Below, one piece after another: positions 1-64,000 of a DNA stretch of 64,000 bases. Made by a program: the position numbers and the translations under genes. Below the pieces are notes generated by a model. The model saw only the letters and a program-made list of their open reading frames with translations, searched no databases and was not told the DNA's origin. Source of the stretch: an uncultured Syntrophomonadaceae bacterium. Lineage in GTDB: Bacteria; Bacillota; Dethiobacteria; DTU022. Positions within the stretch are counted from its first letter, which is position 1, and each line of letters starts with the position of its first letter. Location of the stretch: positions 44,673 through 108,672 of the forward strand of contig CAZDKY010000003.1 of the NCBI GenBank assembly GCA_964506505.1, read 5' to 3'.

Positions 1-1192
1 TGGTTTCAAGAGGGTTTAGTGGACAGCCCCTGTCGAAAAGATAGGAAATGATCATCGCCAGGGCATTTTTTTCCATGATTATCGCCGCCGCCAGGGTGTC
101 ACCTTCCGAAGGGCCACAGCACAGAGCACCGCCGCCTGCCAGCAGAACAGCACTGCGTTTTTTCAACAACCAGGCGATCTGCCGGGACACCTTCATGGTA
201 GATTCTGCCGGATCATTCTTTACCAGAGGAACATTTTCCCCTATGATCTGGGCAAAATCATCAATCATGGGGTACATTTTCTCGCCAGTCCGGGAAATAG
301 CGAGAACGTTAGGAGAAAGCACGTGCATGATAGCCTTTACGGTAGGGTTGAAGCGGTAAACAGCGTGGTGAACGGATAAAACGGGATCTAATTTTCCCTC
401 AGTCCATTCTCTAAAATCCCGTTCAAGATTGATCAGTACGGGGCGACCATCTCCTGATGACAAGGGCTTGTCGTTCTCAACAGTAGAGGGAAAAATGAAA
501 CCATCATCTTCCCTTTTACTGCTGTAAAATCTGCAGGGCTCCTGGCAGCTATAATCATTCCCCTTGCTTGATTTCCGGGTAATATAATAATTACGCAATG
601 ACAGCCAATCGGCAGAATCCGACTGGCTGATCTTCCTGTACTGTTTCAGTATGTAATTGGCACAGATCTCTTCCAGCCTTTCAGCAACCCGAAATGCTTC
701 TTCACTGTCAACACCAAGGCAAAGAGCCCCGTGAGCAGTCATAATGTAAGCTTTCCCTTTCGAACGGGACAAAGTGGTGGCAACATTTTCAGACAACTTT
801 TTACTGCCCGGCATTCCATAGGGAATTGACAGGACCCTGTCACCGATCAAAGAAGTATTTTCAACCCCTTCAATCTCGATGGCAGTCTGCAGGGGACTAA
901 GAGCCGAAGCATAATACTGGTGAGTATGAACGATGAAATTAATATCCCGACGCTGCCTGTAAACTGCGGCATGAACTCCCTTTTCCGAAGATGGTTCTAC
1001 GTTGCCCTCATAGCTCAGATCATCAAGGTTCATAACCACGATATCTTCCGAGGTCAACTTTTCATAAGGGCGTCCACTGGGAGTAATGGCAAAAAGGGTA
1101 TCACTCAACCGGCAGCTAACATTACCCCATGTCCGGGCAATTAACCCTTCTTCCACCAATCGCTTTCCAGCCTTCACTACCATTTCTTTTGC
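1..1192 (-). CDS. Class II aldolase/adducin family protein with two tandem aldolase-like domains. The gene is partial: its 3' end lies beyond the window start.
   Basis: I translated the minus strand by hand from the ATG at 1192: MVVKAGKRLVEEGLIARTWGNVSCRLSDTLFAITPSGRPYEK... continuing past position 1 with no stop codon. The GNVS motif and overall sequence resemble the fuculose-phosphate aldolase / MtnB family. A second aldolase-like region follows (..HHAVYRFNP..KAIMHVLSP..). The ORF track missed this gene because it runs off the window edge. The + strand ORFs 48..359 and 920..1144 are shadows of it. Confidence 0.7.
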
Positions 1193-1289
1193 TCTTCTAT
1201 TGTCCAAAGACCTGTCACCTTCTTTTTTTTGTCTGCAAATAAGTTGATGCGATCAAGGCCGCCCGGAGAAAGAACCAGTCCAGCTCTAT

Positions 1290-1324
1290 GAAGTTTTTTG
1301 AAATAATTAAACCGGGCCAATTAA
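1290..1324 (-). terminator. Rho-independent terminator downstream of the ylbF-like gene
   Basis: Inverted repeat ccgggcc/ggcccgg at 1302-1324. On the minus strand it is followed by a T/A-rich run. Confidence 0.5.
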
Positions 1325-1369
1325 AACGGCCCGGCAATAAGTTAATAAGTTAATACACAGGGTAGCTGT

Positions 1370-1714
1370 TTATTCTTCTTTTTCTTGTTCCGGGTTGATA
1401 CCGTCACTAATGGCCTTGTTAACATCTTGCATAAGCTGATCAAAATTGTTGCGGGCCCGGGCATAGGCCTGGATGGTCAAATTGGCATCCATTTTACCTT
1501 TCGCCGAGTTGAATTCATCGATCTGCTCCTGGTTTGGCTCCACTCCCGATTGCTGAGAAAACTGAACTTGCTGCTGTAATTTTTGGATTTTTTCAATTAG
1601 CTGACCGGCTTCGGGATCGCCTTTCACATTTTCAGTGGTTCTGTTCAATTCATTAAATTCGTCGGTTTTACGGATTTCAGAACCAAGTTCTTTTGCTTTT
1701 ACAAATATATCCAC
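1370..1714 (-). CDS. YlbF/YmcA family protein (UPF0342, competence/biofilm regulatory family)
   Basis: A 114-aa helical, Q/E-rich protein resembling the YlbF/YheA family. It starts with GTG and has an AAGGAGGA ribosome-binding site 6 nt upstream. Confidence 0.65.
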   Translation of the reverse strand: MDIFVKAKELGSEIRKTDEFNELNRTTENVKGDPEAGQLIEKIQKLQQQVQFSQQSGVEPNQEQIDEFNSAKGKMDANLTIQAYARARNNFDQLMQDVNKAISDGINPEQEKEE

Positions 1715-1812
1715 AAAAAATCCTCCTTATTTGGGTATGAATTAATGCCTTCTTGGTTCAGAACAGAAATTCCTTTAAAAACCGTCAATTTTTTATTTAG
1801 GCCGGTATTCCT

Positions 1813-3246
1813 TTACTGAATGGTAACGGCAAACCTTGAACCGTGGGGATTGACACAAATATCACATTTTTTGGCATAACCAGCAGCGCTGTAACCGGTC
1901 ATTCCACCTGCAAGATGACTAATATCTTTAAAACCATGCTGCTTTAGAATGCTTGCTGCAAGACCGGAGCGAAAACCGGTGCTGCAGATCAGTATCATGG
2001 GCAGATCGGGGTCAAGTTCCCTGTACCGGATCCGGAGATCGGGGACCGGGATATTGATCGCCCCTTCAATATGACTGTCGTTATATTCGAGGGGGGTACG
2101 GATGTCTATTAGTGCTGTCGGATTATTTCCTGTGACCAGAGCATGTAATTTTTCAGTCGAAATCAACTGCACCGATTCAGTTTCCAGGCCGGACATTACC
2201 CAGGGGGGCATGCCTCCGGCAAGGCAGCCCTTGACCCGATCCATGCCTACTCTGCGCAGCCAGAGGGCTGCTAATACTGTTTCATTGTAGTTGTCGCCAA
2301 CCAGGTATATGTCCCTATCCGTCGGTAAGACCCAGCCACCGAATGTGGGGAAATTCCCCCGAAGTTCAATATTGTATGATCCCCCAATGTTCATTCCGCC
2401 ATAAGCGGAGTAACTGCGGATATCAACTACCACGGCTTCCGAATCAGCAATCGCTTCCTTGAATTCTTGCGGCTTCAACTCTTCAAGGGGCGCAAAGGAT
2501 GAAAGCAGTCTCGGCCCGTGGCGGTTTATATCACTGCAGCGAAGGAAATGATCCGGTGCAGGCGGCATATTTTCAGTAAGCGAACGAATGAATTCCTCCC
2601 TGACCTTAATCTGCAAGGCAGGGTTATAGAGTTTTTCATAACCAAGGGTTGACAGATGTTTGGCCCCGATTGACCTGCCACAGAGAGAGCCTGCACCGTG
2701 AGCAGGGTATATTTCGCAGTGATCAGGCAGCTTCAGAAGTTTATTAAAAAGGCTGTCATAAAGTTTGCCCGCCAGTTCTTCCGCTTTATTCGGAAAGATA
2801 TCAGGTCTCCCAACATCACCGACAAAAATAAGATCACCGACAAATATACCGACAGGCTCCCTACCCCGGGAAAGATCGGTAACTGTGTAAGATACGTGTT
2901 CCGGGGTATGCCCGGGCGTTTCAATGACCTCGAGACGCATATCTTCAAGTTTGATGATGTCTCCTTCGGAAACAGGCTTATGCTGAAAGGTACACTCTGC
3001 CGCCAGAGGCGCATAGATGTCCGCTCCACTTCTGTCGGCAAGATCTATATGCCCAGAAACAAAATCGGCATGAAGGTGGGTAAGAATAATCATGGTGATT
3101 TTAACGCCCCGCCTGCGCGCCTCCTCGATGTAAATATCAACATCCCGCTGTGGATCAATTACCGCACAGCTTCGGCTGCCGATGATCATGTAAGAACTGT
3201 GAGCGATTTTGTCAGTAAAAATATGTTTAATCAGCACAGGGCACAC
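1813..3246 (-). CDS. MBL-fold metallo-hydrolase fused to two rhodanese domains (CstB-like persulfide dioxygenase / sulfurtransferase)
   Basis: HLHADFVSGH is an HxHxDH metal-binding motif. The C-terminal rhodanese domain carries the active-site loop CSTGFRSG. The gene's 5' end overlaps the stop of the upstream yloV ORF by 16 bp. Confidence 0.75.
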   Translation of the reverse strand: MCPVLIKHIFTDKIAHSSYMIIGSRSCAVIDPQRDVDIYIEEARRRGVKITMIILTHLHADFVSGHIDLADRSGADIYAPLAAECTFQHKPVSEGDIIKLEDMRLEVIETPGHTPEHVSYTVTDLSRGREPVGIFVGDLIFVGDVGRPDIFPNKAEELAGKLYDSLFNKLLKLPDHCEIYPAHGAGSLCGRSIGAKHLSTLGYEKLYNPALQIKVREEFIRSLTENMPPAPDHFLRCSDINRHGPRLLSSFAPLEELKPQEFKEAIADSEAVVVDIRSYSAYGGMNIGGSYNIELRGNFPTFGGWVLPTDRDIYLVGDNYNETVLAALWLRRVGMDRVKGCLAGGMPPWVMSGLETESVQLISTEKLHALVTGNNPTALIDIRTPLEYNDSHIEGAINIPVPDLRIRYRELDPDLPMILICSTGFRSGLAASILKQHGFKDISHLAGGMTGYSAAGYAKKCDICVNPHGSRFAVTIQ

Positions 3247-5042
3247 TCTTCCTTCCCAGTGTCAGAGACTGTGCAAATAGCTACAGCTCCACGGCCGGTA
3301 TTTATTGCAACTGCCGCTGATACCTCCGTTACATATTCCGGTTCTTTTTGAAGCAAACCGGCAATGACCTGGCTACAGTTTTCTGCCAGTTCCGCAGCTC
3401 CGGCATGAACAATGCAGTAGCTGTCGATCGGCTTTCCATTGTTGATCTTTTTAACAGCGTTAACAATTTTATTGAGGCTTGCCCTCTGGTTTACAGCAAC
3501 GGCAAAAAGCTTATCCCGGCCCTCTTCATCCAGGGTAACAAGAGGCTTGAGCTTAAAAAGGGATAATACAAAATTCTGCAGAAAGCTGAACCTGCCGCTG
3601 CGGGCAAGATATTTGAAATCAGTCATGCTGACAAACATTTTGACCCGGGATAGAAGGTTTTCAATGCTATCAACGATCTCTTCATAACTGCAACCCCGGG
3701 CAGCCATGCGGGCTGCTTTAAGAACCAGCAGGCCGTGAGCACCCGATTTTGTGTGCGAGTTGATTACATTAACAACCGTTCCATCATCGCGTAATTTCTC
3801 GGCTACTTTCTCAAATACCTCTCCGGTAGCGCTGAATTCTCTTGAAGCCGAGATCATGATCACTGATTGATAGTGTTCAGCAATAAAAGAAAGCTGATGA
3901 TAAACGGCATTAAAGGAAGGCGGGGAATAAGAAAGGTATTCAGATGCCCGACCGGCCAGATCATAAATTTGTTCAGGTTTCACTGATACTTTATCCAGGA
4001 ATGCGGATCCGTCTATGTTGATATTGATCGGGACAATGTTAATCTGATGTTCATTGATTAATTCAGGGGACAGATCTGCCGCAGAATCGGTCACCACCGC
4101 CACTTCGGCCAATCTTTTATGAACTACCTGGTACTGCCGGAGCATATCGTCAACTTTCTGGTTGGTTACGGTGCCGTACTCAAACAGACTTAAGAAAAAT
4201 TTTTCAGGCTCGTTAGTATGCATGTGAACCTTTGTTTTCTCAGATGTGCCGGCAATAATTAACGAATCCCCGAGGCTCTCCAGCGATTGTCTGAGTTGGG
4301 TGTGGTCAATAGCTGTCCCAGCTACCAATCCTTCAGAACAATAACGGTACTCAATGTTTCCCCCCATGACTGCTGCCGGTTCCGCCACTGCCGCATCAGG
4401 AGCTTCTCCATACAGCAGCGTTTTTAAATCTCCGGTGTTAATAAGTTTGGCCACTCCCTCGAGGAAAAGAACGAAACCCTGTGCACCGGCATCGACCACC
4501 GAGGCTTCTTTCAACACTTTCAATTTATCCGGTGTTTCTTTCAGGGACTGCCGGGCCCGTTCAACCGATTTAAGGAATACCCTAACAAAATCATTGGTTT
4601 CTTTAGCCAACCGTTGAAATGTATCTGCCCAATCATGAAGAACAGTGAGCATGGTCCCTTCAACAGGGTTAGAAACGGCATTATAAGCATAAGGCACCGC
4701 CTTTTGGACCGATTGGGCAAAAGACCTTGTCGAAAGGCGCTTATGATGACCTGTTTCCCTGGAAATACCGTTTATAAACGAGGCTATGATGATCCCCGAG
4801 TTCCCTCTTGCCCCATTGAGTGAAGCATCGGCAATAGAACGAAGCGTATCGCTGATGCTCCGGGAAGGTTTCACTGAATCAACAATATGGTTAAAAGTTG
4901 CCGCGAGATTGTTACCGGTGTCGCTGTCATATACCGGAAATACATTTATTTTGTTCAGCCTTGCCTTATTCAGAACGACTTCCCTGGCTCCAGCCAGAAA
5001 AGCATAATATATTCTATCGCCATTTATATAGCTGATGGACAT
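3231..5042 (-). CDS. yloV: DAK2-domain fusion protein YloV (DhaL-like N-terminus plus DegV-like C-terminus)
   Basis: 603 aa. An N-terminal Dak2 (DhaL) phosphatase-like domain is followed by a fatty-acid-binding DegV-like domain. Confidence 0.7.
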   Translation of the reverse strand: MSISYINGDRIYYAFLAGAREVVLNKARLNKINVFPVYDSDTGNNLAATFNHIVDSVKPSRSISDTLRSIADASLNGARGNSGIIIASFINGISRETGHHKRLSTRSFAQSVQKAVPYAYNAVSNPVEGTMLTVLHDWADTFQRLAKETNDFVRVFLKSVERARQSLKETPDKLKVLKEASVVDAGAQGFVLFLEGVAKLINTGDLKTLLYGEAPDAAVAEPAAVMGGNIEYRYCSEGLVAGTAIDHTQLRQSLESLGDSLIIAGTSEKTKVHMHTNEPEKFFLSLFEYGTVTNQKVDDMLRQYQVVHKRLAEVAVVTDSAADLSPELINEHQINIVPININIDGSAFLDKVSVKPEQIYDLAGRASEYLSYSPPSFNAVYHQLSFIAEHYQSVIMISASREFSATGEVFEKVAEKLRDDGTVVNVINSHTKSGAHGLLVLKAARMAARGCSYEEIVDSIENLLSRVKMFVSMTDFKYLARSGRFSFLQNFVLSLFKLKPLVTLDEEGRDKLFAVAVNQRASLNKIVNAVKKINNGKPIDSYCIVHAGAAELAENCSQVIAGLLQKEPEYVTEVSAAVAINTGRGAVAICTVSDTGKEECALC

Positions 5043-5192
5043 CTATTTCACCTGCACTTCCATACAATATTTTTAAACATACATGAATGTAAGATTCTTT
5101 ATTAAATAGCTTTAGTCCTGCTTTTTCCCGGATCATTCCTGCTGCCTGATAATCATCGCCCGGTTAACCGCTCCGGTCAATTAATCGTCCTT

Positions 5193-6665
5193 TTATTTTG
5201 AAGCCAGAACATTACGCCAGAGACGTCTCGATTCCGGCAGTAAAATAACAAGGACAGTATACACCTCCAGGCGACCGACTACCATCATAATGGAGAGCAT
5301 AACTCTGCCCACGGGAGGAATGACCTGATAGTTATGGAGAGGACCCACCCCGGCCAGGCCGGGCCCGACATTGCCAATAGTGGCCGCAACAGCAGAAAGA
5401 GAGGTTTCGAAATCCAAACCAAGCCCATTTAAAATCAGGGTGGCAAAAGCAGTCAGGGCAAAGTAAAGAAAACCGAAACCCATAATCGGGCGCAGGACTT
5501 CTTCAGATAAATTTTGTTCACCCAGCTTTATAGAAGAGATCGCCGATGGATGGACCAGGTTCGAAAGCTCACGGATGGAAAATTTAAGCATCAGCATGAC
5601 GCGAACCTGCTTTATTGCCCCGCCGGTTGAACCTCCGCAGGCTCCAATAAACATCAACCCGAGGAGCAAAACACGGGAAAAATGATGCCAGGCGTCAAAA
5701 TTGGTGGTGGCATATCCGGTCGTGGTTATTATTGAAACAACCTGGAATGATGCCAACCGCAGAGCTGTAAATATTTCTCCCTCGTACAGGTTGTAGATAT
5801 CCGCAGTGATCAGAATAATCGACAGGGCTGTAACTGCTGTATAAAAGCGCAGCTCAGGGTTCCTGTGAATGCTGAAATCCCCCCGGATTAGACGGAAATA
5901 AAGAACGAAGTTGGCCCCGGCAAGAAACATAAACGACGTAACCACTATTTCCGCGGCAGGGTTATTAAAAGCAGCTATACTGGCGGTGTAAGTGGAAAAC
6001 CCTCCTGTTGGCATTGTCGTAAAAGAATGAGTGAGAGCATCGAAAAAATCGAGCCCGCAGATCATTAACAGGATTATTTCAGACAGGGTCAGAGCTACAT
6101 AAATCAACCAGAGCCGGCGTGCTGTTTCCACCACGCGTGGTACAAGGCGTTCGGCGATGGGGCCGGGCAATTCTGCTTTAAACATAGTCATACTGCGAAA
6201 ACCAAAACGGGGCAGGATGGCCAGGAAAAGAACGATAATCCCCATGCCGCCGAGCCACTGCGTGATAGCGCGCCAGAGAAGCAGCCCCCGCGGTATATTT
6301 TCAATATCATCCAGCAGGGTTGCCCCTGTTGTGGTAAACCCGGAAACCGCTTCAAAATATGCGTCAATAAAACTCCCATTAAAGAGTCCAAAAAAGTGAA
6401 ACGGCAGAGCACCAAAAATACCGGCAACAAACCAGGCCAGTGCTACCAGGGTAAAATTTTCCACCAGACTTAATTCTTTACGGGTAGCACCCGAAAAAAG
6501 CTTAAACAAAAAAAAGCCGACTCCGGCTGTTAACAGAATCGCTTTCAAAAAAGCCATTCGGTCCGGCCCCTGCTCGCCGAGAGACCAAAAAGAGGCGATA
6601 ATCATCATCAGGGCCAGAAAGAGAAGCATGATCCCCAGCAGGTAAAAAATACGAAAACGGCTCAT
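5193..6665 (-). CDS. trkH: TrkH/KtrB family potassium uptake membrane protein
   Basis: 490-aa polytopic membrane protein with repeated selectivity-filter-like TTTG(Y) motifs. It sits next to trkA. Confidence 0.85.
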   Translation of the reverse strand: MSRFRIFYLLGIMLLFLALMMIIASFWSLGEQGPDRMAFLKAILLTAGVGFFLFKLFSGATRKELSLVENFTLVALAWFVAGIFGALPFHFFGLFNGSFIDAYFEAVSGFTTTGATLLDDIENIPRGLLLWRAITQWLGGMGIIVLFLAILPRFGFRSMTMFKAELPGPIAERLVPRVVETARRLWLIYVALTLSEIILLMICGLDFFDALTHSFTTMPTGGFSTYTASIAAFNNPAAEIVVTSFMFLAGANFVLYFRLIRGDFSIHRNPELRFYTAVTALSIILITADIYNLYEGEIFTALRLASFQVVSIITTTGYATTNFDAWHHFSRVLLLGLMFIGACGGSTGGAIKQVRVMLMLKFSIRELSNLVHPSAISSIKLGEQNLSEEVLRPIMGFGFLYFALTAFATLILNGLGLDFETSLSAVAATIGNVGPGLAGVGPLHNYQVIPPVGRVMLSIMMVVGRLEVYTVLVILLPESRRLWRNVLASK

Positions 6666-6716
6666 CTAAATCTCCACGCTCCGATCGGATCCAATTCATC
6701 AATTTGCAGGCAATTG

Positions 6717-8120
6717 TTATTCCGTGCCAGGGATGTCAACTGCTCGATGGTTACGGACTCCCCTGGTAGCGAGCGGAGCAAAATAGCGATCCAGTTTAAC
6801 GCTGACCTGGGGAACAGCAAAAATAACCAGGTGGTCTCCGGGCTGTAACTTTGTCTTTCCGCTGGGAATAATCAGTTCACCATCGCGGACAATGGAACCG
6901 ATCAGCATCCCTCGCGGAAGACGGGCTTCGGCTATTTTTTTATTAGCCACTTTGGCCGACTCAGGCAAAACCAGCTCAACGATCTCCGCCTTTTCATTCT
7001 GCAGGATTGAAAGAGCAACAACTTCTTCCCGCCTTGTGAAACGCACAATCTGGGCCGCTGCCAGTAAACGGGGATTGATTACACTGTCAATGCCGAGGGT
7101 ACTGTATACGGAAACGTACTGAGGTTTTCTCACTTCACAAATAATCTTTTCAACACCAAACTGCCTGGCCATTAAAGCTGCAACGATATTGGAACGATCG
7201 TCGCCGGTTGCAGCAATCACTGCATCGGCTGTCTCCAGATCCTCTTCCTTGAGCATGGCGATCTCGGTAACATCACCCTGTAAAACAAGGGTTTTCCTTA
7301 ATAACCTGCTGAGCTCTTCACACCGTTCAACTTTTTTCTCAATTATTTTCACAAAGAAAGGCTGGTTGCTCTCTTCCAGCATTTGCGCCAGCATGAGGGA
7401 AATCATCCCTCCGCCCAGGATGGTTACCTGGCGGATTAAGCAGCTTTCGTGATGCAGCAGGGTGCACAGATTTTTCAATCCTCCACTGCTGCCGAGCAGG
7501 TAAATTTTATCCCCTGGATTAATAATGTCACTCCCACCGGGGACAACGAACTCACCTTTGTTATTGCTAATCCCAACAATAATGGCCTCCTGATCTTGCA
7601 TCTGTATATTTTTTATAGGCACACCTGCTATGCCAGCTTCCTTTCCTACGGTAACTCCGAGCATCATCACTTTACCCCGGTTAAAATATTCTATTTCGCT
7701 GGCTGCCGGGAAATGAAGCATCCTCGAAATCTCCATTGCGGCCACTTTTTCGGGGTTAATAACAAGGTCAATGCCGAGCTGCTTTGGTGTTAACACTGAA
7801 GTCTGATCGACATATCCTGAATTGCGAATGCGGCAAACAGTCAGTGGAACATCATATTTTTTGGCCAGCATACAGGCAATAATATTAATCTCATCATGCT
7901 GGGTCACCGCGATCAGCATATCGGCATTTTTAATATCCGCTTTTTCCAGGACAGAAGCGTTTGCTCCATTATCCACTATGACCATCACATCGAGGGCTTC
8001 CTGAAAGCGGCGGGCTTTGCTTTCGCTTTTTTCGATAACCACAACATCCTGGTGTTTCTCAGATAGATTGCGGCCCAGCTCATAACCAACACCGCCACCG
8101 CCTACAACAATTATACGCAT
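6717..8120 (-). CDS. trkA: Trk system potassium uptake protein TrkA (two RCK/NAD-binding domains)
   Basis: MRIIVVGGGGVGYELGRNL Rossmann motif. The second RCK repeat begins ILGGGMISL. Confidence 0.9.
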   Translation of the reverse strand: MRIIVVGGGGVGYELGRNLSEKHQDVVVIEKSESKARRFQEALDVMVIVDNGANASVLEKADIKNADMLIAVTQHDEINIIACMLAKKYDVPLTVCRIRNSGYVDQTSVLTPKQLGIDLVINPEKVAAMEISRMLHFPAASEIEYFNRGKVMMLGVTVGKEAGIAGVPIKNIQMQDQEAIIVGISNNKGEFVVPGGSDIINPGDKIYLLGSSGGLKNLCTLLHHESCLIRQVTILGGGMISLMLAQMLEESNQPFFVKIIEKKVERCEELSRLLRKTLVLQGDVTEIAMLKEEDLETADAVIAATGDDRSNIVAALMARQFGVEKIICEVRKPQYVSVYSTLGIDSVINPRLLAAAQIVRFTRREEVVALSILQNEKAEIVELVLPESAKVANKKIAEARLPRGMLIGSIVRDGELIIPSGKTKLQPGDHLVIFAVPQVSVKLDRYFAPLATRGVRNHRAVDIPGTE

Positions 8121-8338
8121 TCCATCAAATCCACCTTCCCAGAGCAGCAGAAACAGATATTCTCATTCATATTAACCGAGAAAATATCCCAATGCAAATA
8201 TTATTGACAGCCGAAACCTGTTTTCATTCTTCAATCTGAAAGGGACGATTAAAAACCGTCCCTTTTCGATTCGATCAATTCGGCTACATTATATAATAGA
8301 GGATCCTTTTTGTTAAGGTTTTTTTATTAAATATCAAA

Positions 8339-8362
8339 ATCAATAAATTACAGTTGTCAATA
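8339..8362. repeat. Direct repeat copy 1 (atcaataaattacagttgtcaata)
   Basis: A 24-bp element that is almost identical to the one at 8453-8477. Confidence 0.7.
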
Positions 8363-8372
8363 ACATGTTGAA

Positions 8373-8433
8373 ATGTCACTTGACCCGGCTTTCCATAGGT
8401 GACATATTATCATGATAATTAATAAGGTGACAT
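8373..8433. promoter_or_regulatory. Cluster of GTGACAT half-sites (atgtcac ... aggtgacat ... aggtgacat)
   Basis: Inverted pair ATGTCAC (8373-8379) / GTGACAT (8399-8405), plus a second direct AGGTGACAT copy at 8425-8433. Candidate repressor-binding half-sites upstream of the MMPL operon promoter. Confidence 0.35.
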
Positions 8434-8452
8434 TATCACGTAATAACCACAC

Positions 8453-8477
8453 ATCAATAAATTACAGTTTGACAATA
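8453..8477. repeat. Direct repeat copy 2 (atcaataaattacagtttgacaata), overlapping the -35 box
   Basis: Near-identical copy of 8339-8362. It contains the TTGACA -35 hexamer. Confidence 0.7.
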
Positions 8478-8497
8478 CTTCGGCAGAGCATTATAAT
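8469..8497 (+). promoter_or_regulatory. Consensus sigma-A-type promoter for the MMPL operon
   Basis: TTGACA (8469-8474), 17-nt spacer, TATAAT (8492-8497). The MMPL start codon at 8580 lies about 83 nt downstream. Confidence 0.6.
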
Positions 8498-8499
8498 GC

Positions 8500-8537
8500 A
8501 AACAAGTAATTAAAACAGTTGTTTAAATTACTTGTTT
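8500..8537. promoter_or_regulatory. 38-bp near-perfect palindrome, a candidate TetR operator or 5'-UTR hairpin
   Basis: Left arm aaacaagtaattaaaac, centre agtt, right arm gtttaaattacttgttt. The 17-bp arms differ at one position. It sits immediately downstream of the -10 box and upstream of the ribosome-binding site. Confidence 0.5.
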
Positions 8538-8579
8538 AAAATAAACGTTAGATCCATAAATGTGCCGGAGAAGTAACCC

Positions 8580-10664
8580 ATGCAGAAGTTGAGCCGTCTT
8601 ATCGTTAAATACAGGAAATTAATAATCGCCGGCTACATACTTTTACTGATCCCGGCTATTATCGGCTACCTGACCACCGGAGTTAATTACGACCTGCTTT
8701 CCTATATGCCGGACAACCTGAATTCAAGGCAGGGGGAAGAGGTCCTGGAAGAAGAATTTTCTCTATCCGGACTCGGTTTGATGATGGTCAGGGATAAAAA
8801 AAATTTTGAAATTGAGCTTTTAATCAAAGAGCTGGAAAATATTGAGGGTATCAATAAAATTTCCTGGCTTGGCAGTTACAGTGATATATATGTGCCCAAA
8901 GAATTTATTGATCCTGTAATTAGGGAGAGATTTATAACAGATGACACTGTATTGCTGCAAATTCAGTTTTCAGAAAACGCCCGCAGTGGAGAAACTGTTG
9001 CCGCCGTTCTGGAAATAACCGATATTACAGAAGCGGATGATGATCTTTATTTCGGCGGCGAACCGGCTATTTTAACCGATATGCAGATGGCAATCGATGA
9101 TGAGATGCTCCAGTATACAAGCGTTGCCGTAATTATGATCCTGTTGGTCTTGACCATGTCAACTTCTCTTTATCTGGATCCGATCCTGTTCCTTGCCGCT
9201 GTTGGAGTAGCCATTGTCATCAACATGGGAAGCAACTTTTTCCAGGGAGAGATCTCCTTCCTGACCGCTTCTATTGCCGCGGTGATGCAGCTCGGCATAT
9301 CACTGGACTACGCCATATTTCTGATGCACCGGTTTGAAGAAGAAAAGGCAAAAGGGATTGGCATTGAAGAAGCGATGGTCAATACAATCAGTAAAACTGC
9401 TGTTACCATCGCCTCAAGCGCCCTGACTACAATTGGCGGTTTTGTCGCCCTGATGGTGATGGAAAATGGAATCGGCGGAGACATGGGCCTGGTCCTGGGT
9501 AAAGGGATTGTAATCAGCCTGATCGTCACCCTGACATTGCTGCCCGGCCTGATCCTGACATTTCACCCTTTCAGCAGCCGCTACCGACACCGGGTCCTTT
9601 TACCATCTTTTCAAACAACGGCGAAGCTGCTGCCTAAATTCCGATCGGTGATATTGATTGTATTTATCATTATTGCTGTGCCGGCCTATCTTGCTCAGGA
9701 TAATGTAGAATACTATTATTCTAATGTTCATTATTTACCCCGCAATTCAAAAGCTGCAGCAGCTACTGACGAAATCATGGAAGAATACGGTGCTGTAGAT
9801 GTAGCCTATTTAATTACTCCCGACGAAGGCCGGAAAAGGGAGAGCGATCTTGTTGACCTGCTGAGCAAAGTTGAACACGTTGATTCTGTAGTTTCTGTTT
9901 CAGAACAGGTTGACCCCGCTGTGCCGGATATGATGATCCCCGAAGAGATGATCAGCGAGTTCCAGGGGGGAGGCTACCGCAACATTATGGTATTCCTGTC
10001 ACCTGAGGCAGAAGAAAAAGAAATTTTCATTACCATCGATCGCATCAGAGAAATAGCCGGCTCCCTGCACGATGAATATTATGTTGCAGGCCAACCTGCC
10101 CAGACGAGGGACATGGCAACCCTGTCCAAAGTTGATGCCCGCAATGTAGCCCTCTTTTCTGTTATTGCCATAGGCCTGATCATTGCAATCAGCTTCCGAT
10201 CATTGTCACTTCCCCTTCTGCTGGTTCTGGCTGTTAAACTGGCTATCTGGATCAATCTCAGTTTTTTATATTACCAGGGAGAACCGGTATCCTCACTGAC
10301 CCCTATCATAATCGGGTCCATCCAGCTGGGGGCAACTGTTGATTACGCCATCCTGTTTACGCTGAGATATCGCGAAAACCTGGGCATAATGGGGGAACGA
10401 ATAAAAGCAGCCGGACAGACCATAAAGGATACCGGCCGATCTATCCTCACCAGCGCCCTGATCCTTTTTGCAGCAACCTTCAGTATCTCCCTGATCGCCG
10501 GCATAAAAACAACCAGGGAAATGACTTTACTCATCGGCCGGGGGGCATTGATCAGCATGGTAGTTATATTTTCCTTGCTGCCTGCTCTGCTGATAATTTT
10601 TGAAAAGGTGATCGAGCGTACTACAATCGGCTGGCCGGTTTGCTCTGACAGAGAGAAAAAGTAA
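8580..10664 (+). CDS. MMPL-family (RND superfamily) membrane transporter, YdfJ-like
   Basis: 694 aa with two approximately 6-TM bundles, each followed by an extracytoplasmic domain, the typical MMPL topology. GGAGAAG ribosome-binding site. Confidence 0.8.
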   Translation: MQKLSRLIVKYRKLIIAGYILLLIPAIIGYLTTGVNYDLLSYMPDNLNSRQGEEVLEEEFSLSGLGLMMVRDKKNFEIELLIKELENIEGINKISWLGSYSDIYVPKEFIDPVIRERFITDDTVLLQIQFSENARSGETVAAVLEITDITEADDDLYFGGEPAILTDMQMAIDDEMLQYTSVAVIMILLVLTMSTSLYLDPILFLAAVGVAIVINMGSNFFQGEISFLTASIAAVMQLGISLDYAIFLMHRFEEEKAKGIGIEEAMVNTISKTAVTIASSALTTIGGFVALMVMENGIGGDMGLVLGKGIVISLIVTLTLLPGLILTFHPFSSRYRHRVLLPSFQTTAKLLPKFRSVILIVFIIIAVPAYLAQDNVEYYYSNVHYLPRNSKAAAATDEIMEEYGAVDVAYLITPDEGRKRESDLVDLLSKVEHVDSVVSVSEQVDPAVPDMMIPEEMISEFQGGGYRNIMVFLSPEAEEKEIFITIDRIREIAGSLHDEYYVAGQPAQTRDMATLSKVDARNVALFSVIAIGLIIAISFRSLSLPLLLVLAVKLAIWINLSFLYYQGEPVSSLTPIIIGSIQLGATVDYAILFTLRYRENLGIMGERIKAAGQTIKDTGRSILTSALILFAATFSISLIAGIKTTREMTLLIGRGALISMVVIFSLLPALLIIFEKVIERTTIGWPVCSDREKK

Positions 10665-10686
10665 AAGTTTTAATGGAGGGGTTCTT

Positions 10687-12663
10687 ATGCTGCGTAAAAT
10701 AATTGGCCCACTGGTAATTATGCTGATAGCTATGCTGGCTATCGGCGCAGGGGGTTACTATCTCGAAGAAGGGTTTCAAACAACCGGTGCGGGTAGCTAT
10801 ACCCCGGTTTTTGAATTATCACCGGAAGAAGATGAATCAACAGGACAGGATGAATCGGCAAAAACCTATGAAACACCGGCTTATAAAGACGAAACAGTAT
10901 ACGTGCTTCTCGATCACGACGGATCGGTTCTGGAACAGCAGATTGTCAATCGGCTTTACGGGCAGCACGATCCCGAAGCTCCCCTGGTTGCTGATTACGG
11001 AACTTATCTTTCTGTGGAGAACATGACATCTTCCGCCGAGCCGGTAATAGAGGAAAACCGCCTCCTCTGGAAAAGTGAACTGCTCAAGATCGACGAGCTC
11101 TATTATGAGGGAACCCTCGATAAAGAACTGCCCGTTGATATCAATATCTCCTATTACCTGGATGGTGAACCGGTAGCTCCTTCTTCCCTGGGAGGACAAG
11201 GCGGAAGGCTGGAAATTGTCATTCAGGCAGAAAATAATCTCCTCTATGATGGGACAGTGAGTTATCATGATCATGAAGGCACACTGGTCACAGTGGAAGA
11301 AGAAAATTATGTTCCTCTGCTTGTCCAGGGAACAATGGATGTTGATTTAAATCGCTTTTCAAATATTGACACCGGAGAAGGACTTGATATAGTCATTGGC
11401 CAGAGCGCCAGTATCAATTTCATGATTTTCCCTTACCCTGAAGCTGAAATAAAGATCAGCATGGACGGCGATGACATTGAGCTGGGCAGCATTTCTTTCA
11501 TTGTTACCCCCCAGTTGCCCCCAATGAACGAGATCGATATAGAGGATGAACTCGTCGAGATGCTGGAAGGGTTTTCAATGCTTTCCGGAGGACTGGCTGA
11601 ACTGGAAGGGGGAGCCGATCTTTTACTGCAGGGGATGAGGCGTTTTGAGCAGGAAAGCGATCAAATGACAGGCATGACAGCTGAATGGAGCGCTCTTATT
11701 GACGAATACAGCAAACAAAAATCCACTTATGACAAACTGATTACAGACTTCGCCGCGGGGGATTTGACCGAGGTCGTTTCATCCATGCAGGATCTGCTCG
11801 GTGAAATAGAAAATCTCCCTGATCCGGGGACAATCACTGACGATATTGCCATCGCGGCCGACAGTTCGGCAGAACTAAAGAATCATATTGCCGTTCTCAA
11901 CAACAGCCTGGCCGCTGCTGAAGATACAGATACACGGATCAGGTCGGAAGCGGAACGCCTCGTTGCTGAAAACGAACCAGGGACGGGCTTACATGAACTG
12001 GGAATGCTCATCCTGTCGAGAGAAAAAACTCTCGACACCACTTTTGCAGAACGGCAAATTATTGATCGAAATATCGGTGAACTGGATGATGCCCTGCAAT
12101 CGCTGGAAAGGTTCTGGCAGGAAGATTATCTTCCGGAAGTAGCTTTCCTGGAAGAATTAAGTAGTGTCACCGACAATGAATGGTATGAAGCAGGAAAATA
12201 TCTCGAATTTGTAGCGGTAGAACTGGACAGCTTTGCTGATTACTACAGAGAAATTGACGACGTGATCTTAGAAGCGGAGGGCATGCTGGGGGATATATCC
12301 AGACTGCCCGGAGCATTAAAAGAGTTAACATATGGACAAACCAGGCTCACGGAAGGCCTGAAAGAACTGCGGGAAAGCGGAATCATGGCCATGGAAAAAG
12401 GATTAATTGAAGGAGTTAACGAAGCCAAATACGGCGCAGCCAAACTGGAACTGATGGAAAAGCTGGCTGATGATTATCGATCCTACGCCGACAATGTACA
12501 TAACCGGCACAGTAAGGTCCAGTTTATTATGCAGACTGAGAAAATTACCGCACCTGCGGAAGAGGATCCGGAAGAAGAAAAAGAAGATACTCTACCGGAA
12601 CCGGAGTACTTCTGGGCAATTGAATTCTGGAATAAAATGATCCATCTTTTCGACTTTCAATAA
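10687..12663 (+). CDS. Membrane-anchored extracytoplasmic protein with X-X-X-Leu-X-X-Gly heptad repeats (like the YhgE/Pip N-terminal domain)
   Basis: One N-terminal TM helix, an acidic linker, then a long helical region carrying FSMLSGG-LAELEGG-ADLLLQG and ALKELTYG-QTRLTEG-LKELRESG heptads. There is no C-terminal TM bundle. GGAGGGG ribosome-binding site. The gene is 22 nt downstream of the MMPL stop and 16 nt upstream of the TetR start. Confidence 0.65.
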   Translation: MLRKIIGPLVIMLIAMLAIGAGGYYLEEGFQTTGAGSYTPVFELSPEEDESTGQDESAKTYETPAYKDETVYVLLDHDGSVLEQQIVNRLYGQHDPEAPLVADYGTYLSVENMTSSAEPVIEENRLLWKSELLKIDELYYEGTLDKELPVDINISYYLDGEPVAPSSLGGQGGRLEIVIQAENNLLYDGTVSYHDHEGTLVTVEEENYVPLLVQGTMDVDLNRFSNIDTGEGLDIVIGQSASINFMIFPYPEAEIKISMDGDDIELGSISFIVTPQLPPMNEIDIEDELVEMLEGFSMLSGGLAELEGGADLLLQGMRRFEQESDQMTGMTAEWSALIDEYSKQKSTYDKLITDFAAGDLTEVVSSMQDLLGEIENLPDPGTITDDIAIAADSSAELKNHIAVLNNSLAAAEDTDTRIRSEAERLVAENEPGTGLHELGMLILSREKTLDTTFAERQIIDRNIGELDDALQSLERFWQEDYLPEVAFLEELSSVTDNEWYEAGKYLEFVAVELDSFADYYREIDDVILEAEGMLGDISRLPGALKELTYGQTRLTEGLKELRESGIMAMEKGLIEGVNEAKYGAAKLELMEKLADDYRSYADNVHNRHSKVQFIMQTEKITAPAEEDPEEEKEDTLPEPEYFWAIEFWNKMIHLFDFQ

Positions 12664-12679
12664 AACGAGGTGATAAACA

Positions 12680-13261
12680 GTGGCGAAAGAGAAGACCGAC
12701 ACCCGATCCAAGATCCTTGAAGCCGCGGCCGAGATAATCGGCAGGGAAAGAAACCTGAACTTTACAATCAGGGAAGTGGCCAACCGGGCCAAAGTGAACA
12801 TTGCTTCAATAAATTATTACTTCCGTTCGAAAGAAAATTTGCTCGGTGAGATAGAAATGCTGCTCATGGAAAGAACCCGCCTGATTTATTCCTACCTGAG
12901 CGATGAATCTCTCAGCCCGCGTGACAGACTGATCGGCTGGGCAGACGAACTTATTAAACACCTGATTGAGTACCCCGGCATTATTTATCTTATTGGGACC
13001 AAAATCCTGGAAAGAGAGAGCACTTTTATCGGCCCGTATCTGGATTTACTGGAAACAGATCTCGCCCCGCTGGTGAAAAATATTACCGGCCTTAACCAGA
13101 AAAACTTAATTAACTTTAAAGTCCTCCAGCTTATTTCAGGTGTGGTTTATCCGGTTTTAATCTTTTCCAGCGCCGAAAATCACGGGGATATTGATATTAG
13201 AAAAAGTAATATGCGCCTTGCATATATAAATTCACTGATTGACAGCATCAAAGCGGCCTGA
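12680..13261 (+). CDS. TetR/AcrR family transcriptional regulator
   Basis: N-terminal HTH region SKILEAAAEIIGRERNLNFTIREVANRAKVNIASINYYFRSKENLL. GTG start with an ACGAGGTGA ribosome-binding site. Last gene of the MMPL operon. Confidence 0.85.
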   Translation: MAKEKTDTRSKILEAAAEIIGRERNLNFTIREVANRAKVNIASINYYFRSKENLLGEIEMLLMERTRLIYSYLSDESLSPRDRLIGWADELIKHLIEYPGIIYLIGTKILERESTFIGPYLDLLETDLAPLVKNITGLNQKNLINFKVLQLISGVVYPVLIFSSAENHGDIDIRKSNMRLAYINSLIDSIKAA

Positions 13262-13278
13262 TGTCTTTTGCGTAGCTA

Positions 13279-13470
13279 AAAAACCGCGTTCGTATTTTGG
13301 CTTTGCCGCACAGGGTAAAAACGGAGATTTGCGTTTGTGAAATAGTGGATGCGCTCGAAGAGTGTCAGTACAAAGTTTCCCGCAACCTGAAGGTGCTTCA
13401 GTAAGCCGGCCTGATTGTCAGCCGAAAAAAAGGCAAATGCAATTATTACCGCTTCAGTGAGACGCACGTT
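13279..13470 (+). pseudogene. Disrupted ArsR/SmtB-family metalloregulator remnant
   Basis: My hand translation reads ..NRVRILALPHRVKTEICVCEIVDALEECQYKVSRNLKVLQ*AGLIVSRKKGKCNYYRF... This contains the ArsR HTH and CVC metal-site signature. There is no start codon and an in-frame TAA falls at 13402-13404. Confidence 0.5.
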
Positions 13471-13812
13471 CCTTTCCAGAAAAAATTACTGCAAGCTATC
13501 CGTTATATTTCTTCAGATACAATAAACGAGGATTTCATACACCTGCGTAAACACCTTTTCATCCGGGTAAATAATGAATTCGTGATTGGAACCAGCAAGA
13601 ACAATGATCAATTGTAAGCAGGTTATCAACTGTAACAACAGCAAAAAAGTTGGAGCATAAGAGTTAAATCAAGATTTTAAAAATACGGATCACCGAACGG
13701 GTTACAGTCTTCTATATTATTTTCATCGGTTGTGAAACTGGAAAGGAGGTAAATCCGATGATTAGTATAAGTATGGTCTGGCAAAGAGCTACCTGGAAGA
13801 ACTCTGCCAGTA

Positions 13813-15558
13813 TCATAAAAAGGTAAAATTATCGACATCAACCAAACCGCGGTCGGTAATTTTCAGCGAAGGGATTACCGGCAAGGCCATAAATGAAAGG
13901 GTGAGAAAAGGCTGCTGCAGATCGGTGCCCAGTTTGTGGGCAGAGGAAAGCACTGCAGACATTTTTTGGGCCACAATTTCCGCCTTTTCAGCTGTCATCA
14001 ATCCAGCGACGGGAAGAGGCAGGCTCGCTTCCACCAGGTTATCCTCTCCGACAACTACAAAACCACCGCCAAGGCTGGCCAGCTCGTTTACAGCAGCAGC
14101 CATTGCCTTTTCCGAAGCTCCGACCACAATTATGTTATGGGAATCGTGGCCGACACTGGAAGCAATTGCTCCAGCCTGCAGGTTCAACCCTTTGATCAGG
14201 GCCGCAGTCATTCCTCCTCCTTTTCCATGCCTCTCAATTACTGCAATCTTGTTCAGCTCCGGACCTGGCCGGGCGGAAATAGTCCCGTCATCAAGGCGCG
14301 GCACCTGGATAAAAAGTTTTTCTGTGATCAGCTGCCCGGGAATAATACCAATCACCGGTACCTGTTCCGATGGATATGAAAGGGTAAAATCTTTTTCCTG
14401 CAGGGGCCTGTTCAATTTTACTGTGCAGCAGGCGGATCGGGGGAGTTCATAAGCAGCAACATCGGTTAACATATGTCCTGCCCGGGCAACCTGCCGGCCG
14501 TCTTTAAAAACCATCTGGACCGGAAATTCATTCAAGTCTTCGAAGATAACAAGGTCAGCCCGGTAACCAACAGCCACTGCTCCACGGTCATAAAGCCGGA
14601 AATGACGGGCGGCATTGTAGGAGGCAACCTTAACAACCGTAAGAGGTTCCGCCCCGAGCTCAACAGCTGTCTTCAGCAGTTCATCAAGGTGCCCCTTTTC
14701 AAGCAGCTCACCCGCTTCCCGATCATCGCTGCCGAACATGAACATATCGCTACTGGCAGGGGTGACAAGGGGCAGCAATTCGGCCAGGCTTGAAGTCGCC
14801 GAACCGTGCCTGATAATTATTTTCATTCCGTTCCGCAGCTTTTCACGGGCTTCCACGGCAGTAATCGATTCATGATCAGTAGAAATACCGCTACCTGTAT
14901 ATGCCTGCAGGGCACGACCACTGAGGGCGGGGGCATGCCCATCAACCACTTTTCCGGCTCTGCGGGCGGCAAATATTTTCTGCAGCACCTCTTCGTTCCC
15001 ATTTAACACCCCTGGATAATTCATCATTTCACCCAGGCCAACTACCCGTGGATGAGCCAGAAGCGTGGATACCTGCTCGGCATTTATTTCGCCTCCACTA
15101 GTTTCCATCCCACTGGTGGGCACACATGAAGGAACCGTAGCAAAAAAATCACAGGGCAGTCCTGCAGAGGCCGCCAGCATCAGGGCTACGCCTTCCACAC
15201 CCATAACATTGGCAATTTCATGCGGATCGTTAACAATGGCTGTTGTCCCATGCGGAACTATCAGCCTGGCCAGTTCCGGCGGTAAAAGAAGAGTGCTCTC
15301 AACATGCAGGTGAGCATCGATCAGCCCCGGTGCCACATAATGTCCTTCGAGATCAACGGTTTCTTTGCCTTTCGTATAATCACTGCCCACACCGGCGATT
15401 CGTTCTCCGGAAATGGCAACGTTGCCTTTTTCAATTTCCAGGGTAAAAACATTGATCAGACGCCCGTTTTTGAGCAGGAGATCGGCCGGTTCACTTCCCT
15501 GCGCTACAGTCAGTCTCTTTTTTTCTTCTTCAAGCATTTTCTTGTGATCTTGATCCAT
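13813..15558 (-). CDS. ade: Adenine deaminase
   Basis: 581-aa amidohydrolase. PGLIDAHLHVES is the metal-binding HxH motif, and overall sequence resembles AdeC. GGAGGA ribosome-binding site 7 nt upstream. Confidence 0.85.
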   Translation of the reverse strand: MDQDHKKMLEEEKKRLTVAQGSEPADLLLKNGRLINVFTLEIEKGNVAISGERIAGVGSDYTKGKETVDLEGHYVAPGLIDAHLHVESTLLLPPELARLIVPHGTTAIVNDPHEIANVMGVEGVALMLAASAGLPCDFFATVPSCVPTSGMETSGGEINAEQVSTLLAHPRVVGLGEMMNYPGVLNGNEEVLQKIFAARRAGKVVDGHAPALSGRALQAYTGSGISTDHESITAVEAREKLRNGMKIIIRHGSATSSLAELLPLVTPASSDMFMFGSDDREAGELLEKGHLDELLKTAVELGAEPLTVVKVASYNAARHFRLYDRGAVAVGYRADLVIFEDLNEFPVQMVFKDGRQVARAGHMLTDVAAYELPRSACCTVKLNRPLQEKDFTLSYPSEQVPVIGIIPGQLITEKLFIQVPRLDDGTISARPGPELNKIAVIERHGKGGGMTAALIKGLNLQAGAIASSVGHDSHNIIVVGASEKAMAAAVNELASLGGGFVVVGEDNLVEASLPLPVAGLMTAEKAEIVAQKMSAVLSSAHKLGTDLQQPFLTLSFMALPVIPSLKITDRGLVDVDNFTFL

Positions 15559-15739
15559 TTTAATTCCTCCATCAGACAGGCTTTACCTTAAATATTCACC
15601 CTTTTTATAAGATCATCCTTTTTCAGTATTCCTGTAAGGCTAAATTATTTACAGTGATGGGACAAATGACCGGGTCGGGAACCATAAGTGAATCCTGCTG
15701 GTCATCATAATAAAGCTACTTTTTTGAGGGGGACTAAAA

Positions 15740-16981
15740 ATGTTTTGGGCAAAAAACCGGTTATACGCTGCTGTAACTATGGCTTTAATTGTTATGCTGT
15801 CATCCGCGGGATGCAGTTTGCCAGACCTGCCGGAAGGAGAAGCTGCCCCTGTAGAAGAACTCGATGAACGCCTGATTGAATCAAACAATGGATTTGGCTT
15901 CACTCTTTTCAAAAAGCTGCATCAGGAAGATAAGGGACGCAATTTGTTAATTTCACCATCCAGTATCCTGACCGCCCTGGCAATGGCCAGTACAGGCGCG
16001 GAAGGCGAAACACGAACGGCAATGGAAAAGACCATGTTCCTGACAGGAATGTCCAGAGAAGAAATCAACAAGGCTTTTGCCGATCTGCTTACTATCCTGC
16101 AGAATCCTGATCCGGAGGTCGAGCTGGTCGTGGCCAACTCACTCTGGACACGCAAAGGCCTGGAACTTAATGAAACCTTCATCAAGCAAAACCACGATTT
16201 TTATGACGCTGAAATAACGGATCTGGACTTTTCCAACTCGGACGCCGCCGGTGTCATCAACGACTGGGTCAGGGAAAAAACAAATCAGAAGATAGATGGA
16301 ATAGTTGAACCGCCCATAAATCCGGAAACGATCCTCTTTCTGATTAACGCCCTCTATTTCAAGGGCGCATGGGCCGAAGAATTTGATCCGGATCAAACCC
16401 GCGAAATTCCCTTCAAACTACCCGATGGAACAACAAAGGAACATCCGGTAATGTTTAAAAACGGCGAGCTTGAGTACCTGGAAAATGATCTCTTCCAGGC
16501 TGTCCGTCTTCCGTACGGGAAAAATGAACGGATTGCTATGACCCTGTTTCTGCCTGCCGGGGATTTAACTCTGGAACAAATTTTAAGCGAACTGGATAAA
16601 AAAAGCTGGGATAGGTGGAACGAAGCCTTCGACAGCATGGAAGGCGAATTAGGACTGCCTCGGTTCAGCTTTGCCTGTGAACTGTCTTTAAATAAAGTCC
16701 TCTCAGATCTGGGTATGGAAATCGCTTTTGATGAAAATGCCGCCGATTTCAGCGGAATGCGTCCCATCCCGCCGCGCCTGTTTATAAGTAAAGTGAAACA
16801 TAAAACTTACATCGACGTGACCGAGGAAGGCACAGAAGCAGCGGCTGTTACTTCTGTTGAAGTGGAAGTAACAGCCATGCCGGAGCAATTTTCGATGATT
16901 ATTGACCGCCCCTTCTTTTTTACCATCAGTGATGAAATGACCGGGACGATCCTTTTCATGGGAACCGTTTTTGAACCCTAA
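15740..16981 (+). CDS. Serpin-family serine protease inhibitor, predicted lipoprotein
   Basis: Lipoprotein signal peptide ..MLSSAGC. Serpin core motifs NALYFKGAWAEEF, a reactive-centre-loop region (EEGTEAAAVTSVEVEVTAMPEQ), and a C-terminal FFFTISDEMTGTILFMGTVFEP signature. Confidence 0.85.
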   Translation: MFWAKNRLYAAVTMALIVMLSSAGCSLPDLPEGEAAPVEELDERLIESNNGFGFTLFKKLHQEDKGRNLLISPSSILTALAMASTGAEGETRTAMEKTMFLTGMSREEINKAFADLLTILQNPDPEVELVVANSLWTRKGLELNETFIKQNHDFYDAEITDLDFSNSDAAGVINDWVREKTNQKIDGIVEPPINPETILFLINALYFKGAWAEEFDPDQTREIPFKLPDGTTKEHPVMFKNGELEYLENDLFQAVRLPYGKNERIAMTLFLPAGDLTLEQILSELDKKSWDRWNEAFDSMEGELGLPRFSFACELSLNKVLSDLGMEIAFDENAADFSGMRPIPPRLFISKVKHKTYIDVTEEGTEAAAVTSVEVEVTAMPEQFSMIIDRPFFFTISDEMTGTILFMGTVFEP

Positions 16982-17011
16982 ATAAAAGTCAAGGCTTCTT
17001 TGTAACCCATA

Positions 17012-17065
17012 AAAAAAGAACGGAAGACAGCATGCCCGAGACATGTTTATCTTCCGTTCTTTAGT
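17012..17065. terminator. Bidirectional rho-independent terminator
   Basis: Perfect 11-bp stem agaacggaaga / tcttccgttct with an internal loop, flanked by A-runs upstream and T-runs downstream. Confidence 0.6.
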
Positions 17066-17593
17066 TCATAATTAAACTTCCTTTATCTACGCAAGGTGGT
17101 CACAAGGTGGTTTTTTGTTTATTCCCCTGCAGAAAGCAGGGATAAATAACACTACAACGGTTCCTGCTTCATCAGCTCTTGTGAAGCATACTGACGACCA
17201 GGGCAATGACCAGGCCGATGGCGAAACCACCAATCAGGCCATTCGTTTGGTAATACAGCACTCCCAGCAGAGGGAATACGGTAAATCCAATAATAACAAT
17301 GATCAGATGGAGCGGTTTTATCCTAAAAATAATTAATCATCCTTTCTTGCAGTTATAGTAACCTGTCTTTTGGCCAAAATTGTACTGTTATTCAGAGCAA
17401 AAAAAAATTTGCTCTGTGCAAATACCCACGCTATTTTATTATATCTGCTTTTTGACCTGCAGGCAAAAAGGCTCAGTCGTTGCCAGAGATGCTGACAGCT
17501 GACCAGCCGGTCTGAGGACTGATTAGGAAAAAGATCCTGAAAAGTACGCCGGGTTAGGATACTGAAGCACTATAATTGCATTAAAGATAGTTG

Positions 17594-18676
17594 CTAATTG
17601 GTATCACTGCCTCCGGCCCCGCTGCTCTTAAGCATTTCTCGCATTCCATCAGTCTTTTTCATTTTCCCATCGGGTAAAATCCAGAGAGCTTCAAAATTGT
17701 CTAAGCTCTCAACCAGGGCATAACTTTGCTCGAAGGGAACCAGGAAAAGAGTTGTTGACATAAAATCAGCTACGGCGGCGCTGTCGGCCGCTACTGTAAC
17801 TACTCGAAAATGCTCCGCCGGCATCAGCGTTCCAGGGTCAATAAGGTGATGATAAGCTTTACCATCTACCACATAGTAACGCTGGTAATCTCCGCTGGTA
17901 TCAACGCTGCCGCCTGCCAGGTAAATAACATCGAGGAGTTTTTCTTCACCACCAAAAATCGAAGCATCGGGATCCTGCACTCCTATACCCCAACGATCCC
18001 GCTCCTCCTCCGGCGGTGTACCGATGAGGCGAACGTTCCCTCCTGCACTAATGACCCCTGCTGTCAGGCCGGCGGCCTCGATTTCTTCCGCCACTATCTC
18101 CGTGGCAAACCCTTTAGCCACAGCACCAACATCAATGCTCATCCGTGAATCGGCAAGAAAAACAGTATTTTTTTCTGCATCTACGATTACCTGATCCAGA
18201 TCAGTGTAACTGGAGGCCTCAATTAGGTCTTCCAGCGGTGGGACTTGGGCACCGGCAGGGTCGTAATCGGCTTCAATGCGGTAGTGATGCCAGATTTTTA
18301 AAACCGATCCCATGGCTATATTGGTTATGCCACCCGTACGGGTATGCATTTGCTTACTGAAAAGAATTAAATCAATGATTTCCGGCGCCACTTCAACAGG
18401 TTTAATCCCGGCATTATCATTGACAGTTTTGAGGTTGCTAACTCCTTCGTAATTTAGATAAATATCATAAAGCCGGTGCAATTCCATATATCGATCATGG
18501 ATCTGATCCAGGTATCGATCAAACTCTTCCTCGTTGTCCGCATAAGCGACCACCCTGACAAGGGTATCGAAAGTATCAAAAAATGAATCGGTATATTTAT
18601 GTTTGACGGGTTGTTCCGCTCCTGAGCATCCGGCAATAAATAAGCTAAACATCATTATCAGTATGATTTTTTTCAT
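17594..18676 (-). CDS. apbE: FAD:protein FMN transferase (ApbE/Ftp family), lipoprotein
   Basis: Lipoprotein signal MKKIILIMMFSLFIAGCSG and ApbE-like core (..DVGAVAKGFATEIVAEEI.., ..DTSGDYQRYY..). I preferred the ATG at 18676 over the ORF-track start at 18766 because it has a GAGGGA ribosome-binding site. Confidence 0.75.
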   Translation of the reverse strand: MKKIILIMMFSLFIAGCSGAEQPVKHKYTDSFFDTFDTLVRVVAYADNEEEFDRYLDQIHDRYMELHRLYDIYLNYEGVSNLKTVNDNAGIKPVEVAPEIIDLILFSKQMHTRTGGITNIAMGSVLKIWHHYRIEADYDPAGAQVPPLEDLIEASSYTDLDQVIVDAEKNTVFLADSRMSIDVGAVAKGFATEIVAEEIEAAGLTAGVISAGGNVRLIGTPPEEERDRWGIGVQDPDASIFGGEEKLLDVIYLAGGSVDTSGDYQRYYVVDGKAYHHLIDPGTLMPAEHFRVVTVAADSAAVADFMSTTLFLVPFEQSYALVESLDNFEALWILPDGKMKKTDGMREMLKSSGAGGSDTN

Positions 18677-18768
18677 GTTAATCCCTCGTAATATTAATTC
18701 GCCGTTATAAAACACTCCCCTGCCTGAACAGGGGAGTGTTTGTTTCCATCCACTTTTAGGGGGCATTA

Positions 18769-19884
18769 TTACCTGGCATTTTCAGCCGCTTCAGCAACTG
18801 CGGCCAGATAACTTTCGACTGTAATGGTGACCAGGGTTTCCAGCTCGGGGACATCGGGAACATGCTGGTGTGCTTCATCCCTGGTTTTTACCGGCATACC
18901 GGTGATCTCATCTATTGTCTTGCCAACCATCCATTCCTCAAGCGAGGCAATCTGCTCATACCACTCTTTGCCTATTTCTGAGATATTACCCATACCGTAG
19001 TCATCACCGAGCTGCACTTTAGTTTTCGGCGCTGCCGACTTATCGGAAGTGACAGTACCTTCGGCATCATAGTTGATTCTGATCTGGGCATTGTCAATCT
19101 GGGCTCCGACAACTACACCTTCAGCATCAAAAGCCACTGCAGCCATAACCGTATCGACCTGGGCCAAGGGATTAACCTCAGCATCTTCATCAAGCCCCAT
19201 AGACCTGGCTGTTGATATATTCTGCCCCAGGCCGGCTGTCACTGCGCCCTCAACTTCAATTGCATTGTTGTAAGCATACTCGACAGCGGCAATGTAATCT
19301 TCCACAGTGATGGTAACCAGGGTCTCCAGTTCGGGAACATCGGGGACATTCTGATGAGCTTCATCCCTGGTTTTAACCGGCATATTTTTGATTTCTTCAA
19401 TAGTTTTGCCGATCATCCAGTTTTCAAGTTCATTCATCTGTTCATACCACTCTTTACCTATTTCGGAAATGTTACCCATTCCGTAATCATCGCCCCGTTC
19501 ACGCTTCGTTTCCGCCGGCTGGGAAATATCGGTGGAAACCTGCATTCCTTCGTCAAAAGCAACGCGGGTCTGGGCATTGTCAATGGTCACGCTGACTACT
19601 TTCCCTTCTGCATCAAAGAGGACAGCTGCCATCACAACATCTGCCTGAGCTGTCGGATTGATACCGGCATCAAAATCTGCATCTGTCGATTTGGCAACAG
19701 ATGTCACTACACCAAGCCCCAGTTTCTGAGTACCGTCTGTGCCGGTTTCTTCTTCAGGCTCTTCTTCCGGGGTTTCTTCAGGGGTTTCTTCCCCCGGTGT
19801 TTCTTCGACCGGAGCGTCCCCACAGCCGGCAACCAGGAAAATGGCCAGGAAAATAACCAGCAATAAACCTAATCCCTTTTTCAT
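18769..19884 (-). CDS. Lipoprotein with an acidic Pro/Glu/Thr linker and two tandem roughly 155-aa repeats of an unknown domain
   Basis: Signal peptide MKKGLGLLLVIFLAIFLVAGC, then the linker EETPGEETPEETPEEEPEEE, then two highly similar domains each containing ..VMAAVxFDAEGxVV..IDNAQ..GDDYGMGNISEIGKEWYEQ..GKTIxEI..MPVKTRDEAHQxVPDVPELETLVTITVE. GAGGAGG ribosome-binding site. Confidence 0.75.
   Translation of the reverse strand: MKKGLGLLLVIFLAIFLVAGCGDAPVEETPGEETPEETPEEEPEEETGTDGTQKLGLGVVTSVAKSTDADFDAGINPTAQADVVMAAVLFDAEGKVVSVTIDNAQTRVAFDEGMQVSTDISQPAETKRERGDDYGMGNISEIGKEWYEQMNELENWMIGKTIEEIKNMPVKTRDEAHQNVPDVPELETLVTITVEDYIAAVEYAYNNAIEVEGAVTAGLGQNISTARSMGLDEDAEVNPLAQVDTVMAAVAFDAEGVVVGAQIDNAQIRINYDAEGTVTSDKSAAPKTKVQLGDDYGMGNISEIGKEWYEQIASLEEWMVGKTIDEITGMPVKTRDEAHQHVPDVPELETLVTITVESYLAAVAEAAENAR
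18772..19722. repeat. Internal tandem gene-segment duplication, two units of about 470 bp, inside the lipoprotein gene
   Basis: DNA of about 18772-19239 and 19240-19722 is recognisably similar. By eye I estimate roughly 75-80% identity over long runs, for example ..accagggtttccagctcggggacatcgggaac.. against ..accagggtctccagttcgggaacatcggggac.. The two units encode the two protein repeats. Confidence 0.7.
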
Positions 19885-20225
19885 AAAATAACCTCCTCAA
19901 TTTTTTGTTTAGCGTTACATAATAATATTCGTCCCTTTTAAGAAACGAATATAAAATAACTGTAATCCTATTAATTAGCTATCATTATTTTTATATCATT
20001 TTACATGGTTTAATAAAAATGATCAACCCCTTTTTTATAATATTTTTTCAAAGAGAGTTATAATAGTCTACGGGGGATTTATCCTGAACCAAAATTATTC
20101 TTATATTTCCTTCTTCAGGATATACCTCTAAAGCAACTGTAGGAAAAATCATTTTGGAGAACCTTGACTAACATTTGCCTATTATTATAGTATCATAATA
20201 TATAAATAATAGCAATCTATGAACC

Positions 20226-20459
20226 ATGTTAAGAAAAGCAGGCGATTTTGTGCCGAACTCTATTGCCATCATCAATTACAAACAATGCCACCCGGAACAA
20301 TGCCCCGACGGTATCTGCGTCGCTGTGCTGGCCTGTCCGCTGAAGATCCTGGTGCAGGAAGATCCTTACGATATTCCATTTGCCAATCCTTCACCATGCA
20401 AGGGATGTTCGCGATGCGTCAATGCCTGTCCCCTGAAAGCAATCACTCTCTCCAGCTAG
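20226..20459 (+). CDS. Small 4Fe-4S dicluster-domain ferredoxin-like protein
   Basis: 77 aa. Cysteine motifs CxxxxCxxxxCxxxxxCP and CKGCSRCVNACP. A TTGACT -35 box lies upstream. The 3' end overlaps the convergent PLP-enzyme gene by 17 bp. Confidence 0.65.
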   Translation: MLRKAGDFVPNSIAIINYKQCHPEQCPDGICVAVLACPLKILVQEDPYDIPFANPSPCKGCSRCVNACPLKAITLSS

Positions 20460-21411
20460 TTCCCTGTTGCCAGGGAAGATGATTGAGATCGACATTACCA
20501 CCTGAAATTATGAGGCCGATCCGATTACCCCTGATTGCTTTTCGCCTGTTAAGCAAAACGGCTGCCGGCAGGACAGCTGACGGTTCGACAACCAGCTTCA
20601 TTCTTTCCCAGAGTAATTTCATTGTCCTGATAATCACAGCATCATCAACCGTCAGTATTTCATCAACATATTTTTGGATGATCGGAAAAGTTAAATCTCC
20701 AAGGGAAGTACGCAGTCCATCGGCCACGGTATCCGGATCGCGAACAGGAATCAGATGCCCCGCCTTTAGAGAGCGATAAGCATCATCGGCGCCGGCAGGT
20801 TCGGCACCGTAAACAACCGTACTCCCTTTCAATGCAGACACGGCCAGCGATGTTCCGCCGAGTAACCCTCCTCCGCCAACCGGAGCAATAACGGCATCGA
20901 GAGAAGGCACCTCTTCCAGCAATTCCAGGGCGGCAGTAGCCTGGCCGGCAATCACCCTCAGGTCGTTATAGGGATGGATAATTACAGATCCGCTGTCCCG
21001 GGCAACAGCCTGGAGGGTTTCTTCTCTATCTTTCAGAGTAGAGCAACAGAATGTGATCTCTGCACCGTATTCTGCTACCGCTGCTTTTTTCACCGGTGCA
21101 GCATTTTCCGGCATTACAACAAAGGCTTTGATGCCCCGGCATCGGGCAGCGTATGCCAGGGCTGCGGCATGATTGCCGGAGGAATGAGTTGATACACCTT
21201 TCTCGGCGCTTTCTTCATCAATGCTGAATACGGCATTTACAGCCCCGCGGGCTTTAAATGCACCTGTCTTCTGTAAATTTTCGCATTTCAGGAATACTTC
21301 TGCATCGGCCAGCCGATTGACAGCCAAAGAAGTAAAGACGGGAGTGCGGTGTACATATGGATTAATTCTTGCTGCCGCCCTTTTTATGTCTTTTATTGTG
21401 GGCTCCTTCAA
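20443..21411 (-). CDS. PLP-dependent threonine/serine dehydratase family enzyme (fold-type II)
   Basis: PLP-lysine region ..LKCENLQKTGAFKARGAVNAV.. and glycine-rich loop VGGGGLLGG. TTG start with a GGAGAGGG ribosome-binding site. Confidence 0.8.
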   Translation of the reverse strand: MKEPTIKDIKRAAARINPYVHRTPVFTSLAVNRLADAEVFLKCENLQKTGAFKARGAVNAVFSIDEESAEKGVSTHSSGNHAAALAYAARCRGIKAFVVMPENAAPVKKAAVAEYGAEITFCCSTLKDREETLQAVARDSGSVIIHPYNDLRVIAGQATAALELLEEVPSLDAVIAPVGGGGLLGGTSLAVSALKGSTVVYGAEPAGADDAYRSLKAGHLIPVRDPDTVADGLRTSLGDLTFPIIQKYVDEILTVDDAVIIRTMKLLWERMKLVVEPSAVLPAAVLLNRRKAIRGNRIGLIISGGNVDLNHLPWQQGTSWRE

Positions 21412-21601
21412 TTTTTATCCCTCTCCTGATTATTCCGGAAAGATTTAACATAGTTACCAACCCGGGGAAAATATAAATTTACATGGAAACCACTGGCATC
21501 CTCTGCCAATCTTCCAGGTATTGCTAAAAACCTGAATTTTATAAAGAAGGTTATTGCCTGCTCCTGCCGAATTATTCTTAGTTAATAGGGAGGATGATAA
21601 A

Positions 21602-22054
21602 ATGAAAATACTTGTCTGCACAGACGGCTCGGAAAACAGTGAAAAGGCTATTGAGGTAGCATCCGAAATGGTCGGTGATTGTTCGATTAACGAAGTGGCA
21701 ATCATCCACGTGCACGAAAGTGCTCCTTTTTTCCCCGATTACTGGCAGGGGCAATATCCCTTTTCCCCGGAAGAAGAAGCCCATCTGAAAGATTTAGATT
21801 CAAGGCTTTTCGAAGAACGGAAACAATATTTTGCTAAAGCAGTTAAAGCCTTTGAAAAACATAATATACCCGTCCGGACAATTTTTAAGATGGGACACCC
21901 TCCCGAGGTGATTTCCCAGGTTGCCGCTGATGACAATTACAACTTGATTGTTATAGGCCGGCGAGGCAACAGCGGCATTAAAAAATTATTTCTCGGAAGC
22001 GTAAGCAACGCAGTGCTACAGGCTGCCAAAACCAACGTCCTGATTGTCAAGTAA
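21602..22054 (+). CDS. Universal stress protein (UspA family)
   Basis: MKILVCTDGSENSEKAIEVA.. at the N-terminus and ..LFLGSVSNAVLQAAKTNVLIV near the C-terminus. GGGAGG ribosome-binding site upstream of the ATG at 21602. The ORF-track start at 21554 has no ribosome-binding site. Confidence 0.8.
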   Translation: MKILVCTDGSENSEKAIEVASEMVGDCSINEVAIIHVHESAPFFPDYWQGQYPFSPEEEAHLKDLDSRLFEERKQYFAKAVKAFEKHNIPVRTIFKMGHPPEVISQVAADDNYNLIVIGRRGNSGIKKLFLGSVSNAVLQAAKTNVLIVK

Positions 22055-22100
22055 TCATCGGCAATAAAAAATAGGATAACACTTTTCCACTGACCGTCGC

Positions 22101-23096
22101 TTAGTTATTTTTCAGACGGCATTCGGCATCCCGTGACACGAAGTGCGGTTTACGAGCAAGGGTATGGGTAGCCCTAACATTCCGGATAGTCCCGGTCACC
22201 CCTCTCATCACCAGGGAATGAGTTTCCGCCGTCTGCCCCCGGTAACGGACACCGTCAAGCATATCACCATCGGTTATTCCGGTGGCGGCGAAGAAAAGGT
22301 CTTCCCCTTCAGCAAGGTCATCCAGCTGGAGCAACCTGGAGAGAGATCGTTGATCGGTCCTTTGCCGCTGTGCCTCTGCTCCAGTTTCCCTCGGAACCAG
22401 GCGAGCCTGCATGTCTCCTCCCAGGATTTTTAAAGCCGCCGCTGCGAGGACTCCCTCCGGCGCGCCACCAATGCCAAAAAGAATATCCACCCCTGAATAG
22501 TCTATAGCTGTAGCGATAGCAGCTGACACATCACCATCGCTGATTAGTTTGACCCGGGCACCGGCAGCACGAATTTCAGCCATTAGTTTTTCATGGCGAG
22601 GTCTTTCAAGAATTATTGCCGTTAAATCGCTTATCTCACGCTTTTTAGCCTTTGCTACGGCTTTAAGATTATCTTCGACGGTTGCATCAAGCTCGATGCA
22701 CCCCCTGGCCTGTGGACCAACGGCTATCTTATTCATGTAGAAAATATCGGGAGCCTTCAAAAGACAGCCCTTTGGAGCGATGGCCAAAACTGCCAGAGCA
22801 TTGGGCAACCCCTTGGCCACAAGATTGGTCCCCTCCAACGGGTCAACGGCCACATCAACAACCGGCTCACTACCCGTGCCTACCTTTTCTCCAATATAGA
22901 GCATGGGGGCCTCATCTTTTTCTCCTTCTCCAATAACCACTGTGCCGTTAATATTTACCGTATCAAATACGGCACGCATGGCATCAACTGCGGCCTGATC
23001 GGCCGCCTCTTTATTACCGCGGCCCATCCACCGCCCTGAAGAAAGGGCTGCCGCTTCGGTAACGCGAACAAATTCCAGCGATAGTTCTCTTTCCAC
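22101..23096 (-). CDS. glpX: Class II fructose-1,6-bisphosphatase
   Basis: [41 protein letters not shown]. This is the typical GlpX N-terminus, and the 331-aa length fits. Confidence 0.85.
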
Positions 23097-23194
23097 AATA
23101 TTTCCTCCAATCGAGACAAGTAATTATCCGTGAACTACAGAAAGGCTATCATCACCAAAAGTATAAACGGTCCTGACAGATAGTTTGTTCATTT

Positions 23195-24421
23195 TCAGAC
23201 AGTGAATTCTTCTCTTTCCAGAGGCATGCTCATGCAGCGCGGGCCTCCTCTGCCACGCACCAGTTCCGAACCGTCAATCTCAATGACATCAACTCCATGC
23301 CGGCGCAATGTATCATTGGTCGCTTCATTGCGATCATAACCGATCACCAGGCCTGGCCTGACGGCCAGGGTATTGGTGCTGTCCCCCCACTGCTCCCTGG
23401 CAGCTGTTATTTCATCGTCCGCCCCGGAATAGATAATTTCGACATTCTTCAAATTGAGAGCTTTTCGCAGCGCACCCTGCAGGCTGTAACCATTACTAAC
23501 TTCCACCCGGTTTTCGGATCCCTTTTCCATCCAGTAAACATTAATGTTATCTCGCACCCCTGGATACATAAGAAATTTATCTGCATCAACCATCGTTAAA
23601 ACGGTATCAAGATGCATATAGGCTCGGCGGGTCGGAACCTGGACCACGATGATCTGTTTAATCAGTTCCTTCTCCACCAGGTACTTGTGGGCCACCCATT
23701 CAATGGCTTCTTCCGTAGTTCTCTCGCTGAGGCCGATCATCAGGGTATCACGATTTAAGACAAAAACATCTCCGCCCTCAATACCATATGGAATTTCTTC
23801 ATGAAAAGCAAGCTCAACATCTTTAAACAGTGGATGATATTTCTGGATTATACGCAAAAAAATTGTTTCCAATCTGCGGGCCAGCAGGAACATACTGCTC
23901 ACCTGCAACTTATTTCCAATTACCGAACCGTGATCCCGAGTAAAATACATGTTGGGAAGAGGAGCCAGGTAAAAAGGATAACTATCTGCAGTGAGGTCAC
24001 TCAAGGTGCGATATTTCTTTAAATGCTGAACTTCGTGCTTGGAAAGTCCTGCGATGATTGTCGAAACAAGCTGCTCCGGTTCCTGTTCATAAAGGTAATT
24101 ATAGATAGCATCGAGCACCTCAGGCTCGATCAAGGGGCTTGCTTTCAGATGCCTCTTGATAAGTTCACTTTTCACCTCCGGATCCTGCACAACATCAGCC
24201 AACATGTGATCCATGTAATAAACTTCGATGCCATTATCCTTCAGAGTCTCAGCAAAACCGTCGTGTTCAATCTGCGCTTTCGCCAGCCACGGTATTTCAT
24301 CAAAAAGCAGATCTTCCAGGTAACGAGGAGTCAGGTTTTTCAACTCCAGGCCAGGTCTGTGCAGCAATACTTTTTTCAATTGCCCCACTTCGGACCAAAT
24401 CTGAATTGGCTCTTTCACCAT
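23195..24421 (-). CDS. arcA: Arginine deiminase
   Basis: 408 aa. The C-terminal catalytic-Cys motif ..GRGGPRCMSMPLEREE is present, and the sequence resembles ADI throughout. Confidence 0.9.
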   Translation of the reverse strand: MVKEPIQIWSEVGQLKKVLLHRPGLELKNLTPRYLEDLLFDEIPWLAKAQIEHDGFAETLKDNGIEVYYMDHMLADVVQDPEVKSELIKRHLKASPLIEPEVLDAIYNYLYEQEPEQLVSTIIAGLSKHEVQHLKKYRTLSDLTADSYPFYLAPLPNMYFTRDHGSVIGNKLQVSSMFLLARRLETIFLRIIQKYHPLFKDVELAFHEEIPYGIEGGDVFVLNRDTLMIGLSERTTEEAIEWVAHKYLVEKELIKQIIVVQVPTRRAYMHLDTVLTMVDADKFLMYPGVRDNINVYWMEKGSENRVEVSNGYSLQGALRKALNLKNVEIIYSGADDEITAAREQWGDSTNTLAVRPGLVIGYDRNEATNDTLRRHGVDVIEIDGSELVRGRGGPRCMSMPLEREEFTV

Positions 24422-24736
24422 TGTCCCTCCCTCATATTAGTAGTATTTCCATATTCGCTAAAGTACTCTCGATTCCCTGTATTATGGAAGCCTGCTTTCA
24501 ATTTCTTCAAATATTTTTGATAAAATGTAAAAATTGCTGTAATCGTGGCGCTTTGCCTGATTAATTAATTCTGCTATTGCAATGAGTTTCAAAGTATGGT
24601 AATGTTTATTCAAGTGTTAAAAAGATGTGAATAACGCAAACTGTCTTTTAGCCCTTGCTTAGAAAGAGATAAAGGGACGGAGGTTTGACGGAAATTCCTC
24701 TTTTTGATCTATTTCTAAGTGAAGGAGACTTAAAAC

Positions 24737-24934
24737 ATGCAGGGGAAAGTAAAATGGTTTAACCCGGACAAAGGCTACGGTTTCATTGAAACTGAAGAAG
24801 GTAATGATGTCTTTGTTCATTTCTCGGCCATTCAGAGTGAAGGATTTAAAACCCTCGATGAAGGCCAGTCGGTTGAGTTTGACGTGGTTGAAGGCGAACG
24901 CGGCAAACAGGCAGCCAATGTTGTTGCCATCTAA
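24737..24934 (+). CDS. cspA: Cold-shock protein (CspA family)
   Basis: [36 protein letters not shown]1 and RNP2 motifs are present. It has a long 5' UTR typical of csp genes. Confidence 0.95.
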
Positions 24935-24969
24935 ATAGGAAAACCGAAAAAGCATTGCCACAGAAGCAT

Positions 24970-25008
24970 TCCCGGTAAAAGGGAATGTTTCTGTTTTTTA
25001 TGCCAGTA
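24970..25008 (+). terminator. Rho-independent terminator of cspA
   Basis: 13-bp stem cagaagcattccc / gggaatgtttctg with one mismatch, followed by TTTTTT. Confidence 0.7.
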
Positions 25009-25185
25009 TTTATATTTAAATACGAAACAGGGAATGCCCGGATAAAAACATGGTGATGAAATTCTATAAAAATCACAGTCAGTTAAACATTTTGATAATT
25101 ATTGCATAAATGCTTGACATTCATTTACTCCAACATATAAAATACTGCTCACGACATGATCATATTGTACAGAAAGGAAAATATT

Positions 25186-26697
25186 ATGGCCAGATCCAAG
25201 TCTAAACAAAATCTCCCTGCCCCGGTAGAAAAAACGGTGCTTTACATTTCTTTGTTGCTGACTTTTCTTTTCGTGATCTGGGGAGCCGTTTTTCCGGAAA
25301 ACCTTGATATCGTAGCCGGAAATGCTCTGAACTTTTTAACCGTCAATTTCGGCTGGCTTTACCTGATCGCCGTATTCTTCGTACTTCTCTTTGTCATCGG
25401 CATTGCAGTCTCACCCTTTGGTAAAATTAAACTCGGCGGTGATGATGAAAAGCCGGAATTCAGCACTCCGGCCTGGTTCGCCATGCTTTTTACCACTGGC
25501 ATGGGTATCGGCCTCGTCTTCTGGAGCATTGCCGAACCAATTACACATTACATAAACCCTCCTTACGGAGAAGCAGGGACGGCCGCTTCCGCCGAACTGG
25601 CGATGCGCTATACTTTCTTTCACTGGGGTCTGCATCCCTGGGCTGTGTTCGCCCTTGTCGGTCTGGCCCTGGCCTATTTTCAGTTCCGCAAAGGTATGCC
25701 TGCCCTGATCAGCTCCATTTTTCAGCCCATCCTCGGCGAACGGGTACACGGACCGATCGGCAAGGCCATCGATATACTGGCCGTTTTCGCTACAGTCTTC
25801 GGGCTGGGCACTTCTCTCGGTCTCGGCACTATGCAGATTAACACCGGACTGAATATGTTATACGGCATTCCGGAGAACAATGCCATCAACATTTTGATTA
25901 TTGCCGTCATTACCGGTGTGTTTACCCTGGCTGCCGTTCTGGGTATTGAAAAAGGAATCAAATTCATCGCCAACAATACCGTTCGTCTGGCCTTGCTGAT
26001 TATGTTTTTTTTACTGCTCTTCGGACCGACACGGTCTATTTTCAACCTGCTGACCAGTACCATCGGTGATTACCTGCAAAATTTAATTTATATGAGCCTA
26101 TGGACAGATCCGATTAACGAAGAAGGTTGGATAAACGGCTGGACCGTCTTTTACTGGGCCTGGTGGATTGCCTGGGGGCCCTTTGTCGGTCAGTTTATCG
26201 CCCGTATTTCCCGCGGTCGAACCATCCGGGAGTTCATTATCGGATCGCTGGTCGCCCCAACTGCTTTCAGCTTCATCTGGCTGGCCATTTTCGGTGGTAC
26301 TGCCCTTAACCTTGATATCCTGGGCAATGCCGTTATCAGCTCGGCAGTCTCAGAAAATATTGCCAGCGCCCTCTTTGTCACGCTGGGCAATTTTCCGCTG
26401 AGCTCAATCACCTCACTTCTGGCCATCATTCTGATTGCCGCTTTCTTTATCACCTCGGCCGATTCAGGAACCTTTGTAGTAGCCATGCTTACCTCCGGCG
26501 GAAACCAGGAACCAGATCGTAAATTAAAAGCAACATGGGGCATTCTGCTGGGAGGTGTAGCCGCTGTTCTTCTCGTTGCCGGCGGACTCGGAGCTCTGCA
26601 GACTGCTTCCATTGCCTCGGCTTTTCCTTTCATGCTCATTATGCTGGTAATGTGTTACTCGCTGATGAAAAGTTTTGCCGGTGATAGAATAAAATAA
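25186..26697 (+). CDS. BCCT-family (betaine/carnitine/choline) osmolyte transporter
   Basis: BCCT signature WFAMLFTTGMGIGLVFWSIAEP. About 12 TM helices. I preferred the ATG at 25186, which has an AAAGGAAAA ribosome-binding site, over the ORF-track start at 25156. Confidence 0.85.
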   Translation: MARSKSKQNLPAPVEKTVLYISLLLTFLFVIWGAVFPENLDIVAGNALNFLTVNFGWLYLIAVFFVLLFVIGIAVSPFGKIKLGGDDEKPEFSTPAWFAMLFTTGMGIGLVFWSIAEPITHYINPPYGEAGTAASAELAMRYTFFHWGLHPWAVFALVGLALAYFQFRKGMPALISSIFQPILGERVHGPIGKAIDILAVFATVFGLGTSLGLGTMQINTGLNMLYGIPENNAINILIIAVITGVFTLAAVLGIEKGIKFIANNTVRLALLIMFFLLLFGPTRSIFNLLTSTIGDYLQNLIYMSLWTDPINEEGWINGWTVFYWAWWIAWGPFVGQFIARISRGRTIREFIIGSLVAPTAFSFIWLAIFGGTALNLDILGNAVISSAVSENIASALFVTLGNFPLSSITSLLAIILIAAFFITSADSGTFVVAMLTSGGNQEPDRKLKATWGILLGGVAAVLLVAGGLGALQTASIASAFPFMLIMLVMCYSLMKSFAGDRIK

Positions 26698-26719
26698 ATC
26701 GTATTCAGGCACATTTTAA

Positions 26720-26748
26720 AGCGGGGCAGGATATCCTGTCCGCTTTTC
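26720..26748 (+). terminator. Rho-independent terminator of the BCCT gene
   Basis: Stem gcggggcagg / cctgtccgc followed by TTTTCAT. Confidence 0.6.
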
Positions 26749-27250
26749 ATATAAAAAGAATCTTATCGCGCATATGCCGACATTGATTATTATTACTGCC
26801 TGAATAATACAAAAATATAACAAAATAGGTTTACTTTAAAATCCAAACAATCTATAATATACGTGACAAAATATTTTCATCCTTTACAGGTGGCCGGACA
26901 GAATATGCTGCGAACCAAGTTCTCCCTTGCTGCAGAACCGGCACAAACCCCAGGGGAGTAGAAAATATTTTTTTACTAATCGATAACAAAATCGCCGACC
27001 AGGGGCATAAAACCGCAAACTGACTTTGCCGACGGTCAACCAAAAGATGATGCCGGATATGGCAAAGCATTAGCCTGATTTTAAAACAATCCGGTGATAC
27101 ATTATAAATATAAACCGACCTGAAAGTAGATAACGGTTTAATCAATCCAGACCAAAGGAAGGTTATCAAAGGTTATGGATAAACTGCTGACCGGACACTA
27201 CTGTTCCACTTTTTACCTGGAAATCACTCCTGGCAAAAAGGAGACATAAA

Positions 27251-30013
27251 TTGATGAAGCTGCTCTATGTTGAAGATAATGAAGCTGATGTTGAACTGCT
27301 AAAAAGAGCACTGGACAGATCTCCCCGGAAGTTCGACATCGAAGTGGCCGCCAACCTGGCGGAAGCGAGAACCTGTTTGCAGGAAACACAATACGAACTG
27401 GCCCTGATTGACCTCCGCCTTCCCGACGGCAGCGGCATCGAGCTGCTGGCGGAAATCCGGCAAAATGATCTGCCGCTGGCCACAGTTATTTTTACCGGTC
27501 AGGGAGATGAAGAATCGGCCATTGCCGCGCTGAAAGCCGGCGCCAATGATTATATGATAAAAAACGACTACTATTTCAGGCAGGCCGCCAGGGTGCTGGA
27601 AAATGCCCTGGACAGATTTCAATTATTTGCGAAAAGTGGTTTTTCTTCGATAACAGTCCTGTACATCGTATCTGATGCCGCCGATGTCGACCTTACCCGC
27701 AGGCACCTGGCACGTTATGCTCCGCACATCCGCATGCAAGTTGAGCAATCGTCCGATAAAATCTTCGACCTCATTTCGACAGGAAATATTGAAAAGTTAT
27801 GCGATATCTGCTTGATTGATTACCGCCTGCCCGGTTTAAGTGCCCTGGAACTGCTGAAAGCTCTTCAGCAGAACAGAGATATTACGGTCCCGGCAGTTTT
27901 GGTTACCGACCAGGGTGATGAGGAAACCGCCCTGCAGGCCCTGCGGCTGGGAGCTTCTGATTACCTGGTCAAGCAGCCGGGCTATCTTTTTCAGCTGCCG
28001 GCGGCTCTTGAAAATGCTTATAATCAGGCCTGCCTTGCCCGTGAACATGCCAGGCTTTTGAAAAGTGAAGAGAGGTTCCGGGTCGCGATCAGGAATTCCC
28101 AGATCACCGTGGCCCATGTCGACCGCGATCTGCGCTACACCTGGATCCATAGTCCCCACCCTGATTTTGATCCATCTGCCGTTATTGGCAAAAGGGATGA
28201 TGATCTGTCAGATAACGCGGGAACCAGAAAACTGATGGCCTTAAAAAAGAAAGCCATTGAAACCGGAGCAGCACAGAGAGAAGAAATATCCTTTCCGGTA
28301 TCAGATGGAATTCATATCTATGACATTTCCGCCGAACCGTTAAAAGACAAACAGGGTGGCATAATCGGAGCGACCACGTCGGCAATTGACATTACCGAAC
28401 GTGTTGAAATGGAACACGTTCTTAAAAGGCGCCTGGGCGAACTGGAAGCGCTGTACAGCGTCTCCTCCTCCCTGCGATCAGCAGAAACAGTTGAAGAAAT
28501 GCTTTCCATGCTCCTTGATGAAACACTGAAGGCTTTTGAAACCAATGTCGGAGCAATCCTACTCTATGATGATGACAGAAAATTACTGCGTCATCTCGTC
28601 ACCCGGGGGTGGTTCCGGGAGCTGCAGGATATCAGCTTGAAACAGGGTGAAGGAATCACCGGTATGGTTTTTAATACCGGGGAACCTTATGTATCCGAAG
28701 AATTCTCTACCGATCAAAATTTCAAGTACCCAGATCGCGTCCCTGAAGGATGGGGAGGAGCTTCCATTCCCATAAACGTCGACCGACAGATAATCGGCAC
28801 TCTTACCCTGGCCGTGCCGCTGCCGCGAAAAATTACTCCTGATAATCTGAAGCTTCTTTTGTCCCTGGGAGATATGGCCGGAACTGCCGTTCACCGGATC
28901 ACCCTGCATGAAGAAGCGGTAAAAAGACTGCAGAAAATGCAGGCAACAAGGGCAATCGATGCCAGCATTATCGCCAGCCAGGATATGAGTTTAACTTTAG
29001 ATATTCTCCTTGAGCACCTTGTCAGCCAGCTTTCAATAGACGCAGCTGGTGTATTCCTGCTCAATCAAGATCTGAAGGTTCTCGAATTTGCCGCGGGTAA
29101 AGGATTCCGCAGCAAATCGCTTGAAAAATTTTCCCTGGACCTGCAGGAGTCGATGGCCGGAAGGGCGGTACGCAAACGGCAGACTATCCATGTCTATGAT
29201 ATCAATGACCTGCCTAATAAAGAGGGCCTTTTCCAGTGGCTGAAAGGAGACCAGTTTTCCGGTTACATCTGTATTCCATTGTCGGTCAAGGGGGAGGTAA
29301 AAGGGGTTTTGGAAATCTTTGGAAAACGGCCTTTCCGGAAGGAATCCGACTGGCTCGATTTCCTGGAAAGCCTGGCCCTGCAGGCAGCCATCACTATCAA
29401 CAACAACCAGCTTTTTGAAGATATCCAGAGGGCTAATCTGGAACTGACCCTTGCTTACGACGCCACCCTTGAGGGATGGTCCAGAGCTCTGGAATTGCGT
29501 GATCACGAAACGGACAATCACAGCAGAAGGGTAACTGATATGACCATGAAAATTGCAGAAGCTGCCGGTGTTTCCGCCTCTGAAAGAGTACACATCCGCC
29601 GCGGAGCGCTGCTCCACGACATCGGCAAAGTGGGCGTTCCCGATTCCATTCTTCATAAACCGGACAAACTTAACGCCGAAGAATGGGCCATGATGAAAAA
29701 ACATCCCGTCTTTGCCTACCAGCTTCTATCACCGATCGAATATCTGAGGCCCGCTCTCGATATTCCTTACTGCCACCATGAAAAATGGGACGGCAGCGGT
29801 TACCCACGGGGTCTCAGGGATTCGGAGATTCCCCTGGCAGCCAGGATTTTTGCCGTGGCCGATGTATTCGATGCCCTGACCAGCGAGCGCCCCTATCGGC
29901 CGGCCTGGGACAGAAAGGAAGCCCTGAAATGTATCCGCGAGGAAAGCGGTAAGCATTTCGACCCCAGGATAGTTGAAATATTCTTCAGCCTGGTTGAGAA
30001 AGGAGAAGTCTAA
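27251..30013 (+). CDS. Multidomain response regulator: REC, REC-like, PAS, GAF, GAF, HD-GYP c-di-GMP phosphodiesterase
   Basis: The N-terminal receiver has LIDLRLPDGSG. A second receiver-like domain has ..CLIDYRLPGLSALELL... PAS and GAF regions follow. The C-terminal HD-GYP domain carries the LLHDIGKVGVPDSILHK and HHEKWDGSGYPRGL motifs. AAGGAGA ribosome-binding site. Confidence 0.85.
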   Translation: MMKLLYVEDNEADVELLKRALDRSPRKFDIEVAANLAEARTCLQETQYELALIDLRLPDGSGIELLAEIRQNDLPLATVIFTGQGDEESAIAALKAGANDYMIKNDYYFRQAARVLENALDRFQLFAKSGFSSITVLYIVSDAADVDLTRRHLARYAPHIRMQVEQSSDKIFDLISTGNIEKLCDICLIDYRLPGLSALELLKALQQNRDITVPAVLVTDQGDEETALQALRLGASDYLVKQPGYLFQLPAALENAYNQACLAREHARLLKSEERFRVAIRNSQITVAHVDRDLRYTWIHSPHPDFDPSAVIGKRDDDLSDNAGTRKLMALKKKAIETGAAQREEISFPVSDGIHIYDISAEPLKDKQGGIIGATTSAIDITERVEMEHVLKRRLGELEALYSVSSSLRSAETVEEMLSMLLDETLKAFETNVGAILLYDDDRKLLRHLVTRGWFRELQDISLKQGEGITGMVFNTGEPYVSEEFSTDQNFKYPDRVPEGWGGASIPINVDRQIIGTLTLAVPLPRKITPDNLKLLLSLGDMAGTAVHRITLHEEAVKRLQKMQATRAIDASIIASQDMSLTLDILLEHLVSQLSIDAAGVFLLNQDLKVLEFAAGKGFRSKSLEKFSLDLQESMAGRAVRKRQTIHVYDINDLPNKEGLFQWLKGDQFSGYICIPLSVKGEVKGVLEIFGKRPFRKESDWLDFLESLALQAAITINNNQLFEDIQRANLELTLAYDATLEGWSRALELRDHETDNHSRRVTDMTMKIAEAAGVSASERVHIRRGALLHDIGKVGVPDSILHKPDKLNAEEWAMMKKHPVFAYQLLSPIEYLRPALDIPYCHHEKWDGSGYPRGLRDSEIPLAARIFAVADVFDALTSERPYRPAWDRKEALKCIREESGKHFDPRIVEIFFSLVEKGEV

Positions 30014-30272
30014 ATAAAACCCCTTCCAGCCACTGCCGGTGCCAGGGTATTCACAGACGCGGTGCAATTTTTGATCAGAAACTCGCAACAGGTATCCCAT
30101 GGATACAAGAACAGGATTAATATATTGACAAAGTCAGCTTCCGGTAAAAATAGCCCGGATTTTTTCACTGAAGCAGCAGGTGTGAAAAAGATTACCGGGT
30201 TTATACCAGCAAAACCGCTTTCCCGATATCGTCGAAAAAATATCATAACCTGGAAATGAGGAGCAGATTAAT

Positions 30273-31136
30273 ATGAAACATGAAGAAACTTCCTGGTTGA
30301 CTGAAGACGGTGTTAATCTTCTGGCCCGGACGTGGGAACCTGAAGAGCAGGTGAAAGGTGTAGTCTGTCTTGTCCACGGCCTGGGCGAACATTCCGGCCG
30401 TTACGGTCACTGGGCTAATCTGCTGGCCGGGGCAGGTTATGTGACTTTGTCTTTCGATCTCCGCGGCCACGGCCTTTCCGATGGGCGGCGCGGCGATACT
30501 CCTTCCTTTGACCGTTATGCCGACGACACCACAATCATGATTGAAAAGGCAAGAAACCGTTACCCCGGAAAACCGATCTTTATCTACGGACACAGCCTTG
30601 GAGGACTACTTGTCCTTTATTACCTGGTACAGCGCCACCCGCAGCTGAAAGGAGCGGTGGTAACCAGCCCTGGTTTGAGAACCATGGTCAATGAACAAAA
30701 GGGGAAAGTCCTGGCTGCTCAAATCCTGGGCTCACTTATTCCCCGGGTAAGTATTGCCAACGGTCTTGATCTGAATGGACTTTCCCGGGATAAAAATATA
30801 GTTGAAGCATACAAGCAGGATTCATTCGTTCATGATCGGATTTCCCTGCACGCCGGCAAGGAAATGTTAAAAGCGATATCCTGCGTTTTCGAAAAGGCCT
30901 CTTCCATCGATCTGCCTTTATTAATCATGCACGGAACCGCTGATCGTATTACTTACGCGGCAGGCTCAAAAGAACTGGCGGCTCTTCTTCCCGGTCGGTG
31001 CACCCTGAAATTATGGGACGGTTACTTTCATGAATTGCATAATGAACCGGATAAAGAACAGGTCTTTACATTCCTCCAGGAATGGCTGGAAGATAGGCTT
31101 AAGGAGAATTCAGAATCTCCGGGTGGGAATAACTAG
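30273..31136 (+). CDS. Alpha/beta hydrolase (lysophospholipase / monoacylglycerol-lipase-like)
   Basis: The VCLVHGLGEHSGRY oxyanion region and the nucleophile elbow YGHSLGG. GAGGAG ribosome-binding site. Confidence 0.8.
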   Translation: MKHEETSWLTEDGVNLLARTWEPEEQVKGVVCLVHGLGEHSGRYGHWANLLAGAGYVTLSFDLRGHGLSDGRRGDTPSFDRYADDTTIMIEKARNRYPGKPIFIYGHSLGGLLVLYYLVQRHPQLKGAVVTSPGLRTMVNEQKGKVLAAQILGSLIPRVSIANGLDLNGLSRDKNIVEAYKQDSFVHDRISLHAGKEMLKAISCVFEKASSIDLPLLIMHGTADRITYAAGSKELAALLPGRCTLKLWDGYFHELHNEPDKEQVFTFLQEWLEDRLKENSESPGGNN

Positions 31137-31176
31137 TTTTTAAGCACTCGTTTTAAGGTTCTGCAGCAAGTTATCA

Positions 31177-31863
31177 TTAATCATTAAGGTTTTTCTTCTC
31201 ACCCGTAACCAGAAAGATTACCTCCTCGGCAATATTCGTGGCATGATCAGAAATACGTTCGAGCCAGCGTCCAACGAAAAGAAGCTGGGCAGCCTGGGTT
31301 ATCGTTTTCGGATTCTCCATCATGATCGTCAGCAATTCTCGAAAGATTTGACCAAAAAGGTGATCAATTTCGTCATCGTCAGTTCCCACAGTCAAAGCCA
31401 GCTCTACATCTTCGCGCACATAAGCATCAAGGGACTGCTTAACCATTTTCTGACTTAAGAAAGCCATCCGGGGAATGTCCACAAGGGGTTTAATAAAGGG
31501 CTGCTGGCCGATCCGTATGGTAATTTTTGCAATGCTGGTCGCGTAGTCAGCCATTCTTTCGAGATCATTGATCATCTTAAAAAGAGTAGCTACCCGACGC
31601 AGATCCCTGGCCATAGGCTGCTGGGTGGCGATTACTTCCAGGCACTTCTCTTCAATCTCCTGCTCCAGGTCGTCAATGCAATCATCACCCTCGATAACTG
31701 CCCGGGCCAGGTTCGGATCCTGTTTTTTTAAAGATTCGATAGCGTGGGCAATCGCCTCTTCGACCAGGCTGCCCATGTACTGCAATTTCTCCTGGAGACC
31801 ATTCATCTTCTCCTCGAATACCACTTTCCGTTCAGTAAATTCCGATTTATCCATGTGCTGCAA
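31177..31863 (-). CDS. phoU: Phosphate signalling complex protein PhoU
   Basis: Two PhoU repeats with ..RDLRRVATLFKMINDLERMADYA.. and ..LLFVGRWLERISDHATNIAEEV. Confidence 0.9.
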   Translation of the reverse strand: MQHMDKSEFTERKVVFEEKMNGLQEKLQYMGSLVEEAIAHAIESLKKQDPNLARAVIEGDDCIDDLEQEIEEKCLEVIATQQPMARDLRRVATLFKMINDLERMADYATSIAKITIRIGQQPFIKPLVDIPRMAFLSQKMVKQSLDAYVREDVELALTVGTDDDEIDHLFGQIFRELLTIMMENPKTITQAAQLLFVGRWLERISDHATNIAEEVIFLVTGEKKNLND

Positions 31864-31880
31864 TCTCCCCTTCTGCCGGC

Positions 31881-32732
31881 TTATCCGAACCGGCCGGTGA
31901 TATAATCTTCAGTGCGCTGATCCCGGGGTTTGGTAAAAATACGGCTGGTTTCACCCCATTCAATTAGTTCTCCCTGGAGGAAAAAACCGGTGTAATCTGA
32001 AATTCTGGCGGCCTGCTGCATGTTGTGGGTAACAATAATGATGGTATAGTCACGGCAGAGCTCCCGGACCAGGTCTTCGATCCGCTGGGTAGCAATTGGG
32101 TCAACGGCCGAAGTGGGTTCATCCATCAGTAAAATTTTCGGCTGAACCGCGAGGACTCTGGCAATGCAGAGCCTCTGCTGCTGCCCCCCGGAAAGAGAGA
32201 GCGCCGGATCATAAAGACGATCTTTGACTTCATCCCATAATGCCGCTCCCTGCAAGCTTTTTTCAACGATTTCACTTAACCTGTTTTTATTCTTTTCTCC
32301 GTGAATGCGGGGCCCGTAAGCAATGTTATCAAAAATGCTTTTCGGAAATGGATTAGGCTGCTGAAAAACCATCCCCACCCTTTTTCGCAGCTCGACAACA
32401 TCGGTTGCAGGATCGTAAATATCCCTGCCCTGGATGCAAACCCTGCCTTCGAGATGTGTATCCGTAACGAGATCGTTCATTCTGTTCAGCACCCTCAAAA
32501 AAGTGGTTTTACCACAGCCCGACGGGCCGATTAATGCGGTTACCCCTTTTTCCTGTGCTTCAATATTAATATCAAAAAGAGCCTGCTTCCGGCCATAGAA
32601 AAATTGCAGGTTTTCTACCTTAACCTCAAACTGATCCTTTCCTGTTAAAGCGCTTTCTTTACTACGATTATTGGTTAAAGGGGGATGAAGCTTATTTTCA
32701 TTCTTTAGAGTGTTAACAATTTGCATCATCAT
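31881..32732 (-). CDS. pstB: Phosphate ABC transporter ATP-binding protein PstB
   Basis: Walker [13 protein letters not shown] signature LSGGQQQRL, Walker B ILLMDEP. Confidence 0.9.
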
Positions 32733-32843
32733 TCGGTTCTTAATAGCGAACCTGTCTCACACTCCTTCCTTATCGATAGATTAAATCTCCGGCCAGGTTT
32801 TTCCTCAGTATTCTTTCTATAAATACTCCGAAATTAAATTACA

Positions 32844-33731
32844 TCAGAGTCCTTTAGCCGCCCTGCTTCTGAACCGCCTGCGCAGAACAACCGCCACCAG
32901 GTTGAGAAAAAAGACAAGGACAACAAGGACCAGGGCTGTTCCATAAGCAATGGGCCTGACTGCAGCAATATCATGGTGCTGCGTGGACATGATGAAAAGA
33001 TGATAGGGCAAAGCCATGAACTGGCTGAAAACTGAGTCGGGCAGGTAGGGCAGAAAAAATGCTGCGCCTGTAGCCAGTATGGGAGCTGTCTCTCCAGCCG
33101 CCCTGGCCAGGCCAAGAATTGTCCCGGTTAAAATCCCGGGCATAGCCCGCGGTAAAACAACCGTCCGCACTACCTGCCAGCGGGTCGCCCCCAGGGCAAA
33201 TGAGCCCTCCCGGTAGGAACGCGGGACGGTAGAGAGCGCTTCTTCTGCAGCGGTAACAGTAACCGGCAGAGTCAGCAACCCAAGAGTAAAACCGGCAGCA
33301 ATAAGCGAAGGGCCGAAACCGAATAATTTAACGAACACCGCCATTCCAAAAAGCCCGAATACTATGGACGGCACACCAGCAAGGTTGCGCAGGGCCATCC
33401 GCACCAGCCTGGTAATACGACCCTGCACTGCATATTCATTGAGATAAATTGCCGCCGCCACTCCAAAAGGCACAGCAAAAGCAATGGTAATCAGGGTAAC
33501 ATAGAAAGTCCCGATAATAGCGGGAAGAATACCTCCCTCGGTCATCCCCACCCTGGGTGGTTCGGATAAAAATTCCCAGTTAATAACCTCCAGACCTTTA
33601 CTCACCAGGTCATAGACGATAAATCCAAGAATTAAAAGGACCAGAATGAGAGAAAAACGCAGCAACCAGCAACCGGCCAGTTCAGCACCCTTCCATTCCC
33701 GGGCGCTATTGATATTTTTATTTCTGTTCAT
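32844..33731 (-). CDS. pstA: Phosphate ABC transporter permease PstA
   Basis: 6-TM permease with the ABC EAA-like loop ..ALGATRWQVVRTVVLP. Its 5' end overlaps pstC by 4 bp. Confidence 0.85.
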   Translation of the reverse strand: MNRNKNINSAREWKGAELAGCWLLRFSLILVLLILGFIVYDLVSKGLEVINWEFLSEPPRVGMTEGGILPAIIGTFYVTLITIAFAVPFGVAAAIYLNEYAVQGRITRLVRMALRNLAGVPSIVFGLFGMAVFVKLFGFGPSLIAAGFTLGLLTLPVTVTAAEEALSTVPRSYREGSFALGATRWQVVRTVVLPRAMPGILTGTILGLARAAGETAPILATGAAFFLPYLPDSVFSQFMALPYHLFIMSTQHHDIAAVRPIAYGTALVLVVLVFFLNLVAVVLRRRFRSRAAKGL

Positions 33732-34606
33732 CTGTTCACCTCCGGTTTACGGTGAATAAGAATATCAGCCATTAGGTTAACGATAAAAGTAATCAGAAAG
33801 AGAACCAGGCCGACGACAAAAAGAGCATGAAAATGTAATGAATTGAAGACCACATCTCCTATTTCTACTGCAATATTGGCGCTCAAAGTCCTGACCGAAT
33901 CAAGGTAAGAACTGGGCCTGGCAATCATGTTTCCGGTAACCATCAGAACAGTCATCGTTTCGCCGATAGCTCTGCCCATCCCCAGCATAACAGCAGCTGA
34001 TATACCGGAGAAAGCAGCCGGTATGGTTACTTTCCAGATGGTCTGCCAGCGGGTAGCCCCCAGGGCCAGGGAAGCGTGCCGGTATTCTCTGGGTACGGCG
34101 GTTATGGCATCCTCGGCAAGGGTGATTATAGTCGGCAAAGCCATTACCCCAACCAGAATAGCCCCGTTCAGAGCATTGATGCCGCTGGGAATATTAAAGA
34201 CAGCGGCAAGCAGGGGAGCAAGGACAACCAGGCCGATAAACCCGAGAACGACAGAAGGGATTCCGGCTAAAATTTCAACAATGGGTTTAAAAAATTCTCT
34301 TTCCCACGGCGAGGCAATTTCGGAAAGATAAGCAGCGGCAGCTATCCCCACAGGCACAGCAAAAGCCAGTGCCCCGGCAGTGACCATGAAAGTACCCAGG
34401 ATCATATTAAGCAAACTGTAGGTCGGCTCAGCAAAGGCTGAAGGTCTCCAGACCCCATCAGTGAAAAAAGGTTTCAGGCCAATCTCTTCGAAAGCCGGAA
34501 TACTGTTTGAAAACAGGGTAAACATAATCCCCGCCAGGAAAAAGATAATAGCCATTCCGCTGAGCCAGAATATAATTTTCATCATTTTTTCAGTTATAGC
34601 AGGCAA
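33728..34606 (-). CDS. pstC: Phosphate ABC transporter permease PstC
   Basis: 6-TM permease with ..LALGATRWQTIWKVTIP. Confidence 0.85.
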   Translation of the reverse strand: MPAITEKMMKIIFWLSGMAIIFFLAGIMFTLFSNSIPAFEEIGLKPFFTDGVWRPSAFAEPTYSLLNMILGTFMVTAGALAFAVPVGIAAAAYLSEIASPWEREFFKPIVEILAGIPSVVLGFIGLVVLAPLLAAVFNIPSGINALNGAILVGVMALPTIITLAEDAITAVPREYRHASLALGATRWQTIWKVTIPAAFSGISAAVMLGMGRAIGETMTVLMVTGNMIARPSSYLDSVRTLSANIAVEIGDVVFNSLHFHALFVVGLVLFLITFIVNLMADILIHRKPEVNR

Positions 34607-34734
34607 CAGGATCCTCCTCGCTATTACTTATTCTTTATTGCCAGATTACGATTGGTGCCCTGTATACCGCCAGGTCAGAATGACAGTATACAGGGCTGTC
34701 CTATATTCCACTCCGGTAAATATTTTACCGGATG

Positions 34735-35682
34735 TTACTGTAAAGCATCTTTGTTAAATTCAATATCAGAGGTGGTAATGGGATAAAAACCTTCTTCAAG
34801 TACTATATTTTGACCCTGATCACCCGTTTCAAAAAGGAAGAAATCGAGGATTGCTCCACCCGGTTTTCCGGCTACATACTGAAAAAGCGGCCTGGTGAGG
34901 GGATAATCTCCACTCGTTACATTCTCCAGGATAGTAGGATCAAAAGCCTCTGAACCTGTATCTGCAGCAACCAGAAGAGCTTTCATCCCTTCGCCGGCGG
35001 CATAACCGATGGCGCAATAACCAATACCTCCAGCATCATTTTTTACTGCTTCCACGATATCGGAATTGCCGGCCAGGTTACGCATTTCCGGCGAATAGTC
35101 CCCCTGAACCACCTTTTCCATGAAGAATACATAGGTTCCAGAGGTGCTCTGACGGCCGTAAATTGTAATCTCGCGTTCTTCGCCACCCACTTCCGCCCAG
35201 CTGGTAATTTCGCCGCGGTATATGGCTCCGATCTGCTCGACTGTCAGCTCGGCTAATGGATTGCTCTCATTGACAATTACCGCTACACCATCAACAGCAA
35301 AGCGAACGGCATAAACATCCTCACCACTGGTAGCTTTAAGTGCCTCAACTTCTTCGTCTTTCATCGGCCGGGAAGAATTAGCTATATCTATATTCCCATC
35401 GATCAGAGAGGTAATGCCTACTCCGGAACCGCCGCCGGTAACGGCAATGGAAACCCCTTCATAGGCATTCATATATTCTTCAGCCATCCTTGTCACCAGG
35501 TTAACTTCCGAATCGGAACCGGCAATCATGATCGAAACTGTTTCTCCATCATTTCCCTGGCTCTCTCCGTTTTCTCCAGCCGGCTCTTCACCGGGATTCT
35601 CTCCCTGCCCGCAGCCTGCCATAACCAGCGAAAGTGCCAGCAGAGTTATTACAAATACTGTTAGCCACATTCTCCTGTTCAT
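34735..35682 (-). CDS. pstS: Phosphate-binding lipoprotein PstS
   Basis: Lipobox LVMAGC and a PBP-fold sequence. Confidence 0.85.
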   Translation of the reverse strand: MNRRMWLTVFVITLLALSLVMAGCGQGENPGEEPAGENGESQGNDGETVSIMIAGSDSEVNLVTRMAEEYMNAYEGVSIAVTGGGSGVGITSLIDGNIDIANSSRPMKDEEVEALKATSGEDVYAVRFAVDGVAVIVNESNPLAELTVEQIGAIYRGEITSWAEVGGEEREITIYGRQSTSGTYVFFMEKVVQGDYSPEMRNLAGNSDIVEAVKNDAGGIGYCAIGYAAGEGMKALLVAADTGSEAFDPTILENVTSGDYPLTRPLFQYVAGKPGGAILDFFLFETGDQGQNIVLEEGFYPITTSDIEFNKDALQ

Positions 35683-35751
35683 TTTTTCCCTCCTAAAATA
35701 AATTTAACCTTGCTCATAATAACTGAACAAGGTTAAAAATAAAGGAGTTTT

Positions 35752-35790
35752 ATGTAAAATTAAAGTTAAATCTCTGTTAAACGTTAACGT
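35752..35790 (-). promoter_or_regulatory. Pho-box-like array (direct TTAACA/TTTACA repeats at about 11-bp periodicity) upstream of pstS
   Basis: The minus strand reads cgTTAACGtTTAACAgagatTTAACtttaatTTTACAt, ending about 70 bp upstream of the pstS start. An inverted repeat aaccttg..caaggtt (35704-35740) lies between this array and the ribosome-binding site. Confidence 0.45.
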
Positions 35791-37619
35791 CCGCAGCACG
35801 GCAGGGAAAAGCGAAACACTGTTCCTTTCCCCTCGGTGCTCTGCAGCTGATAATCTGCGCCATGCGCTTCCATGATATGCTTAACAATGGAAAGGCCAAG
35901 ACCGGTTCCTCCACTTTTTCGGGAACGGGCTTTATCAACCCGGTAGAATCGCTCGAATATATAAGGCAGATCGCTCTCCGGAATACCGGGACCGTCATCG
36001 GATATTTCGACAAATGCCGTCTGCTGGTCACAACCCAGTTTTGCGATCACCCTGCCTCTCTCCCTACCGTGCCTGATACTGTTTTCCAGGATATTGATCA
36101 GGGCCTGACTGAGCCATTCATAGTTCCCCTCCACGGCAATTTCATCATCAGGAAAATCTATTTTAAGGATTGCCCCTTTTTGTTTCCTCAGTTCTTCAAC
36201 ATTCACAACTGCCTCTTCAATCAACGCTTTTAGATTGACTCGTTTCTTCCTGACAAACCCTTTTTCGTTTTCAATTTGAGCAAGGTCAAGTAAATTATCA
36301 AGAAGCTCGGCCAGCCTTTTTGTTTCCCGATCAATAATCTGTAAAAAATCCGTTAGTTCCCGGCGGCTCAAATTTTCATGGATGATCGTTTCTGTGTAAC
36401 CGCGAACTGCTGTAAGAGGAGTGCGCAGCTCATGGGAAACATTGGCCACAAAATCACTGCGCATCTTTTCGATGGTCCGCAGCTGAGTCACTTCGTGGAA
36501 AAGAATCAGTACCCCGATTATTTTGCTGGCCGGTCCGGACACTGGCAGCAGGTGTGTTTCAAGGACGGCGGCCCGTGGATAATAAATGTCCAGCTCGATC
36601 ACCCTGCTTAGACCGTCATCGTGAACCGCTTTTAAAGACTGGGATAAGTTGAAATAGCGTAAGCCTTTTCGGAGGGGGACTCCGATCATTTCACTGTCTT
36701 TAAGATCAAACAGCATTTCAGCCGCCGGGTTGATCAGTTCAATTTTCATCTCCCGGTCGGTTAGAATTATACCGTTACTCATCGAGTTAACGACGGTTTC
36801 CAGTTTGTTTTTTTCAGCAGTCACTTTTTCGATCTGACCTGCCAGGGAGCGGCCCATTTCCTTAATATTGGAAGCCAGTTCTGCCAGTTCATCCTGGCCT
36901 TCGATTTCGAGTGGAGGATCGAAATTGCCACCGGATATGGCTTTTGAAGCATTGCTAATTCTGCCGATGGGTTCGGTTATTCTACGGGAGAGAATCAATG
37001 CAACACCTGAAGCAAGCAGAAACGCAGTAAAAAGAGCCACCAGGATAAACAGGCGCAGGTTACCCATGGCCTGGTTAATAGCCGAAAGTGGAAGGGCAAG
37101 CCGAATAATTAAAAAAGGATTGCCTTCCCCTGACTCATCATCTCCTCCCTCAAGGGGCACTGCCAGGTAATACATATCTTTTTCAAGCGTTGCACTGTAA
37201 CGGCTGGCGATACCCACTTCCTGCTGTAACACTTCAATAATTTCCGGACGATCAATATGGTTTTCCATTATGGTTGGATTTTCGTCAGAATCAGCCAGGA
37301 CAAAACCCTCCCCATCGATGAGGGTCATCCTGATGCCCAGTTCCGCCCCGAGATCTTCATAAAGGCTGTCAATAGCAGTCGGGAAGGTCTCCTCTTCAAT
37401 CATTTCCTCTACCAGAGCAGCGGTGAGACGAGCCTGTATATATAGATTCTCGCGCAGGGTTTGCATATAAAAATAATGCAAAAACCAGCTGAAAAAAAAC
37501 CCCATTACAGCAACTATAACAGCTATAACAGCCAGATTATAAAATATCATGCGACGACGGATACTTTTAAACAATTTAAGACTGCCTCCAGACTGCCGCC
37601 CCGTTAAAAATGAGCTCAC
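35784..37619 (-). CDS. phoR: Phosphate-regulon sensor histidine kinase PhoR (TM, HAMP, PAS, HisKA, HATPase)
   Basis: H-box SHELRTPLT, and G-boxes DDGPGIP and GGTGLGLSIV. GTG start with an upstream GAAGG. Confidence 0.8.
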   Translation of the reverse strand: MSSFLTGRQSGGSLKLFKSIRRRMIFYNLAVIAVIVAVMGFFFSWFLHYFYMQTLRENLYIQARLTAALVEEMIEEETFPTAIDSLYEDLGAELGIRMTLIDGEGFVLADSDENPTIMENHIDRPEIIEVLQQEVGIASRYSATLEKDMYYLAVPLEGGDDESGEGNPFLIIRLALPLSAINQAMGNLRLFILVALFTAFLLASGVALILSRRITEPIGRISNASKAISGGNFDPPLEIEGQDELAELASNIKEMGRSLAGQIEKVTAEKNKLETVVNSMSNGIILTDREMKIELINPAAEMLFDLKDSEMIGVPLRKGLRYFNLSQSLKAVHDDGLSRVIELDIYYPRAAVLETHLLPVSGPASKIIGVLILFHEVTQLRTIEKMRSDFVANVSHELRTPLTAVRGYTETIIHENLSRRELTDFLQIIDRETKRLAELLDNLLDLAQIENEKGFVRKKRVNLKALIEEAVVNVEELRKQKGAILKIDFPDDEIAVEGNYEWLSQALINILENSIRHGRERGRVIAKLGCDQQTAFVEISDDGPGIPESDLPYIFERFYRVDKARSRKSGGTGLGLSIVKHIMEAHGADYQLQSTEGKGTVFRFSLPCCGR

Positions 37620-37814
37620 TCATATTATACCTTCTTATGCATTCATCAAAACTGCAAGGTAAGCTGCAGGCGCATTAACTCAGAATACTTCTCCGATTGC
37701 TGTTCATCGCCGCCAATGTCATTGATGAAAGAAGCTGTTAGTTACAGAACCGGTTAGTTTAAGATCAGATAAGAGAATTTTTAAATTTACAGGGAAATCC
37801 ATAAAAGCTTCTTC

Positions 37815-38546
37815 TCAGCGATCGGCAAAGCGATAACCGACACCACGGACAGTTTCAATATAACAGGGACGGGAAGGGTCTTCTTCAAGTTTTCGACGCA
37901 ATGAACGGATATGCACATCCACTGTCCTGGTATCTACTCCCGTTTCATAACCCCATATTTTATCCAGGAGTGTCTCCCTGGTCAGGACTTTTCCGGCATT
38001 GGCCATGAGCAACTGCAGCAGAATAAACTCTTTATGGGTTAAAGCCTGCTGTTCATTTTTAACTGTAACTTCATAGCGCTCAGGGTTAAGGACAATCGGC
38101 CCAATACGGATTGGTTTTAATTCGGGGGTTACTTCTTCGGACATACGGTTTTGGTCCAGCCGGCGCAGCATCGCCCTGACCCGAGCAACCAGTTCACGGA
38201 TACTGAATGGTTTGACCATGTAATCATCCGCCCCCAGTTCCAACCCCAGCACTTTATCCAGTTCTTCCCGCCGCGCAGAAAGAATCAAGATGGGCACTAC
38301 TGCAGTGAGAGGGCTGCTGCGCAGACGGCGGCATACCTCAAGGCCGTCCATTTCAGGAAGCATGATATCAAGGATGATCAGATCAGGTATATTCTGCAAG
38401 GCATAATCCAAAGCCGCCGGGCCACTGCCGACACTGTAAGTTCGGAACCCTTCCTTTTCCAGATGAAAAGTAAGAAGCCTGACGATATCTTCTTCATCTT
38501 CAACTATCAGTATAAAGCGCTGTTTACGATCCAGGTCATTGTTCAT
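37815..38546 (-). CDS. phoP: OmpR-family response regulator PhoP/PhoB
   Basis: Receiver domain ..ILIVEDEEDIV..LILDIMLPEMDG.. followed by a winged-helix domain ..ETVRGVGYRF. Confidence 0.85.
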   Translation of the reverse strand: MNNDLDRKQRFILIVEDEEDIVRLLTFHLEKEGFRTYSVGSGPAALDYALQNIPDLIILDIMLPEMDGLEVCRRLRSSPLTAVVPILILSARREELDKVLGLELGADDYMVKPFSIRELVARVRAMLRRLDQNRMSEEVTPELKPIRIGPIVLNPERYEVTVKNEQQALTHKEFILLQLLMANAGKVLTRETLLDKIWGYETGVDTRTVDVHIRSLRRKLEEDPSRPCYIETVRGVGYRFADR

Positions 38547-38695
38547 GTCATTATTTTAACATAAGTTTGATCTTTGCCGGGTCCGGATAAACAATTTTGG
38601 TGGGAATTAGATAAAATCTTCTAAAAAATGAGGGCAACAAACCATGTAAAAATAACAGAAATTACATTGAACCGGCACCATCTGGCGACGGTTCG

Positions 38696-38724
38696 AACTT
38701 GTCAGGAAGACAATTAAATGCTAA
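38696..38724 (+). promoter_or_regulatory. Candidate sigma-A promoter of the PFOR gene
   Basis: TTGTCA, 17-nt spacer, TAATAT. Confidence 0.4.
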
Positions 38725-38758
38725 TATGTAGCAGGATCGTAAGCCGCTGTATTTGTAA

Positions 38759-42334
<3,576 letters not shown>

Positions 42335-42393
42335 TTTTGAATTTCATCCTAGAACAAGTAACAAGTGTCACATTTTGTTTTGACCGGGAACTG

Positions 42394-42424
42394 AAGGAGG
42401 CCTCTTGAAAGAGGCCTCCTTTTC
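42394..42424 (+). terminator. Rho-independent terminator of the PFOR gene
   Basis: Perfect stem aaggaggcctctt / aagaggcctcctt followed by a T-run. Confidence 0.8.
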
Positions 42425-42526
42425 ATGTGCGGACTTTTTACTACACTTTAAGATTATTTTAAAAGCTTTTTAAATGTTATTCCCCCGAGATCTTTACCCC
42501 TTTGTTCCTGCGCAGCAACCTGTTTG

Positions 42527-43333
42527 CTAACGCCGATTTTTCCTTTTGCTAAACCAGCGGGCAATACTGCTCTGTTTTTTCGCCAGATCGATATTGCCCA
42601 GCATTTTTTGCGCTGCTTCATAACCTCGCTCCATGATCAAATCAACCCTTTTAATGTCCCACATGGTTATATCCCCCAGTTCAGGTTCGATCATTATGTC
42701 CGCTATATCGTGAGCGGATTTATCCCGCTGGCGTTGGATTATGTCAAAAGCCTGGATCAAGATTTTAAATACACTGTCCGGCTCAGTGGTAAGCGGTTTC
42801 TGAGCCCCCACATCAACGGCAATAATATAATCAAGGTTGCGCTCTTTTAGAAGGGCGGCAGGAACATTATCCAGCAACCCGCCATCTACAAGCAGTTTAT
42901 CCTTCCACTTCACCGGGGTAAAAATACCCGGTATGGAACAGCTGGCCTGAACTGCTTCGGAAACAGGACCATCTTCAATAATTATCTCTTCCCCACTCAG
43001 CAGATCAACTGCATTGATGATCAGGGGATTTTTTAAATCCTCAAAATTTATGTTTCCCAGATGCTCTTCCAGCATCTCTAAAAGTTTTGAAGAACTTATT
43101 AAACCCTTCCGGGGAAGAGATAATGTGACTAGATCTTTCCAGGATAATTTGCGAGCTATCTGTTCAATTTCTCCAATGGTTTTCCCCGCGCTATATAGAG
43201 ATGCGACAATACTGCCGGCGCTTGTCCCGGCTATTAACACAGGTTTTACATTACGTTCCTCAAGATATTTCAAAACGCCAATGTGTGCTATCCCGCGGGC
43301 TGCTCCACCACTTAAAGCCAGTCCAATTTTCAT
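42527..43333 (-). CDS. Patatin-like phospholipase
   Basis: Oxyanion region GLALSGGAARGIAHIGV, nucleophile GTSAGS, and a DGG catalytic-dyad motif (LVDGGLLDNVP). Confidence 0.85.
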   Translation of the reverse strand: MKIGLALSGGAARGIAHIGVLKYLEERNVKPVLIAGTSAGSIVASLYSAGKTIGEIEQIARKLSWKDLVTLSLPRKGLISSSKLLEMLEEHLGNINFEDLKNPLIINAVDLLSGEEIIIEDGPVSEAVQASCSIPGIFTPVKWKDKLLVDGGLLDNVPAALLKERNLDYIIAVDVGAQKPLTTEPDSVFKILIQAFDIIQRQRDKSAHDIADIMIEPELGDITMWDIKRVDLIMERGYEAAQKMLGNIDLAKKQSSIARWFSKRKNRR

Positions 43334-43436
43334 AGCCGGTATCTCCTATTTTAAATTTGTTTAAGCCAGTCAGCTTGATTAAGCGGTTCTTGTTTCCCCT
43401 TTTCGTAAATAGTCCTTCCCAGGAAGATAACCGATC

Positions 43437-43652
43437 TCAGTTAATAAAACGGATCCCTGAAGCCCCAAATAAAATTCCGGCAATCAACAAAAGGCGGAAA
43501 GCCTGCCAGAAATTGATTTCCCTTAGAGCAAAAACCTGGGGCATTGTTATATTCCACAACCACTGCAGGATAACAGACACAAGAAAGAACAGTGCCACCA
43601 CCAGGATCGGCAGCAAAATAAAGTTTGCCAGGGCGAAACCGTACATGAACAC
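43437..43652 (-). CDS. Small hydrophobic protein with two predicted TM helices, function unknown
   Basis: 71-aa ORF between the patatin gene and coaX on the same strand. The call rests on hydrophobicity alone. Confidence 0.35.
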   Translation of the reverse strand: MFMYGFALANFILLPILVVALFFLVSVILQWLWNITMPQVFALREINFWQAFRLLLIAGILFGASGIRFIN

Positions 43653-43678
43653 ACCTCCTTTGCAGAATTCTTCATTTT

Positions 43679-44469
43679 TTATTTTGTAGCGTTTAACCTG
43701 GTGATTATCCGCAATCCTTCCAGGGTAAGAAGAGGATTGACCTCCCGGATTGTTTCCGATTCACGGGCAATTAAGTTGGCAAAACCACCGGTAGCTATTA
43801 CCTGGGGATCTCCTCCAAGCTCTGCAGCCATCCGATGAACAATTCCGTCGACCTGGCCGACAAACCCGAAGACAATGCCCGACTGCATACTGGAGATGGT
43901 GTCTTTGCCGATAACTCGCTGGGGCCTTACTATTTCCACCCTCGGCAATTTGGCCGCTCTTTCAAAAAGGGCTTCCATAGATATTCCTATGCCGGGAGCG
44001 ATAGCCCCGCCGAGGTAATCACCCTCACCCGAAATGGCACAAAAGGTGGTTGCAGTTCCAAAATCGACTATAATCATCGGCCCACCGTAAAGTTCAATTG
44101 CCGCAACGGCATTGACGATACGATCGGCACCCACTTCACGTGGATTATCTGTTACAATATTTAAGCCGGTCTTTATTCCCGGCCCAATAATAAGGGGATC
44201 GACATTGAAATATTTTGTAGACATACGGCCAAGGGAATACATCAATGGAGGAACAACAGAGGAAATTGCGATAATATTTATTTCCTTTAAGGTTATATGG
44301 CTGTTGTGAAGTAAATTTTTAACCACCATACCCAGTTCATCTTCAGTACTCGATTTACGGGTAGCCAACCGCCAGTAAACAATGATTTTATCTTCGCGGT
44401 ATACCCCGAGCATAATATGGGTGTTGCCAACATCAACGGCCAGTAACAAGTTGCATTCCTCCCACTGAT
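43679..44469 (-). CDS. coaX: Type III pantothenate kinase
   Basis: MLLAVDVGNTH.. at the N-terminus with the ..GTATT.. ATPase core. I placed the start at the TTG at 44469, which has a GGGAGGA ribosome-binding site, rather than the ORF-track start at 44488. Confidence 0.85.
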
Positions 44470-44647
44470 AGATAAGCCTGATAAGCAAGTATCAGGTAAA
44501 TAACACTATAGCAGATTACGTTATTTTTGCAAAGAACCACTCTACAGCTCAATGGTAGAAGCTTAATAGTCTTGGAGGAATCCGGATCATCCCGTCGAAG
44601 TACAGAAGGGCACTTTGACAGCATGATTCGCACAAGGAGGAGCAGTC

Positions 44648-45958
44648 TTGTTAAAGAAAATATCGGGTAAAAACTACTTCGTCGCCCTTGTCCTCTTGAT
44701 AATTGTCGCCGTGCTGCTTGTCATTACGGCTTTTACAATAACAGCATTCATCCCGGATGCTCTGGGGCACAAACCTTATCAATATGAAATCAATTCCGTC
44801 TGTCAAACAGAACCATGGTCCATTGAAACAGAAAATCTGACGGTAATCCTGCCATCCGGTGGGACACTGGTCAACCTGAACGAAACTGATCATGACAAAA
44901 GCTTGCTTCTTCTGGGCAATGGCATTTACCGTCAGAACGGAATCAAGCAGGACGATGAAACAATCGGCGGCTTGTTCATGGTAATCAGCCACGATTTTTT
45001 TGATCAGATCAGGGGAAATAACATTTTTACACCGGTAACCGATGAATCTGAACTGGAAACGGTTTATCGGACCGTTGAAAAACAGATGGGGATACCGATA
45101 ATATGGCAGGATACCATACCGATTATTTTTCACCCCCGTGATAGCCTGGTTTATTATTATTTTATTTCGCCGACCGGAGAACCGCAGCTACCTCCCCAGG
45201 TAAACACTTCCTGGCCCAACATTGCCGGTTCTTTCATGATTTACAGCATCTTTGTAGCTATCTCACTGGTGATAATGACAATATTTTCTCTGGATCATCA
45301 TTATACTCGATACTGGCAAAAAATAAGGGAGACAAGGCCCGGATTTCTCAGCATGCTCATGATACCGCTGCTGGCTGTACTGATAACAGCAAGCGAAGTC
45401 ATAATTAAAATAAACGGATTTCTTGACTATTATACTTTTTTCGGCTATGCTGCAGCTGTTATTACCCTATTTGTTCTTTGGAAATTTAACAAAATTTACT
45501 ACCTTGATTTCGGTTTGCGCCGCGAAAGAGCAGGCCGTGGATATTTCCTGGCTTTGATTGCTGCCGTCCTGGTAATCGGGGCCACCAGGGGACTCCCCGG
45601 CGGCATAAATTTTGCCGGCCTGAAAACTGTGGTAGATTTTGTGCTTATTTTTCTGTTGATCGGGTTGCCGCGGGAAATGTTCTGGAGAGGTTTCATTCAG
45701 ACCTTTTTATGCCGGCGATATGGGCCTAATATCAGCTTAATATTAACTGTTTTACTGGTAGCTGCTGCTCGTCTGGCTATCATTATAATTACCGAGCCGT
45801 GGATGATTGATTATCCTTATACATATGTGGAGGTGGCGGTTCTTGTCCCCGGTGCTGCGCTGGTTCTCGGATTCCTTTACCAGCGAACTGAAAATTCACT
45901 TGCCGGTGCCTTCCTGCACAGTATTATTATTTTTTTGCCGGAATATATTTTTTATTAG
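44648..45958 (+). CDS. Membrane protein with a C-terminal CPBP (CAAX/Abi) intramembrane protease domain
   Basis: The C-terminal TM bundle carries EMFWRGF (EExxxR-like), a FLYQRTE region and ..AFLHS.. (HxxxN/D-like). TTG start with an AAGGAGGA ribosome-binding site. Confidence 0.65.
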   Translation: MLKKISGKNYFVALVLLIIVAVLLVITAFTITAFIPDALGHKPYQYEINSVCQTEPWSIETENLTVILPSGGTLVNLNETDHDKSLLLLGNGIYRQNGIKQDDETIGGLFMVISHDFFDQIRGNNIFTPVTDESELETVYRTVEKQMGIPIIWQDTIPIIFHPRDSLVYYYFISPTGEPQLPPQVNTSWPNIAGSFMIYSIFVAISLVIMTIFSLDHHYTRYWQKIRETRPGFLSMLMIPLLAVLITASEVIIKINGFLDYYTFFGYAAAVITLFVLWKFNKIYYLDFGLRRERAGRGYFLALIAAVLVIGATRGLPGGINFAGLKTVVDFVLIFLLIGLPREMFWRGFIQTFLCRRYGPNISLILTVLLVAAARLAIIIITEPWMIDYPYTYVEVAVLVPGAALVLGFLYQRTENSLAGAFLHSIIIFLPEYIFY

Positions 45959-45976
45959 GAGAAAGGCGGTATACTC

Positions 45977-46543
45977 GTGGATAAAGTAAAAATTGTCAGG
46001 GCAGTAGAAATGATCCTGGAAGCGGTCGGTGAAGATTTAAACAGGGAAGGCCTGGTGGGTACACCAAAACGCATAGCCAATATGTACGAAGAATTGTTCA
46101 GAGGCCTGGAAGAAGATCCAAGGAAACATTTAAAAACATGTTTTGTAGAAGACGGTCATGATGAAATCGTCCTGGTTAAGGACATATCCTTTTATTCCAT
46201 GTGTGAACATCATCTGCTCCCATTCTATGGGAAGGCTCACGTTGCCTATCTTCCTTCCGGGGGAAGGATCGTAGGATTAAGCAAATTAGTCAGGGTTATC
46301 GAAACCGTATCAAGACGCCCCCAGCTGCAGGAACGTTTAACCAGCAATGTAGCCGACATAATCACTGAAGAACTTAAGCCTAAAGGGGTCGTTGTGGTTG
46401 TCGAAGCGGAACATCTCTGCATGAGCATCCGCGGTGTAAGCAAACCTGGTGCTTTTACGGTCACTTCTGCCGTCAGGGGGTTGTTCAGACGCAATCCCAG
46501 CTCCAGAGGTGAAGTGTTCAGCCTGATACAGGGAAAAAGATAA
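45977..46543 (+). CDS. folE: GTP cyclohydrolase I
   Basis: ..[16 protein letters not shown].. and ..[18 protein letters not shown]. Confidence 0.9.
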
Positions 46544-46562
46544 CGATAAACGAGAACGGATA

Positions 46563-47072
46563 ATGAAAAATAAAATGATGGAGCGAGTAAATAGAATACT
46601 TACCAGCCGGGAATATCGTGATCATTTAGAGCGCAATGCCCTGCGTGAAGAATCACGCCCCTTCTGCCGGCATCACTTTGAACATCTTCTTACAGTAGCC
46701 AGGCTAACCTACCTGCTGCTGCTCGAGGAAGGGTGCCCTTTTATTAACCGGGAAACGGCTTATGCAGCAGGCCTGTTGCATGATATCGGCCGCTGGCAAG
46801 AATATGATTATGGAACTGATCATGCTCTTGCCAGCGCCGAGATGGCCAAAACAATCCTTAGAAAAGTAGGCTTCTCCAATTCAGAAACGGAACTGATAAC
46901 CCGGGCTATTGCTCAGCATCGTCTGAAAGACCATGAACAACCACACCAGTCTTCATTAAGCAGGGCTCTGGCAAAAGCGGATCAATATTCCCGCCTCTGT
47001 TTCAACTGCCAGGTCCGTAGCGAATGCCTGGCCCTCGACAGACAACCCCATAAAGAGGAGCTGATATATTGA
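46563..47072 (+). CDS. HD-domain phosphohydrolase embedded in the fol operon
   Basis: HxxxLL..LLHDIGR HD signature. Its stop codon overlaps the folP start (TTGA). Confidence 0.7.
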   Translation: MKNKMMERVNRILTSREYRDHLERNALREESRPFCRHHFEHLLTVARLTYLLLLEEGCPFINRETAYAAGLLHDIGRWQEYDYGTDHALASAEMAKTILRKVGFSNSETELITRAIAQHRLKDHEQPHQSSLSRALAKADQYSRLCFNCQVRSECLALDRQPHKEELIY

Positions 47073-48295
47073 AAGAATTAAATTCTTCAGCCCAGATCCT
47101 CATCCTGGAATCGGGAAAAACTGTTGCAGATCTCACAGCGATGGGTTTTTCTCCAGAGGTAAGCGAACAATTTACCAGGCAGGTTGATTCCATTTTTATC
47201 AGATTAAAAAATGTGCCACAGGAACTCATCCCGGTGCTCAAAAATGTGCCGGCTTTGGAAAATAACAATGTGATGTTCGGTAAAGTTGACGACCGGAAAC
47301 AAATATTTGAAGCGGTTATTGCCGGTACCAAAAATGAACTGAATGATCTTTGTGAACAGCTGGGACACGGCGGAGAAAAATCAGCGAAGCTGGCTGCCTT
47401 GCTCCACAGCACTCTGGCGAAAAGCAGCAGAAAGAACCGTTTACCTTTTTCCCTCGGGCACCACCGCCTCCCACTCGGTCAAAGAACATTAATCATGGGT
47501 ATTCTTAATGTGACTCCCGATTCATTTTCCGACGGCGGCCGTTTTGATCAACTTGATGAAGCTCTCACCCAGGCGTTCCGTATGGCCGAAGAAGGCGCTG
47601 ATATTATTGATATCGGGGGAGAATCGACCCGACCGGGCCATCTGAAAGTTAACGCCGCTACCGGAATAAGTCAGGTTATGCCGGTAAATGCTGAAGTCGA
47701 ACTGAACCGGGTTATGCCGGTTATCAAAGCTTTAAAAAAAGATCAATCTTTCAAACTGCCACTTTCAATAGATACTTACAAAGCAAAAGTAGCGGAAAAA
47801 GCTCTAGCCTCCGGAGTTGAAATGTTAAATGATGTCTGGGGTTTAAAAGCTGACCCGCACCTTGGAACAGTTGCCGCGCATTTCGATGTGCCGATCTGCC
47901 TGATGCATAACCGAAATAGCACAGATTATGACGATCTTATTGCCGATATTATTGCTGAAATCGAGGAATCAATTGCCCTGGCTCAAAATGCCGGTATCAA
48001 AGATGAAAAAATCATTATTGATCCCGGGATCGGCTTTGGCAAAAATCTGCAGCAAAATCTGGATGTGATGCTGCATTTGAATACATTCTGCCGCCTCGGG
48101 TATCCCCTGCTCCTTGGCACTTCCCGGAAATCAATTATCGGAAAAACGCTGGATCTTCCCACTGATGAACGTATGGAAGGCACAGCAGCAACCGTAGCCT
48201 ACGGAATTGCTGCAGGAGCTGATATTGTCAGGGTTCACGACGTTTTATCGATGAAAAGGGTGACAGTGATGACTGACGCCATGATTCGGAGGTGA
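47069..48295 (+). CDS. folP: Dihydropteroate synthase with an N-terminal extension of about 130 aa
   Basis: The DHPS core begins at ..IMGILNVTPDSFSDGG.. and includes ..DIGGESTRPG. It is preceded in frame by a 130-aa domain of unknown function. TTG start with an AGAGGAG ribosome-binding site. Confidence 0.8.
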   Translation: MKELNSSAQILILESGKTVADLTAMGFSPEVSEQFTRQVDSIFIRLKNVPQELIPVLKNVPALENNNVMFGKVDDRKQIFEAVIAGTKNELNDLCEQLGHGGEKSAKLAALLHSTLAKSSRKNRLPFSLGHHRLPLGQRTLIMGILNVTPDSFSDGGRFDQLDEALTQAFRMAEEGADIIDIGGESTRPGHLKVNAATGISQVMPVNAEVELNRVMPVIKALKKDQSFKLPLSIDTYKAKVAEKALASGVEMLNDVWGLKADPHLGTVAAHFDVPICLMHNRNSTDYDDLIADIIAEIEESIALAQNAGIKDEKIIIDPGIGFGKNLQQNLDVMLHLNTFCRLGYPLLLGTSRKSIIGKTLDLPTDERMEGTAATVAYGIAAGADIVRVHDVLSMKRVTVMTDAMIRR

Positions 48296-48302
48296 TAACC
48301 AC

Positions 48303-48662
48303 TTGGACCGTATAATTATTGATGGTTTTACCTGCTATGCCTACCATGGAGTGCTTCCTGAAGAAAACAGCCTCGGGCAGGAATTTCAGGTCAGCATAGA
48401 GCTGGGCGTCGATCTGGCCGGTCACAACGATGACCAGATCGATAAAGTTCCCGATTACCGTAAAGCGGTAATGGCTATCGAGGAAGTGATGTACGGCGAC
48501 TCCTGCAGGCTTCTCGAAACGCTTGCCTGCCGGATAGCCGACAAACTGCTTTCTCTTCCCGGAGTACTGGAAACAACTGTTGAAGTTCGCAAACCCAGTC
48601 CTCCCTTGCCCGGTGTGCAAGGAGGAGTAGGAGTGATGGTCAATCGCCACCGGCAATTATAA
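48303..48662 (+). CDS. folB: Dihydroneopterin aldolase
   Basis: ..GFTCYAYHGVLPEENSLGQEFQVSIEL.. TTG start. The GGAGGTGA ribosome-binding site overlaps the folP stop codon. Confidence 0.85.
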   Translation: MDRIIIDGFTCYAYHGVLPEENSLGQEFQVSIELGVDLAGHNDDQIDKVPDYRKAVMAIEEVMYGDSCRLLETLACRIADKLLSLPGVLETTVEVRKPSPPLPGVQGGVGVMVNRHRQL

Positions 48663-48724
48663 ATAAGGAGATAAGGCGGAACTACCAGACAGTCAAACCT
48701 TGCTAAATCCGCCCTGATAATTTA

Positions 48725-49249
48725 ATGATCACCGAAAAACATGCTTATATCGGGCTCGGTTCAAACCTCGGCACTCGTTTGAGCAATTTGCGACAATCGT
48801 TGACTTTACTTTCCCAGGTTCCCGCAATTAAAATTAAGGAAGTTTCGCCGGTTTATGAGACTGAGCCGGTGGGAGGTCCTGCCCAGGGATATTATCTCAA
48901 TGCCTGTGCCTCCCTCCTGACCACCCTCCCCCCGGAAACCCTGATGCGGGCAATGCTTGATGTGGAAAACCGAATCGGCAGAATTAGAATAGAAAGATGG
49001 GGACCCAGGACAATCGATCTGGATCTGCTGGTTTATGAAGATGAGGTAATAAACACTCCTCTGCTTAACCTACCCCATCCACGCCTGTGTGAAAGATGTT
49101 TTGTTCTTATTCCCCTGGCAGATATTGCCCCCAATCTGACTATCCCGGGCCTGGGCATAAACATCCGCAAACTTTTATCAGAATGCCTGTCTGACGAGGA
49201 TGTCCGCTATTACCTTCCTGCAAACTGGTTTATTAATAATTCAGTTTAA
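48725..49249 (+). CDS. folK: 2-amino-4-hydroxy-6-hydroxymethyldihydropteridine diphosphokinase (HPPK)
   Basis: ..AYIGLGSNLG.. and ..ETEPVGGP..RWGPRTIDLDLL. Confidence 0.9.
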   Translation: MITEKHAYIGLGSNLGTRLSNLRQSLTLLSQVPAIKIKEVSPVYETEPVGGPAQGYYLNACASLLTTLPPETLMRAMLDVENRIGRIRIERWGPRTIDLDLLVYEDEVINTPLLNLPHPRLCERCFVLIPLADIAPNLTIPGLGINIRKLLSECLSDEDVRYYLPANWFINNSV

Positions 49250-49404
49250 AATCCTCTCTCCACTAATTGTTAGCCAAACCGGAATTTTGCCCAAAAATCT
49301 TTAAGGTTTCATTTCACGGCACAGATAATGCCCCTGAAAACGGTTTTCTCTGCTATTCTCAAAGCCCTTCAGCACAGGATTAACTCCAGCAAATGGCGCA
49401 ATTA

Positions 49405-49436
49405 AAACGGGACACCCTCGCGGGCGTCCCGTCGTA
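49405..49436. terminator. Bidirectional terminator between folK (+) and fhs (-)
   Basis: Stem cgggacaccc / gggcgtcccg. On the minus strand it is followed by GTTTTAATT. Confidence 0.5.
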
Positions 49437-49480
49437 ATTAAGCAATGCTAACTTGATGCAACAGTCAAATAACCTTCTAC

Positions 49481-51244
49481 TTAGAACAGTCCCTGAACCT
49501 TACCGGTCTCCACGTCTACATCAACTTTGCGGTAAGCCGGATTGGCAGCAGTCCCCGGCATCAACGAAATTGCACCGGCAACCGGGACAACGAAATCGGC
49601 TCCTCCGTAGGTAAGGATATCACGAACGAAAAGCTTCCAGTCTTTCGGTACACCTTTCAACATGGGATTGTCGGTTAAACTAAGGTGAGTTTTAACCATG
49701 CAGGTGCCCATTTTCTGGAATTTAGGATCTGCTTCCATTTTCTTCGCTTTTTCAAGGGCTTCGGCAGAGTATTCCACACCGTCTGCACCGTAAACTTCCC
49801 TGGCAATAAGATCAATACGATCCCGGAGCGGGGTATCGAGTTCATAGAGGAATTTAAAATCATTCTTTTCTTCGCATGCTTCAATAACGGCATCGGCGAA
49901 TTCAAGAGCACCCTCGCCTCCGTACTGCCAGTGCTTGGAAAGAGCAACCCGGGCACCAGCTTCTTCAGCCAGACGGCGGACAAGCTTGATTTCGTTATCA
50001 GTATCGGTGTGGAAATGATTGAGGCAAACCACCGGACTGATACCAGATTTTTTAATTGTCTTGATATGGTGAATAAGGTTTTCACAACCTTTTTCCACCC
50101 ACTTGAGATTTTCCTCGTTGTAAGCCGGATCAAGCGGCTGTCCTGGCAACGGCAGTGGAGCACCACCGTGACATTTCAGTGCTCGAATGGTAGCTACGAG
50201 CACTGCACATTGGGGAGTAAGGTTAGACATACGGCACTTCAGGTTCCAGAATTTTTCAAAACCGATATCTGCGGCAAAACCAGATTCGGTAATATGGTAG
50301 TCACTTAATTTTAAACCGATTCGGTCGGCAATGATTGAAGATTGTCCGATAGCAATATTGGCAAAAGGCCCGGCATGCACCAGGACCGGCTGCCCCTCAA
50401 TTGTTTGCAGGAGGTTTGGATTAATAGCATCAACCATCCAGGCAGTCATCGCGCCGGCAACATCCAGATCCTCGGTAGTGACCGGTTTGCCTCTCTTGTC
50501 ATAGGCAACAACAATCCTGCCCATTCTTTCCCGCATATCTTTTAAGTCCTTTGCTACAGCCAGTATGGCCATCACCTCTGAGGAAACAGCAATAGCAAAG
50601 CCTGAGCTCATCATTAAACCGTCTTTTCTACCGCCCAGTCCGATAATAATATTACGGAGTGCCTGAGCACAAAAATCGATAATCCATTTCATTTCCACAT
50701 TGCGTGGATCGATATTTAACCTTTTTACATTGTTTCTTTCCAGGAAAGCATCGGTAGAGTTAAATTCATGCTGCAACCGCGAGGTCACGGCAACCATAGC
50801 CAGGTTGTGGGCATTCATGATCGCATTTATGTCGCCGGTCAAACCGAGTGAGAATGGTGTAAGGGGAATACACTGTGAGAGTCCTCCACCGGCAGCTGAA
50901 CCCTTTACATTCATGGTTGGACCACCGGAAGGCTGGCGGATAGCCGCCATAACTTTTTTCCCACGTTTGCCCAGGCCCTGAGTCAACCCCATAGTCGATG
51001 TTGATTTTCCTTCTCCAAGCGGAGTTGGAGTAATCGCCGTTACGTCAATATACTTTCCGTCAGGTTGATCCTTTAATCTCTCCAGTACTTTTTTGTAATC
51101 AACCTTGGCCACGTAGTGACCGTGAGGAAGTAGTTCCTCTTTGTCGAGGCCCAGTTCCTCAGCTAACTGATAAACATTTTTCATATTTGATTCTGCGGCT
51201 TCAGCTATTTCCCAGTCAGCATGTTTTGTCGGATCCAATGGCAT
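49481..51244 (-). CDS. fhs: Formate--tetrahydrofolate ligase
   Basis: 587-aa protein resembling FTHFS, including ..[16 protein letters not shown]. Confidence 0.9.
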
Positions 51245-51439
51245 ACAAAAAACCTCCTTAATGTTTATACTTATACTCTCATTTCACATTTCCCACAGAT
51301 AATAAGTTTTATTCAACAAAACGACTTTAATTCCTGCTCCGTTCCGTTTATATCTTGTACTTAATTGGTTAAATTGAGGAAAAATCAATTATGGTAACTC
51401 TTTGCAACGGCAAATCAGGGATATCCGGCTCCTGGAAAG

Positions 51440-52408
51440 TTATTCTGCCAGGTCACAGAGCGCCGGTATGCCCAGGAGAGAAGATGCCTTCTGAACAGCC
51501 CTTTCTATAGCCATACTTACTGCTTCTGCAGCCATTATGCCCACCAGACTGACATCAGCGGAAAGATTGCCTTCTGAAATGGCAAATACGGTATCACCAT
51601 CCCACATTGTATGAACCGGCCAAATCGATCGGGCAAACCCATCATGGGCAAGCTGGCAAACTTTGGTCAGGGCGGGTCCGTCCAGGGAAGCATTAGTGGC
51701 TACAGCAGCGAGGGTTGTATTGTCTCCGCTTCCAACAGCGCCAGTTTTTTTTAAAAGTTCTGCTGTATTTTCCATTGAACCGCTTCCCGGGTTTCGAGGA
51801 CCGGCCAGCAAACGCCCGTTTCGATCGTATATATCCCCGAATGCATTGACTATTACCAGGGCAGCAACGATGAGAGGACCGCTACAGACTGCAGCCGAAC
51901 CCTGGCCGGACTTTACTGCACCAGGCATACCGTAGTATTTGGCTACTGTAGCGCCGGTTCCGGCACCCACCGAACCTTCCGGCACGGGACCAGCTGTTGC
52001 AACAACACAGGCCTGGTAACCCATTTCGGTATCCGGACGCACGGTGCCGTCGCCAAGGAAAAGGTCAAAAATTACGGCTGCCGGGACAATGGGAACGCGA
52101 ATGCCGCCGACCGGAAATCCTTTTTCATGTTCCTCCAGATACCTGACCACACCTGAAGCGGCATCAAGCCCAAAGGCACTCCCTCCGGACAGCATAATCG
52201 CCTGAACAGATTGAACGAGTCGCCCCGGCACGAGCAGGTCAGTTTCCCTGGTTCCCGGAGCCGACCCCCGTACTTCCACCGCCGCCCTCGCTCCTTCTTC
52301 AACGAGAACAACGGTTAACCCGGTAGCTGCTTCATTGTTGGAAACCACTCCTACTTTAATACCCTCTATATCCGTTAATCCGCCGGTCATGATTTTATCT
52401 TTCAACAC
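51440..52408 (-). CDS. P1/S58-family peptidase (DmpA/OAT-like, L-aminopeptidase/D-Ala-esterase family)
   Basis: N-terminal ..GLTDIEGIKVGVVSNNEAATGLTVVLVEEG.. and the self-processing Ntn-hydrolase-like region ..GSGDNTTLAAVATNASL. Confidence 0.7.
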   Translation of the reverse strand: MLKDKIMTGGLTDIEGIKVGVVSNNEAATGLTVVLVEEGARAAVEVRGSAPGTRETDLLVPGRLVQSVQAIMLSGGSAFGLDAASGVVRYLEEHEKGFPVGGIRVPIVPAAVIFDLFLGDGTVRPDTEMGYQACVVATAGPVPEGSVGAGTGATVAKYYGMPGAVKSGQGSAAVCSGPLIVAALVIVNAFGDIYDRNGRLLAGPRNPGSGSMENTAELLKKTGAVGSGDNTTLAAVATNASLDGPALTKVCQLAHDGFARSIWPVHTMWDGDTVFAISEGNLSADVSLVGIMAAEAVSMAIERAVQKASSLLGIPALCDLAE

Positions 52409-52445
52409 CTTGTCCTGATAATAAAAAGGAGCTTTTAAAGGCTCC

Positions 52446-54533
52446 CTATAATTCTTCTTCCTGTTTTTCTTTCTGATCGCCGGGCTGCTGTTGGAAAGAA
52501 GCCCGATTCTCTTTATTTTTCTTTAATATTTCTGTTTTTGCCACATCGGAAGAAACCCTCTCACCAATTGATGAAGTCTGCTTGGTCCTGGTATTCTCTT
52601 GAATAACAGACCTCGTCGCTGCCACTTCGTCATCATCACTGTCAGAAATATGTTCCTCTTTCTGCGGCTCATTAAGCTTCAACTCTTCCTGATCTCCCTG
52701 ATCTTCCTGATCTCCCTGATTCTTCTGATCTTCTTCAACCGGCAATTCTTTCCCCTCAACCAGGGCTTTTATTTCCTCGGCATCAAGAGTCTCTTTTTCC
52801 ATTAAGGCTACAGCTATCTTCTCCAGCTTATCCCTTTCTTTTTCCAGGATATCCTCGGCAATCTGGTAACAATTATCCATGGTTTTCCTGACTTCCTGAT
52901 CGATTGCCTTGGCAATTTCTTCGCTGTAATCACGGTCCCTTGCCAGATCTCGGCCCAGGAAAATCTGATCGTGCTTCTTGCCAAGGGTAATGGGACCGAG
53001 GGCATCACTCATGCCGTATTCCATGATCATCTGCCTAACTATTTGAGTAGCTCTCTCCAGGTCATTCTGAGCACCGGTGCTGATGTCATTAAGCACCAGT
53101 TTCTCGGCTACCCTTCCGCCGAGGAGAGTGCTTACCCGATCCAGCAGTTCGGATCGGGTCATATAGTATCTATCTTCTTCTGGAAACATCAGCGTATAAC
53201 CACCGGCACGACCGCGCGGGATAATCGATACTTTGTGCACCGGGTCAGTATGGGGCAGAAGATAACCGACCAGGGCATGTCCCGCCTCGTGATAGCCAAC
53301 TATCTTTTTCTCAAAAGCGCTGATAACCCGGCTTTTTTTCTGTGTTCCGGCTACCACTCTCTCCACAGCTTCTTCCATTTCTGTCATACTTATCTGTTTT
53401 TCGGAAATACGTGCCGTCAGGAGGGCCGCCTCATTAACAACATTCTCCAGATCGGCACCGGTAAAACCTGGTGTGCCGCGAGCGACTACTTTTAAATCTA
53501 CTCCCGAGGCGAGCGGTTTATTCTTTGAATGCACCTTCAATATTTCTTCCCGTCCCCTAACATCCGGCAGTCCGACCGTAATTTGACGGTCGAATCGACC
53601 GGGACGAAGAAGGGCCGGATCAAGAATGTCAGGCCTGTTGGTAGCGGCAATAATAATAATACCTTCATTGACATCAAAACCGTCCATCTCGACCAGGAGC
53701 TGGTTCAGAGTTTGTTCCCGTTCGTCGTGCCCGCCGCCCAGGCCAGCGCCTCGCTGCCGTCCCACAGCATCAATTTCATCAATGAATACAATGCAGGGTG
53801 AATTTTTCTTGGCATTTTCGAACATATCCCTGACGCGTGAGGCTCCCACTCCAACGAACATTTCAACGAAATCAGATCCACTGATACTGAAAAAGGGAAC
53901 ACCGGCTTCGCCGGCAACAGCACGGGCCAGCAGTGTTTTACCAGTTCCCGGTGGTCCAACGAGCAGAATTCCTTTGGGGATACGGGCACCAATTTCGATA
54001 TATTTACGCGGATCTTTCAAAAAATCAACCACTTCGGAAAGCTCCGCCCTTTCTTCGTCAGCACCGGCTACATCTTTAAAAGTAACCTTCTTTTTCTCCC
54101 CCTCCTGCAGGCGGGCTTTGCTCTTGCCAAAATTCATCACCTTGTTACCGCCACCCTGTGTCTGCTGCATGAAGAAAAAGAAAATACCCATTAACAACAG
54201 AAATGGAATCAGATAGGTCAGGGCGCTCTGCCACCAGCTTGGGCCGCGTGCCGGATTGGTAGCATAAACCACTTCATTTTCCAGCAGCAGTTCGGTCAGG
54301 TTGTGGTCATCGGGACGATAGGTGGTAACAACAGTCCCATCAGTAAAAACCGCTTCAACTTCATTACCATACATATCAACCTTTTCCACTTGACCGCTTT
54401 CCAAATTGCGGACAAACAGATCATAACTTATTTCTTCCGGTGCAGTACCGGTATTGAACGTAGAAAGTAATACAATTACTACCAGGGCTATGACAAGGTA
54501 GAATGTAATTTGTCTCAAAAAAGGGCTCAACAT
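52446..54533 (-). CDS. ftsH: ATP-dependent zinc metalloprotease FtsH with a C-terminal acidic tail of about 100 aa
   Basis: Walker A GPPGTGKT, the second-region-of-homology motif, and the HEAGH zinc site. I placed the start at ATG 54533, which has a GGAGAGGAGGG ribosome-binding site. The ORF track begins 17 codons upstream. Confidence 0.9.
52688..52732. repeat. Five tandem 9-bp repeats (cctgatctc / cctgatctt) inside the ftsH 3' tail
   Basis: Read directly on the + strand. On the coding strand these repeats encode the [13 protein letters not shown] segment. Confidence 0.6.
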
Positions 54534-54652
54534 GCACCCTCCTCTCCATACAAAGCTCACAAAGCCTAACCTTGATTTTAACATACCGGCTGGCCATAAG
54601 CAATTAAAACATGATCCTGCGAATAAATAATATCTGGCTCATTTATTCTTGA

Positions 54653-55177
54653 TCAGGCTTTCAAGATACACAGATCGGCTAGCTGACGATAGTCCTCGTT
54701 ATAATCCAATCCATACCCGATGACAAAACGATCGGGGATGGTAAATCCGCAATAATCGGGATCAAAAACTACTTCACGGCGTTCCGGTTTATCAAGAAGA
54801 GTTGCCACTTTCAAAGTTTTTGGCTGACGGCTGCTTAAATTTTCCTTGAGATAGCTGAGTGTAAGGCCGGTATCGACAATATCCTCAATAATCAAAACAT
54901 CCTTATCCTTGATACTCCGATCAAGGTCCTTTTGTATGCGCACTACACCTGAGGAAGCCGTATCGGCACCATAGCTTGAGACAGCCATGAAATCAATTTC
55001 CACCGGTATATCAAGGCTACGGATCAGATCGCTCAAAAAGACCACCGCTCCTTTTAATACCCCGATCAGGAGAGGTTTCCGACCTTTATAATCAGCTGAA
55101 ATTTTGGAGGCCATTTCCCGGACTCTGTTCCCAATTTCTTCTGCACTAAGCATTACTTCCAACCTCTCTTCTGCCAT
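54653..55177 (-). CDS. hpt: Hypoxanthine phosphoribosyltransferase
   Basis: PRPP-binding motif VLIIEDIVDTGLT. Confidence 0.9.
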   Translation of the reverse strand: MAEERLEVMLSAEEIGNRVREMASKISADYKGRKPLLIGVLKGAVVFLSDLIRSLDIPVEIDFMAVSSYGADTASSGVVRIQKDLDRSIKDKDVLIIEDIVDTGLTLSYLKENLSSRQPKTLKVATLLDKPERREVVFDPDYCGFTIPDRFVIGYGLDYNEDYRQLADLCILKA

Positions 55178-55291
55178 CTAATTGCCACCTTTCCCATTTT
55201 TTTACCCGGGGCAGCCCCGGGGCCTGCAGCAGAAACAGCTTCCAAATCCAGGATCCATAAAACCGATCTGTTCCACCAGAATTACTTCTTT

Positions 55292-56713
55292 TCACCTTTT
55301 AAACCGCCGTTTTTTAAAAACTCTGTATTCCAGTAATAAAACCCGCTCTGTTTCTTTCGTGATTCGATATGGATGGGCAATCCTCTTTCCAACTATCCAG
55401 ATTATTTCGCCTCCAGCCGTCAGGAGCGGTACTGAAGACCTTTCCGGGGCCGGTATTTTCTGATCAATAAAAAATTTCTTCAGCTTTTTGCTTCCGGAAG
55501 CACCCTGAGGATGAAACCGCGCCCCCGTCCAGCGGAATCGAATGGCCAGCTTTTTATGGACAATCTTATCATAATCAAGATAGGCCAAGCAGGATGGAGG
55601 CGGCCAGGTAAGCTGATCCGGCTTAACAATGCGAGCTGTTACCGAGCCCTTTCCCGGTATCACTGTACGCCCGGGAAGAACAAGCTGAATCCGGGCCGAT
55701 GATAATTGTTGCGGTTCGACTTTTTTGAAAAACCGGAGGAAACGGCCGTCATGATAAATATGGACCGCTCCCGGGAGCGTATAGATCCAACCTCTCCTGC
55801 CTTCCTTTAATGTACCAAGCAGTGCTTCAGTGTGCTCTCTGCCCGGAGCTTCTGTCAGACCGCTTTTTTCCAAAATCCTCCGTAATACCCGACCGCGCAG
55901 GGCTTCCGGCAAAACCATCAAAGCGTCTCTCTCAACAGCCGTTTTATTTCCTCCACCCCTCATCAACCTGAGGCTGTACCTTTCGGTCATATTTTCCATA
56001 AACAATCGATCTTTTAAAGCAAGCGAAGCCAGGCCTGAAAGAGATTCACGTATGCGGGGGTTGAATTCACTTTCCAGTCTTGGTATCAGTTCAAGGCGCA
56101 GTTTATTGCGGGTATAATTGGTCTCCAGATTACTACTGTCGGTGCAAGGCTGAAGACCTTTAGTGGTACAATATGCTTCAATTTCCTTCCTGGTAAGGCA
56201 AAGAAGGGGCCTCAGGAACTTTAGCCCATCCTCATAGCGGCAGGGCAGGATTCCGGCTAAACCGTCAACCCCGGTACCCCTGATTATATTCAACAACACA
56301 GTTTCGGCCTGATCATCGAGGTGATGGCCAAGAACTATAGCAGTTGCATGGTATTTTGCCGCCACCTCGCGGAATAAATTATACCTCGCCAGGCGTCCCG
56401 CTTCTTCTTCCGAAATCCTGCGCTCACTTTTTAGGGCACGAATATCAATTGCTTTCATTTCGAAAGGCAGAGACCAGTCGACGGCAATTTTTTCAACAAA
56501 TGAAGCTTCTTCGACTGCCTCGGGCCTGAGGCAGTGGTTAAGGTGGGCAACAACAATATTGAGTTTTAATTCAGGAAGAGCTCTGCTTAGCATATGAAGC
56601 AGGCAAAGCGAATCCGGCCCCCCCGATACAGCAACAACTACCGTTTCCCCACCGGTTAATAATCTATGTTCTTTGATAAAGCTCTTAACTTTTCCCAGTT
56701 GATCCAAGAGCAC
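55292..56713 (-). CDS. tilS: tRNA(Ile)-lysidine synthetase
   Basis: PP-loop VAVSGGPDS. The 473-aa length fits, and the gene sits upstream of hpt-ftsH as in Bacillus. Confidence 0.85.
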   Translation of the reverse strand: MLLDQLGKVKSFIKEHRLLTGGETVVVAVSGGPDSLCLLHMLSRALPELKLNIVVAHLNHCLRPEAVEEASFVEKIAVDWSLPFEMKAIDIRALKSERRISEEEAGRLARYNLFREVAAKYHATAIVLGHHLDDQAETVLLNIIRGTGVDGLAGILPCRYEDGLKFLRPLLCLTRKEIEAYCTTKGLQPCTDSSNLETNYTRNKLRLELIPRLESEFNPRIRESLSGLASLALKDRLFMENMTERYSLRLMRGGGNKTAVERDALMVLPEALRGRVLRRILEKSGLTEAPGREHTEALLGTLKEGRRGWIYTLPGAVHIYHDGRFLRFFKKVEPQQLSSARIQLVLPGRTVIPGKGSVTARIVKPDQLTWPPPSCLAYLDYDKIVHKKLAIRFRWTGARFHPQGASGSKKLKKFFIDQKIPAPERSSVPLLTAGGEIIWIVGKRIAHPYRITKETERVLLLEYRVFKKRRFKR

Positions 56714-56816
56714 TCACTACCTGTCTGTCGATAGGTGAAGAGTCATATTAGAAAGATAAAAAAACACCCTGATCCAGAGTGCCTTTTGATTAAACACTGA
56801 ACTGACGTTATCCTAT

Positions 56817-57191
56817 CTAAAAAGCTTCCCTGAAAGAACCACGGCCGCCTCTTTTCGATTCTGTATTGCGTTTCAGATCAAGCAGGCGTTCATCGCTTTC
56901 CTTTAGAAAACGGCTCATTTTGTCTTCAAATGAAACCTTTTTTACCGTATCGGGTTTATTCCGGCTGCTTTTTTTATTCGGCGTGTATCCTTCCACCGCC
57001 TGTCTGATTGAAAGACCTATTTTCCCATTGCTTTCTACCGAAAGAACCTTAACTTTCACCTTGTCCGCTTTCTTGAAAAAATCATTGATGTCTTTTACAT
57101 ACTCGTCCGCTATTTCGGATATATGGACAAGGCCTGTTGTTCCACCAGGCAGCTCCACAAAGGCTCCAAATTTTGTGATCCCGGTAATCAC
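56817..57191 (-). CDS. yabR: S1 RNA-binding domain protein (YabR-like)
   Basis: S1-fold region ..GITKFGAFVELPGGTTGLVHISEIAD.. with a basic C-terminal tail. Confidence 0.8.
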   Translation of the reverse strand: MITGITKFGAFVELPGGTTGLVHISEIADEYVKDINDFFKKADKVKVKVLSVESNGKIGLSIRQAVEGYTPNKKSSRNKPDTVKKVSFEDKMSRFLKESDERLLDLKRNTESKRGGRGSFREAF

Positions 57192-57297
57192 TCCCTCCAG
57201 AATACTGCCAACCTTTATTTCCTTCTTAATGAAAAACTCCTCCTTGCGTTATTTTTAAATCATAACTAAAGATATTATAACGATTATAGTGCTATTG

Positions 57298-57633
57298 TCA
57301 ATCCTCCAGTTGAAATATAACCTCTCCGGGCTTTACCAACCCAAGCCTGTCTCGAGCCATCACTTCAAGATACCCGGGATCCTGAAGCCTTTCAATCTCT
57401 TCTTCCAGCGTATCCCTGCGGATTTCAAGTTTATCAATATGTGATTCATATTCGGCCAGTTCATCTTTTACCAGGCACTGCTTGATATACTGGGCACCAA
57501 TCATCAACAACAGGGCAACGATCACTAAAATACCAACTGCACTCACCAAACGGTAAGAGCCATAATTGGTTTCCCTGTACTGCCGGGGGAAATCTGACAC
57601 CTCTTTTCCCCCCGCCCTGTTTTTAGCTTTCAT
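57298..57633 (-). CDS. divIC: Septum formation initiator family protein (DivIC/FtsB)
   Basis: Single TM helix followed by a coiled-coil region (..DELAEYESHIDKLEIRRDTLEEEIERLQD..). Its position between hbs and yabR matches the Bacillus gene order. Confidence 0.7.
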   Translation of the reverse strand: MKAKNRAGGKEVSDFPRQYRETNYGSYRLVSAVGILVIVALLLMIGAQYIKQCLVKDELAEYESHIDKLEIRRDTLEEEIERLQDPGYLEVMARDRLGLVKPGEVIFQLED

Positions 57634-57747
57634 AGTGTTCGCACCGTCTTACAAACGTTTATTTTTAATGAACTTCGACAGGAAAAACCAATTTCCTGCT
57701 CTTGCAGAATAATAATAACTTATTTTGCCATTTAAAGAAAGGTATGA

Positions 57748-57780
57748 TACATTAAAAAGAAAATCCTCCAGTGGAGGATT
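57748..57780 (-). terminator. Rho-independent terminator of hbs
   Basis: Stem aatcctcca / tggaggatt. On the minus strand it is followed by a T-rich run. Confidence 0.6.
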
Positions 57781-57820
57781 AAAGACGGTAATAATTTCCA
57801 TATCTAAAATAACTGTTAGG

Positions 57821-58093
57821 TTATTTTACTTTTTCCTTTAATGCTTTACCCGGTTTAAAAGCAGGAACCTTCAAGGCTTTAATCTTAATTTTTTCTCCCG
57901 TAGCCGGGTTGCGTCCTTCTCTTGCCTTACGATTGCGGACCTCGAAAGTTCCAAAACCTACCAGCTGCACTTTATCCCCACCAACCAAACCGTCAGTTAT
58001 GCTTTCCAGTACCGCTTTAACCGCTTTTTCACTATCCTTTTTGGACATTCCCGCTTTCTCTGCAACCAGATCAACCAGTTCAGATTTGTTCAC
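57821..58093 (-). CDS. hbs: DNA-binding protein HU
   Basis: MNKSELVDLVAEKAGMSKKDSEKAVKAVLESI..GFGTFEVRNRKAREGRNPATGE. Confidence 0.95.
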   Translation of the reverse strand: MNKSELVDLVAEKAGMSKKDSEKAVKAVLESITDGLVGGDKVQLVGFGTFEVRNRKAREGRNPATGEKIKIKALKVPAFKPGKALKEKVK

Positions 58094-58171
58094 TGTTTAA
58101 AGCCCTCCTCATACAAAATGGAATACCTGATTAGTTTATCATTATTCGCTCTTATAGAATGGATCCCTTCT

Positions 58172-59626
58172 TTATTTGCCGATTTTCCTTATTTTTTTAG
58201 CCTCTTCCCACCATTCATCCATTTCTTTCAAGGTAAACTCCTTCAGCGGACGGTTCCTTTTTTCTGCCTGATCAGAGATGTATTGAAAGCGTTTCATAAA
58301 TTTTTTTATGGTCTTACCGAGAGCCATTTCAGGGTTCACCTTCAGAAAACGGGCAACGTTAACTATTGAAAAGAGATAATCGCCGATTTCTTCTTCAATC
58401 GCAGCACCGTCTTCATCCCTACAGGCTTCCTGGAGCTCGGAAAGTTCTTCTTCGACTTTATGCATAGGGCCGTCAAGATCAGGCCAATCGAAGCCGAACT
58501 GGGCAGCCTTCTTCTGCAGTTTATATGCTTTCAGTAAGGCTGGAAGGCCGTAATCAACTGAAAGAACTGGACTGGTTTTATCTTCGTGGCGCTCTTTCGA
58601 TTTGATTTTCTCCCAGATGACTTTAACCTGGGCTGGATTATCCGCTTTCTCACGGCCGAAAACATGGGGATGGCGGCGGATCAATTTTTCGGTAATTCCT
58701 TCAATTACATCAAAGATATCGAACCGCTTTTCTTCCCTGGCAATTTCACTGTGAAAAATAACTTGTAAGAGCAGATCGCCCAGTTCTTCTTTAAATGATT
58801 GATCATCCCTTTTTTCAATAGCGGAAACCACTTCATAAGCTTCCTCGATCAGGTACTGACGCAAACTGACGTGGGTCTGCTCTCTATCCCAGGGACAACC
58901 ATCCGGGGCACGCAGCCTGGTCATAACACCAAGCAGATCACCAATTATCTTTTTACCGGAAGGCGGCAAATATATTGTTGAATAATTATCAAAAAGAGGC
59001 TGTCGATCAAGATCATAAAGCGATCCTGTCCAACTTTTTTCAAAAGGCGTGCCCGCCGCCCTAATCACTGTTACCGGATAGTTTTCCGGGTATATTTCCA
59101 TCAATTTCAATTTTACCTGCGAAGCGATGAAATTATTGTATACCTGGGCCAGGATAAGATGATTGGGCGATGGTTCTTTTAAAGAATCGAGAGCCAGGGC
59201 ATCATAGATGTTGAAACCCTCCAGAAGATCGATTTGAAGAGCATTTAAAAGGGGCTCGATAAAACTTATTCCGGATACAAACTGCAGACCGATGCCCAGC
59301 CGCGGGCAAATTTTCCGCAGTTTTTTAACAACCATTTCTCCCACATCAGGATGCCCGGGGACAGCATAACATACAGTCCCATGTCTTTTGGCAGCCTTGA
59401 TCAATTTAAAAGTTATCTTTCTGTAAACGTGAGAAAAATCTTTTTCATTTTCGTAGAGATAATCAAAAGACTGTCCTTTTTTACCAAGCGCCGCATAGCG
59501 CCTGGCAGCAGGATGCCTGAGAGTACGATAATAAACTAAGGAGTCTTTTTTTAACCAGGACAGCGCCTCTTTGGTTACATCCCGTGGAGACCCCGGCCCC
59601 AGCCCTATGATAATTATTCTATCCAT
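58172..59626 (-). CDS. mazG: YabN-type fusion of a tetrapyrrole-methylase-like domain and a MazG nucleoside triphosphate pyrophosphohydrolase
   Basis: The N-terminus ..IIIGLGPG.. resembles the TP-methylase family. The C-terminal MazG repeats carry EExxE motifs (..LIEEAYEVVSAIE.. and ..VEEELSELQEA..). Confidence 0.85.
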   Translation of the reverse strand: MDRIIIIGLGPGSPRDVTKEALSWLKKDSLVYYRTLRHPAARRYAALGKKGQSFDYLYENEKDFSHVYRKITFKLIKAAKRHGTVCYAVPGHPDVGEMVVKKLRKICPRLGIGLQFVSGISFIEPLLNALQIDLLEGFNIYDALALDSLKEPSPNHLILAQVYNNFIASQVKLKLMEIYPENYPVTVIRAAGTPFEKSWTGSLYDLDRQPLFDNYSTIYLPPSGKKIIGDLLGVMTRLRAPDGCPWDREQTHVSLRQYLIEEAYEVVSAIEKRDDQSFKEELGDLLLQVIFHSEIAREEKRFDIFDVIEGITEKLIRRHPHVFGREKADNPAQVKVIWEKIKSKERHEDKTSPVLSVDYGLPALLKAYKLQKKAAQFGFDWPDLDGPMHKVEEELSELQEACRDEDGAAIEEEIGDYLFSIVNVARFLKVNPEMALGKTIKKFMKRFQYISDQAEKRNRPLKEFTLKEMDEWWEEAKKIRKIGK

Positions 59627-59707
59627 TCAATTACCTCCCCGAAAACCACAATTGCTAGTTTGTTAAAGCTTTAAATAATGCAGAAACAGAAAGCTGCCCG
59701 GGCTTTA

Positions 59708-61339
59708 TTAATCCGAGCCAGACTTTTTCCTGACGCGTATTGCCATTGCAGCAAATTTCCTGCCAATGAATGGTAACATCTGCAGTTCTTCCCCGGTAAA
59801 ACCACCGGATAAAAGGAGAACAGCAAAGTATACAATGATCCCCAGGACAATTGCTGTCAGGGTGGCAACCAGGTTAAGCAGGCCGCCGGATAAGAACCCC
59901 CCCGTAAAACAGGCCATAGCAGTATAAATAAGGTACGCAGTCAGGGCCATAGCTGTGCTGGCTATGCCCGGCAGAACAAGCAATTCCCACACTTTTCCCC
60001 GCCATCCTGTGAAACGGCGGACATAATAAAGGTTCAATGCTGCCGCTACTGCAAGACCGATTACAGAGGCCAGGGCAGAACCGCCCACATTAAGAGAAGG
60101 AATAGCCGTTAGGTACCAGGCCAGGATTGTTTTAACAATCCCCCCGTATAACATATTTAGAGCAGGGACGATCGCTTTGCCAAGGCCCTGGATTAAACCG
60201 GTTGTCGAAACATAGATACACAGAGGGATCACTGACCAGGACATCCAGGCAAGGGGATAACCGGCTTCGGCATTATTAAACAGGAGAACAGTGATCGGCT
60301 CGGCCAGAACGAACAAACCGACAGCCGAGGGAATGGAAAACAGGGCTGTTAATTTCACGGCAACAGCCGATCGGCTGCGAATAAGGCCGTCATTCTTCAG
60401 GATATAAGCTTCAGAAATGGCCGGTACAAGGCTCATACTGAGGGCTAAGGCCATTACATTGGGGAAGTAAACAACAGAACCGGCCATGCCAGTAAGCTGT
60501 CCATACAAAGCGCGTGCGCTTGCAATATCGAAGCCGGCCGCCTGCAGCTGCCGTGGAACCACCGCCAGGTCGATCAGCGATATAAGAGGAATGACCAGAC
60601 CACCGATGGTTACCGGCACCGCCAGGCTCAGAATACGACTGATTATCCGGCTTACGGATTCGGGATTACTGCTTTGGCTTTTCTTTTCTTGCCATAAGGA
60701 ACGGCGGGTTCTCCAATAAAGGAACGCCAGGAATAGAAGACCGGCCAACCCGCCGGCCGCCGCTCCAGAAGTTGCCCCGGCGGCAGCATATTCAATGCCT
60801 ACCGGCAAGTACAATAAAACCAGGCTTAAAGCAAATCCGACCCTGATCAGCTGTTCTATAAGCTGAGAAAGAGCAGTGGGCAGCATATTCTGTTGCCCCT
60901 GGAAAAACCCGCGCAGCGAGGCCATAGTTGTCACAAAAAAAATAGCCGGTGAAATTGCCATCAGGGGATAAACTGCTTTCATATCCCTTATAACCGTAGC
61001 GGCAATAAATTCAGCCCCCAGCAGAAGGACAAAAAAGATAGCAAGGCCGCTTAGCATAAGAATGACAAAAGCAATGCGAAATGCTCTCATCGCTTCGCTG
61101 TATTCGCGTATGGCTATTTTCTCGGCCATTATTTTGGAGAGGGCAACGGGAATTCCTGCGGTGGATATCACCAGCAGGGTTGAATAGATGGGATAAGCAT
61201 ACTGGTAAAGGCCGATTCCTTCATCACCCAGGATTGCGGCCAGAATTATCCTGAAGACAGCTCCTACAATCCGCGCGGCGATACCGGTTACAGCCAGAAT
61301 GGCTGCTCCTCTGACAAACGATGAATTGCTGGTGCCCAA
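59708..61339 (-). CDS. MOP-superfamily flippase (MurJ / SpoVB / YabM-like polysaccharide biosynthesis protein)
   Basis: 543 aa with about 14 TM helices. It lies between mfd and yabN, as yabM does in Bacillus. Confidence 0.75.
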   Translation of the reverse strand: MGTSNSSFVRGAAILAVTGIAARIVGAVFRIILAAILGDEGIGLYQYAYPIYSTLLVISTAGIPVALSKIMAEKIAIREYSEAMRAFRIAFVILMLSGLAIFFVLLLGAEFIAATVIRDMKAVYPLMAISPAIFFVTTMASLRGFFQGQQNMLPTALSQLIEQLIRVGFALSLVLLYLPVGIEYAAAGATSGAAAGGLAGLLFLAFLYWRTRRSLWQEKKSQSSNPESVSRIISRILSLAVPVTIGGLVIPLISLIDLAVVPRQLQAAGFDIASARALYGQLTGMAGSVVYFPNVMALALSMSLVPAISEAYILKNDGLIRSRSAVAVKLTALFSIPSAVGLFVLAEPITVLLFNNAEAGYPLAWMSWSVIPLCIYVSTTGLIQGLGKAIVPALNMLYGGIVKTILAWYLTAIPSLNVGGSALASVIGLAVAAALNLYYVRRFTGWRGKVWELLVLPGIASTAMALTAYLIYTAMACFTGGFLSGGLLNLVATLTAIVLGIIVYFAVLLLSGGFTGEELQMLPFIGRKFAAMAIRVRKKSGSD

Positions 61340-61374
61340 AATAAATTACCTTCTTAAAGTTATTCTGACCTGTA

Positions 61375-64000
61375 TTATAACAGGTTGGAAACCCCACTGT
61401 CAGCAGTCTGTTTCTTCTGTCCTTCTTGCATAATGATCAATTCTCTGAACAGGGCAAGCAAACCGTCGACAACAGATCCCTGCAATCCGTCAGGTTTTAT
61501 CCTGATTGAAAAAGGTTCTTCCCTCTCTTTGATAAGACTCTGTCGGTCAACCGTATTGGCTCGTCCAAAACAGTTTTCATCCACAGATGCCTCTGGAGTG
61601 AAGCGGATCTGAATTGTATTTTTCTGCTGGACAGAAACCACTTTGAGCCGGGCTGCGAGGATGCGCAGCTCTCCAATCTTTAATAAATTATTGACCGGTT
61701 CGGGGGGCGTTCCGAAACGATCGATCAGTTCTTCACCCAATTCCAGCAGTTCTTGCAACGAATCGCTTCCGTAGATGCGGCGGTAGAAATTAACTTTTTG
61801 AGCCTGGGCCCCAATGTAAGAGGCGGGAATATATGCATCAACTGATAGATCAAGTCTAGTGTCAACTTTTGGTGCGCGTTTTTCATTTTTCAGTGCGACA
61901 ACGGCCTGATCGAGTAACTTTACATATAGATCATAACCCACTGCAGCAATAAAACCATGCTGTTCGGCACCGAGGATATTGCCCGCGCCTCGAATCTCCA
62001 GATCCCGCAGCGCTACTTTAAACCCTGAACCCAGCTCGGTAAATTCCTTAATCGCCTTTAACCTCTTGCGTGCAACTTCAGATACCACTTTGTCTCTTCG
62101 ATAAGTAAGATAGGCATAAGCCAGACGATCAGAACGTCCTACCCGGCCCCTGATCTGATAGAGCTGTGCCAGACCGAATTTATCAGCATCACAGATTATT
62201 AATGTATTAACATTGGGAATGTCCAGGCCTGATTCAATAATCGTTGTACTGATCAGGATCTGGTGAAAACCGGCCTGAAAATCAGTCATAATCCTTTCAA
62301 GATTTGCTTCCGGTATCCGACCGTGTCCAACAGCAACAGATGCTTTCGGAAAAATTTTCTGAATTCGTTCCGCAAACCTGTTAATCCGATCAATCCTGTT
62401 GTAGAGAATGAAAACCTGCCCACCCCGGCTGATTTCACGCTGAACTGCTTCACGCAATAATTCTTCAGAGTACTCCAGGACATAAGTTTGGATAGGGAAA
62501 CGGTTTTCCGGCGGGGTTTCGATAATGCTCAGATCCCTGGCCCCGGTCAGAGATAGATGAAGAGTCCTCGGAATAGGTGTGGCAGTAAGAGCCAGTGTAT
62601 CTATTTCCAGGCGCATTTTCTTCATTTTTTCTTTCTGGAGCACTCCAAAACGCTGTTCTTCGTCTGCGACAAAGAGTCCCAGATCGTTAAAAGAGATGTC
62701 CGCAGACAGAAGACGATGGGTCCCAATTACAATGTCGATCTTGCCGGTCGAGAGATCTTCAATTATTTCTTTTTGCTTGCTCTTCGCTACGAATCTGCTC
62801 AGGCAGGCAATTCTTACCGGAAATCCTGCAAATCGTTCCCGGAAAGTATTGTAATGCTGCATAGCCAAAATCGTAGTGGGGACAAGCACAGCGACCTGTT
62901 TTCCTTCTATGACTACTTTGAAAGCAGCTCGCATGGCTACCTCGGTCTTCCCGTAACCAACATCACCGCAGATCAACCTGTCCATAGGTTGTTCCTTTTC
63001 CAGGTCGGTTTTTACATCAACAATAGCGCGTTGCTGATCCGGAGTTTCTTCGTAAGGAAAATTTGCTTCGAATTCTTCCTGCCAGGAATGATCGGGACCA
63101 AAGGCATACCCTTTCACAGCCTGCCTGGCAGCGTAAATAGATAAAAGCTCCCGGGCCAGTTCTTCTATTGAGAGGTTGACCCTGCTCTTAATGCGCTGCC
63201 ATTCTCCTCCTCCCAGGCTGTGCAAACGGGGAGGAGGCCCCTCTCCTCCCGAATATTTCTGAATCAGCTCTACCTGGTCAATTGGTATATAAAGGCGATC
63301 AGCACCCCTGTAGCGCAGCATGAGATAATCACGCATTGTCCCCCCAATTTCAAGAGTGCTGGTCCCCTGATACCTGCCGATACCATGCTGTTCGTGGACC
63401 AAGTAATCACCCGGCTTCAGTTCACGATAATCGCTGAGCCGAATACCGCTTTTGGAAGCAGCTCTTTTTTTCTTTTTCCGCTTTGGCAACAGATTTTGTT
63501 CGTCAAGAACCGCCAGTTTCAAAGGGGGAATAACAAATCCTTCCTCCAGGGCACCGGTGAGAACCGCTACCTGTTCCGGATCTAAAAACGGTAAATTTTC
63601 TTTCTGCAGCAGCCCGGGCTCTTCGGGATCAGCCAAAAATTCTCTCAAACCCCGGCCGCGTTTTTCAGTCTCAGCGATCAAATAAACGCGGTAGCCATTT
63701 TTTAGCCATCTTCTGTAATCGTTACTGAAAAGATCCCGCTGGCCGTGATAAGACGGGGCACTTTTAGCATCGAAATGATATGCCGGCAAATCACCGGCTG
63801 TTTTGTTGTCTCCGGGGAAAAGAGAACAAAAGAGCAGGGAGCTGCGTATCCGCTGAAAAAGTTCTTTTTCATCCCAGAGCTGCTGGTGATTATTAATTAT
63901 TAGCTCGGCATTGATCAGGACATTGCTCAGATAAACAGCCAGCTCATGCCGCAGGTTATTCCCTTTTTCGATCAGCGTAACCGGTTCTTCAACAACCACC
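61375..64000 (-). CDS. mfd: Transcription-repair coupling factor Mfd (C-terminal roughly 870 aa; the N-terminus lies beyond the window end)
   Basis: Superfamily-2 helicase motifs: GDVGYGKTEV (Walker A) and DEEQRFGV (DEAD-box-like). A C-terminal TRCF domain follows. The ORF runs to the window end. Confidence 0.9.
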   Translation of the reverse strand, partial: VVVEEPVTLIEKGNNLRHELAVYLSNVLINAELIINNHQQLWDEKELFQRIRSSLLFCSLFPGDNKTAGDLPAYHFDAKSAPSYHGQRDLFSNDYRRWLKNGYRVYLIAETEKRGRGLREFLADPEEPGLLQKENLPFLDPEQVAVLTGALEEGFVIPPLKLAVLDEQNLLPKRKKKKRAASKSGIRLSDYRELKPGDYLVHEQHGIGRYQGTSTLEIGGTMRDYLMLRYRGADRLYIPIDQVELIQKYSGGEGPPPRLHSLGGGEWQRIKSRVNLSIEELARELLSIYAARQAVKGYAFGPDHSWQEEFEANFPYEETPDQQRAIVDVKTDLEKEQPMDRLICGDVGYGKTEVAMRAAFKVVIEGKQVAVLVPTTILAMQHYNTFRERFAGFPVRIACLSRFVAKSKQKEIIEDLSTGKIDIVIGTHRLLSADISFNDLGLFVADEEQRFGVLQKEKMKKMRLEIDTLALTATPIPRTLHLSLTGARDLSIIETPPENRFPIQTYVLEYSEELLREAVQREISRGGQVFILYNRIDRINRFAERIQKIFPKASVAVGHGRIPEANLERIMTDFQAGFHQILISTTIIESGLDIPNVNTLIICDADKFGLAQLYQIRGRVGRSDRLAYAYLTYRRDKVVSEVARKRLKAIKEFTELGSGFKVALRDLEIRGAGNILGAEQHGFIAAVGYDLYVKLLDQAVVALKNEKRAPKVDTRLDLSVDAYIPASYIGAQAQKVNFYRRIYGSDSLQELLELGEELIDRFGTPPEPVNNLLKIGELRILAARLKVVSVQQKNTIQIRFTPEASVDENCFGRANTVDRQSLIKEREEPFSIRIKPDGLQGSVVDGLLALFRELIIMQEGQKKQTADSGVSNLL

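Follow-up and report, generated by a model that had tools for sequence, protein, structure and literature searches.

How RND/MMPL pumps deliver hydrophobic cargo past the cytoplasmic membrane in cells without an outer membrane is poorly understood, and the coiled-coil tube of mycobacteria was first described only in 2025. In this tube, a helical hairpin formed by residues 494–688 of MmpL5 is an insert in the transporter itself and builds a 13-nm tube in the trimer, with trimerisation requiring the presence of MmpS5 (PMC12501195). For Staphylococcus aureus, abstracts on the FarE-FarR system describe an RND-type efflux pump controlled by a TetR-family regulator, the pump being induced by antimicrobial fatty acids and protective against them. 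In the 64-kb stretch of DNA analyzed here (the window), a gene for an MMPL-family transporter is followed by a gene for a protein with a long, predicted helical ectodomain, hereafter called the partner, and by a gene for a TetR-family regulator (Table 1). With slightly more credence than doubt, we read this locus as an inducible, TetR-autorepressed operon for a two-protein MMPL envelope exporter in which the partner is obligate. The MMPL-partner pair probably moves greasy molecules outward through the thick cell wall.

An earlier note on this DNA had proposed a tight three-gene operon behind a perfect TTGACA-17-TATAAT promoter, and both observations were confirmed. All three genes are co-oriented, the gaps between them amount to 22 nt (MMPL/partner) and 16 nt (partner/TetR), and a Shine-Dalgarno-like GGAG, GGAGG or GAGGTG precedes every start codon. 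They lie downstream of one consensus promoter, which is the sole perfect TTGACA-17-TATAAT within the window (none expected by chance, none in any of 100 shuffled sequences). Across 12 orthologous loci the TTGAC of the -35 element is invariant and the -10 element is conserved. The third gene product can be assigned to the TetR family based on its PF00440 (TetR_N) domain, its size of about 190 aa and a palindrome at the promoter of its own operon. Its closest solved structure is HlyIIR (1.4e-7), a relationship that yields no clue to the ligand. TetR orthologues directly follow the partner gene in the close clade and precede the MMPL gene in other clades, and no TetR gene was found beside eight distant loci with ample flanking sequence. 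A stop-interrupted frame downstream of the TetR gene, which appeared ArsR-like by eye, had no Pfam match and was dropped. No Rfam family was detected anywhere in the window, which argues against a riboswitch in either leader.

Table 1. Features of the MMPL-partner-TetR locus (positions within the window; residues refer to the partner protein).
Feature	Position	Strand	Details
Promoter, sigma-70 type	8469..8497	+	TTGACA-17 nt-TATAAT (12/12)
Candidate TetR operator	8500..8537	.	inverted repeat of two 18-nt arms (94% complementary) 2 nt apart
MMPL-family (RND superfamily) transporter gene	8580..10664	+	694 aa
MMPL-partner gene	10687..12663	+	658 aa; database label ‘hypothetical protein’, AVO34_02655
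N-terminal membrane anchor, residues 2–29	10690..10773	+	hydropathy peak 5–23; AF2 helix 2–29
All-beta ectodomain, mu-homology-domain-like, residues 62–274	10870..11508	+	most conserved part of the family
Antiparallel helical hairpin, residues 285–596	11539..12474	+	AF2
Four in-register X-X-X-Leu-X-X-Gly heptads, residues 289–316	11551..11634	+	pattern
Second heptad stretch, descending arm, residues 544–572	12316..12402	+	pattern
Returning beta strand, residues 609–617	12511..12537	+	‘VQFIMQT’; AF2 strand, pLDDT about 90
C-terminal amphipathic helix, residues 642–654	12610..12648	+	after acidic linker; AF2
TetR-family regulator gene	12680..13261	+	193 aa, GTG start; PF00440 6.3e-10

The inverted repeat behind the promoter begins 3 nt past the -10 element, and the core of this candidate operator reads ATTAAAACA-N2-4-TGTTT(T)AAAT. 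The blocks AAACA, TTAAAACA, TGTTTTAA and TGTTT occupy the same position after the -10 element across 12 loci, the partner proteins of which are merely 40–91% identical. TAAAACA or TGTTTTA was found upstream of the MMPL gene in 17 of 25 sequences (the window plus 24 loci, some of them redundant). A strict inverted-repeat scan of the orthologous upstream regions returned almost nothing, the conserved operator becoming visible by alignment. Judged from this conservation, the palindrome next to the -10 element is likely to be the TetR operator. That it acts instead as a 5′-terminal hairpin stabilizing the mRNA is unlikely; such a role would be in line with its location where the transcript is predicted to start (about 8504) and with its folding as RNA (-17.3 kcal/mol, z -3.4), but it is the blocks that are conserved across loci, whereas the complementarity of the outer stem is not. 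In locus L001, for example, AAACAAACGATT stands opposite AAATAAATGCTT. Blocks retained without stem complementarity are the pattern expected of a protein-binding site. The operator and the RNA-hairpin role are not mutually exclusive.

The transporter belongs to the MMPL/RND superfamily, as PF03176 (4.9e-56) matches in two stretches, one in each half, and hydropathy indicates about 12 TM segments and two extracytoplasmic loops of roughly 150–160 aa. The Asp-Tyr motifs are intact (‘ISLDYAIF’ and ‘ATVDYAIL’); in MmpL-type RND transporters such motifs, located in TM4 and TM10, serve as proton relay and in coupling, as known from MmpL3. The scores for TIGR00833 and TIGR00921 remained under their cutoffs. 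The protein contains no coiled-coil insert, while MmpL4 and MmpL5, which are its nearest solved relatives, followed by HpnN and MmpL3, carry one in cis (PMC12501195), a finding that supports the exporter reading.

The synteny of the gene pair is conserved: the MMPL gene lies immediately upstream of the partner gene and on the same strand in 46 of 46 related loci with upstream sequence (at least 35 of them non-redundant, partner identity down to 24–29%), and the two genes frequently overlap. Among the hosts are Clostridium, Acutalibacter, Faecalibaculum, Caldicoprobacter and Bianquea as well as one MAG labelled Actinomycetota. MMPL and partner sequences also co-diverge (r=0.95, Mantel p=0.001). 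Additionally, one lineage encodes a natural fusion of both proteins (P0159, 1,241 aa), in which a whole MMPL is joined through a basic linker and a TM segment to the beta domain, after which come heptads, the returning strand and the C-terminal helix. ENA, Logan and JGI assemblies, which are independent of each other, give an identical sequence for this fusion, and a TetR gene precedes it. Chance adjacency is ruled out because of the invariable synteny and the natural fusion. That the partner gene is inseparable from the MMPL gene across Bacillota is directly supported, and these observations also fit the idea that an ectodomain protein, uncharacterised so far, has its membrane engine in the MMPL protein. 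The flanking genes vary between loci and give no clue to the substrate.

In the AF2 monomer model of the partner (mean pLDDT 80, pTM 0.54), the all-beta ectodomain follows the N-terminal anchor and is itself followed by the helical hairpin. In agreement with what had been described before, hydropathy gives a single hydrophobic segment and no C-terminal TM bundle. The predicted hairpin has an ascending arm with kinks (residues 285–428), a turn at a conserved ENEPG motif (residues 428–433) and a descending helix of 163 residues (434–596, about 24 nm), with a predicted stalk length of ~21–24 nm. The previously noticed X-X-X-Leu-X-X-Gly heptads were recovered with the pattern xxx[LIVM]xxG at 289, 296, 303 and 310 and, on the descending arm, at 544, 551 and 566–570; of the glycines in this second stretch, G565 never varies and G557 and G572 hardly do. 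Both bases of the hairpin are conserved (0.57 and 0.66), whereas its middle is variable, contains indels and is deleted in family members of 535–573 aa, where Pro-rich segments take its place; conservation is focused in the anchor-adjacent module. The most conserved segment is the returning strand (0.73; S609, F613 and I614 invariant), which, going by sequence order and strand assignment, would rejoin the beta domain. The C-terminal helix carries the motif W-x3-(F/L)W-x2-(F/I)-x2-LF, which is retained in the distant fusion protein (‘NIWERFLDLFRK’).

The partner is 100% identical to a protein of Firmicutes bacterium ML8_F2 and, according to sequence searches, is a member of a large, unnamed and uncharacterised family that grows from 1,648 clusters at E<=1e-30 to 4,417 at E<=1e-10 and 7,008 at E<=1e-3 and for which the source labels are hypothetical, uncharacterised or putative membrane protein and nothing else. 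Scanned against Pfam and NCBIfam, the 658-aa protein itself yielded no match; distant relatives carry precomputed assignments to Pfam PF28175 and PF28231. A profile search against PDB sequences returned generic coiled coils alone, namely designed bundles and chemoreceptors, and phmmer searches of PDB with heptad-rich relatives gave nothing useful, with both EsaA and MmpL missing. The heptad model TIGR03057 (curated cutoff 18.6 bits) did not detect the window protein despite its 4+2 heptads by pattern, the window copy being degenerate. It matched 11 of 36 close relatives at E<=10, mostly below the cutoff, and all ten distant relatives above it (E down to 1e-38). Among the close relatives scanned individually, P0040 was clearly over the cutoff (31.1 bits), P0013 was at the cutoff and the others were below; the matched regions coincide with the heptads of the window protein (P0010, 295–315; P0013, 292–312; P0019, 289–311). 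Weak matches also link the hairpins of relatives, and likewise a YhgE hairpin, to profile positions 433–636 of the actII MMPL model, its coiled-coil insert region, and there are marginal matches to the helical regions of MCE and PqiB. Coiled-coil composition may account for part of this resemblance between the helical region and MMPL inserts, MCE and YhgE. In the literature searched, a module of an MMPL and a heptad protein was not described, and yhgD/yhgE led mainly to an unrelated lactococcal pilus locus.

In the exporter that we favor, TetR would repress its own operon from the palindrome abutting the -10 element, and the cargo or its precursor would free the operator from TetR. The MMPL protein with its Asp-Tyr motifs would pull cargo out of the membrane, while the anchor, beta domain, hairpin base, returning strand and C-terminal helix of the partner would dock on the small extracytoplasmic domains of the transporter. 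The X-X-X-Leu-X-X-Gly hairpin of ~21–24 nm would then project into or through the peptidoglycan layer and might act as stalk or conduit for the departing hydrophobic or amphiphilic cargo, such as a lipid, a fatty acid or a lipophilic toxin. The partner would thus be the functional equivalent of MmpS plus the coiled-coil domain of MmpL5, provided in trans to a minimal MMPL. Complex formation, the substrate class and the conduit role are the parts of this mechanism that we infer. The poor conservation of the hairpin middle, and the Pro-rich segments that replace it in short members, are easier to reconcile with a spacer than with a tube of precise build.

The earlier note had read the middle protein as YhgE/Pip-like and the locus as a split, MMPL-partnered YhgE/Pip module. 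In this reading, the partner would be a YhgE/Pip/EsaA ectodomain with an MMPL protein in the place of its ABC-2-type TM bundle, and the complex would chiefly serve as a surface fibre or in a phage-receptor-like manner. While the operon, promoter, anchor, heptads and MMPL pairing of that interpretation were borne out, its split YhgE/Pip identity was not, and we consider it quite unlikely. The heptads as such, the TIGR03057 matches of the relatives, the similarity of the helical part of one relative (P0043) to YhgE/Pip genes (E down to 1e-25) and an hhalign alignment of the partner profile with Listeria YhgE/Pip over ~107 helical residues (probability 77%, E 2e-5) would fit such an origin. The same is true for the arrangement of a TetR gene adjoining YhgE, which was indeed seen in Bacillus sp. 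N5-665. However, TIGR03061 (pip_yhgE_Nterm), TIGR03062 (pip_yhgE_Cterm) and TIGR03929 (EsaA) matched neither the window protein nor 45 relatives. For TIGR03061, the window protein gave no hit at E<=1, the families listed for 36 close relatives do not include this model, and 20 relatives scanned individually had no hit. Two YhgE/Pip proteins used as positive controls matched TIGR03061 and TIGR03062 at 6e-66 to 7e-61 (TIGR03061: Listeria 6.7e-66, Bacillus 7.4e-61) and the EsaA model at 5e-28 and 5.5e-21. Moreover, the beta domain of the partner did not align with the YhgE N-terminal domain in hhalign, and the C-terminus is predicted by AF2 to be an amphipathic helix in place of the TM bundle modelled by TIGR03062. 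The arrow-shaped EsaA fold with a distal beta tip was likewise not found in the partner; the EsaA beta domain has been proposed to form the tip that is exposed at the surface (10.1101/2020.08.17.254201), whereas that of the partner is adjacent to the anchor with the hairpin pointing away, an opposite domain order. YhgE/Pip and the T7SSb proteins EsaA/YueB resemble the partner in their occurrence in Firmicutes, the N-terminal anchor, the long X-X-X-Leu-X-X-Gly helical ectodomain and the occurrence of TetR neighbors, but the partner is always paired with an MMPL protein. By its sequence, the partner belongs to neither family and has the X-X-X-Leu-X-X-Gly coiled coil alone in common with them.

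It is somewhat unlikely that the partner, comparable to MmpS or TtfA, serves as an assembly or stability factor alone and with its own TM segment and beta domain keeps the MMPL protein in its active oligomer or location, the hairpin being a spacer or wall tether and the cargo being released at the membrane surface instead of moving along the hairpin. The strict pairing, the fusion and the co-divergence fit this possibility equally well, and both the variable, partly deletable hairpin middle and the requirement of MmpS5 for MmpL5 trimerisation (PMC12501195) are in line with it. Arguments against it are that both bases of the hairpin, the ENEPG motif at its tip and the glycines of the heptads are conserved, that every sampled family member, including those of 850–1,059 aa, has a long helical region, and that the MMPL protein lacks the cis coiled coil used by its nearest solved relatives. 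Mechanotransmission as in FtsEX-EnvC/PcsB, in which conformational cycling of the MMPL protein, transmitted by the coiled coil, would govern wall remodelling or an enzyme outside the cell and not the export of a small molecule, appears very unlikely. A marginal PcsB match of one relative points in this direction, but no enzymatic or enzyme-binding domain was detected with Pfam and NCBIfam, no conserved hydrolase gene lies near the examined loci, and TetR control is typical for efflux or lipid systems.

Going beyond the exporter reading for this one operon, it is possible, though doubtful, that the partner family defines an unrecognised bipartite class of RND exporters, in which a minimal MMPL protein oligomerises with a single-pass protein, the hairpins of which assemble into a ~20 nm tube for lipids or lipophiles through the peptidoglycan, as trans counterpart of the tube of MmpS and MmpL4/5. 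Such a class would occur widely in the Bacillota, gut Clostridia and Erysipelotrichales among them, and the heptad stalks of YhgE/Pip and EsaA would represent the same wall-crossing module on other engines. The partner family is very large and genetically locked to MMPL transporters, with a much longer stalk in trans, and its cultivable carriers in Clostridium, Caldicoprobacter, Acutalibacter and Faecalibaculum, among them Clostridium paraputrificum, C. disporicum, Caldicoprobacter faecalis and Faecalibaculum rodentium, make the idea testable. Regarding the X-X-X-Leu-X-X-Gly stalk as a portable module, set apart from the YhgE/Pip family proper, should also improve annotation.

Compared with other known systems, FtsEX-EnvC/PcsB and the MCE/PqiB needles differ from the locus in their ABC or MCE engines, with hydrolase-related domains in EnvC and PcsB and homo-hexameric C-terminal helices in the MCE needles. 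Periplasmic adaptors such as AcrA and EmrA, in which an alpha-hairpin is flanked by lipoyl and beta-barrel domains, differ as well, since Pfam and NCBIfam scans of the partner found no lipoyl, beta-barrel or HlyD family, its beta domain is mu-homology-like and the sampled relatives are from Bacillota. FarE-FarR is a precedent for a TetR-regulated MMPL/RND pump in a Firmicute, with the abstracts on this system describing no partner protein. Like MmpS5-MmpL5 and MmpS4-MmpL4 of mycobacteria, the operon combines a local repressor and an MMPL transporter with an accessory protein that passes the membrane once and has a beta-sandwich ectodomain; a stalk made of an antiparallel helical hairpin and pointing into the wall, predicted for the operon, is common to both as well. 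In contrast to the mycobacterial systems, which are repressed by Rv0678, the operon has a TetR regulator, and the sampled relatives are from the mostly monoderm Bacillota. No MmpS family was recognized by Pfam or NCBIfam in the partner, which is encoded downstream of the MMPL gene and, at 658 aa, compares with about 15 kDa for MmpS with its one TM segment and Ig-like domain. The MMPL protein of the operon has no insert; anchor, beta domain and a predicted hairpin roughly twice as long as that of MmpL5 all reside in the partner, and a functional analogy of the partner to MmpS is possible.

Homologous loci were retrieved via the partner protein (the 658-aa product of the middle gene) alone or via the MMPL protein alone, and in all 46 loci with upstream sequence, at least 35 of them non-redundant, a same-strand MMPL gene (~700 aa) lies immediately upstream of the partner gene, with the two genes overlapping in many cases. 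This pairing persists down to 24–29% partner identity, amid flanking genes that are otherwise unrelated. The pair is found in Clostridium disporicum, C. hominis, C. paraputrificum, Acutalibacter, Acetatifactor, Bianquea, Faecalibaculum, Caldicoprobacter and one MAG labelled Actinomycetota. Across 33 pairs, MMPL and partner identities are strongly correlated (r = 0.95, Mantel p = 0.001), the partner evolving faster (mean identity 0.29 vs. 0.44). In one lineage both are fused into a single 1,241-aa protein (P0159), which recurs unchanged in independent assemblies from ENA, Logan and JGI; its gene comes after a TetR gene. Its residues 1–691 align with the entire MMPL, followed by a basic linker, a TM segment, beta domain, heptads, returning strand and the same C-terminal W..F..LF helix as in the separate partner. 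All this is strong genomic evidence that MMPL and partner constitute an obligate two-protein machine, whose components would be expected to be in physical contact. The assumption of the earlier note that an ectodomain protein is served by an MMPL is thus strongly supported by comparative genomics, and the module is real and more general than supposed there.

Inspection of ORFs and Shine-Dalgarno motifs located the three genes where the earlier note had placed them, with gaps of 22 and 16 nt and GGAG, GGAGG or GAGGTG ahead of each start. The perfect promoter it had reported was confirmed as well; it occurs only once on both strands of the window and in none of 100 shuffled controls. Upstream, the operon borders on divergent trkA/trkH, downstream on a convergent ORF (581 aa), the equivalent of which in locus L001 contains Adenine_deam_C.

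Features of the window, of compared loci and of the AlphaFold2 model of the partner (freq., mean top-residue frequency as conservation measure)
Feature	Sequence	Position	Strand	Details
Hairpin in trkA leader	window	8233-8271		GC-rich GGGACG...CGTCCC with T-run
Promoter-like site	window	8316-8288	-	11/12; heads trkA leader
ATCAATAAATTACAGTT, first copy	window	8339-8355		17 nt; followed by GTCAATAAC
AGGTGACAT... repeats	window	8397-8446		two, 28 nt apart
ATCAATAAATTACAGTT, second copy	window	8453-8469		reaches into operon promoter -35
Promoter	window	8469-8497		TTGACA-17-TATAAT, ahead of MMPL gene
Candidate TetR operator	window	8500-8537		18+18-nt inverted repeat
MMPL-family transporter gene	window	8580-10664	+	694 aa; PF03176 4.9e-56
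Partner gene	window	10687-12663	+	658 aa
Promoter-like site	window	11366-11393		11/12; TTGACA-16-TG-TATAGT (extended -10)
TetR-family regulator gene	window	12680-13261	+	193 aa, GTG start; PF00440 6.3e-10
Spacer	window	13262-13812		550 nt
TetR gene	L050 (Bacillus sp. N5-665)	1200-1796
YhgE/Pip gene	L050 (Bacillus sp. N5-665)	2011-5214		1,067 aa
Shortened partner	L004	6001-7719		example of 535-573-aa subclade
P0159 fusion	L053	4001-7726
P0159 fusion	L054	582-4307
N-terminal helix	partner	2-29
Linker to beta domain	partner			poorly ordered
All-beta domain	partner	62-274		pLDDT about 90; freq. 0.66
Hairpin, ascending arm	partner	285-428		kinked
Hairpin turn	partner			conserved ENEPG motif
Hairpin, descending arm	partner	434-596		one 163-residue helix
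Hairpin bases	partner			freq. 0.57 and 0.66
Hairpin middle	partner			freq. 0.35
Returning strand	partner	609-617		freq. 0.73
C-terminal amphipathic helix	partner	642-654		behind acidic linker

By HMM, 33 of 47 loci have a neighboring TetR gene, and Pfam annotation adds two more; none adjoins the pair in eight distant loci with ample flanks. In the clade of the window the TetR gene lies downstream of the partner gene, elsewhere upstream of the MMPL gene. The inverted repeat of the window (94% complementary) begins 3 nt past the -10. When upstream regions of 12 orthologous loci (encoded partners 40–91% identical) were aligned, TTGAC was invariant, the -10 conserved, and the blocks AAACA-N5-(A/T)TT(A/T)AAACA-N2-4-TGTTT(T)AA...TGTTT were shared; half-sites TAAAACA or TGTTTTA precede the MMPL gene in 17 of 25 sequences checked. 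As RNA, the repeat is predicted to form a 5′ hairpin (-17.3 kcal/mol). Since it is the sequence that is conserved and not the stem complementarity, this argues for a candidate protein-binding operator. The TetR protein would presumably bind there and respond to a ligand, repressing its own efflux operon until that ligand arrives, as in the classic layout; HlyIIR, the closest solved TetR, offers no clue to the ligand.

Several further elements were noted in this region. The direct repeat ATCAATAAATTACAGTT, a perfect one with copies 114 nt apart, may reflect partial duplication of the promoter, or else be a second regulator site. The AGGTGACAT... repeats lie in the interval separating the trkA promoter from the divergent MMPL promoter and look like binding sites of another regulator; one contains ATTATCATGATAAT, a perfect palindrome, the other a palindrome of the form GTGA-N5-TCAC. 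The hairpin in the ~160-nt trkA leader, which matched no Rfam family, may be an attenuator of the K+ uptake genes. The promoter-like site within the beta-domain coding region of the partner could be an internal promoter or due to chance. The spacer after the TetR gene contains neither a convincing intrinsic terminator nor an intact gene; a stop-interrupted frame in it, read by eye as ArsR-like, had no Pfam match.

The partner is 100% identical to the hypothetical protein AVO34_02655 of 'Firmicutes bacterium ML8_F2' (unclassified Bacillota) and yielded no match in Pfam and NCBIfam, even at E<=1. At thresholds of E<=1e-3, E<=1e-10 and E<=1e-30, profile searching across 1.84 billion cluster representatives returned 7,008, 4,417 and 1,648 family clusters, respectively, whose members are named 'hypothetical protein', 'uncharacterized protein' or 'putative membrane protein'. 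The common core comprises the beta domain and first heptads (profile positions 55–330), across which hhalign gave 99.6% probability for a Faecalibaculum rodentium relative. For two distant relatives (P0044 and P0055), Pfam accessions PF28175 and PF28231 are precomputed; part of the family might thereby be covered already.

Hydropathy revealed a single hydrophobic segment, at the N-terminus, and no TM bundle at the C-terminus, upholding the earlier description of the middle protein. AlphaFold2 on the 36-sequence family alignment (A1) produced a model with mean pLDDT 80, in which a beta domain bears an antiparallel hairpin of about 21–24 nm (1.5 Å per residue); judged from chain order, the strand behind the hairpin would rejoin this domain. 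Both hairpin ends join the beta domain, itself ~30 residues past the membrane anchor, which would make it membrane-proximal and the hairpin tip distal. The conservation pattern supports a division into beta domain, bases and strand on one side and the hairpin middle, which contains indels, on the other. In the subclade with 535–573-aa partners (P0026–P0036 of A1), ~90–100 hairpin residues including the ENEPG tip are lost, and Pro/Glu/Trp-rich low-complexity inserts (PEEWPEPGEWPEGWPGE...) take their place.

The heptads seen in the middle protein are real, with four in-register xxx[LIVM]xxG units at residues 289–316 and more at 544–572. The window partner does not reach the heptad model TIGR03057, which at E<=10 matches 11 of 36 close relatives over the residues equivalent to 289–316 (P0040 clearly above the curated cutoff with 1.8e-7 and 31.1 bits, P0013 exactly at it) and all ten distant relatives tested, these above the cutoff (E down to 1e-38). 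Assignment to YhgE/Pip at the family level is wrong, as no partner-family member scanned (the window protein and 45 relatives) matches TIGR03061, TIGR03062 (YhgE/Pip termini) or TIGR03929 (EsaA), whereas, as positive controls, genuine YhgE/Pip proteins of Listeria monocytogenes (927 aa; TIGR03061 6.7e-66, TIGR03062 3.7e-65, TIGR03057 9.3e-49, TIGR03929 4.7e-28) and Bacillus sp. N5-665 (7.4e-61, 6.2e-66, 3.9e-84 and 5.5e-21, respectively) do. Profile-profile alignment of A1 with the Listeria protein covers 107 helical residues (probability 77%, E 2e-5) and leaves the beta domain outside; the helical part of P0043, another family member, hits annotated YhgE/Pip genes in tblastn (E down to 1e-25). 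The stalk repeat is therefore common to both, family membership is not. The proposed company of TetR and YhgE does hold in Bacillus sp. N5-665, where the YhgE/Pip gene comes directly after a TetR gene. For EsaA, the beta-sheet domain was proposed as surface-exposed tip (10.1101/2020.08.17.254201), whereas that of the partner is probably membrane-proximal, i.e., the topology would be inverted.

The hairpin of the Bacillus YhgE (residues 410–554) matches the actII MMPL model in the region of its coiled-coil insert (profile 490–650, E 8.7e-7), and those of two close partner relatives do so weakly (profile 471–636, E 6.6e-4; 433–634, E 0.029), next to marginal MCE and PqiB matches. As coiled-coil composition can yield such scores, these matches are only suggestive; that of the YhgE hairpin hints at a heptad stalk module common to YhgE/Pip, actinobacterial MMPLs and the partner family. 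By hydropathy, the window MMPL comprises about 12 hydrophobic segments, and its two extracytoplasmic loops span ~150–160 aa each; by this measure it lacks a coiled-coil insertion. It keeps 'LDYAIF' and 'VDYAIL', which from MmpL3 we take to be the Asp-Tyr pairs that relay protons in TM4 and TM10. Among solved structures, MmpL4 and MmpL5 are its closest relatives (3e-17 to 1e-11), then HpnN and MmpL3, and its homologues are named only 'MMPL family transporter' or 'efflux RND transporter permease subunit'.

Based on the hairpin matches and the comparison with MmpS5-MmpL5, we favor an inducible exporter of hydrophobic or amphiphilic cargo, with the partner forming an extracytoplasmic stalk or conduit across the wall. 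A functional precedent for an RND pump under TetR control in a Firmicute is FarE/FarR of S. aureus. Alternatively, the partner may be an assembly factor with the hairpin as spacer, or an EnvC-like mechanotransmitter; a split YhgE/Pip or phage receptor is a further alternative, for which the shared stalk repeat would speak and the family-level profiles would not.

An RND/MMPL pump with accessory protein and local repressor is an already known kind of system. As far as the libraries and literature searched show, neither the partner family nor an architecture with the stalk supplied in trans has been described. The M. tuberculosis MmpS5, with one TM segment and an Ig-like domain, forms a 3:3 complex with MmpL5 and is needed for activity, and the MmpL5 coiled-coil insert (residues 494–688) was modelled as a 13-nm cargo tube (PMC12501195). 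The window module has the same parts list, but differently apportioned. In MmpL5, the coiled coil belongs to the transporter itself, whereas the window MMPL is minimal and anchor, beta-sandwich domain and hairpin, about twice as long as the MmpL5 tube, are all borne by the partner.

Follow-up and report, generated by a model that had tools for sequence, protein, structure and literature searches.

The window analysed here, a 64-kb stretch of DNA from an uncultured Syntrophomonadaceae-like member of the Bacillota, carries a three-gene operon in which an MMPL-family transporter gene is followed by a gene for an uncharacterized 658-aa protein and, in last position, by a gene for a TetR-family regulator (Table 1). 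The genes are separated by gaps of 22 nt (MMPL to 658-aa protein) and 16 nt (658-aa protein to TetR), each with its own ribosome-binding site. Matches of the MMPL protein to NCBIfam models of the MMPL/HAE3/HpnN-like subfamily all lie under the equivalog cut-offs, and no family was found for the 658-aa protein in Pfam, NCBIfam or PDB. Upstream of the operon are trkA and trkH, which are divergent, and just upstream of the promoter region lies a lineage-specific insertion of 114 bp. The promoter itself is of perfect TTGACA-17-TATAAT type, and a long palindrome begins 2 bp past its -10 box.

Table 1. Coordinates of the MMPL operon, its promoter and the palindromic element (positions in the 64-kb window)
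Feature	Position	Strand	Basis or remark
-35 hexamer TTGACA	8469..8474	+	promoter matches consensus at 12/12 positions
-10 hexamer TATAAT	8492..8497	+	17-nt spacer from -35
38-bp near-perfect palindrome, core of candidate TetR operator	8500..8537		repeat finder, shuffles, matrix
Unit 1, AAAC-aagt-AATT, half-consensus, spans predicted start site	8500..8511		AAAC invariant in 21 aligned operators
Predicted transcription start	8504..8505	+	7-8 nt after -10 box, standard sigma-70 geometry
Unit 2, AAAC-agtt-GTTT, perfect core at dyad centre	8513..8524		family dyad maximum at 8518/8519
Best window match to 22-bp HlyIIR operator arm ATATTTAAAATTCTTGTTTAAA	8519..8540	+	18/22 ungapped; right arm and flank
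Unit 3, AATT-actt-GTTT, mirror image of unit 1	8526..8537
Unit 4, AAAT-aaac-GTTA, weak; equivalent to the conserved AAAT-N4-GTTT unit of most orthologues	8539..8550		consensus tTTaAAaT.t.tgTTt at array positions 36-51
Ribosome-binding site GGAG of MMPL gene	8567..8570	+
MMPL-family RND transporter, 694 aa, first gene	8580..10664	+	Pfam MMPL 4.9e-56
Uncharacterized 658-aa protein, N-terminal hydrophobic segment	10687..12663	+	no family match
TetR-family regulator, 193 aa, last gene; proposed palindrome-binding repressor	12680..13261	+	Pfam TetR_N 6.3e-10

A palindrome at the MMPL promoter

Positions 8500-8537 read AAACAAGTAATTAAAACAGTTGTTTAAATTACTTGTTT. A repeat finder described this element as 18-nt arms (8500-8517 and 8520-8537), 94% complementary, around a 2-nt centre, which is the same object as the 17-nt arms with one mismatch and an AGTT centre of the original prediction. 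Strict Watson-Crick pairing was found at 17 of 19 positions, and the make-up of the element is that of a perfect central unit between two mirror-image half-units (units 1 to 3 in Table 1). Arms of 17 nt with one mismatch or none occur nowhere else in the window, the closest competitors being two G+C-rich, terminator-like hairpins at ~18710 and ~42394. An equal palindrome arose in none of 200 first-order Markov shuffles of the window and in 3 of 200 64-kb sequences generated at the intergenic G+C content of 32%. Pairing and shuffle counts together confirm a near-perfect palindrome of 38 bp that is real and far beyond chance. Its placement between the -10 box and the ribosome-binding site, also part of the original prediction, is borne out by the coordinates in Table 1, with the ATG at 8580. 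A transcript starting at the predicted site would lack the first 4-5 nt of the palindrome.

Conservation of the element with the exporter cassette

A protein search of genomes and metagenomes with the MMPL sequence yielded 26 loci, all from metagenome-assembled genomes of the Bacillota/Syntrophomonadaceae type. MMPL identity to the window was 95% for one locus (L011) and 52-71% for the others. Upstream DNA was present in 24 loci (MMPL identity 52-95%), and 23 of these display a TTGACA-17-TAnnnT promoter followed after 1-2 bp by the same array of motifs; TTGACA or a one-off variant, with the 17-nt spacer, recurs throughout these 23. The exception, L021 (52% MMPL identity), gave no match in a matrix scan, and its contig is too short to show a TetR gene. 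Alignment anchored on an invariant AAAC, with array position 1 set at window position 8500, produced the ungapped consensus AAACA.a.G.TTtAAAcA..tGTTTaAAtcatat.tTTaAAaT.t.tgTTt, in which AAAC at positions 1-4 is shared by all 21 aligned operators. The array consists of 12-bp AAAC-N4-GTTT-like units at positions 1-12, 14-25, 27-38 and 40-51, that is, in a 13-bp register.

Symmetry of the array was examined across the family. A dyad scan of 20 loci peaked (0.72) at array position 19.5, precisely where the window palindrome has its centre, with lesser peaks every 6.5 bp. When the window's dyad was applied to the 21 operators, 73.5% of cells paired, as against 28-47% with the partner column slid. 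Column shuffles gave 71.9% pairing; family pairing is mostly a matter of conserved symmetric columns and less of covariation. With its 17 pairs of 19, the window is the most symmetric family member (9-16 pairs in the others), and only two substitutions, both in the 4-nt spacer at the centre, separate its palindrome from that of the 95%-identical locus. The window shares GTTT at array positions 35-38 only with L011, L027-type loci and the hlyII operator of Bacillus. The alignment indicates that the conserved object is an array of ~51 bp, of which the near-perfect 38-bp palindrome represents this lineage's most symmetric version.

A position matrix was built from array positions 1-29 with the window and L011 left out of training. 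It scored 33.5 bits at 8500-8528 on the forward strand and 32.9 bits at 8537-8509 on the reverse strand, and the next unrelated match in the 64 kb reached 3.1 bits. Across 285 kb of loci, every match of at least 12 bits fell in an MMPL leader, in the TetR promoter of L019 or in the Bacillus hlyII operator. No operator was detected by the matrix in L029 and L030, where the MMPL gene is rearranged, split and N-terminally truncated. The TetR protein of these two is 43% identical to that of the window, the gene order is divergent, and in L030 the TetR gene lies beside a transposase-like gene; we treated them as a degraded locus, not as counter-evidence.

These data bear on the simplest alternative, an A+T-rich palindrome arisen by chance or left by a mobile element (a MITE or a transposon end) and lacking a regulatory role. 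The low G+C content of the intergenic region and the nearby 114-bp insertion are what might be expected of such DNA, but sequences of equal quality were absent or rare in the two sets of random sequences, and the position and register of the element are kept across loci whose proteins are only 50-70% identical. The same degree of protein divergence excludes recent transfer of one identical DNA segment. Neither the palindrome nor the 114-bp segment has a second copy in the window or in any fetched locus, and a mobile element was rejected. Conservation and shuffle tests effectively refute this alternative, whose probability we consider negligible.

The array travels with a defined set of genes. 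The MMPL/658-aa/TetR cassette is kept wherever contigs reach, while flanking genes vary. The gene for the 658-aa protein always follows the MMPL gene and is co-conserved in all gene orders, and a TetR gene was found in every array-carrying locus whose contig extends far enough. In L019, L027, L028, L031 and L032 the TetR gene is located upstream of MMPL, with the array still on the MMPL promoter. At L019 the TetR gene, too, is served by a promoter of its own, after which the motif recurs in a weaker version. In L027 the array follows the TTGACA-17 promoter of MMPL and reads AAAC-gtgt-ATAT / AAAC-atac-GTTT / AATT-atac-GTTT, the three-unit layout of the window. A search with the TetR protein returned ~96 homologues with identities of 40-99%, and the next matches were at 31% or below. 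In an alignment of 64 sequences (59 family members, the window and four outliers at 23-29%), the helix-turn-helix and especially the recognition helix N40-K51 (NIASINYYFRSK) were nearly invariant, and a conserved half-site is therefore expected. Comparison of TetR residue 43 (S43 versus A43) with operator bases in two clades revealed no clean base-specific correlation.

An operator could also serve a regulator encoded elsewhere, such as a global or A+T-tract-binding protein, with the TetR of the operon acting on other targets. Nucleoid-associated proteins often bind TTTAAA-rich DNA, and the tie between this TetR and the site is drawn from sequence. A broadly acting protein is hard to reconcile with an array confined, in the 64-kb window and 285 kb of loci, to the cassette's MMPL promoter and one TetR promoter. 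Moreover, the array stays with the cassette when the neighbouring genes are unrelated and when the gene order changes, the TetR gene accompanies it at every locus where the contig reaches, and the site resembles the operator of the closest characterized relative of this TetR, described below. We regard control by an outside regulator as improbable. The original prediction, in which the TetR of the operon has an operator exceeding the size of a single-dimer site, is supported by these in silico tests: the phylogenetic footprint at 23 of 24 loci, linkage to the cassette, a single-copy target in 64 kb, the invariant recognition helix and likeness to the HlyIIR operator all point to it.

The transcribed strand could, alternatively, be the active form, with a 5'-proximal hairpin of the MMPL mRNA that stabilizes the message, pauses or attenuates transcription, or binds a factor. 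As RNA, the 38 nt fold to -13 kcal/mol (z-score -4.66), and an mRNA beginning at the predicted start would still open with a 13-bp hairpin at its very 5' end. Substitutions of G-U type also occur in the family, with seven T-G combinations at array positions 17/22 and five G-T at 9/30. Most orthologous leaders, however, lack a stable or shared fold, with z-scores near 0 and values below -1.4 only in the window, L011, L014, L015 and L018. Rfam returned no credible match between 7900 and 8900 at E<=1 and none overlapping 8500-8537. The A+U-rich stem, in which 3 of 17 pairs are G-C, precedes AAAAUAAACG (AAAATAAACG) and no U-tract; it is therefore not an intrinsic terminator, and the palindrome was not listed by a terminator scan. 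Furthermore, no plausible start lies as far upstream as the beginning of the invariant AAAC block, 1-2 bp past the -10 box, and the same type of motif acts as untranscribed DNA upstream of the Bacillus hlyII promoter (PMC1828608). The 5' UTR hairpin that had been offered as an alternative to an operator is stable in this genome, but a function for it is not supported, as the fold is not conserved and has no Rfam match. An RNA element as the primary role is somewhat less probable still than an outside regulator. The hairpin may have a local side-effect on mRNA stability.

Relationship to HlyIIR and its operator

HlyIIR of Bacillus cereus is the best PDB sequence match of the window TetR (1.4e-7, 30% identity, residues 1-123 only); the C-terminal domains of the two proteins showed no similarity by BLAST. 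An AlphaFold2 model of TetR (pLDDT 88) is all-helical with nine helices, and Foldseek matched it to 38 PDB entries of the TetR family at E<=0.001. HlyIIR ranked 19th and below in this list, yet with the highest identity among the matches (22-24%). The window TetR appears to be a distant relative of HlyIIR, not an orthologue. Two dimers of HlyIIR occupy a perfect 44-bp inverted repeat and ~50 bp are protected; DNA contacts have been proposed at N40, V41, A42, S45, Y46 and K51 (PMC1828608, PMC3717773). The corresponding residues of the window TetR are N40, I41, A42, N45, Y46 and K51; four of six are identical, and the change of V41 to I is conservative. The window TetR appears to share the DNA-reading mode of HlyIIR.

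The operators are also alike. The published HlyIIR operator arm (PMC7536230, PMC7058928) finds its best window match in the right arm and flank of the palindrome (Table 1) and its second-best at 8506-8527, and the canonical hlyII operator is identical to window positions 8497-8540 at 33 of 44 positions, ungapped. The natural operator was traced to the DNA ahead of annotated hlyII/hlyIIR in a Bacillus record, where the arms are ordered TTTAAACAA...|...TTGTTTAAA. This order gives the same 38-bp AAAC-to-GTTT span, orientation and three-unit layout as in the window, and the two operators share the pattern [AAAC-N4-AwTT]-N-[AAAy-N4-rTTT]-N-[AAwT-N4-GTTT]. When the matrix derived from the window's relatives was run on two 6-kb Bacillus loci, the hlyII operator was the only match (21.8 and 18.1 bits). 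Both operators are too long for one dimer.

Several features set the two systems apart. The central unit is a perfect AAAC-N4-GTTT in the window and AAAT-N4-ATTT in hlyII. HlyIIR controls a pore-forming toxin gene from a separate transcription unit, whereas the window TetR is encoded by the last gene of an MMPL exporter operon. The window array begins 2 bp after the -10 box, while the hlyII operator lies upstream of its promoter, centred ~48 bp upstream (PMC1828608), and in the Bacillus record ~200 bp upstream of the hlyII start codon; the mechanism of repression therefore need not match. Glucose 6-phosphate is reported to activate HlyIIR binding, not release (PMC3566180), and the direction of ligand control in the window TetR may accordingly differ from release. 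A further parallel was tried and rejected at the 14-bp palindrome ATTATCATGATAAT (8406-8419), which lies in the upstream insertion and has the look of a Fur box. The hlyII gene is under Fur control, but the 7-1-7 consensus TGATAATNATTATCA did not match this palindrome with up to three mismatches.

Proposed regulation and known parallels

Collectively, sequence comparisons favour the palindrome as the operator core for the operon's own TetR-family repressor, which would negatively autoregulate the MMPL operon; we place the probability of this reading at roughly 0.78. Most likely, then, the element is a TetR operator of the HlyIIR/QacR kind, a predicted, well supported but ordinary regulatory element. 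The array would extend across the predicted start of transcription and ~35-50 bases into the transcript. Bound repressor would occlude the start site of a very strong promoter, block RNA polymerase in forming or leaving the open complex and so keep the MMPL transporter, the 658-aa protein and the repressor itself low, a circuit that would be negatively autoregulated because the repressor gene is the last of the operon. Binding of the repressor would respond to a small molecule, most likely by release from the DNA, and this ligand is probably something that the exporter transports, hydrophobic or lipid-like in nature. In such a scheme the logic would be that of QacR on IR1, the operator type that of HlyIIR and the core AAAC-N4-GTTT like that of PsrA (PMC3617543, PMC13104628).

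By analogy with HlyIIR, each arm (~8497-8518 and ~8519-8540) would most likely hold one dimer, two in all. Adjacent units with 13-bp spacing overlap, and two end-arm dimers, one central dimer or more could thus all be accommodated. Half of the hlyII repeat was reportedly described as a minimal site by Rodikova et al. in 2007. A broader version of the operator model is conceivable, though we think it rather unlikely. AAAC/GTTT tetrads and TTTAAA boxes in a strict 13-bp register would form a lattice of three to five units that extends over ~29-51 bp from the -10 box in the direction of the ribosome-binding site. HlyIIR-like TetR proteins would load onto this lattice in several registers or in one of several, perhaps, like EthR, with more than two dimers. 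If so, the long operator of HlyIIR would be typical of a larger, undescribed subfamily of TetR proteins whose usual targets in anaerobic Bacillota are MMPL exporters, and the perfected symmetry seen here would add a 5'-terminal mRNA hairpin, and with it a second, post-transcriptional effect of the same 38 bp.

The operator model provides a concrete regulatory scheme for an uncharacterized three-gene exporter cassette. It also indicates that the unusual length of the HlyIIR operator is no isolated case, as the 38-bp layout and 13-bp register recur on exporter promoters that distant relatives of the protein would regulate. Apart from that, this is an ordinary promoter-operator arrangement. Repressor-operator pairs are compact, orthogonal parts, and new members with defined operators would be of practical use; HlyIIR is already employed in synthetic gene circuits (PMC7536230, PMC7058928).

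Three further TetR-family systems invite comparison with the predicted operator. EthR resembles the proposed window repressor in having an unusually long (~50 bp), promoter-overlapping operator. Work of Engohang-Ndong et al. in 2004 is said to describe cooperative binding of an EthR octamer to the ~55-bp ethA operator of Mycobacterium tuberculosis. PsrA operators of Pseudomonas follow the consensus C/GAAAC-N2-4-GTTTG/C, and the operator of P. putida PsrA's own promoter spans -18 to +20 (PMC13104628). The window unit at 8513-8524, AAAC-AGTT-GTTT, has the AAAC-N4-GTTT core of GAAAC-N4-GTTTC but matches the consensus only in part, with A and A on its flanks instead of G/C, and the A/T-flanked multi-unit array differs from the single-dimer site of PsrA. 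The window TetR scored 35.1 bits with the NCBIfam PsrA model against a cut-off of 300 and is not a PsrA orthologue.

QacR binds as two dimers to IR1, a long inverted repeat just past the -10 box of Staphylococcus aureus qacA that overlaps the start site, and its repression is relieved by pump substrates (PMC3617543). QacR was not among the 29 PDB sequence matches of the window TetR, and the sequence of IR1 differs from that of the window element. The qacA pump is a major-facilitator protein, not MMPL/RND, and qacR is transcribed divergently, whereas the window TetR is encoded by the last gene of its operon. Nonetheless, the window's inverted repeat likewise lies just past a -10 box, over the predicted start site, ahead of an exporter gene, and for position and logic QacR on IR1 is the best analogue of the window operator.

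A probable MMPL partner protein and possibly disrupted cassettes

Whatever the gene order, the gene encoding the 658-aa protein follows the MMPL exporter gene in every locus, and from this constant position we judge the protein to be probably an obligate partner of the exporter. Searches of Pfam, NCBIfam and PDB assigned it to no family. Features considered here are listed in the table.

Features of the window and of related loci
Feature	Location	Strand	Remarks
Terminator-like hairpin	window 8241-8270		trkA-proximal part of intergenic region
Promoter-like site TTAACA-17-TATAAT	window 8316-8288	minus	sequence pattern
17-bp direct repeat	window 8339-8355 and 8453-8469
114-bp segment	window 8356-8469
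GTGACAT/ATGTCAC copies	window 8373, 8399, 8427
14-bp palindrome	window 8406-8419
658-aa protein	window 10687-12663	+	N-terminal hydrophobic segment; long helical or coiled-coil-like regions
ArsR-like reading frame	window ~13330-13620	+	3' of TetR gene; in-frame TAA
MMPL reading frame with stops	L003 4723-6804
TetR promoter and motif copy; terminator-like hairpin	L019 4216-4262 and 4905-4930
Divergent-order locus: broken MMPL gene; TetR gene copy	L029 4737-6687 and L030 1567-3153
Natural hlyII operator variant	L033 3001-3044		Bacillus sp. N5-665, NZ_CP093325.1
Similar repeat	L034 3001-3044		Bacillus albus plasmid

In two related loci the MMPL reading frame is not intact as read. That of L003 (67% identical, full length) has two in-frame stop codons; it may be a pseudogene, or the stops may stem from recoding or from a sequencing error. 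L029, a locus of divergent gene order, has its MMPL gene as two separate ORFs without approximately 60 N-terminal residues. A TetR gene identical to that of L029 is found on another contig (L030), where it adjoins a UPF0236 transposase-like gene, and the operator was sought in L029 and L030 and found in neither. Collectively, the split exporter gene, the transposase-like neighbor and the undetected operator suggest a cassette disrupted by mobile DNA.

Downstream of the window TetR gene, an ArsR-like frame reads …VSRNLKVLQ, is interrupted by the TAA, and continues with AGLIVSRKKGKCNYY…. Its match to Pfam HTH_5 is weak and below the cut-off (E = 0.007). This stretch is probably a decayed regulator gene.

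The intergenic region between trkA and MMPL

Adjoining the -35 box of the MMPL promoter on its upstream side is a 114-bp segment that L011, a 95%-identical locus, does not have. The direct repeat ATCAATAAATTACAGTT, 17 bp long and perfect, bounds the segment, which contains a perfect 14-bp palindrome, ATTATCATGATAAT, along with three copies of GTGACAT/ATGTCAC. No second copy of the segment was detected in the window or in the fetched loci. A Fur box within it was considered and rejected, as the canonical Fur 7-1-7 box was not matched.

Nearer trkA, both the window and L011 contain a hairpin, GGGACG-attaaaaac-CGTCCC in the window, where TTTTCG follows. By sequence it looks like a plus-strand terminator, though no plus-strand gene precedes it. 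The minus-strand promoter-like site would give trkA a leader of ~170 nt.

Operator-like repeats in other loci

In L019 TetR is encoded 5' of MMPL and has its own promoter (TTGCCA-17-TATAAT), with TGTTTTAAACATCAGTAT immediately after it. This motif, scoring 14.3 bits against the operator matrix, is likely an autoregulatory site of the TetR gene. A terminator-like hairpin is located between the TetR gene and the MMPL promoter and operator.

The window palindrome resembles the 44-bp inverted repeat that serves as the hlyII operator of HlyIIR, a TetR-family regulator of Bacillus cereus. A natural variant of that operator, TTTAAACAACAATTTTAAATACATATTTAAAATTGTTGTTTAAA, lies ~200 bp 5' of annotated hlyII in L033, with hlyIIR located downstream; the source record is a 5.5-Mb replicon listed as a plasmid in PLSDB. 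On a 502-kb Bacillus albus plasmid (L034), a similar repeat is found upstream of an unannotated ORF beginning MKKVNGIAKYV.

Follow-up and report, generated by a model that had tools for sequence, protein, structure and literature searches.

A predicted lipoprotein serpin with an inhibitory hinge, typical of a large clade of Dethiobacteria-like anaerobes

The open reading frame at positions 15740 to 16981 of the window (the whole 64-kb stretch of DNA analysed here), which lies on the + strand and runs from ATG to TAA over 413 codons plus the stop, encodes a protein of the serpin-type protease inhibitor family. We put at roughly 70% the probability that its product is a Sec-exported inhibitory serpin, probably lipidated at Cys25, which sits on the outer face of the cytoplasmic membrane and shields the cell envelope. 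Judged from its sequence, the protein is a typical ortholog, not an unusual one, within a large, uniform and already annotated group from Dethiobacteria-like anaerobes.

The Pfam model PF00079 (Serpin) of the serpin superfamily (MEROPS I4) matched residues 48-413 (envelope 15881-16978, + strand) with an E value of 1.9e-113 and a score of 379.9 bits (cutoff 27), covering profile positions 2-370 of 370, i.e. its full length; NCBIfam gave no family match for the 413-residue protein. A sequence search of the PDB retrieved 201 serpin entries; native miropin, conserpin and tengpin headed the list, and the miropin structure 5ncs came first (E 2.7e-69). Native miropin (5ncs_A) was also the best Foldseek match of the AlphaFold2 model (mean pLDDT 85.8, pTM 0.82), with an E value of 4.3e-40, TM scores of 0.81/0.89 and 36% identity, and all 50 listed PDB matches had a probability of 1.00, TM scores of 0.75-0.93 and a description as serpins. 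The C-terminal serpin signature that an initial, sequence-only reading of this DNA had reported was indeed found, as MIIDRPFFFTI at residues 386-396 (16895-16927, + strand), by a PS00284-type pattern. Within this signature, D389, P391 and F392 vary little or not at all in the homolog alignment. The mature protein (residues 25-413) would be acidic, with a mass of about 43.8 kDa and a pI of about 4.4.

The sequence-only reading had also described the reactive-centre loop (RCL) as apparently intact, and both the hinge and the RCL proved to be complete. As placed by hinge count and alignment, the RCL extends from P17 (E362) to P4' (E382) at 16823-16885 on the + strand and reads EEGTEAAAVTSVEVEVT up to the predicted scissile bond, followed by AMPE. 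Its hinge, E362-E-G-T-E-A-A-A-V370, fits the inhibitory consensus for P17-P9, ExGTEAAAA (PMC8233489), and P14 and P12-P9 are all occupied by small residues. Except for P16, positions P17-P10 are invariant across 121 homologs, and the hinge motif is kept in 125 of the 125 nearest cluster representatives. The stretch from P15 (Gly364) to P1 (Thr378) has the canonical length of 15 residues, and its alignment to the A1AT RCL is free of gaps. Three independent alignments, to A1AT, conserpin-AATRCL and miropin, agree on Thr378 as P1, where the A1AT RCL in 6ee5 has Met358 and miropin has Thr369; the predicted scissile bond thus joins P1 Thr378 and P1' Ala379 (16871-16876, + strand). Thr occupies P1 in 102 of the 121 homologs, which also conserve V/I/M at P4, a hydrophobic residue at P2, Ala/Ser at P1', Met at P2' and Pro at P3', and 14 of them carry Glu at P3 as the query does. 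The pLDDT falls below 50 over residues 365-380, as expected of an exposed, flexible loop.

Non-inhibitory serpins exist, and it has to be asked whether the query, too, retains the fold but has lost protease trapping and acts in binding or as a chaperone. Such drift does occur in Bacillota serpins, as illustrated by one Lawsonibacter paralog with the divergent hinge GTRAFSF. In the query, however, the hinge conforms perfectly to the inhibitory consensus, which is kept clade-wide as well as in the nearest representatives, and the distance from P15 to P1 is canonical. Bulky or charged residues in the hinge had been named at the outset as the mark of a non-inhibitory protein, and we found Thr at P14 and Ala-Ala-Ala at P12-P10. 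We consider loss of inhibition very improbable; the hinge and RCL are of the inhibitory type and suggest that the protein works as an inhibitor.

At the N-terminus, residues 1-24 (15740-15811, + strand) form a predicted signal peptide with K5 and R7 in the n-region and a hydrophobic h-region from L8 to L20, followed by S-S-A-G; AlphaFold2 models residues 2-22 as a helix. The lipobox that had been read in LSSAGC (residues 20-25) is present, in a non-canonical form. It comprises S22-A23-G24-C25 at 15803-15814 on the + strand, with Cys25 at 15812-15814, and passed the PROSITE PS51257-type lipoprotein rule (charged n-region, h-region, Cys at 15-35), but it failed both the strict [LVI][ASTVI][GAS]C pattern and the G+LPP pattern because position -3 is Ser, where most orthologs have Gly. 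The canonical IAGC, VAGC and MAGC occur in three further predicted lipoproteins of the window, all of which pass the strict patterns. In the homologs, Cys25 is kept in 117 of 121 sequences and Gly at -1 in 115; among the four without the Cys, three are N-terminally short and gapped at this position and one has Tyr. Otherwise the signal peptide varies more than any other part of the protein, its entropy being 2.69 versus 1.04 in the body. A disulphide role for Cys25 is unlikely and was rejected, given that the only other cysteine, Cys313, is not conserved. We predict that Cys25 is likely to be lipid-modified and to become the first residue of the mature protein, likely rather than certain since Ser at -3 is non-canonical.

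The same residues could be read as an ordinary Sec signal, either removed by signal peptidase I (for example after S-A-G24) or left uncleaved as an anchor, which would make the serpin soluble or transmembrane-anchored and not a lipoprotein. Ser at -3, off the [LVI] consensus, and the failure of the two lipobox patterns lean in this direction, the small residues at -3 and -1 would also fit an AXA-type site, and most prokaryotic serpins have transport peptides of various kinds (PMC8233489). However, a Cys after the h-region, nearly always preceded by Gly/Ala, is conserved amid surroundings that vary freely, which counts against signal peptidase I, as its cleavage needs no such pattern. Moreover, the PROSITE-type rule is satisfied, and the lipobox Cys is as frequent in more distant relatives and is present in both Lawsonibacter paralogs. 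We therefore regard a serpin without a lipid anchor as quite unlikely.

Behind Cys25, residues 26-42 (15815-15865, + strand) make up the tether and N-terminal segment, including the conserved A35-A36-P37-V38-E39-E40-L41-D42, in which A35 is found in 120 and P37 in 118 of the 121 homologs. The AlphaFold2 model has a pLDDT below 50 over residues 23-36. We assume that the closest relatives, in Bacillota/Dethiobacteria, are monoderm. If so, the tethering at the cell surface that had been proposed, for which the conserved Cys25 speaks, would have to be understood as attachment, through a tether of ~16 residues, to the outer face of the cytoplasmic membrane.

The gene forms a stand-alone unit, as had been suggested from its surroundings. 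It is preceded by a Shine-Dalgarno-like GAGGGGG at 15726-15732 (+ strand), 7 nt 5' of the ATG, and it is necessarily monocistronic because both flanking genes, for adenine deaminase (13813-15558) and ApbE (17594-18766), lie on the - strand. A consensus scan found no sigma-70-type promoter on the + strand of the 181-bp spacer upstream. The strong terminator claimed for the gene was recovered by RNA folding as a hairpin at 17015-17062, with a 13-bp outer and a 6-bp inner stem, flanked by an A-run on the 5' side and a U-rich stretch on the 3' side; a consensus terminator scan did not list it. Its folding energy is -24.2 kcal/mol (z = -4.4), and none of 200 shuffled sequences was as stable. The hairpin is probably a bidirectional terminator, since its T-tract is short on the + strand (UUUAGUU) and the - strand runs into seven T. 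It is kept in the related contigs L001 and L009, which at ~96% DNA identity are too close to inform on non-coding conservation. Rfam and tRNA scans over the whole window gave no matches. Recent horizontal transfer of the gene was rejected, as its GC content (0.471 versus 0.468 for the window) and GC3 match those of the neighbouring genes.

The adjacency to adenine deaminase, correctly noted in the sequence-only reading, extends to the orthologs in L001, L002, L007 and L008, and other orthologs lie in the arrangement Usp-serpin-SerRS-ArgRS-GerM. We rejected a functional link between the two genes and treat their adjacency, seen in five contexts, as synteny. In the related MAG L008 the serpin gene is a pseudogene with Cys changed to Arg in the decayed copy, indicating that the serpin is dispensable in at least one lineage.

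The closest solved relative of the query, by both sequence and predicted fold, is miropin from Tannerella forsythia (5ncs, 5nct, 5ncu and 5ncw). Miropin is experimentally a surface-exposed lipoprotein serpin that forms covalent complexes (10.1101/2025.09.05.674453). The two proteins have in common a lipoprotein-type signal, an identical hinge (EEGTEAAAVT), a P1 Thr (Thr369 in miropin, Thr378 in the query) and Pro at P3'. On the other hand, their identity is only 36%, the primed side of the miropin loop has two additional residues, and P4-P2 is V-E-V in the query and M-V-K in miropin, so that Val377 takes the place of the P2 Lys on which the inhibition of trypsin, plasmin and Kgp by miropin is based. 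Miropin-like serpins have several productive reactive-site bonds within the RCL and hence a broad inhibition spectrum that extends to cysteine proteases; in sequence the query resembles them by its P1 Thr and P3' Pro and lacks the P2 Lys. [quoted passage not shown]

Tengpin from Thermoanaerobacter tengcongensis (2pee, 2pef and 2vh4) is a Bacillota serpin (E about 5e-50; 32% identical to the query in the fold alignment) that has an N-terminal extension ahead of helix A. AAPVE of the query (residues 35-39) aligns with ANPVS of tengpin (residues 47-51), and the tengpin peptide 39-51, which includes ANPVS, keeps the native state (PMC1905895). In contrast, the critical triplet N40-L41-M42 of tengpin, through which its N-terminal segment docks on the serpin body and blocks the transition to latency, cannot be aligned to the query, which has nine residues between Cys25 and AAPV; the N-terminal region of tengpin measures 56 residues, and residues 23-36 of the query are not confidently docked in the AlphaFold2 model. 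More distant from the query than miropin are the serpins of Clostridium thermocellum and Bifidobacterium longum, the siropins, thermopin and chloropin (8gxv, which is among the PDB matches of the query), all of which, like it, have a single serpin domain with an inhibitory hinge. For serpins 1 and 2 of C. thermocellum, a place in the cellulosome and not a lipid anchor was predicted (PMC6718151), and the siropins and the B. longum serpin act on host proteases in the gut.

Characterised prokaryotic serpins act against subtilisin, elastase or proteases of the chymotrypsin type (PMC6718151, PMC8201313). Subtilisin is a target of miropin, which also inhibits elastase and other enzymes (10.1101/2025.09.05.674453), and of a C. 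thermocellum serpin (PMC6718151), and leucocyte elastase is a target of tengpin (PMC1905895). By analogy, the most likely target of the query is an envelope-acting subtilisin- or elastase-like serine protease. The class is assigned in this way because no protease gene is linked to the serpin: Pfam annotation of about 40 ORFs found no secreted S8 or S1 protease gene in the window, and none lies beside the orthologs in six related contigs. The peptidase-like ORFs of the window are cytoplasmic or membrane housekeeping proteins only, namely an S33-type hydrolase, S58/DmpA, FtsH and an Rce1-like protein.

In the mechanism that we favour, the protein would be exported via Sec, Cys25 would probably be lipidated by the Lgt/LspA pathway, and the short N-terminal segment would hold the serpin at the outer face of the cytoplasmic membrane. 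The exposed RCL of the mature protein would serve as bait, and a serine protease, most likely of the subtilisin or elastase type, would attack at or beside Thr378-Ala379. At the acyl-enzyme stage the loop would enter beta-sheet A as strand 4, dragging and deforming the protease, with a covalent, membrane-tethered dead-end complex as the outcome. It is likely that the serpin would in this way guard the envelope and membrane-proximal proteins from extracellular proteases, either the cell's own or those of its neighbours.

The orthologs allow this protective role to be compared with a more specialised one. More than 100 orthologous clusters of Dethiobacteria/Bacillota, already labelled "serpin family protein", have the same architecture and RCL, and nothing of substance sets the query apart from them. 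Orthologs from MAGs (e.g. P0001, P0028, P0058 and P0094) are 55-96% identical to it and of like length (~413 aa), and they share an xGGC/SAGC lipobox and the common RCL VEV[GE][VM]TAMPE[TQ]F; the query differs from them in minor respects, by Glu at P3 and by Ser-Ala versus Gly-Gly at -3 and -2. Across this range of identity, P1-P4' (T-A/S-M-P-E/D) and P8-P4 are conserved, as they might be if the same inhibitory serpin were the dedicated regulator of one endogenous envelope protease, such as a sporulation/germination or maturation subtilase, and not a general shield. The variability of P6-P6' ranks at the 61st percentile of 12-residue windows and does not exceed that of the protein body, which argues against an arms-race target. 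Furthermore, the gene is single-copy at conserved chromosomal positions, and the clade consists of environmental Dethiobacteria/Bacillota MAGs without a host (PMC10376724). However, no protease gene is linked to the serpin in any of the seven contexts examined and no candidate partner was found there, P3 and P2 are highly variable (entropy 2.35), and the gene has decayed in the L008 lineage. We hold a dedicated regulator to be unlikely and prefer general protection of the envelope.

The view that the gene is something rare, implied by the sequence-only reading, is overstated. Bacterial lipoprotein serpins are neither rare nor new: miropin is a precedent, of the 125 nearest representatives of 50%-identity clusters, 62 to 74 carry a lipobox, and the orthologous clusters are numerous. 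Our literature search found no paper joining Dethiobacteria and serpins. Taken by itself, the annotation of the gene is correct but routine. Its value is modest: standing for a large and uniform group of environmental Bacillota serpins with a lipobox, it could help to explain what bacterial serpins do without a host, and its conserved P1 Thr/P2' Met loop and acidic mature protein lend themselves readily to expression and protease profiling. Stability at high pH and salt might be of applied interest, since the only cultured member of the clade is natronophilic (PMC10376724); the source organism itself is not shown to be an extremophile. The conservation of P4, P1-P4' and AAPVEELD across this free-living, host-less anaerobic clade leads to a further, speculative reading that we think rather improbable, in which the serpin would have the housekeeping task of regulating one endogenous envelope serine protease and its native state would be held by a tengpin-like latch beside the lipid anchor. 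If this were true, it would be among the first bacterial serpins with a defined physiological self-target.

The open reading frame at positions 15740-16981 (+), which runs from ATG to TAA and has a ribosome-binding box (GAGGGGG) 7 nt 5' of the start codon, encodes a 413-residue protein that matched the whole of the Pfam Serpin profile PF00079 (379.9 bits, E 1.9e-113; residues 48-413 against profile positions 2-370 of 370); the NCBIfam search returned no model for it. Native miropin of Tannerella forsythia (5ncs, E 2.7e-69) led the 201 distinct PDB sequences that matched, followed by conserpin, neuroserpin, antichymotrypsin and tengpin. An AlphaFold2 model (54 homologs; mean pLDDT 85.8, pTM 0.82), in which low confidence was limited to residues 23-36 and 365-380, also had native miropin as its top Foldseek match (E 4.3e-40, TM 0.81/0.89, 36% identity). 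Taken together, these profile, PDB and structural matches make the serpin assignment secure, as the sequence-only reading had held. The C-terminal serpin signature that it had also noted was indeed located at residues 386-396 (MIIDRPFFFTI), with a PS00284-type pattern. The mature protein is acidic (pI 4.4; 70 D+E vs 34 K+R), and the sole cultured member of the class is natronophilic (PMC10376724), which is a fact about the class and not about the source organism.

The reactive-centre loop (RCL) had been described as apparently intact, with bulky or charged hinge residues named as what would speak against inhibition. Counted from the hinge, it carries Glu362 at P17, Gly364 at P15, Thr365 at P14, Ala-Ala-Ala at P12-P10, Val370 at P9, Val-Glu-Val-Thr378 at P4-P1 and Ala-Met-Pro-Glu at P1'-P4'. 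The inhibitory hinge consensus is ExGTEAAAA (PMC8233489). The hinge of the present serpin equals it, so the objection fails and the loop is intact. P1, which was to be defined by alignment, is Thr378 in three alignments: it pairs with the Met of the alpha1-antitrypsin (A1AT) loop grafted into conserpin (6ee5), with Thr369 in the VKT motif of miropin and, pairwise, with Met358 of A1AT, which served for numbering only. Consistent with this, miropin Lys368-Thr is numbered P2-P1 (10.1101/2025.09.05.674453). The two serpins share a P1 Thr and, if lipidation holds here, a lipid tether, whereas they are only 36% identical and the P2 Lys of miropin is absent. By every sequence criterion that could be tested, the protein is thus predicted to be inhibitory.

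Across the alignment with its 120 best homologs, the loop follows the pattern VEV[G/E/R][V/M/L]T[A/S]MPE[T/Q]F, with V/I/M at P4 in 117/121, Thr at P1 in 102/121, Met at P2' in 90/121 and Pro at P3' in 118/121 sequences, and with P3 and P2 variable. P6-P6' is about as conserved as the protein average (61st percentile of 12-residue windows), and so lacks the hypervariability expected of serpins in an arms race.

The claimed lipobox stood in part. Residues 1-25 (MFWAKNRLYAAVTMALIVMLSSAGC) contain a basic n-region (K5, R7), then a hydrophobic core that the AlphaFold2 model folds into a helix, and finally S-A-G-C25; they passed a PROSITE PS51257-type lipoprotein rule but failed both the strict lipobox [LVI][ASTVI][GAS]C and the Gram-positive G+LPP pattern, because of the Ser at -3. 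Canonical lipoboxes occur elsewhere in the window, in ApbE (IAGC), its 371-residue neighbour (VAGC) and a PstS-like binding protein (MAGC). Other than lipidation, the signal could undergo signal peptidase I cleavage or persist as an uncleaved anchor. Cys25 is kept in 117/121 homologs (the four others being three N-terminally short sequences with a gap and one with Tyr) and Gly at -1 in 115/121, and elsewhere the signal peptide varies more than any other part of the protein (mean column entropy 2.69 vs 1.04 for the serpin body). A disulphide role for Cys25 was rejected because the second cysteine, Cys313, is not conserved. Given the conservation of Cys25, lipidation on this residue is likely, with a probability of roughly 80%.

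Between Cys25 and helix A, the 121 homologs keep A35, P37 and D42 nearly without exception and have mostly hydrophobic residues at L27/F28 and L34, a pattern that would not suit a free linker. Within it lies AAPVEELD (residues 35-42, window 15842-15865), nearly invariant in the clade. Comparison with tengpin, which is from the same phylum, ranks 14 among the Foldseek matches and may have a similar N-terminal segment, covered this stretch: HMMER aligned AAPVE..LDERL with tengpin ANPVSEKNIDEKF, placing AAPVEELD opposite ANPVS..ID. In tengpin, residues 39-51 (ANLMDRIKANPVS) prevent collapse to the latent state, N40-L41-M42 being critical (PMC1905895). The overlap with this peptide is the distal ANPVS alone, N40-L41-M42 have no clear equivalent, and the AlphaFold2 model is unconfident here. 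AAPVEELD may serve as a latch and not as a passive tether, which we regard as a lead and not a finding.

A word-indexed search (E <= 1e-20) yielded 3885 proteins, of which the best 120 were 53-96% identical and nearly all ~413 residues long; those with names were 'serpin family protein' of Dethiobacteria, Dethiobacter sp. or Bacillota MAGs, and in a genome scan two Bacillota MAGs yielded relatives at 96% and 75%. The protein has more than 100 orthologs among serpins already annotated in Dethiobacteria/Bacillota. Searched exhaustively, 1.84 billion cluster representatives gave 44,733 serpin-like entries from all kingdoms (E <= 0.001). Among the nearest 150, 125 had single-domain length; the hinge motif was kept in all 125, and a lipobox-type N-terminus in 62 to 74, depending on the rule used. 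Seven long representatives (P0122, P0124, P0126, P0136, P0164, P0165 and P0177; 750-1375 residues) contain two to four stretches that match serpins and are multi-serpin-domain proteins or fusions. Lawsonibacter hominis NSJ-51, of the gut Clostridia, has two tandem serpins (L010:4666-7176) with lipoboxes LLSAC and LLGGC, one with a normal inhibitory hinge (EKGTEAAAVT) and the other with a divergent one (EQGTRAFSFT) that may be non-inhibitory. Published signal-peptide classes of prokaryotic serpins include a 'membrane anchored' category (PMC8233489), and miropin is by experiment a surface-exposed lipoprotein forming covalent complexes with proteases (10.1101/2025.09.05.674453). These observations argue that a predicted lipobox is common in this part of the family and does not distinguish the serpin. 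The earlier reading was supported, but overstated the special standing of what is one more ortholog of annotated serpins.

Adenine deaminase (13813-15558, -; Adenine_deam_C E 5.8e-60) lies upstream and ApbE (17594-18766, -) downstream; as both are on the minus strand, the serpin gene is necessarily monocistronic, as had been proposed. A consensus scan of the 181-bp spacer reported no plus-strand promoter. The strong terminator was borne out as a stable hairpin (17015-17062, 33 nt past the stop; -24.2 kcal/mol, z = -4.4, 0/200 shuffles as stable), although the consensus terminator scan did not report it. Since it has seven A on the 5' side but only UUUAGUU on the 3' side, it would be at least as effective on minus-strand transcripts as on that of the serpin. 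The 610-bp gap from the terminator to the ApbE stop contains a short minus-strand frame (17172-17340) for a very hydrophobic peptide (...LIIVIIGFTVFPLLGVLYYQTNGLIGGFAIGLVIALVVSMLHKS), with an AAGGA box in front, no canonical start codon ahead of an internal GTG, a 10/12 sigma-70-like site upstream (17466-17438, -) and, downstream, the hairpin, which reads seven T on this strand. The 96% relative L001 has no gene call at this place, and Rfam gave no hit.

The serpin gene is resident, since its GC content (0.471 vs 0.468 for the window) and GC3 match the surroundings. The window, an ordinary piece of Bacillota chromosome, carries genes for Trk K+ uptake, MMPL, TetR, adenine deaminase, ApbE, PLP enzyme, Usp, GlpX, arginine deiminase, BCCT transporter, a Pst system with two-component regulator, PFOR, folate genes, FTHFS, FtsH, TilS and Mfd. 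Its peptidase-like proteins are an S33-type hydrolase, an S58 protein, FtsH and an Rce1-like protein, with no secreted S8 or S1 endopeptidase among them. Orthologs lie either divergent from adenine deaminase (the window and related regions L001, L002, L007 and L008) or between Usp and SerRS-ArgRS-GerM (L003-L006), and neither arrangement includes a protease gene. The 75%-identical ortholog beside adenine deaminase at L008:6001-7241 (MAG72_tar_biofilm, JAXHVH010000022.1) looks like a pseudogene, with Arg in place of Cys25, in-frame stops at codons 72 and 289, a frameshift within the hinge and further stops after it; barring an error in the MAG assembly, that lineage seems able to do without the serpin. 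Directly upstream of the ApbE flavin transferase gene and co-oriented, 18769-19884 (-) encodes the 371-residue predicted lipoprotein, with a Glu/Pro-rich linker, a clear internal duplication (...GDDYGMGNISEIGKEWYEQ...VKTRDEAHQ.VPDVPELETLVTITVE.Y occurring twice) and no Pfam match at E <= 1e-5; it might be an ApbE substrate. A 658-residue ORF (10687-12663, +) without a Pfam match directly follows the MMPL transporter gene and precedes the TetR gene, an order of three genes that recurs in L001.

With its signal peptide, the serpin would be exported by Sec and processed by Lgt/LspA at Cys25, and a tether of ~16 residues would hold it on the outside of the cytoplasmic membrane, if the envelope is monoderm, as expected for the class. 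The RCL would be presented there, and a serine protease would attack at or beside Thr378-Ala379; because the hinge is invariant, loop insertion and covalent trapping would follow. As hydrophobic P4 and P2 and a small P1 fit such enzymes, we propose a subtilisin- or elastase-type target. By analogy, miropin, also with P1 Thr, inhibits subtilisin and elastase (10.1101/2025.09.05.674453), a C. thermocellum serpin inhibits subtilisin (PMC6718151) and tengpin inhibits leucocyte elastase (PMC1905895). It is improbable that the serpin has both a dedicated endogenous target and a latch next to its anchor. The short tether would let the inhibitor meet only proteases that reach the membrane-proximal zone, which favours a role in protecting envelope proteins or in controlling the cell's own exported proteases.

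Follow-up and report, generated by a model that had tools for sequence, protein, structure and literature searches.

A folate operon with a candidate FolQ2-type HD-domain phosphohydrolase and an N-terminally extended FolP in an uncultured Dethiobacteria-like bacterium

The 64-kb stretch of DNA analyzed here (the window) comes from an uncultured Bacillota (Dethiobacteria-like) bacterium and carries an operon for the pterin branch of folate synthesis, with the probable gene order (Rce1-like membrane protein)-folE-HD-folP-folB-folK. The operon is of an ordinary type, conserved in Bacillota and already described. The explanation that we favor, with moderate confidence, is that the HD protein is a FolQ2-type enzyme acting on 7,8-dihydroneopterin triphosphate (DHNTP) and that the N-terminal domain of FolP is an accessory module, perhaps the counterpart of that of H. 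pylori FolP. To our knowledge, DHNTP dephosphorylation is a step without an assigned gene in most bacteria. In the proposed scheme, for which we infer the substrate and products of the HD protein, FolE would convert GTP to DHNTP, and the HD protein, a putative metal-dependent phosphohydrolase, would strip at least pyrophosphate and possibly all three phosphates, letting FolB, FolK and the dihydropteroate synthase (DHPS) domain of FolP run without a Nudix enzyme of the FolQ/NudB type.

Profile matches to Pfam and NCBIfam bore out the gene content, order and coordinates of folE-HD-folP-folB-folK given in a preliminary description of this DNA (Table 1). Translational coupling, which had been claimed for all five genes, is seen at two of the four junctions, HD/folP and folP/folB, but not at folE/HD or folB/folK. 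As read from the sequence, the HD stop codon TGA (47070-72) overlaps the folP start codon TTG (47069-71); the same 4-nt overlap recurs in L016 and, as called, in loci L011, L012, L014 and L037. The ribosome-binding site of folB ends in the folP stop codon TGA (48293-95), 7 nt ahead of the folB TTG. The folE and HD genes are separated by a gap of 19 nt at which a clear Shine-Dalgarno sequence was not seen, and the true HD start may be 46575 or 46578, because most homologues are 164 aa long; folB and folK are spaced by 62 nt. The TAG stop codon of the membrane-protein gene (45956-58) falls within the folE ribosome-binding site AGGAGAAAGG, so the operon probably begins with this Rce1-like gene, upstream of the region delimited in the preliminary description. 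It is equally placed in related Bacillota loci, with a divergent coaX upstream. At the other end the operon converges with fhs, a conserved neighbor in related loci. The GC-rich hairpin between folK and fhs, followed on the minus strand by GTTTTAATT, is likely a terminator, and is absent from the output of a consensus terminator scan.

Table 1. Features of the folate operon region, in window coordinates
Feature	Position	Strand	Remarks
Rce1-like (CAAX-protease family) membrane protein	44648..45958	+	436 aa; PF02517 E 3.7e-8
folE, GTP cyclohydrolase I type IA, GTG start	45977..46543	+	PF01227 252 bits; TIGR00063 239 bits, cut-off 181.6
HD/HDIG-domain metal-dependent phosphohydrolase, FolQ2-type candidate	46563..47072	+	PF01966, TIGR00277
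CxHxxxH motif of HD protein	46665..46685	+	C31, H33, H37; in 120/120 homologues among the matches listed
His-Asp doublet H69 D70 in LLHDIGR	46779..46784	+	invariant in alignments A2 and A4
C-terminal CxxCx5C of HD protein (C142, C145, C151)	46998..47027	+	in 120/120 homologues among the matches listed
HD/folP coupling element	47055..47072	+	GAGGAG Shine-Dalgarno (47055-60), 8-nt spacer, TTGA
folP, dihydropteroate synthase with N-terminal extension, TTG start	47069..48295	+	408 aa; TIGR01496
FolP N-domain, about residues 8-122	47090..47434	+	alpha/beta; no Pfam or NCBIfam family covers the domain
FolP linker, conserved LxLG...LPLGxRTL	47435..47491	+	leads to DHPS barrel; pLDDT about 55
12-aa insertion VNAATGISQVMP	47648..47683	+	directly after GGESTRPG of the DHPS core
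folP/folB ribosome-binding site GGAGGTGA and folB TTG	48288..48305	+	read from sequence
folB, dihydroneopterin aldolase, TTG start	48303..48662	+	PF02152 98 bits; TIGR00525 85.9 bits
folK, hydroxymethyldihydropterin pyrophosphokinase	48725..49249	+	PF01288 130 bits; TIGR01498 142 bits
GC-rich hairpin GGGACACCC-TCGC-GGGCGTCCC	49409..49430	.	between convergent folK and fhs; read from sequence
fhs, formate-tetrahydrofolate ligase	49481..51244	-	PF01268 at same position in related loci; tblastn 99% identity to locus L001

The arrangement folE-HD-folP-folB(-)folK was found in all eight genome loci holding a confident HD homologue, which include Lachnoclostridium, Eubacteriaceae and Emergencia (HD identity 42-47%), and the same gene order was observed in all metagenome/MAG loci examined. 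In every locus, folP starts no farther than about 40 nt behind HD, and at the closest the two genes overlap by 4 nt. The proposal that the HD gene is a positional candidate for the DHNTP step is well supported by synteny: in each inspected locus with a confident homologue, folE and folP flank the gene. It is a reasonable inference that had been published before. HDIG-family proteins in folate clusters were put forward in 2007 as candidate alternatives to FolQ, under the name FolQ2 (de Crecy-Lagard et al., BMC Genomics 2007, PMC1971073), with examples from Clostridium, Carboxydothermus and Desulfitobacterium. The SEED table of that paper gives C. perfringens pegs 1082 (folE), 1083 (folQ2), 1084 (folP) and 1085 (folBK); C. 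hydrogenoformans fhs 2567, folQ2 2566, folP 2565, folB 2564 and folK 2563; and the same order in Desulfitobacterium Y51 (285-289). By these entries folE lies elsewhere in C. hydrogenoformans and Desulfitobacterium, and folQ2 still adjoins folP (PMC1971073). A 2019 SEED label reads "FolQ3, putative DHNTP pyrophosphatase," and our search of the literature turned up no FolQ2-type HD protein that had been examined biochemically or genetically. The statement that the usual Nudix enzyme is absent holds for the 64-kb window, in which the Nudix box Gx5Ex7REUxEExGU had no strict or relaxed match in six frames and none of the window ORFs scanned had a Nudix Pfam match, but it is valid for the window only, and a Nudix DHNTPase could be encoded in the rest of the genome.

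The HD protein matches PF01966 with 51.9 bits (E 1e-13; cut-off 22) and TIGR00277 (HDIG) with 34.9 bits, above the cut-off of 27.6. Its predicted model shows an all-alpha HD fold (pLDDT 93), a fold related to nucleotide-polyphosphate hydrolases. The metal-binding pattern H..HD..H..H..D and four cysteines are kept in 120/120 homologues among the matches listed. In the alignments of the family, H37, H69-D70, H83, H115, D136 and five arginines are invariant, H37 being the first of the histidines that bind metal in the HD fold; by these residues the active site is intact and of the binuclear type. The gene evolves with a dN/dS of 0.13-0.17. The C-terminal CxxCx5C motif extends to the homologues of Lachnoclostridium and Emergencia, at 40-45% identity. 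The four invariant cysteines are probably ligands of a structural Zn or of an Fe-S cluster, and C31 together with CxxCx5C may build a Cys4 metal or Fe-S site. Such a Cys4 motif is superfluous for simple phosphohydrolysis and counts against a plain DHNTP-phosphohydrolase reading.

In FolP, the Pterin_bind domain spans residues 143-390 only, TIGR01496 is matched with 305.6 bits (cut-off 162.6) over residues 142-404, and NVTPDSFSDGG, GGESTRPG, DPGIGFGK and RVHD are invariant in the alignment of the DHPS core. The insertion VNAATGISQVMP occurs in the window FolP and in P0122 only, of 32 aligned sequences, and is lineage-specific by this alignment. Sul4, the mobile sulfonamide-resistant DHPS (NF033502), was ruled out as an identity for the protein, whose 282.5 bits fall short of the cut-off of 600.

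The in-frame N-terminal extension noted previously is confirmed. From the opening of the ORF at 47054 to the conserved N-domain, the TTG at 47069 is the sole start codon; at least 100 residues precede the MGILN core motif in 105 of the best 120 FolP clusters. About 140 residues lie ahead of the DHPS core in the window FolP and about 135 in most relatives, and P0121 (JGI data), 100% identical to the window FolP, was called as 408 aa. The sole invariant residues of the extension, G130 and T140, sit in the linker, where L129 and L136 are nearly so. Within the N-domain conservation is confined to hydrophobic positions (L46, L57, L98), no polar or charged residue being invariant, and dN/dS is 0.23, versus 0.09-0.15 for the DHPS core. 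With the N-domain alone as query, no match was found in a collection of 5.8 billion proteins, 1.84 billion representatives, Pfam, PDB sequences or plasmids. Each extended FolP that was checked directly follows an HD gene. The domain is missing in L014, a close relative with an identical neighborhood, and in the Lachnospiraceae and Emergencia operons, and for this reason neither the HD step nor DHPS activity requires it. We conclude that the N-domain is a real, selected and dispensable accessory module.

The preliminary description had left the function of this domain as unknown, regulatory or channelling, and overlooked a documented precedent. In H. pylori, FolP is bifunctional, and its N-terminal domain acts as a flavin-dependent dihydropteroate reductase (Levin, Mevarech and Palfey, J Bacteriol 2007). 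SEED names such a function "DHFR2" or "alternative dihydrofolate reductase 2," and for C. thermocellum, M. thermoacetica and C. botulinum it lists a single gene, an extended folP, under both names. By analogy, we tentatively regard the window N-domain as a possible counterpart of the H. pylori domain, an assignment that falls a little short of probable; it would be a candidate FolP-N / alt-DHFR2 domain. A reductase role would fit the predicted fold, which resembles the core of ThyX, an enzyme that binds flavin and folate. In the 64 kb of host genome available an E. coli FolA query gave no tblastn match, nor did it in any of the 38 loci, and no DHFR Pfam match was found among the window ORFs scanned. 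Somewhat doubtful, though still credible, is the view that the domain is non-catalytic and not related to the reductase domain of H. pylori, serving as a structural, oligomerization or regulatory module, for example as a docking site for the HD protein or a further enzyme of the pathway, or as a sensor of a ligand of the folate or pterin type. The purely hydrophobic conservation, the faster evolution than in the DHPS core, the absence from L014 despite its identical neighborhood, the lack of the ThyX motif and an hhalign probability of 0.3% against the ThyX profile all speak for such a module, and the position of extended FolP behind an HD gene in every locus checked fits a partner-specific role.

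For the HD protein, it is unlikely, in our estimation, that the enzyme is a triphosphohydrolase or stepwise phosphatase that converts DHNTP to dihydroneopterin, as dGTPase/SAMHD1 or OxsA act on their own substrates, and so replaces both the Nudix step and the "non-specific" monophosphatase. The sequence features do not separate triphosphohydrolase from pyrophosphohydrolase chemistry. YpgQ, the nearest characterized small HD neighbor, has been characterized as an NTP pyrophosphohydrolase and is deposited only as an uncharacterized protein. Distinctly improbable is a bolder combination, in which the N-domain is a cut-down ThyX-core flavin-dependent dihydropteroate reductase and the HD protein a binuclear Cys4 (Fe-S/Zn) hydrolase taking DHNTP to dihydroneopterin. 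If that combination were true, the N-domain would reduce the dihydropteroate made by the fused DHPS and would form an evolutionary link between two flavin-dependent folate enzymes of DHFR-less bacteria, and the HD protein would fill both the pyrophosphatase and the monophosphatase steps of folate synthesis. A role of the HD protein outside folate synthesis (nucleotide housekeeping, signaling or RNA metabolism), its place being due to the conserved gene order tilS-hpt-ftsH-coaX...fol, is very improbable. In its favor, the entire neighborhood is a conserved housekeeping block, HD domains are diverse in function, and the protein has weak NCBIfam matches to the HD domains of RNase Y, GlnD and Cas3. 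Against it, the gene keeps strictly to its place behind folE and ahead of folP despite other surroundings in the Lachnospiraceae and Emergencia loci, adjoins folP where folE has moved away in the SEED entries cited above, and overlaps the folP start with its stop codon, and the weakly similar HD proteins encoded away from fol genes (L009, L010) match residues 67-134 only, with 33% identity.

Under the favored reading, with the HD protein as a FolQ2-type enzyme, the family is a sharply defined candidate for DHNTP dephosphorylation: proteins of roughly 164 aa that always adjoin folP, with fixed metal ligands and four cysteines. Public records name the two proteins only as "HD domain-containing protein" and "dihydropteroate synthase," and some of them clip the FolP N-domain because the gene starts with TTG. 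Were the N-domain a flavin-dependent dihydropteroate reductase, these anaerobes would do without DHFR in making reduced folate, which would bear on trimethoprim insensitivity and on folate-pathway reconstructions from MAGs; a ThyX-like fold would be the first structural hypothesis for the orphan dihydropteroate reductase activity.

Among known systems, FolQ2 of C. perfringens (CPE1020/peg1083) is closest to the window HD protein, being likewise an HDIG-type HD protein encoded directly upstream of folP-folB-folK, and both genes lie downstream of folE or next to fhs. Both are functional predictions, and their likeness rests on HDIG type and gene order. The invariant Cys4 and binuclear-type histidine set of the window family are not mentioned for FolQ2 in the available part of PMC1971073, and, unlike published FolQ2, the HD gene of the window lineage is coupled to an N-terminally extended FolP. 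The Nudix enzymes L. lactis FolQ and E. coli NudB share with the HD protein the proposed step (DHNTP to DHNMP and PPi), and L. lactis folQ also lies within a fol operon (PMC1971073). Their fold and catalytic machinery are unrelated to those of the HD protein, which has no Nudix box. H. pylori FolP and the window FolP both have an N-terminal extension of about 100-130 aa (about 140 in the window) in frame with a complete DHPS. The window combines a FolQ2-type gene with a candidate DHFR2 domain, a pairing found in no genome of the 2007 SEED table (PMC1971073). Membership of the N-domain in ThyX (PF02511) was ruled out by the lack of RHRxxSxxxxSxR and of a Pfam Thy1 match, together with the hhalign result given above; ThyX is twice as large as the domain, whose identity to ThyX (PDB 2af6, 1o26, 3ah5) and PolB (4p5a) is 5-13%, and the ThyX likeness was unsupported by hhalign and by Foldseek. 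The solved structure closest to the HD protein is 2pq7, an uncharacterized HD hydrolase from an uncultured Thermotogales bacterium, whose hmmsearch alignment spans profile positions 31-137 and stops before CxxCx5C. We know of no link of 2pq7 or of B. subtilis YpgQ (5dqv) to folate genes. Archaeal MptB is a further HD-family enzyme. It acts in methanopterin synthesis as an Fe(II)-dependent 7,8-dihydroneopterin 2',3'-cyclic-phosphate phosphodiesterase and, as proposed for the HD protein, dephosphorylates a dihydroneopterin phosphate right after the GTP cyclohydrolase step (PMC3087415). A weak match of the HD protein to the archaeal HD family TIGR00295 (E 2e-4) is a possible lead toward such a relationship. 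The MptB substrate is the cyclic phosphate formed by MptA, whereas that proposed for the HD protein is the triphosphate formed by FolE.

The fol genes lie in the order folE, HD-domain gene, folP, folB and folK, and gene calling combined with Pfam and NCBIfam assignments placed all five exactly where the preliminary description had them. That description also held that every gene in the series is translationally coupled to the next, which is correct for the HD/folP and folP/folB junctions and incorrect for folE/HD and folB/folK. The TTG start of folP (47069-71) overlaps the TGA stop of the HD gene (47070-72), as read from the sequence, with GAGGAG positioned 8 nt 5' of the start, and the folB TTG follows 7 nt after the folP stop, which is the final triplet of GGAGGTGA. 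A spacing of 19 nt with no clear Shine-Dalgarno sequence separates folE from the HD gene, and 62 nt separate folB from folK. Because the Rce1-like gene directly 5' of folE has its stop codon within the folE ribosome-binding site, the operon probably starts at this gene, which would be co-transcribed with the fol genes. The Rce1-like gene occupies the same position in most related Bacillota loci inspected, the exceptions being two comparison loci, L021 and L022, where small ORFs lacking an assignment, or no gene call at all, take its place; a known link of the protein to folate was sought and none was found. Rfam detected no riboswitch, THF or other, across 43500-49600. A GC-rich hairpin lies between folK and the convergent fhs, and a consensus terminator scan gave nothing convincing.

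Features of the fol operon and of other parts of the window
Feature	Position	Strand	Assignment
Rce1-like membrane protein	44648-45958	+	436 aa, multi-pass; C-terminal Rce1-like/CAAX-protease domain
folE	45977-46543	+	PF01227 at 252 bits
HD-domain gene	46563-47072	+	PF01966 at E 1e-13; HDIG model TIGR00277 at 34.9 bits (cut-off 27.6)
folP	47069-48295	+	408 aa
12-residue insertion in FolP	47648-47683	+	FolP residues 194-205
folB	48303-48662	+	
folK	48725-49249	+	
GC-rich hairpin	49409-49430		
ORF	10687-12663	+	658 aa; no Pfam match at E 1e-5; follows MMPL transporter gene
Serpin	15740-16981	+	full length; PF00079 at E 2e-113
ORF	18769-19884	-	371 aa; no Pfam match at E 1e-5; adjoins ApbE-family gene
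Response regulator	27251-30013	+	920 aa; PAS, GAF and HD_5
Tetrapyrrole-methylase-like/MazG fusion	58172-59626	-	YabN-like

The wider block, tilS-hpt-ftsH-S58 peptidase-fhs / folK-folB-folP-HD-folE-Rce1-like / coaX-patatin, represents the setting in which Firmicute folate genes are usually found. One MAG contig, named 'Bacillota bacterium isolate M55B129', is nearly identical to the window (93-99% amino-acid identity per gene), and related proteins carry the database labels Bacillota or Dethiobacteria. Elsewhere the window encodes two ORFs lacking Pfam matches and a bacterial serpin, a class that is uncommon in bacteria.

Adjacency of the HD gene to the fol genes is retained in relatives. Each of the eight genome loci that hold a confident HD homologue shows the order folE-HD-folP-folB-folK, among them those of Lachnoclostridium, Candidatus Choladocola, Eubacteriaceae, Lachnospiraceae and Emergencia timonensis at 42-47% identity, as does every metagenome or MAG locus inspected. 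The closest spacing is a 4-nt overlap at both folE/HD and HD/folP, and the widest is 21 nt for folE/HD and about 40 nt for HD/folP. Two weak HD matches, in loci L009 and L010, were rejected as orthologues; they cover residues 67-134 only, at 33% identity, and are not near fol genes. The search returned 219 HD homologues, mostly of 163-164 aa. Numbered from the methionine at 46575, the residues invariant in the alignments are C31, H33, H37, H69-D70, H83, H115-R116, D136, C142, C145, C151 and five arginines. Judged from these alignments, the H..HD..H..H..D series corresponds to the ligand set of binuclear HD enzymes, and the four cysteines are an addition specific to this family that may form a putative Zn or Fe-S site. 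The CxHxxxH motif and the C-terminal CxxCx5C motif are present in 120 of the 120 HD matches listed and persist in homologues only 40-45% identical, those from Lachnoclostridium and Emergencia.

The sole significant PDB sequence match of the HD protein is 2pq7, an uncharacterised HD hydrolase (E 6e-11), which also scores highest among its fold relatives (14.6), ahead of the yeast Ddi2 cyanamide hydratase (13.0), the HD domain of the glycyl-tRNA synthetase beta subunit (12.4), PPX/GppA (11-12), Bacillus subtilis YpgQ (11.0) and YqeK-like proteins (9.7-10.9). The predicted fold matches HD hydrolases directed at nucleotides or polyphosphates, without fixing the substrate. A weak NCBIfam match to the archaeal HD family TIGR00295 (E 2e-4, 21 bits) was also observed, and that profile has 164 positions, the usual length of the window HD family. 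An MptB-like cyclic phosphodiesterase was dropped as a reading, since type IA FolE yields a triphosphate rather than a cyclic phosphate. The second HD-domain protein of the window, the response regulator, is unrelated and probably of HD-GYP type.

The proposal that the HD gene is a positional candidate for the pyrophosphatase acting on 7,8-dihydroneopterin triphosphate (DHNTP) is sound and well supported by position. The accompanying claim that a Nudix enzyme is absent is valid within the 64-kb window, where no Nudix box occurs in six frames, and is limited to it. The characterised DHNTPases found in a full-text literature search are all Nudix enzymes, and the same search found no published test of an HD-type DHNTPase. 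Nine kilobases from the fol operon, the YabN-like fusion carries MazG, a nucleotide pyrophosphohydrolase domain, which makes it another conceivable pyrophosphohydrolase; a folate role is unlikely because it sits where Firmicutes usually carry this gene.

The in-frame N-terminal extension of FolP, which had been noted from the sequence, is real. The folP reading frame opens at 47054 with the TTG at 47069 as its sole start codon, an identical 408-aa FolP is called in JGI data, and at least 100 residues precede the core in 105 of the 120 nearest FolP clusters listed. An annotation artefact is rejected on this single start, its strong Shine-Dalgarno sequence, the conservation of the extension in more than 100 clusters and its dN/dS of 0.23, against 0.09-0.15 for the core. 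With the HD gene at 0.13-0.17, both unusual parts of the operon are under selection. Every extended FolP checked lies directly 3' of an HD gene. In public records FolP is sometimes shortened to 266-279 aa (e.g. locus L016, 4653-5840; OPL11157.1; NLA46422.1) because the TTG start overlapping the HD stop was missed, and the N-domain is therefore absent from part of the protein databases.

The pterin-binding domain begins at residue 143, and neither Pfam nor NCBIfam has a match to the first ~140 residues. When each of the 42 aligned N-domain sequences was put to Pfam, only scattered single matches resulted; a word-indexed search across 5.8 billion proteins produced no scoring match, and tblastn against plasmids was likewise negative. 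The PDB sequence-profile search returned engineered proteins only (E 0.03), and two phmmer matches from an exhaustive search of 1.84 billion representatives were judged spurious, being repeat proteins aligned five times over a 35-residue stretch.

Within the DHPS core, 12 residues (VNAATGISQVMP) are inserted directly after GGESTRPG, in loop 2, which lies close to the site for pABA and sulfonamides. Among the aligned FolPs this insertion is shared only by the window protein and P0122, a related FolP. The core scores 282 bits against the NCBIfam Sul4 model versus 228 bits against the E. coli-type PRK11613, and the lineage is relatively close to Sul4, a mobile resistance gene; assignment as Sul4 itself is rejected, since 282 bits falls well short of the cut-off of 600.

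For the extension the preliminary description had offered a regulatory or channelling role, a view that overlooked Helicobacter pylori FolP-N, the flavin-dependent dihydropteroate reductase named DHFR2 in SEED. The H. pylori activity is said to reside in the FMN-binding N-terminal ~100 residues, and FolPs from organisms that lack DHFR reportedly carry homologous segments. Given this precedent, the extended Firmicute FolP is most simply read as the known bifunctional type combining DHPS and reductase, a reading held at somewhat less than even odds. The alternative, that the extension is a non-catalytic accessory domain, is only slightly less likely. Most aligned members share only 21-33% N-domain identity with the window sequence, and the sole invariant residues, G130 and T140, both lie in the linker. 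The N-domain is also dispensable, because L014, from a soda-lake relative in which the surrounding genes are the same, encodes a FolP of 274 aa with its start codon overlapping the stop of the HD gene, and the Lachnospiraceae and Emergencia operons encode 270-aa FolPs. For the bifunctional reading, the literature cites Levin, Mevarech and Palfey 2007 for the H. pylori protein, a later genome paper reuses the assignment for a DHFR-less bacterium, and the SEED table of de Crecy-Lagard et al. (PMC1971073) enters one gene under both FolP and Dhfr2 for C. thermocellum, M. thermoacetica and C. botulinum; the role persisted in 2019 as 'alternative dihydrofolate reductase 2'. No DHFR match was obtained by tblastn in the window or any comparison locus, and the window ORFs scanned include no gene for DHFR, ThyA, ThyX, FolC or Pab, which says little for the whole genome.

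The AF2 model of the extension is moderately confident (pLDDT 78, pTM 0.65), with elements in the order beta-alpha-alpha-beta-alpha-beta-beta-alpha-alpha. A ThyX-core-like fold, if true, would be in keeping with a module that handles flavin and folate, and it has a roughly even chance of being right. It is kept as a lead rather than a finding because the Foldseek, hhalign and motif checks do not corroborate it: Foldseek against the PDB gave nothing below E 0.16 and listed no ThyX entry; hhalign of the N-domain profile gave <1% probability against both Thermotoga maritima ThyX alone (sequence checked against PDB 1kq4) and an 11-sequence ThyX alignment from phage genes; the ThyX motif has no match in six frames of the window; and the dUMP-binding arginines of ThyX (PMC3498832) are absent from the extension.

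In the proposed pathway, FolE converts GTP to DHNTP, and the HD enzyme would hydrolyse the triphosphate, most likely releasing pyrophosphate, with full dephosphorylation to dihydroneopterin also possible. FolB, FolK and the DHPS domain of FolP would then yield 7,8-dihydropteroate, which in N-domain lineages is perhaps reduced on the same polypeptide in a flavin-dependent manner. The DHNTPase gap is real and the HD candidate directly testable.

The operon type was observed correctly and has already been described. FolQ2, an HDIG-type putative DHNTP pyrophosphatase, was proposed in the same arrangement by de Crecy-Lagard et al. in 2007, 18 years ago, so the HD assignment is an old prediction rather than a new one. 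The SEED table (PMC1971073) lists C. perfringens folE, folQ2, folP and folBK as pegs 1082, 1083, 1084 and 1085; C. hydrogenoformans fhs, folQ2, folP, folB and folK as 2567, 2566, 2565, 2564 and 2563; and Desulfitobacterium Y51 fhs, folQ2, folP, folB and folK as 285, 286, 287, 288 and 289. The arrangement in these table entries is that of the window, adjacent fhs included, and a 2019 listing of the role still reads 'putative DHNTP pyrophosphatase'. Three features appear to be new: the Cys4 signature, invariant across the FolQ2 family; the pairing of FolQ2 with an extended FolP; and the model-based prediction of a ThyX-like fold for the extension.
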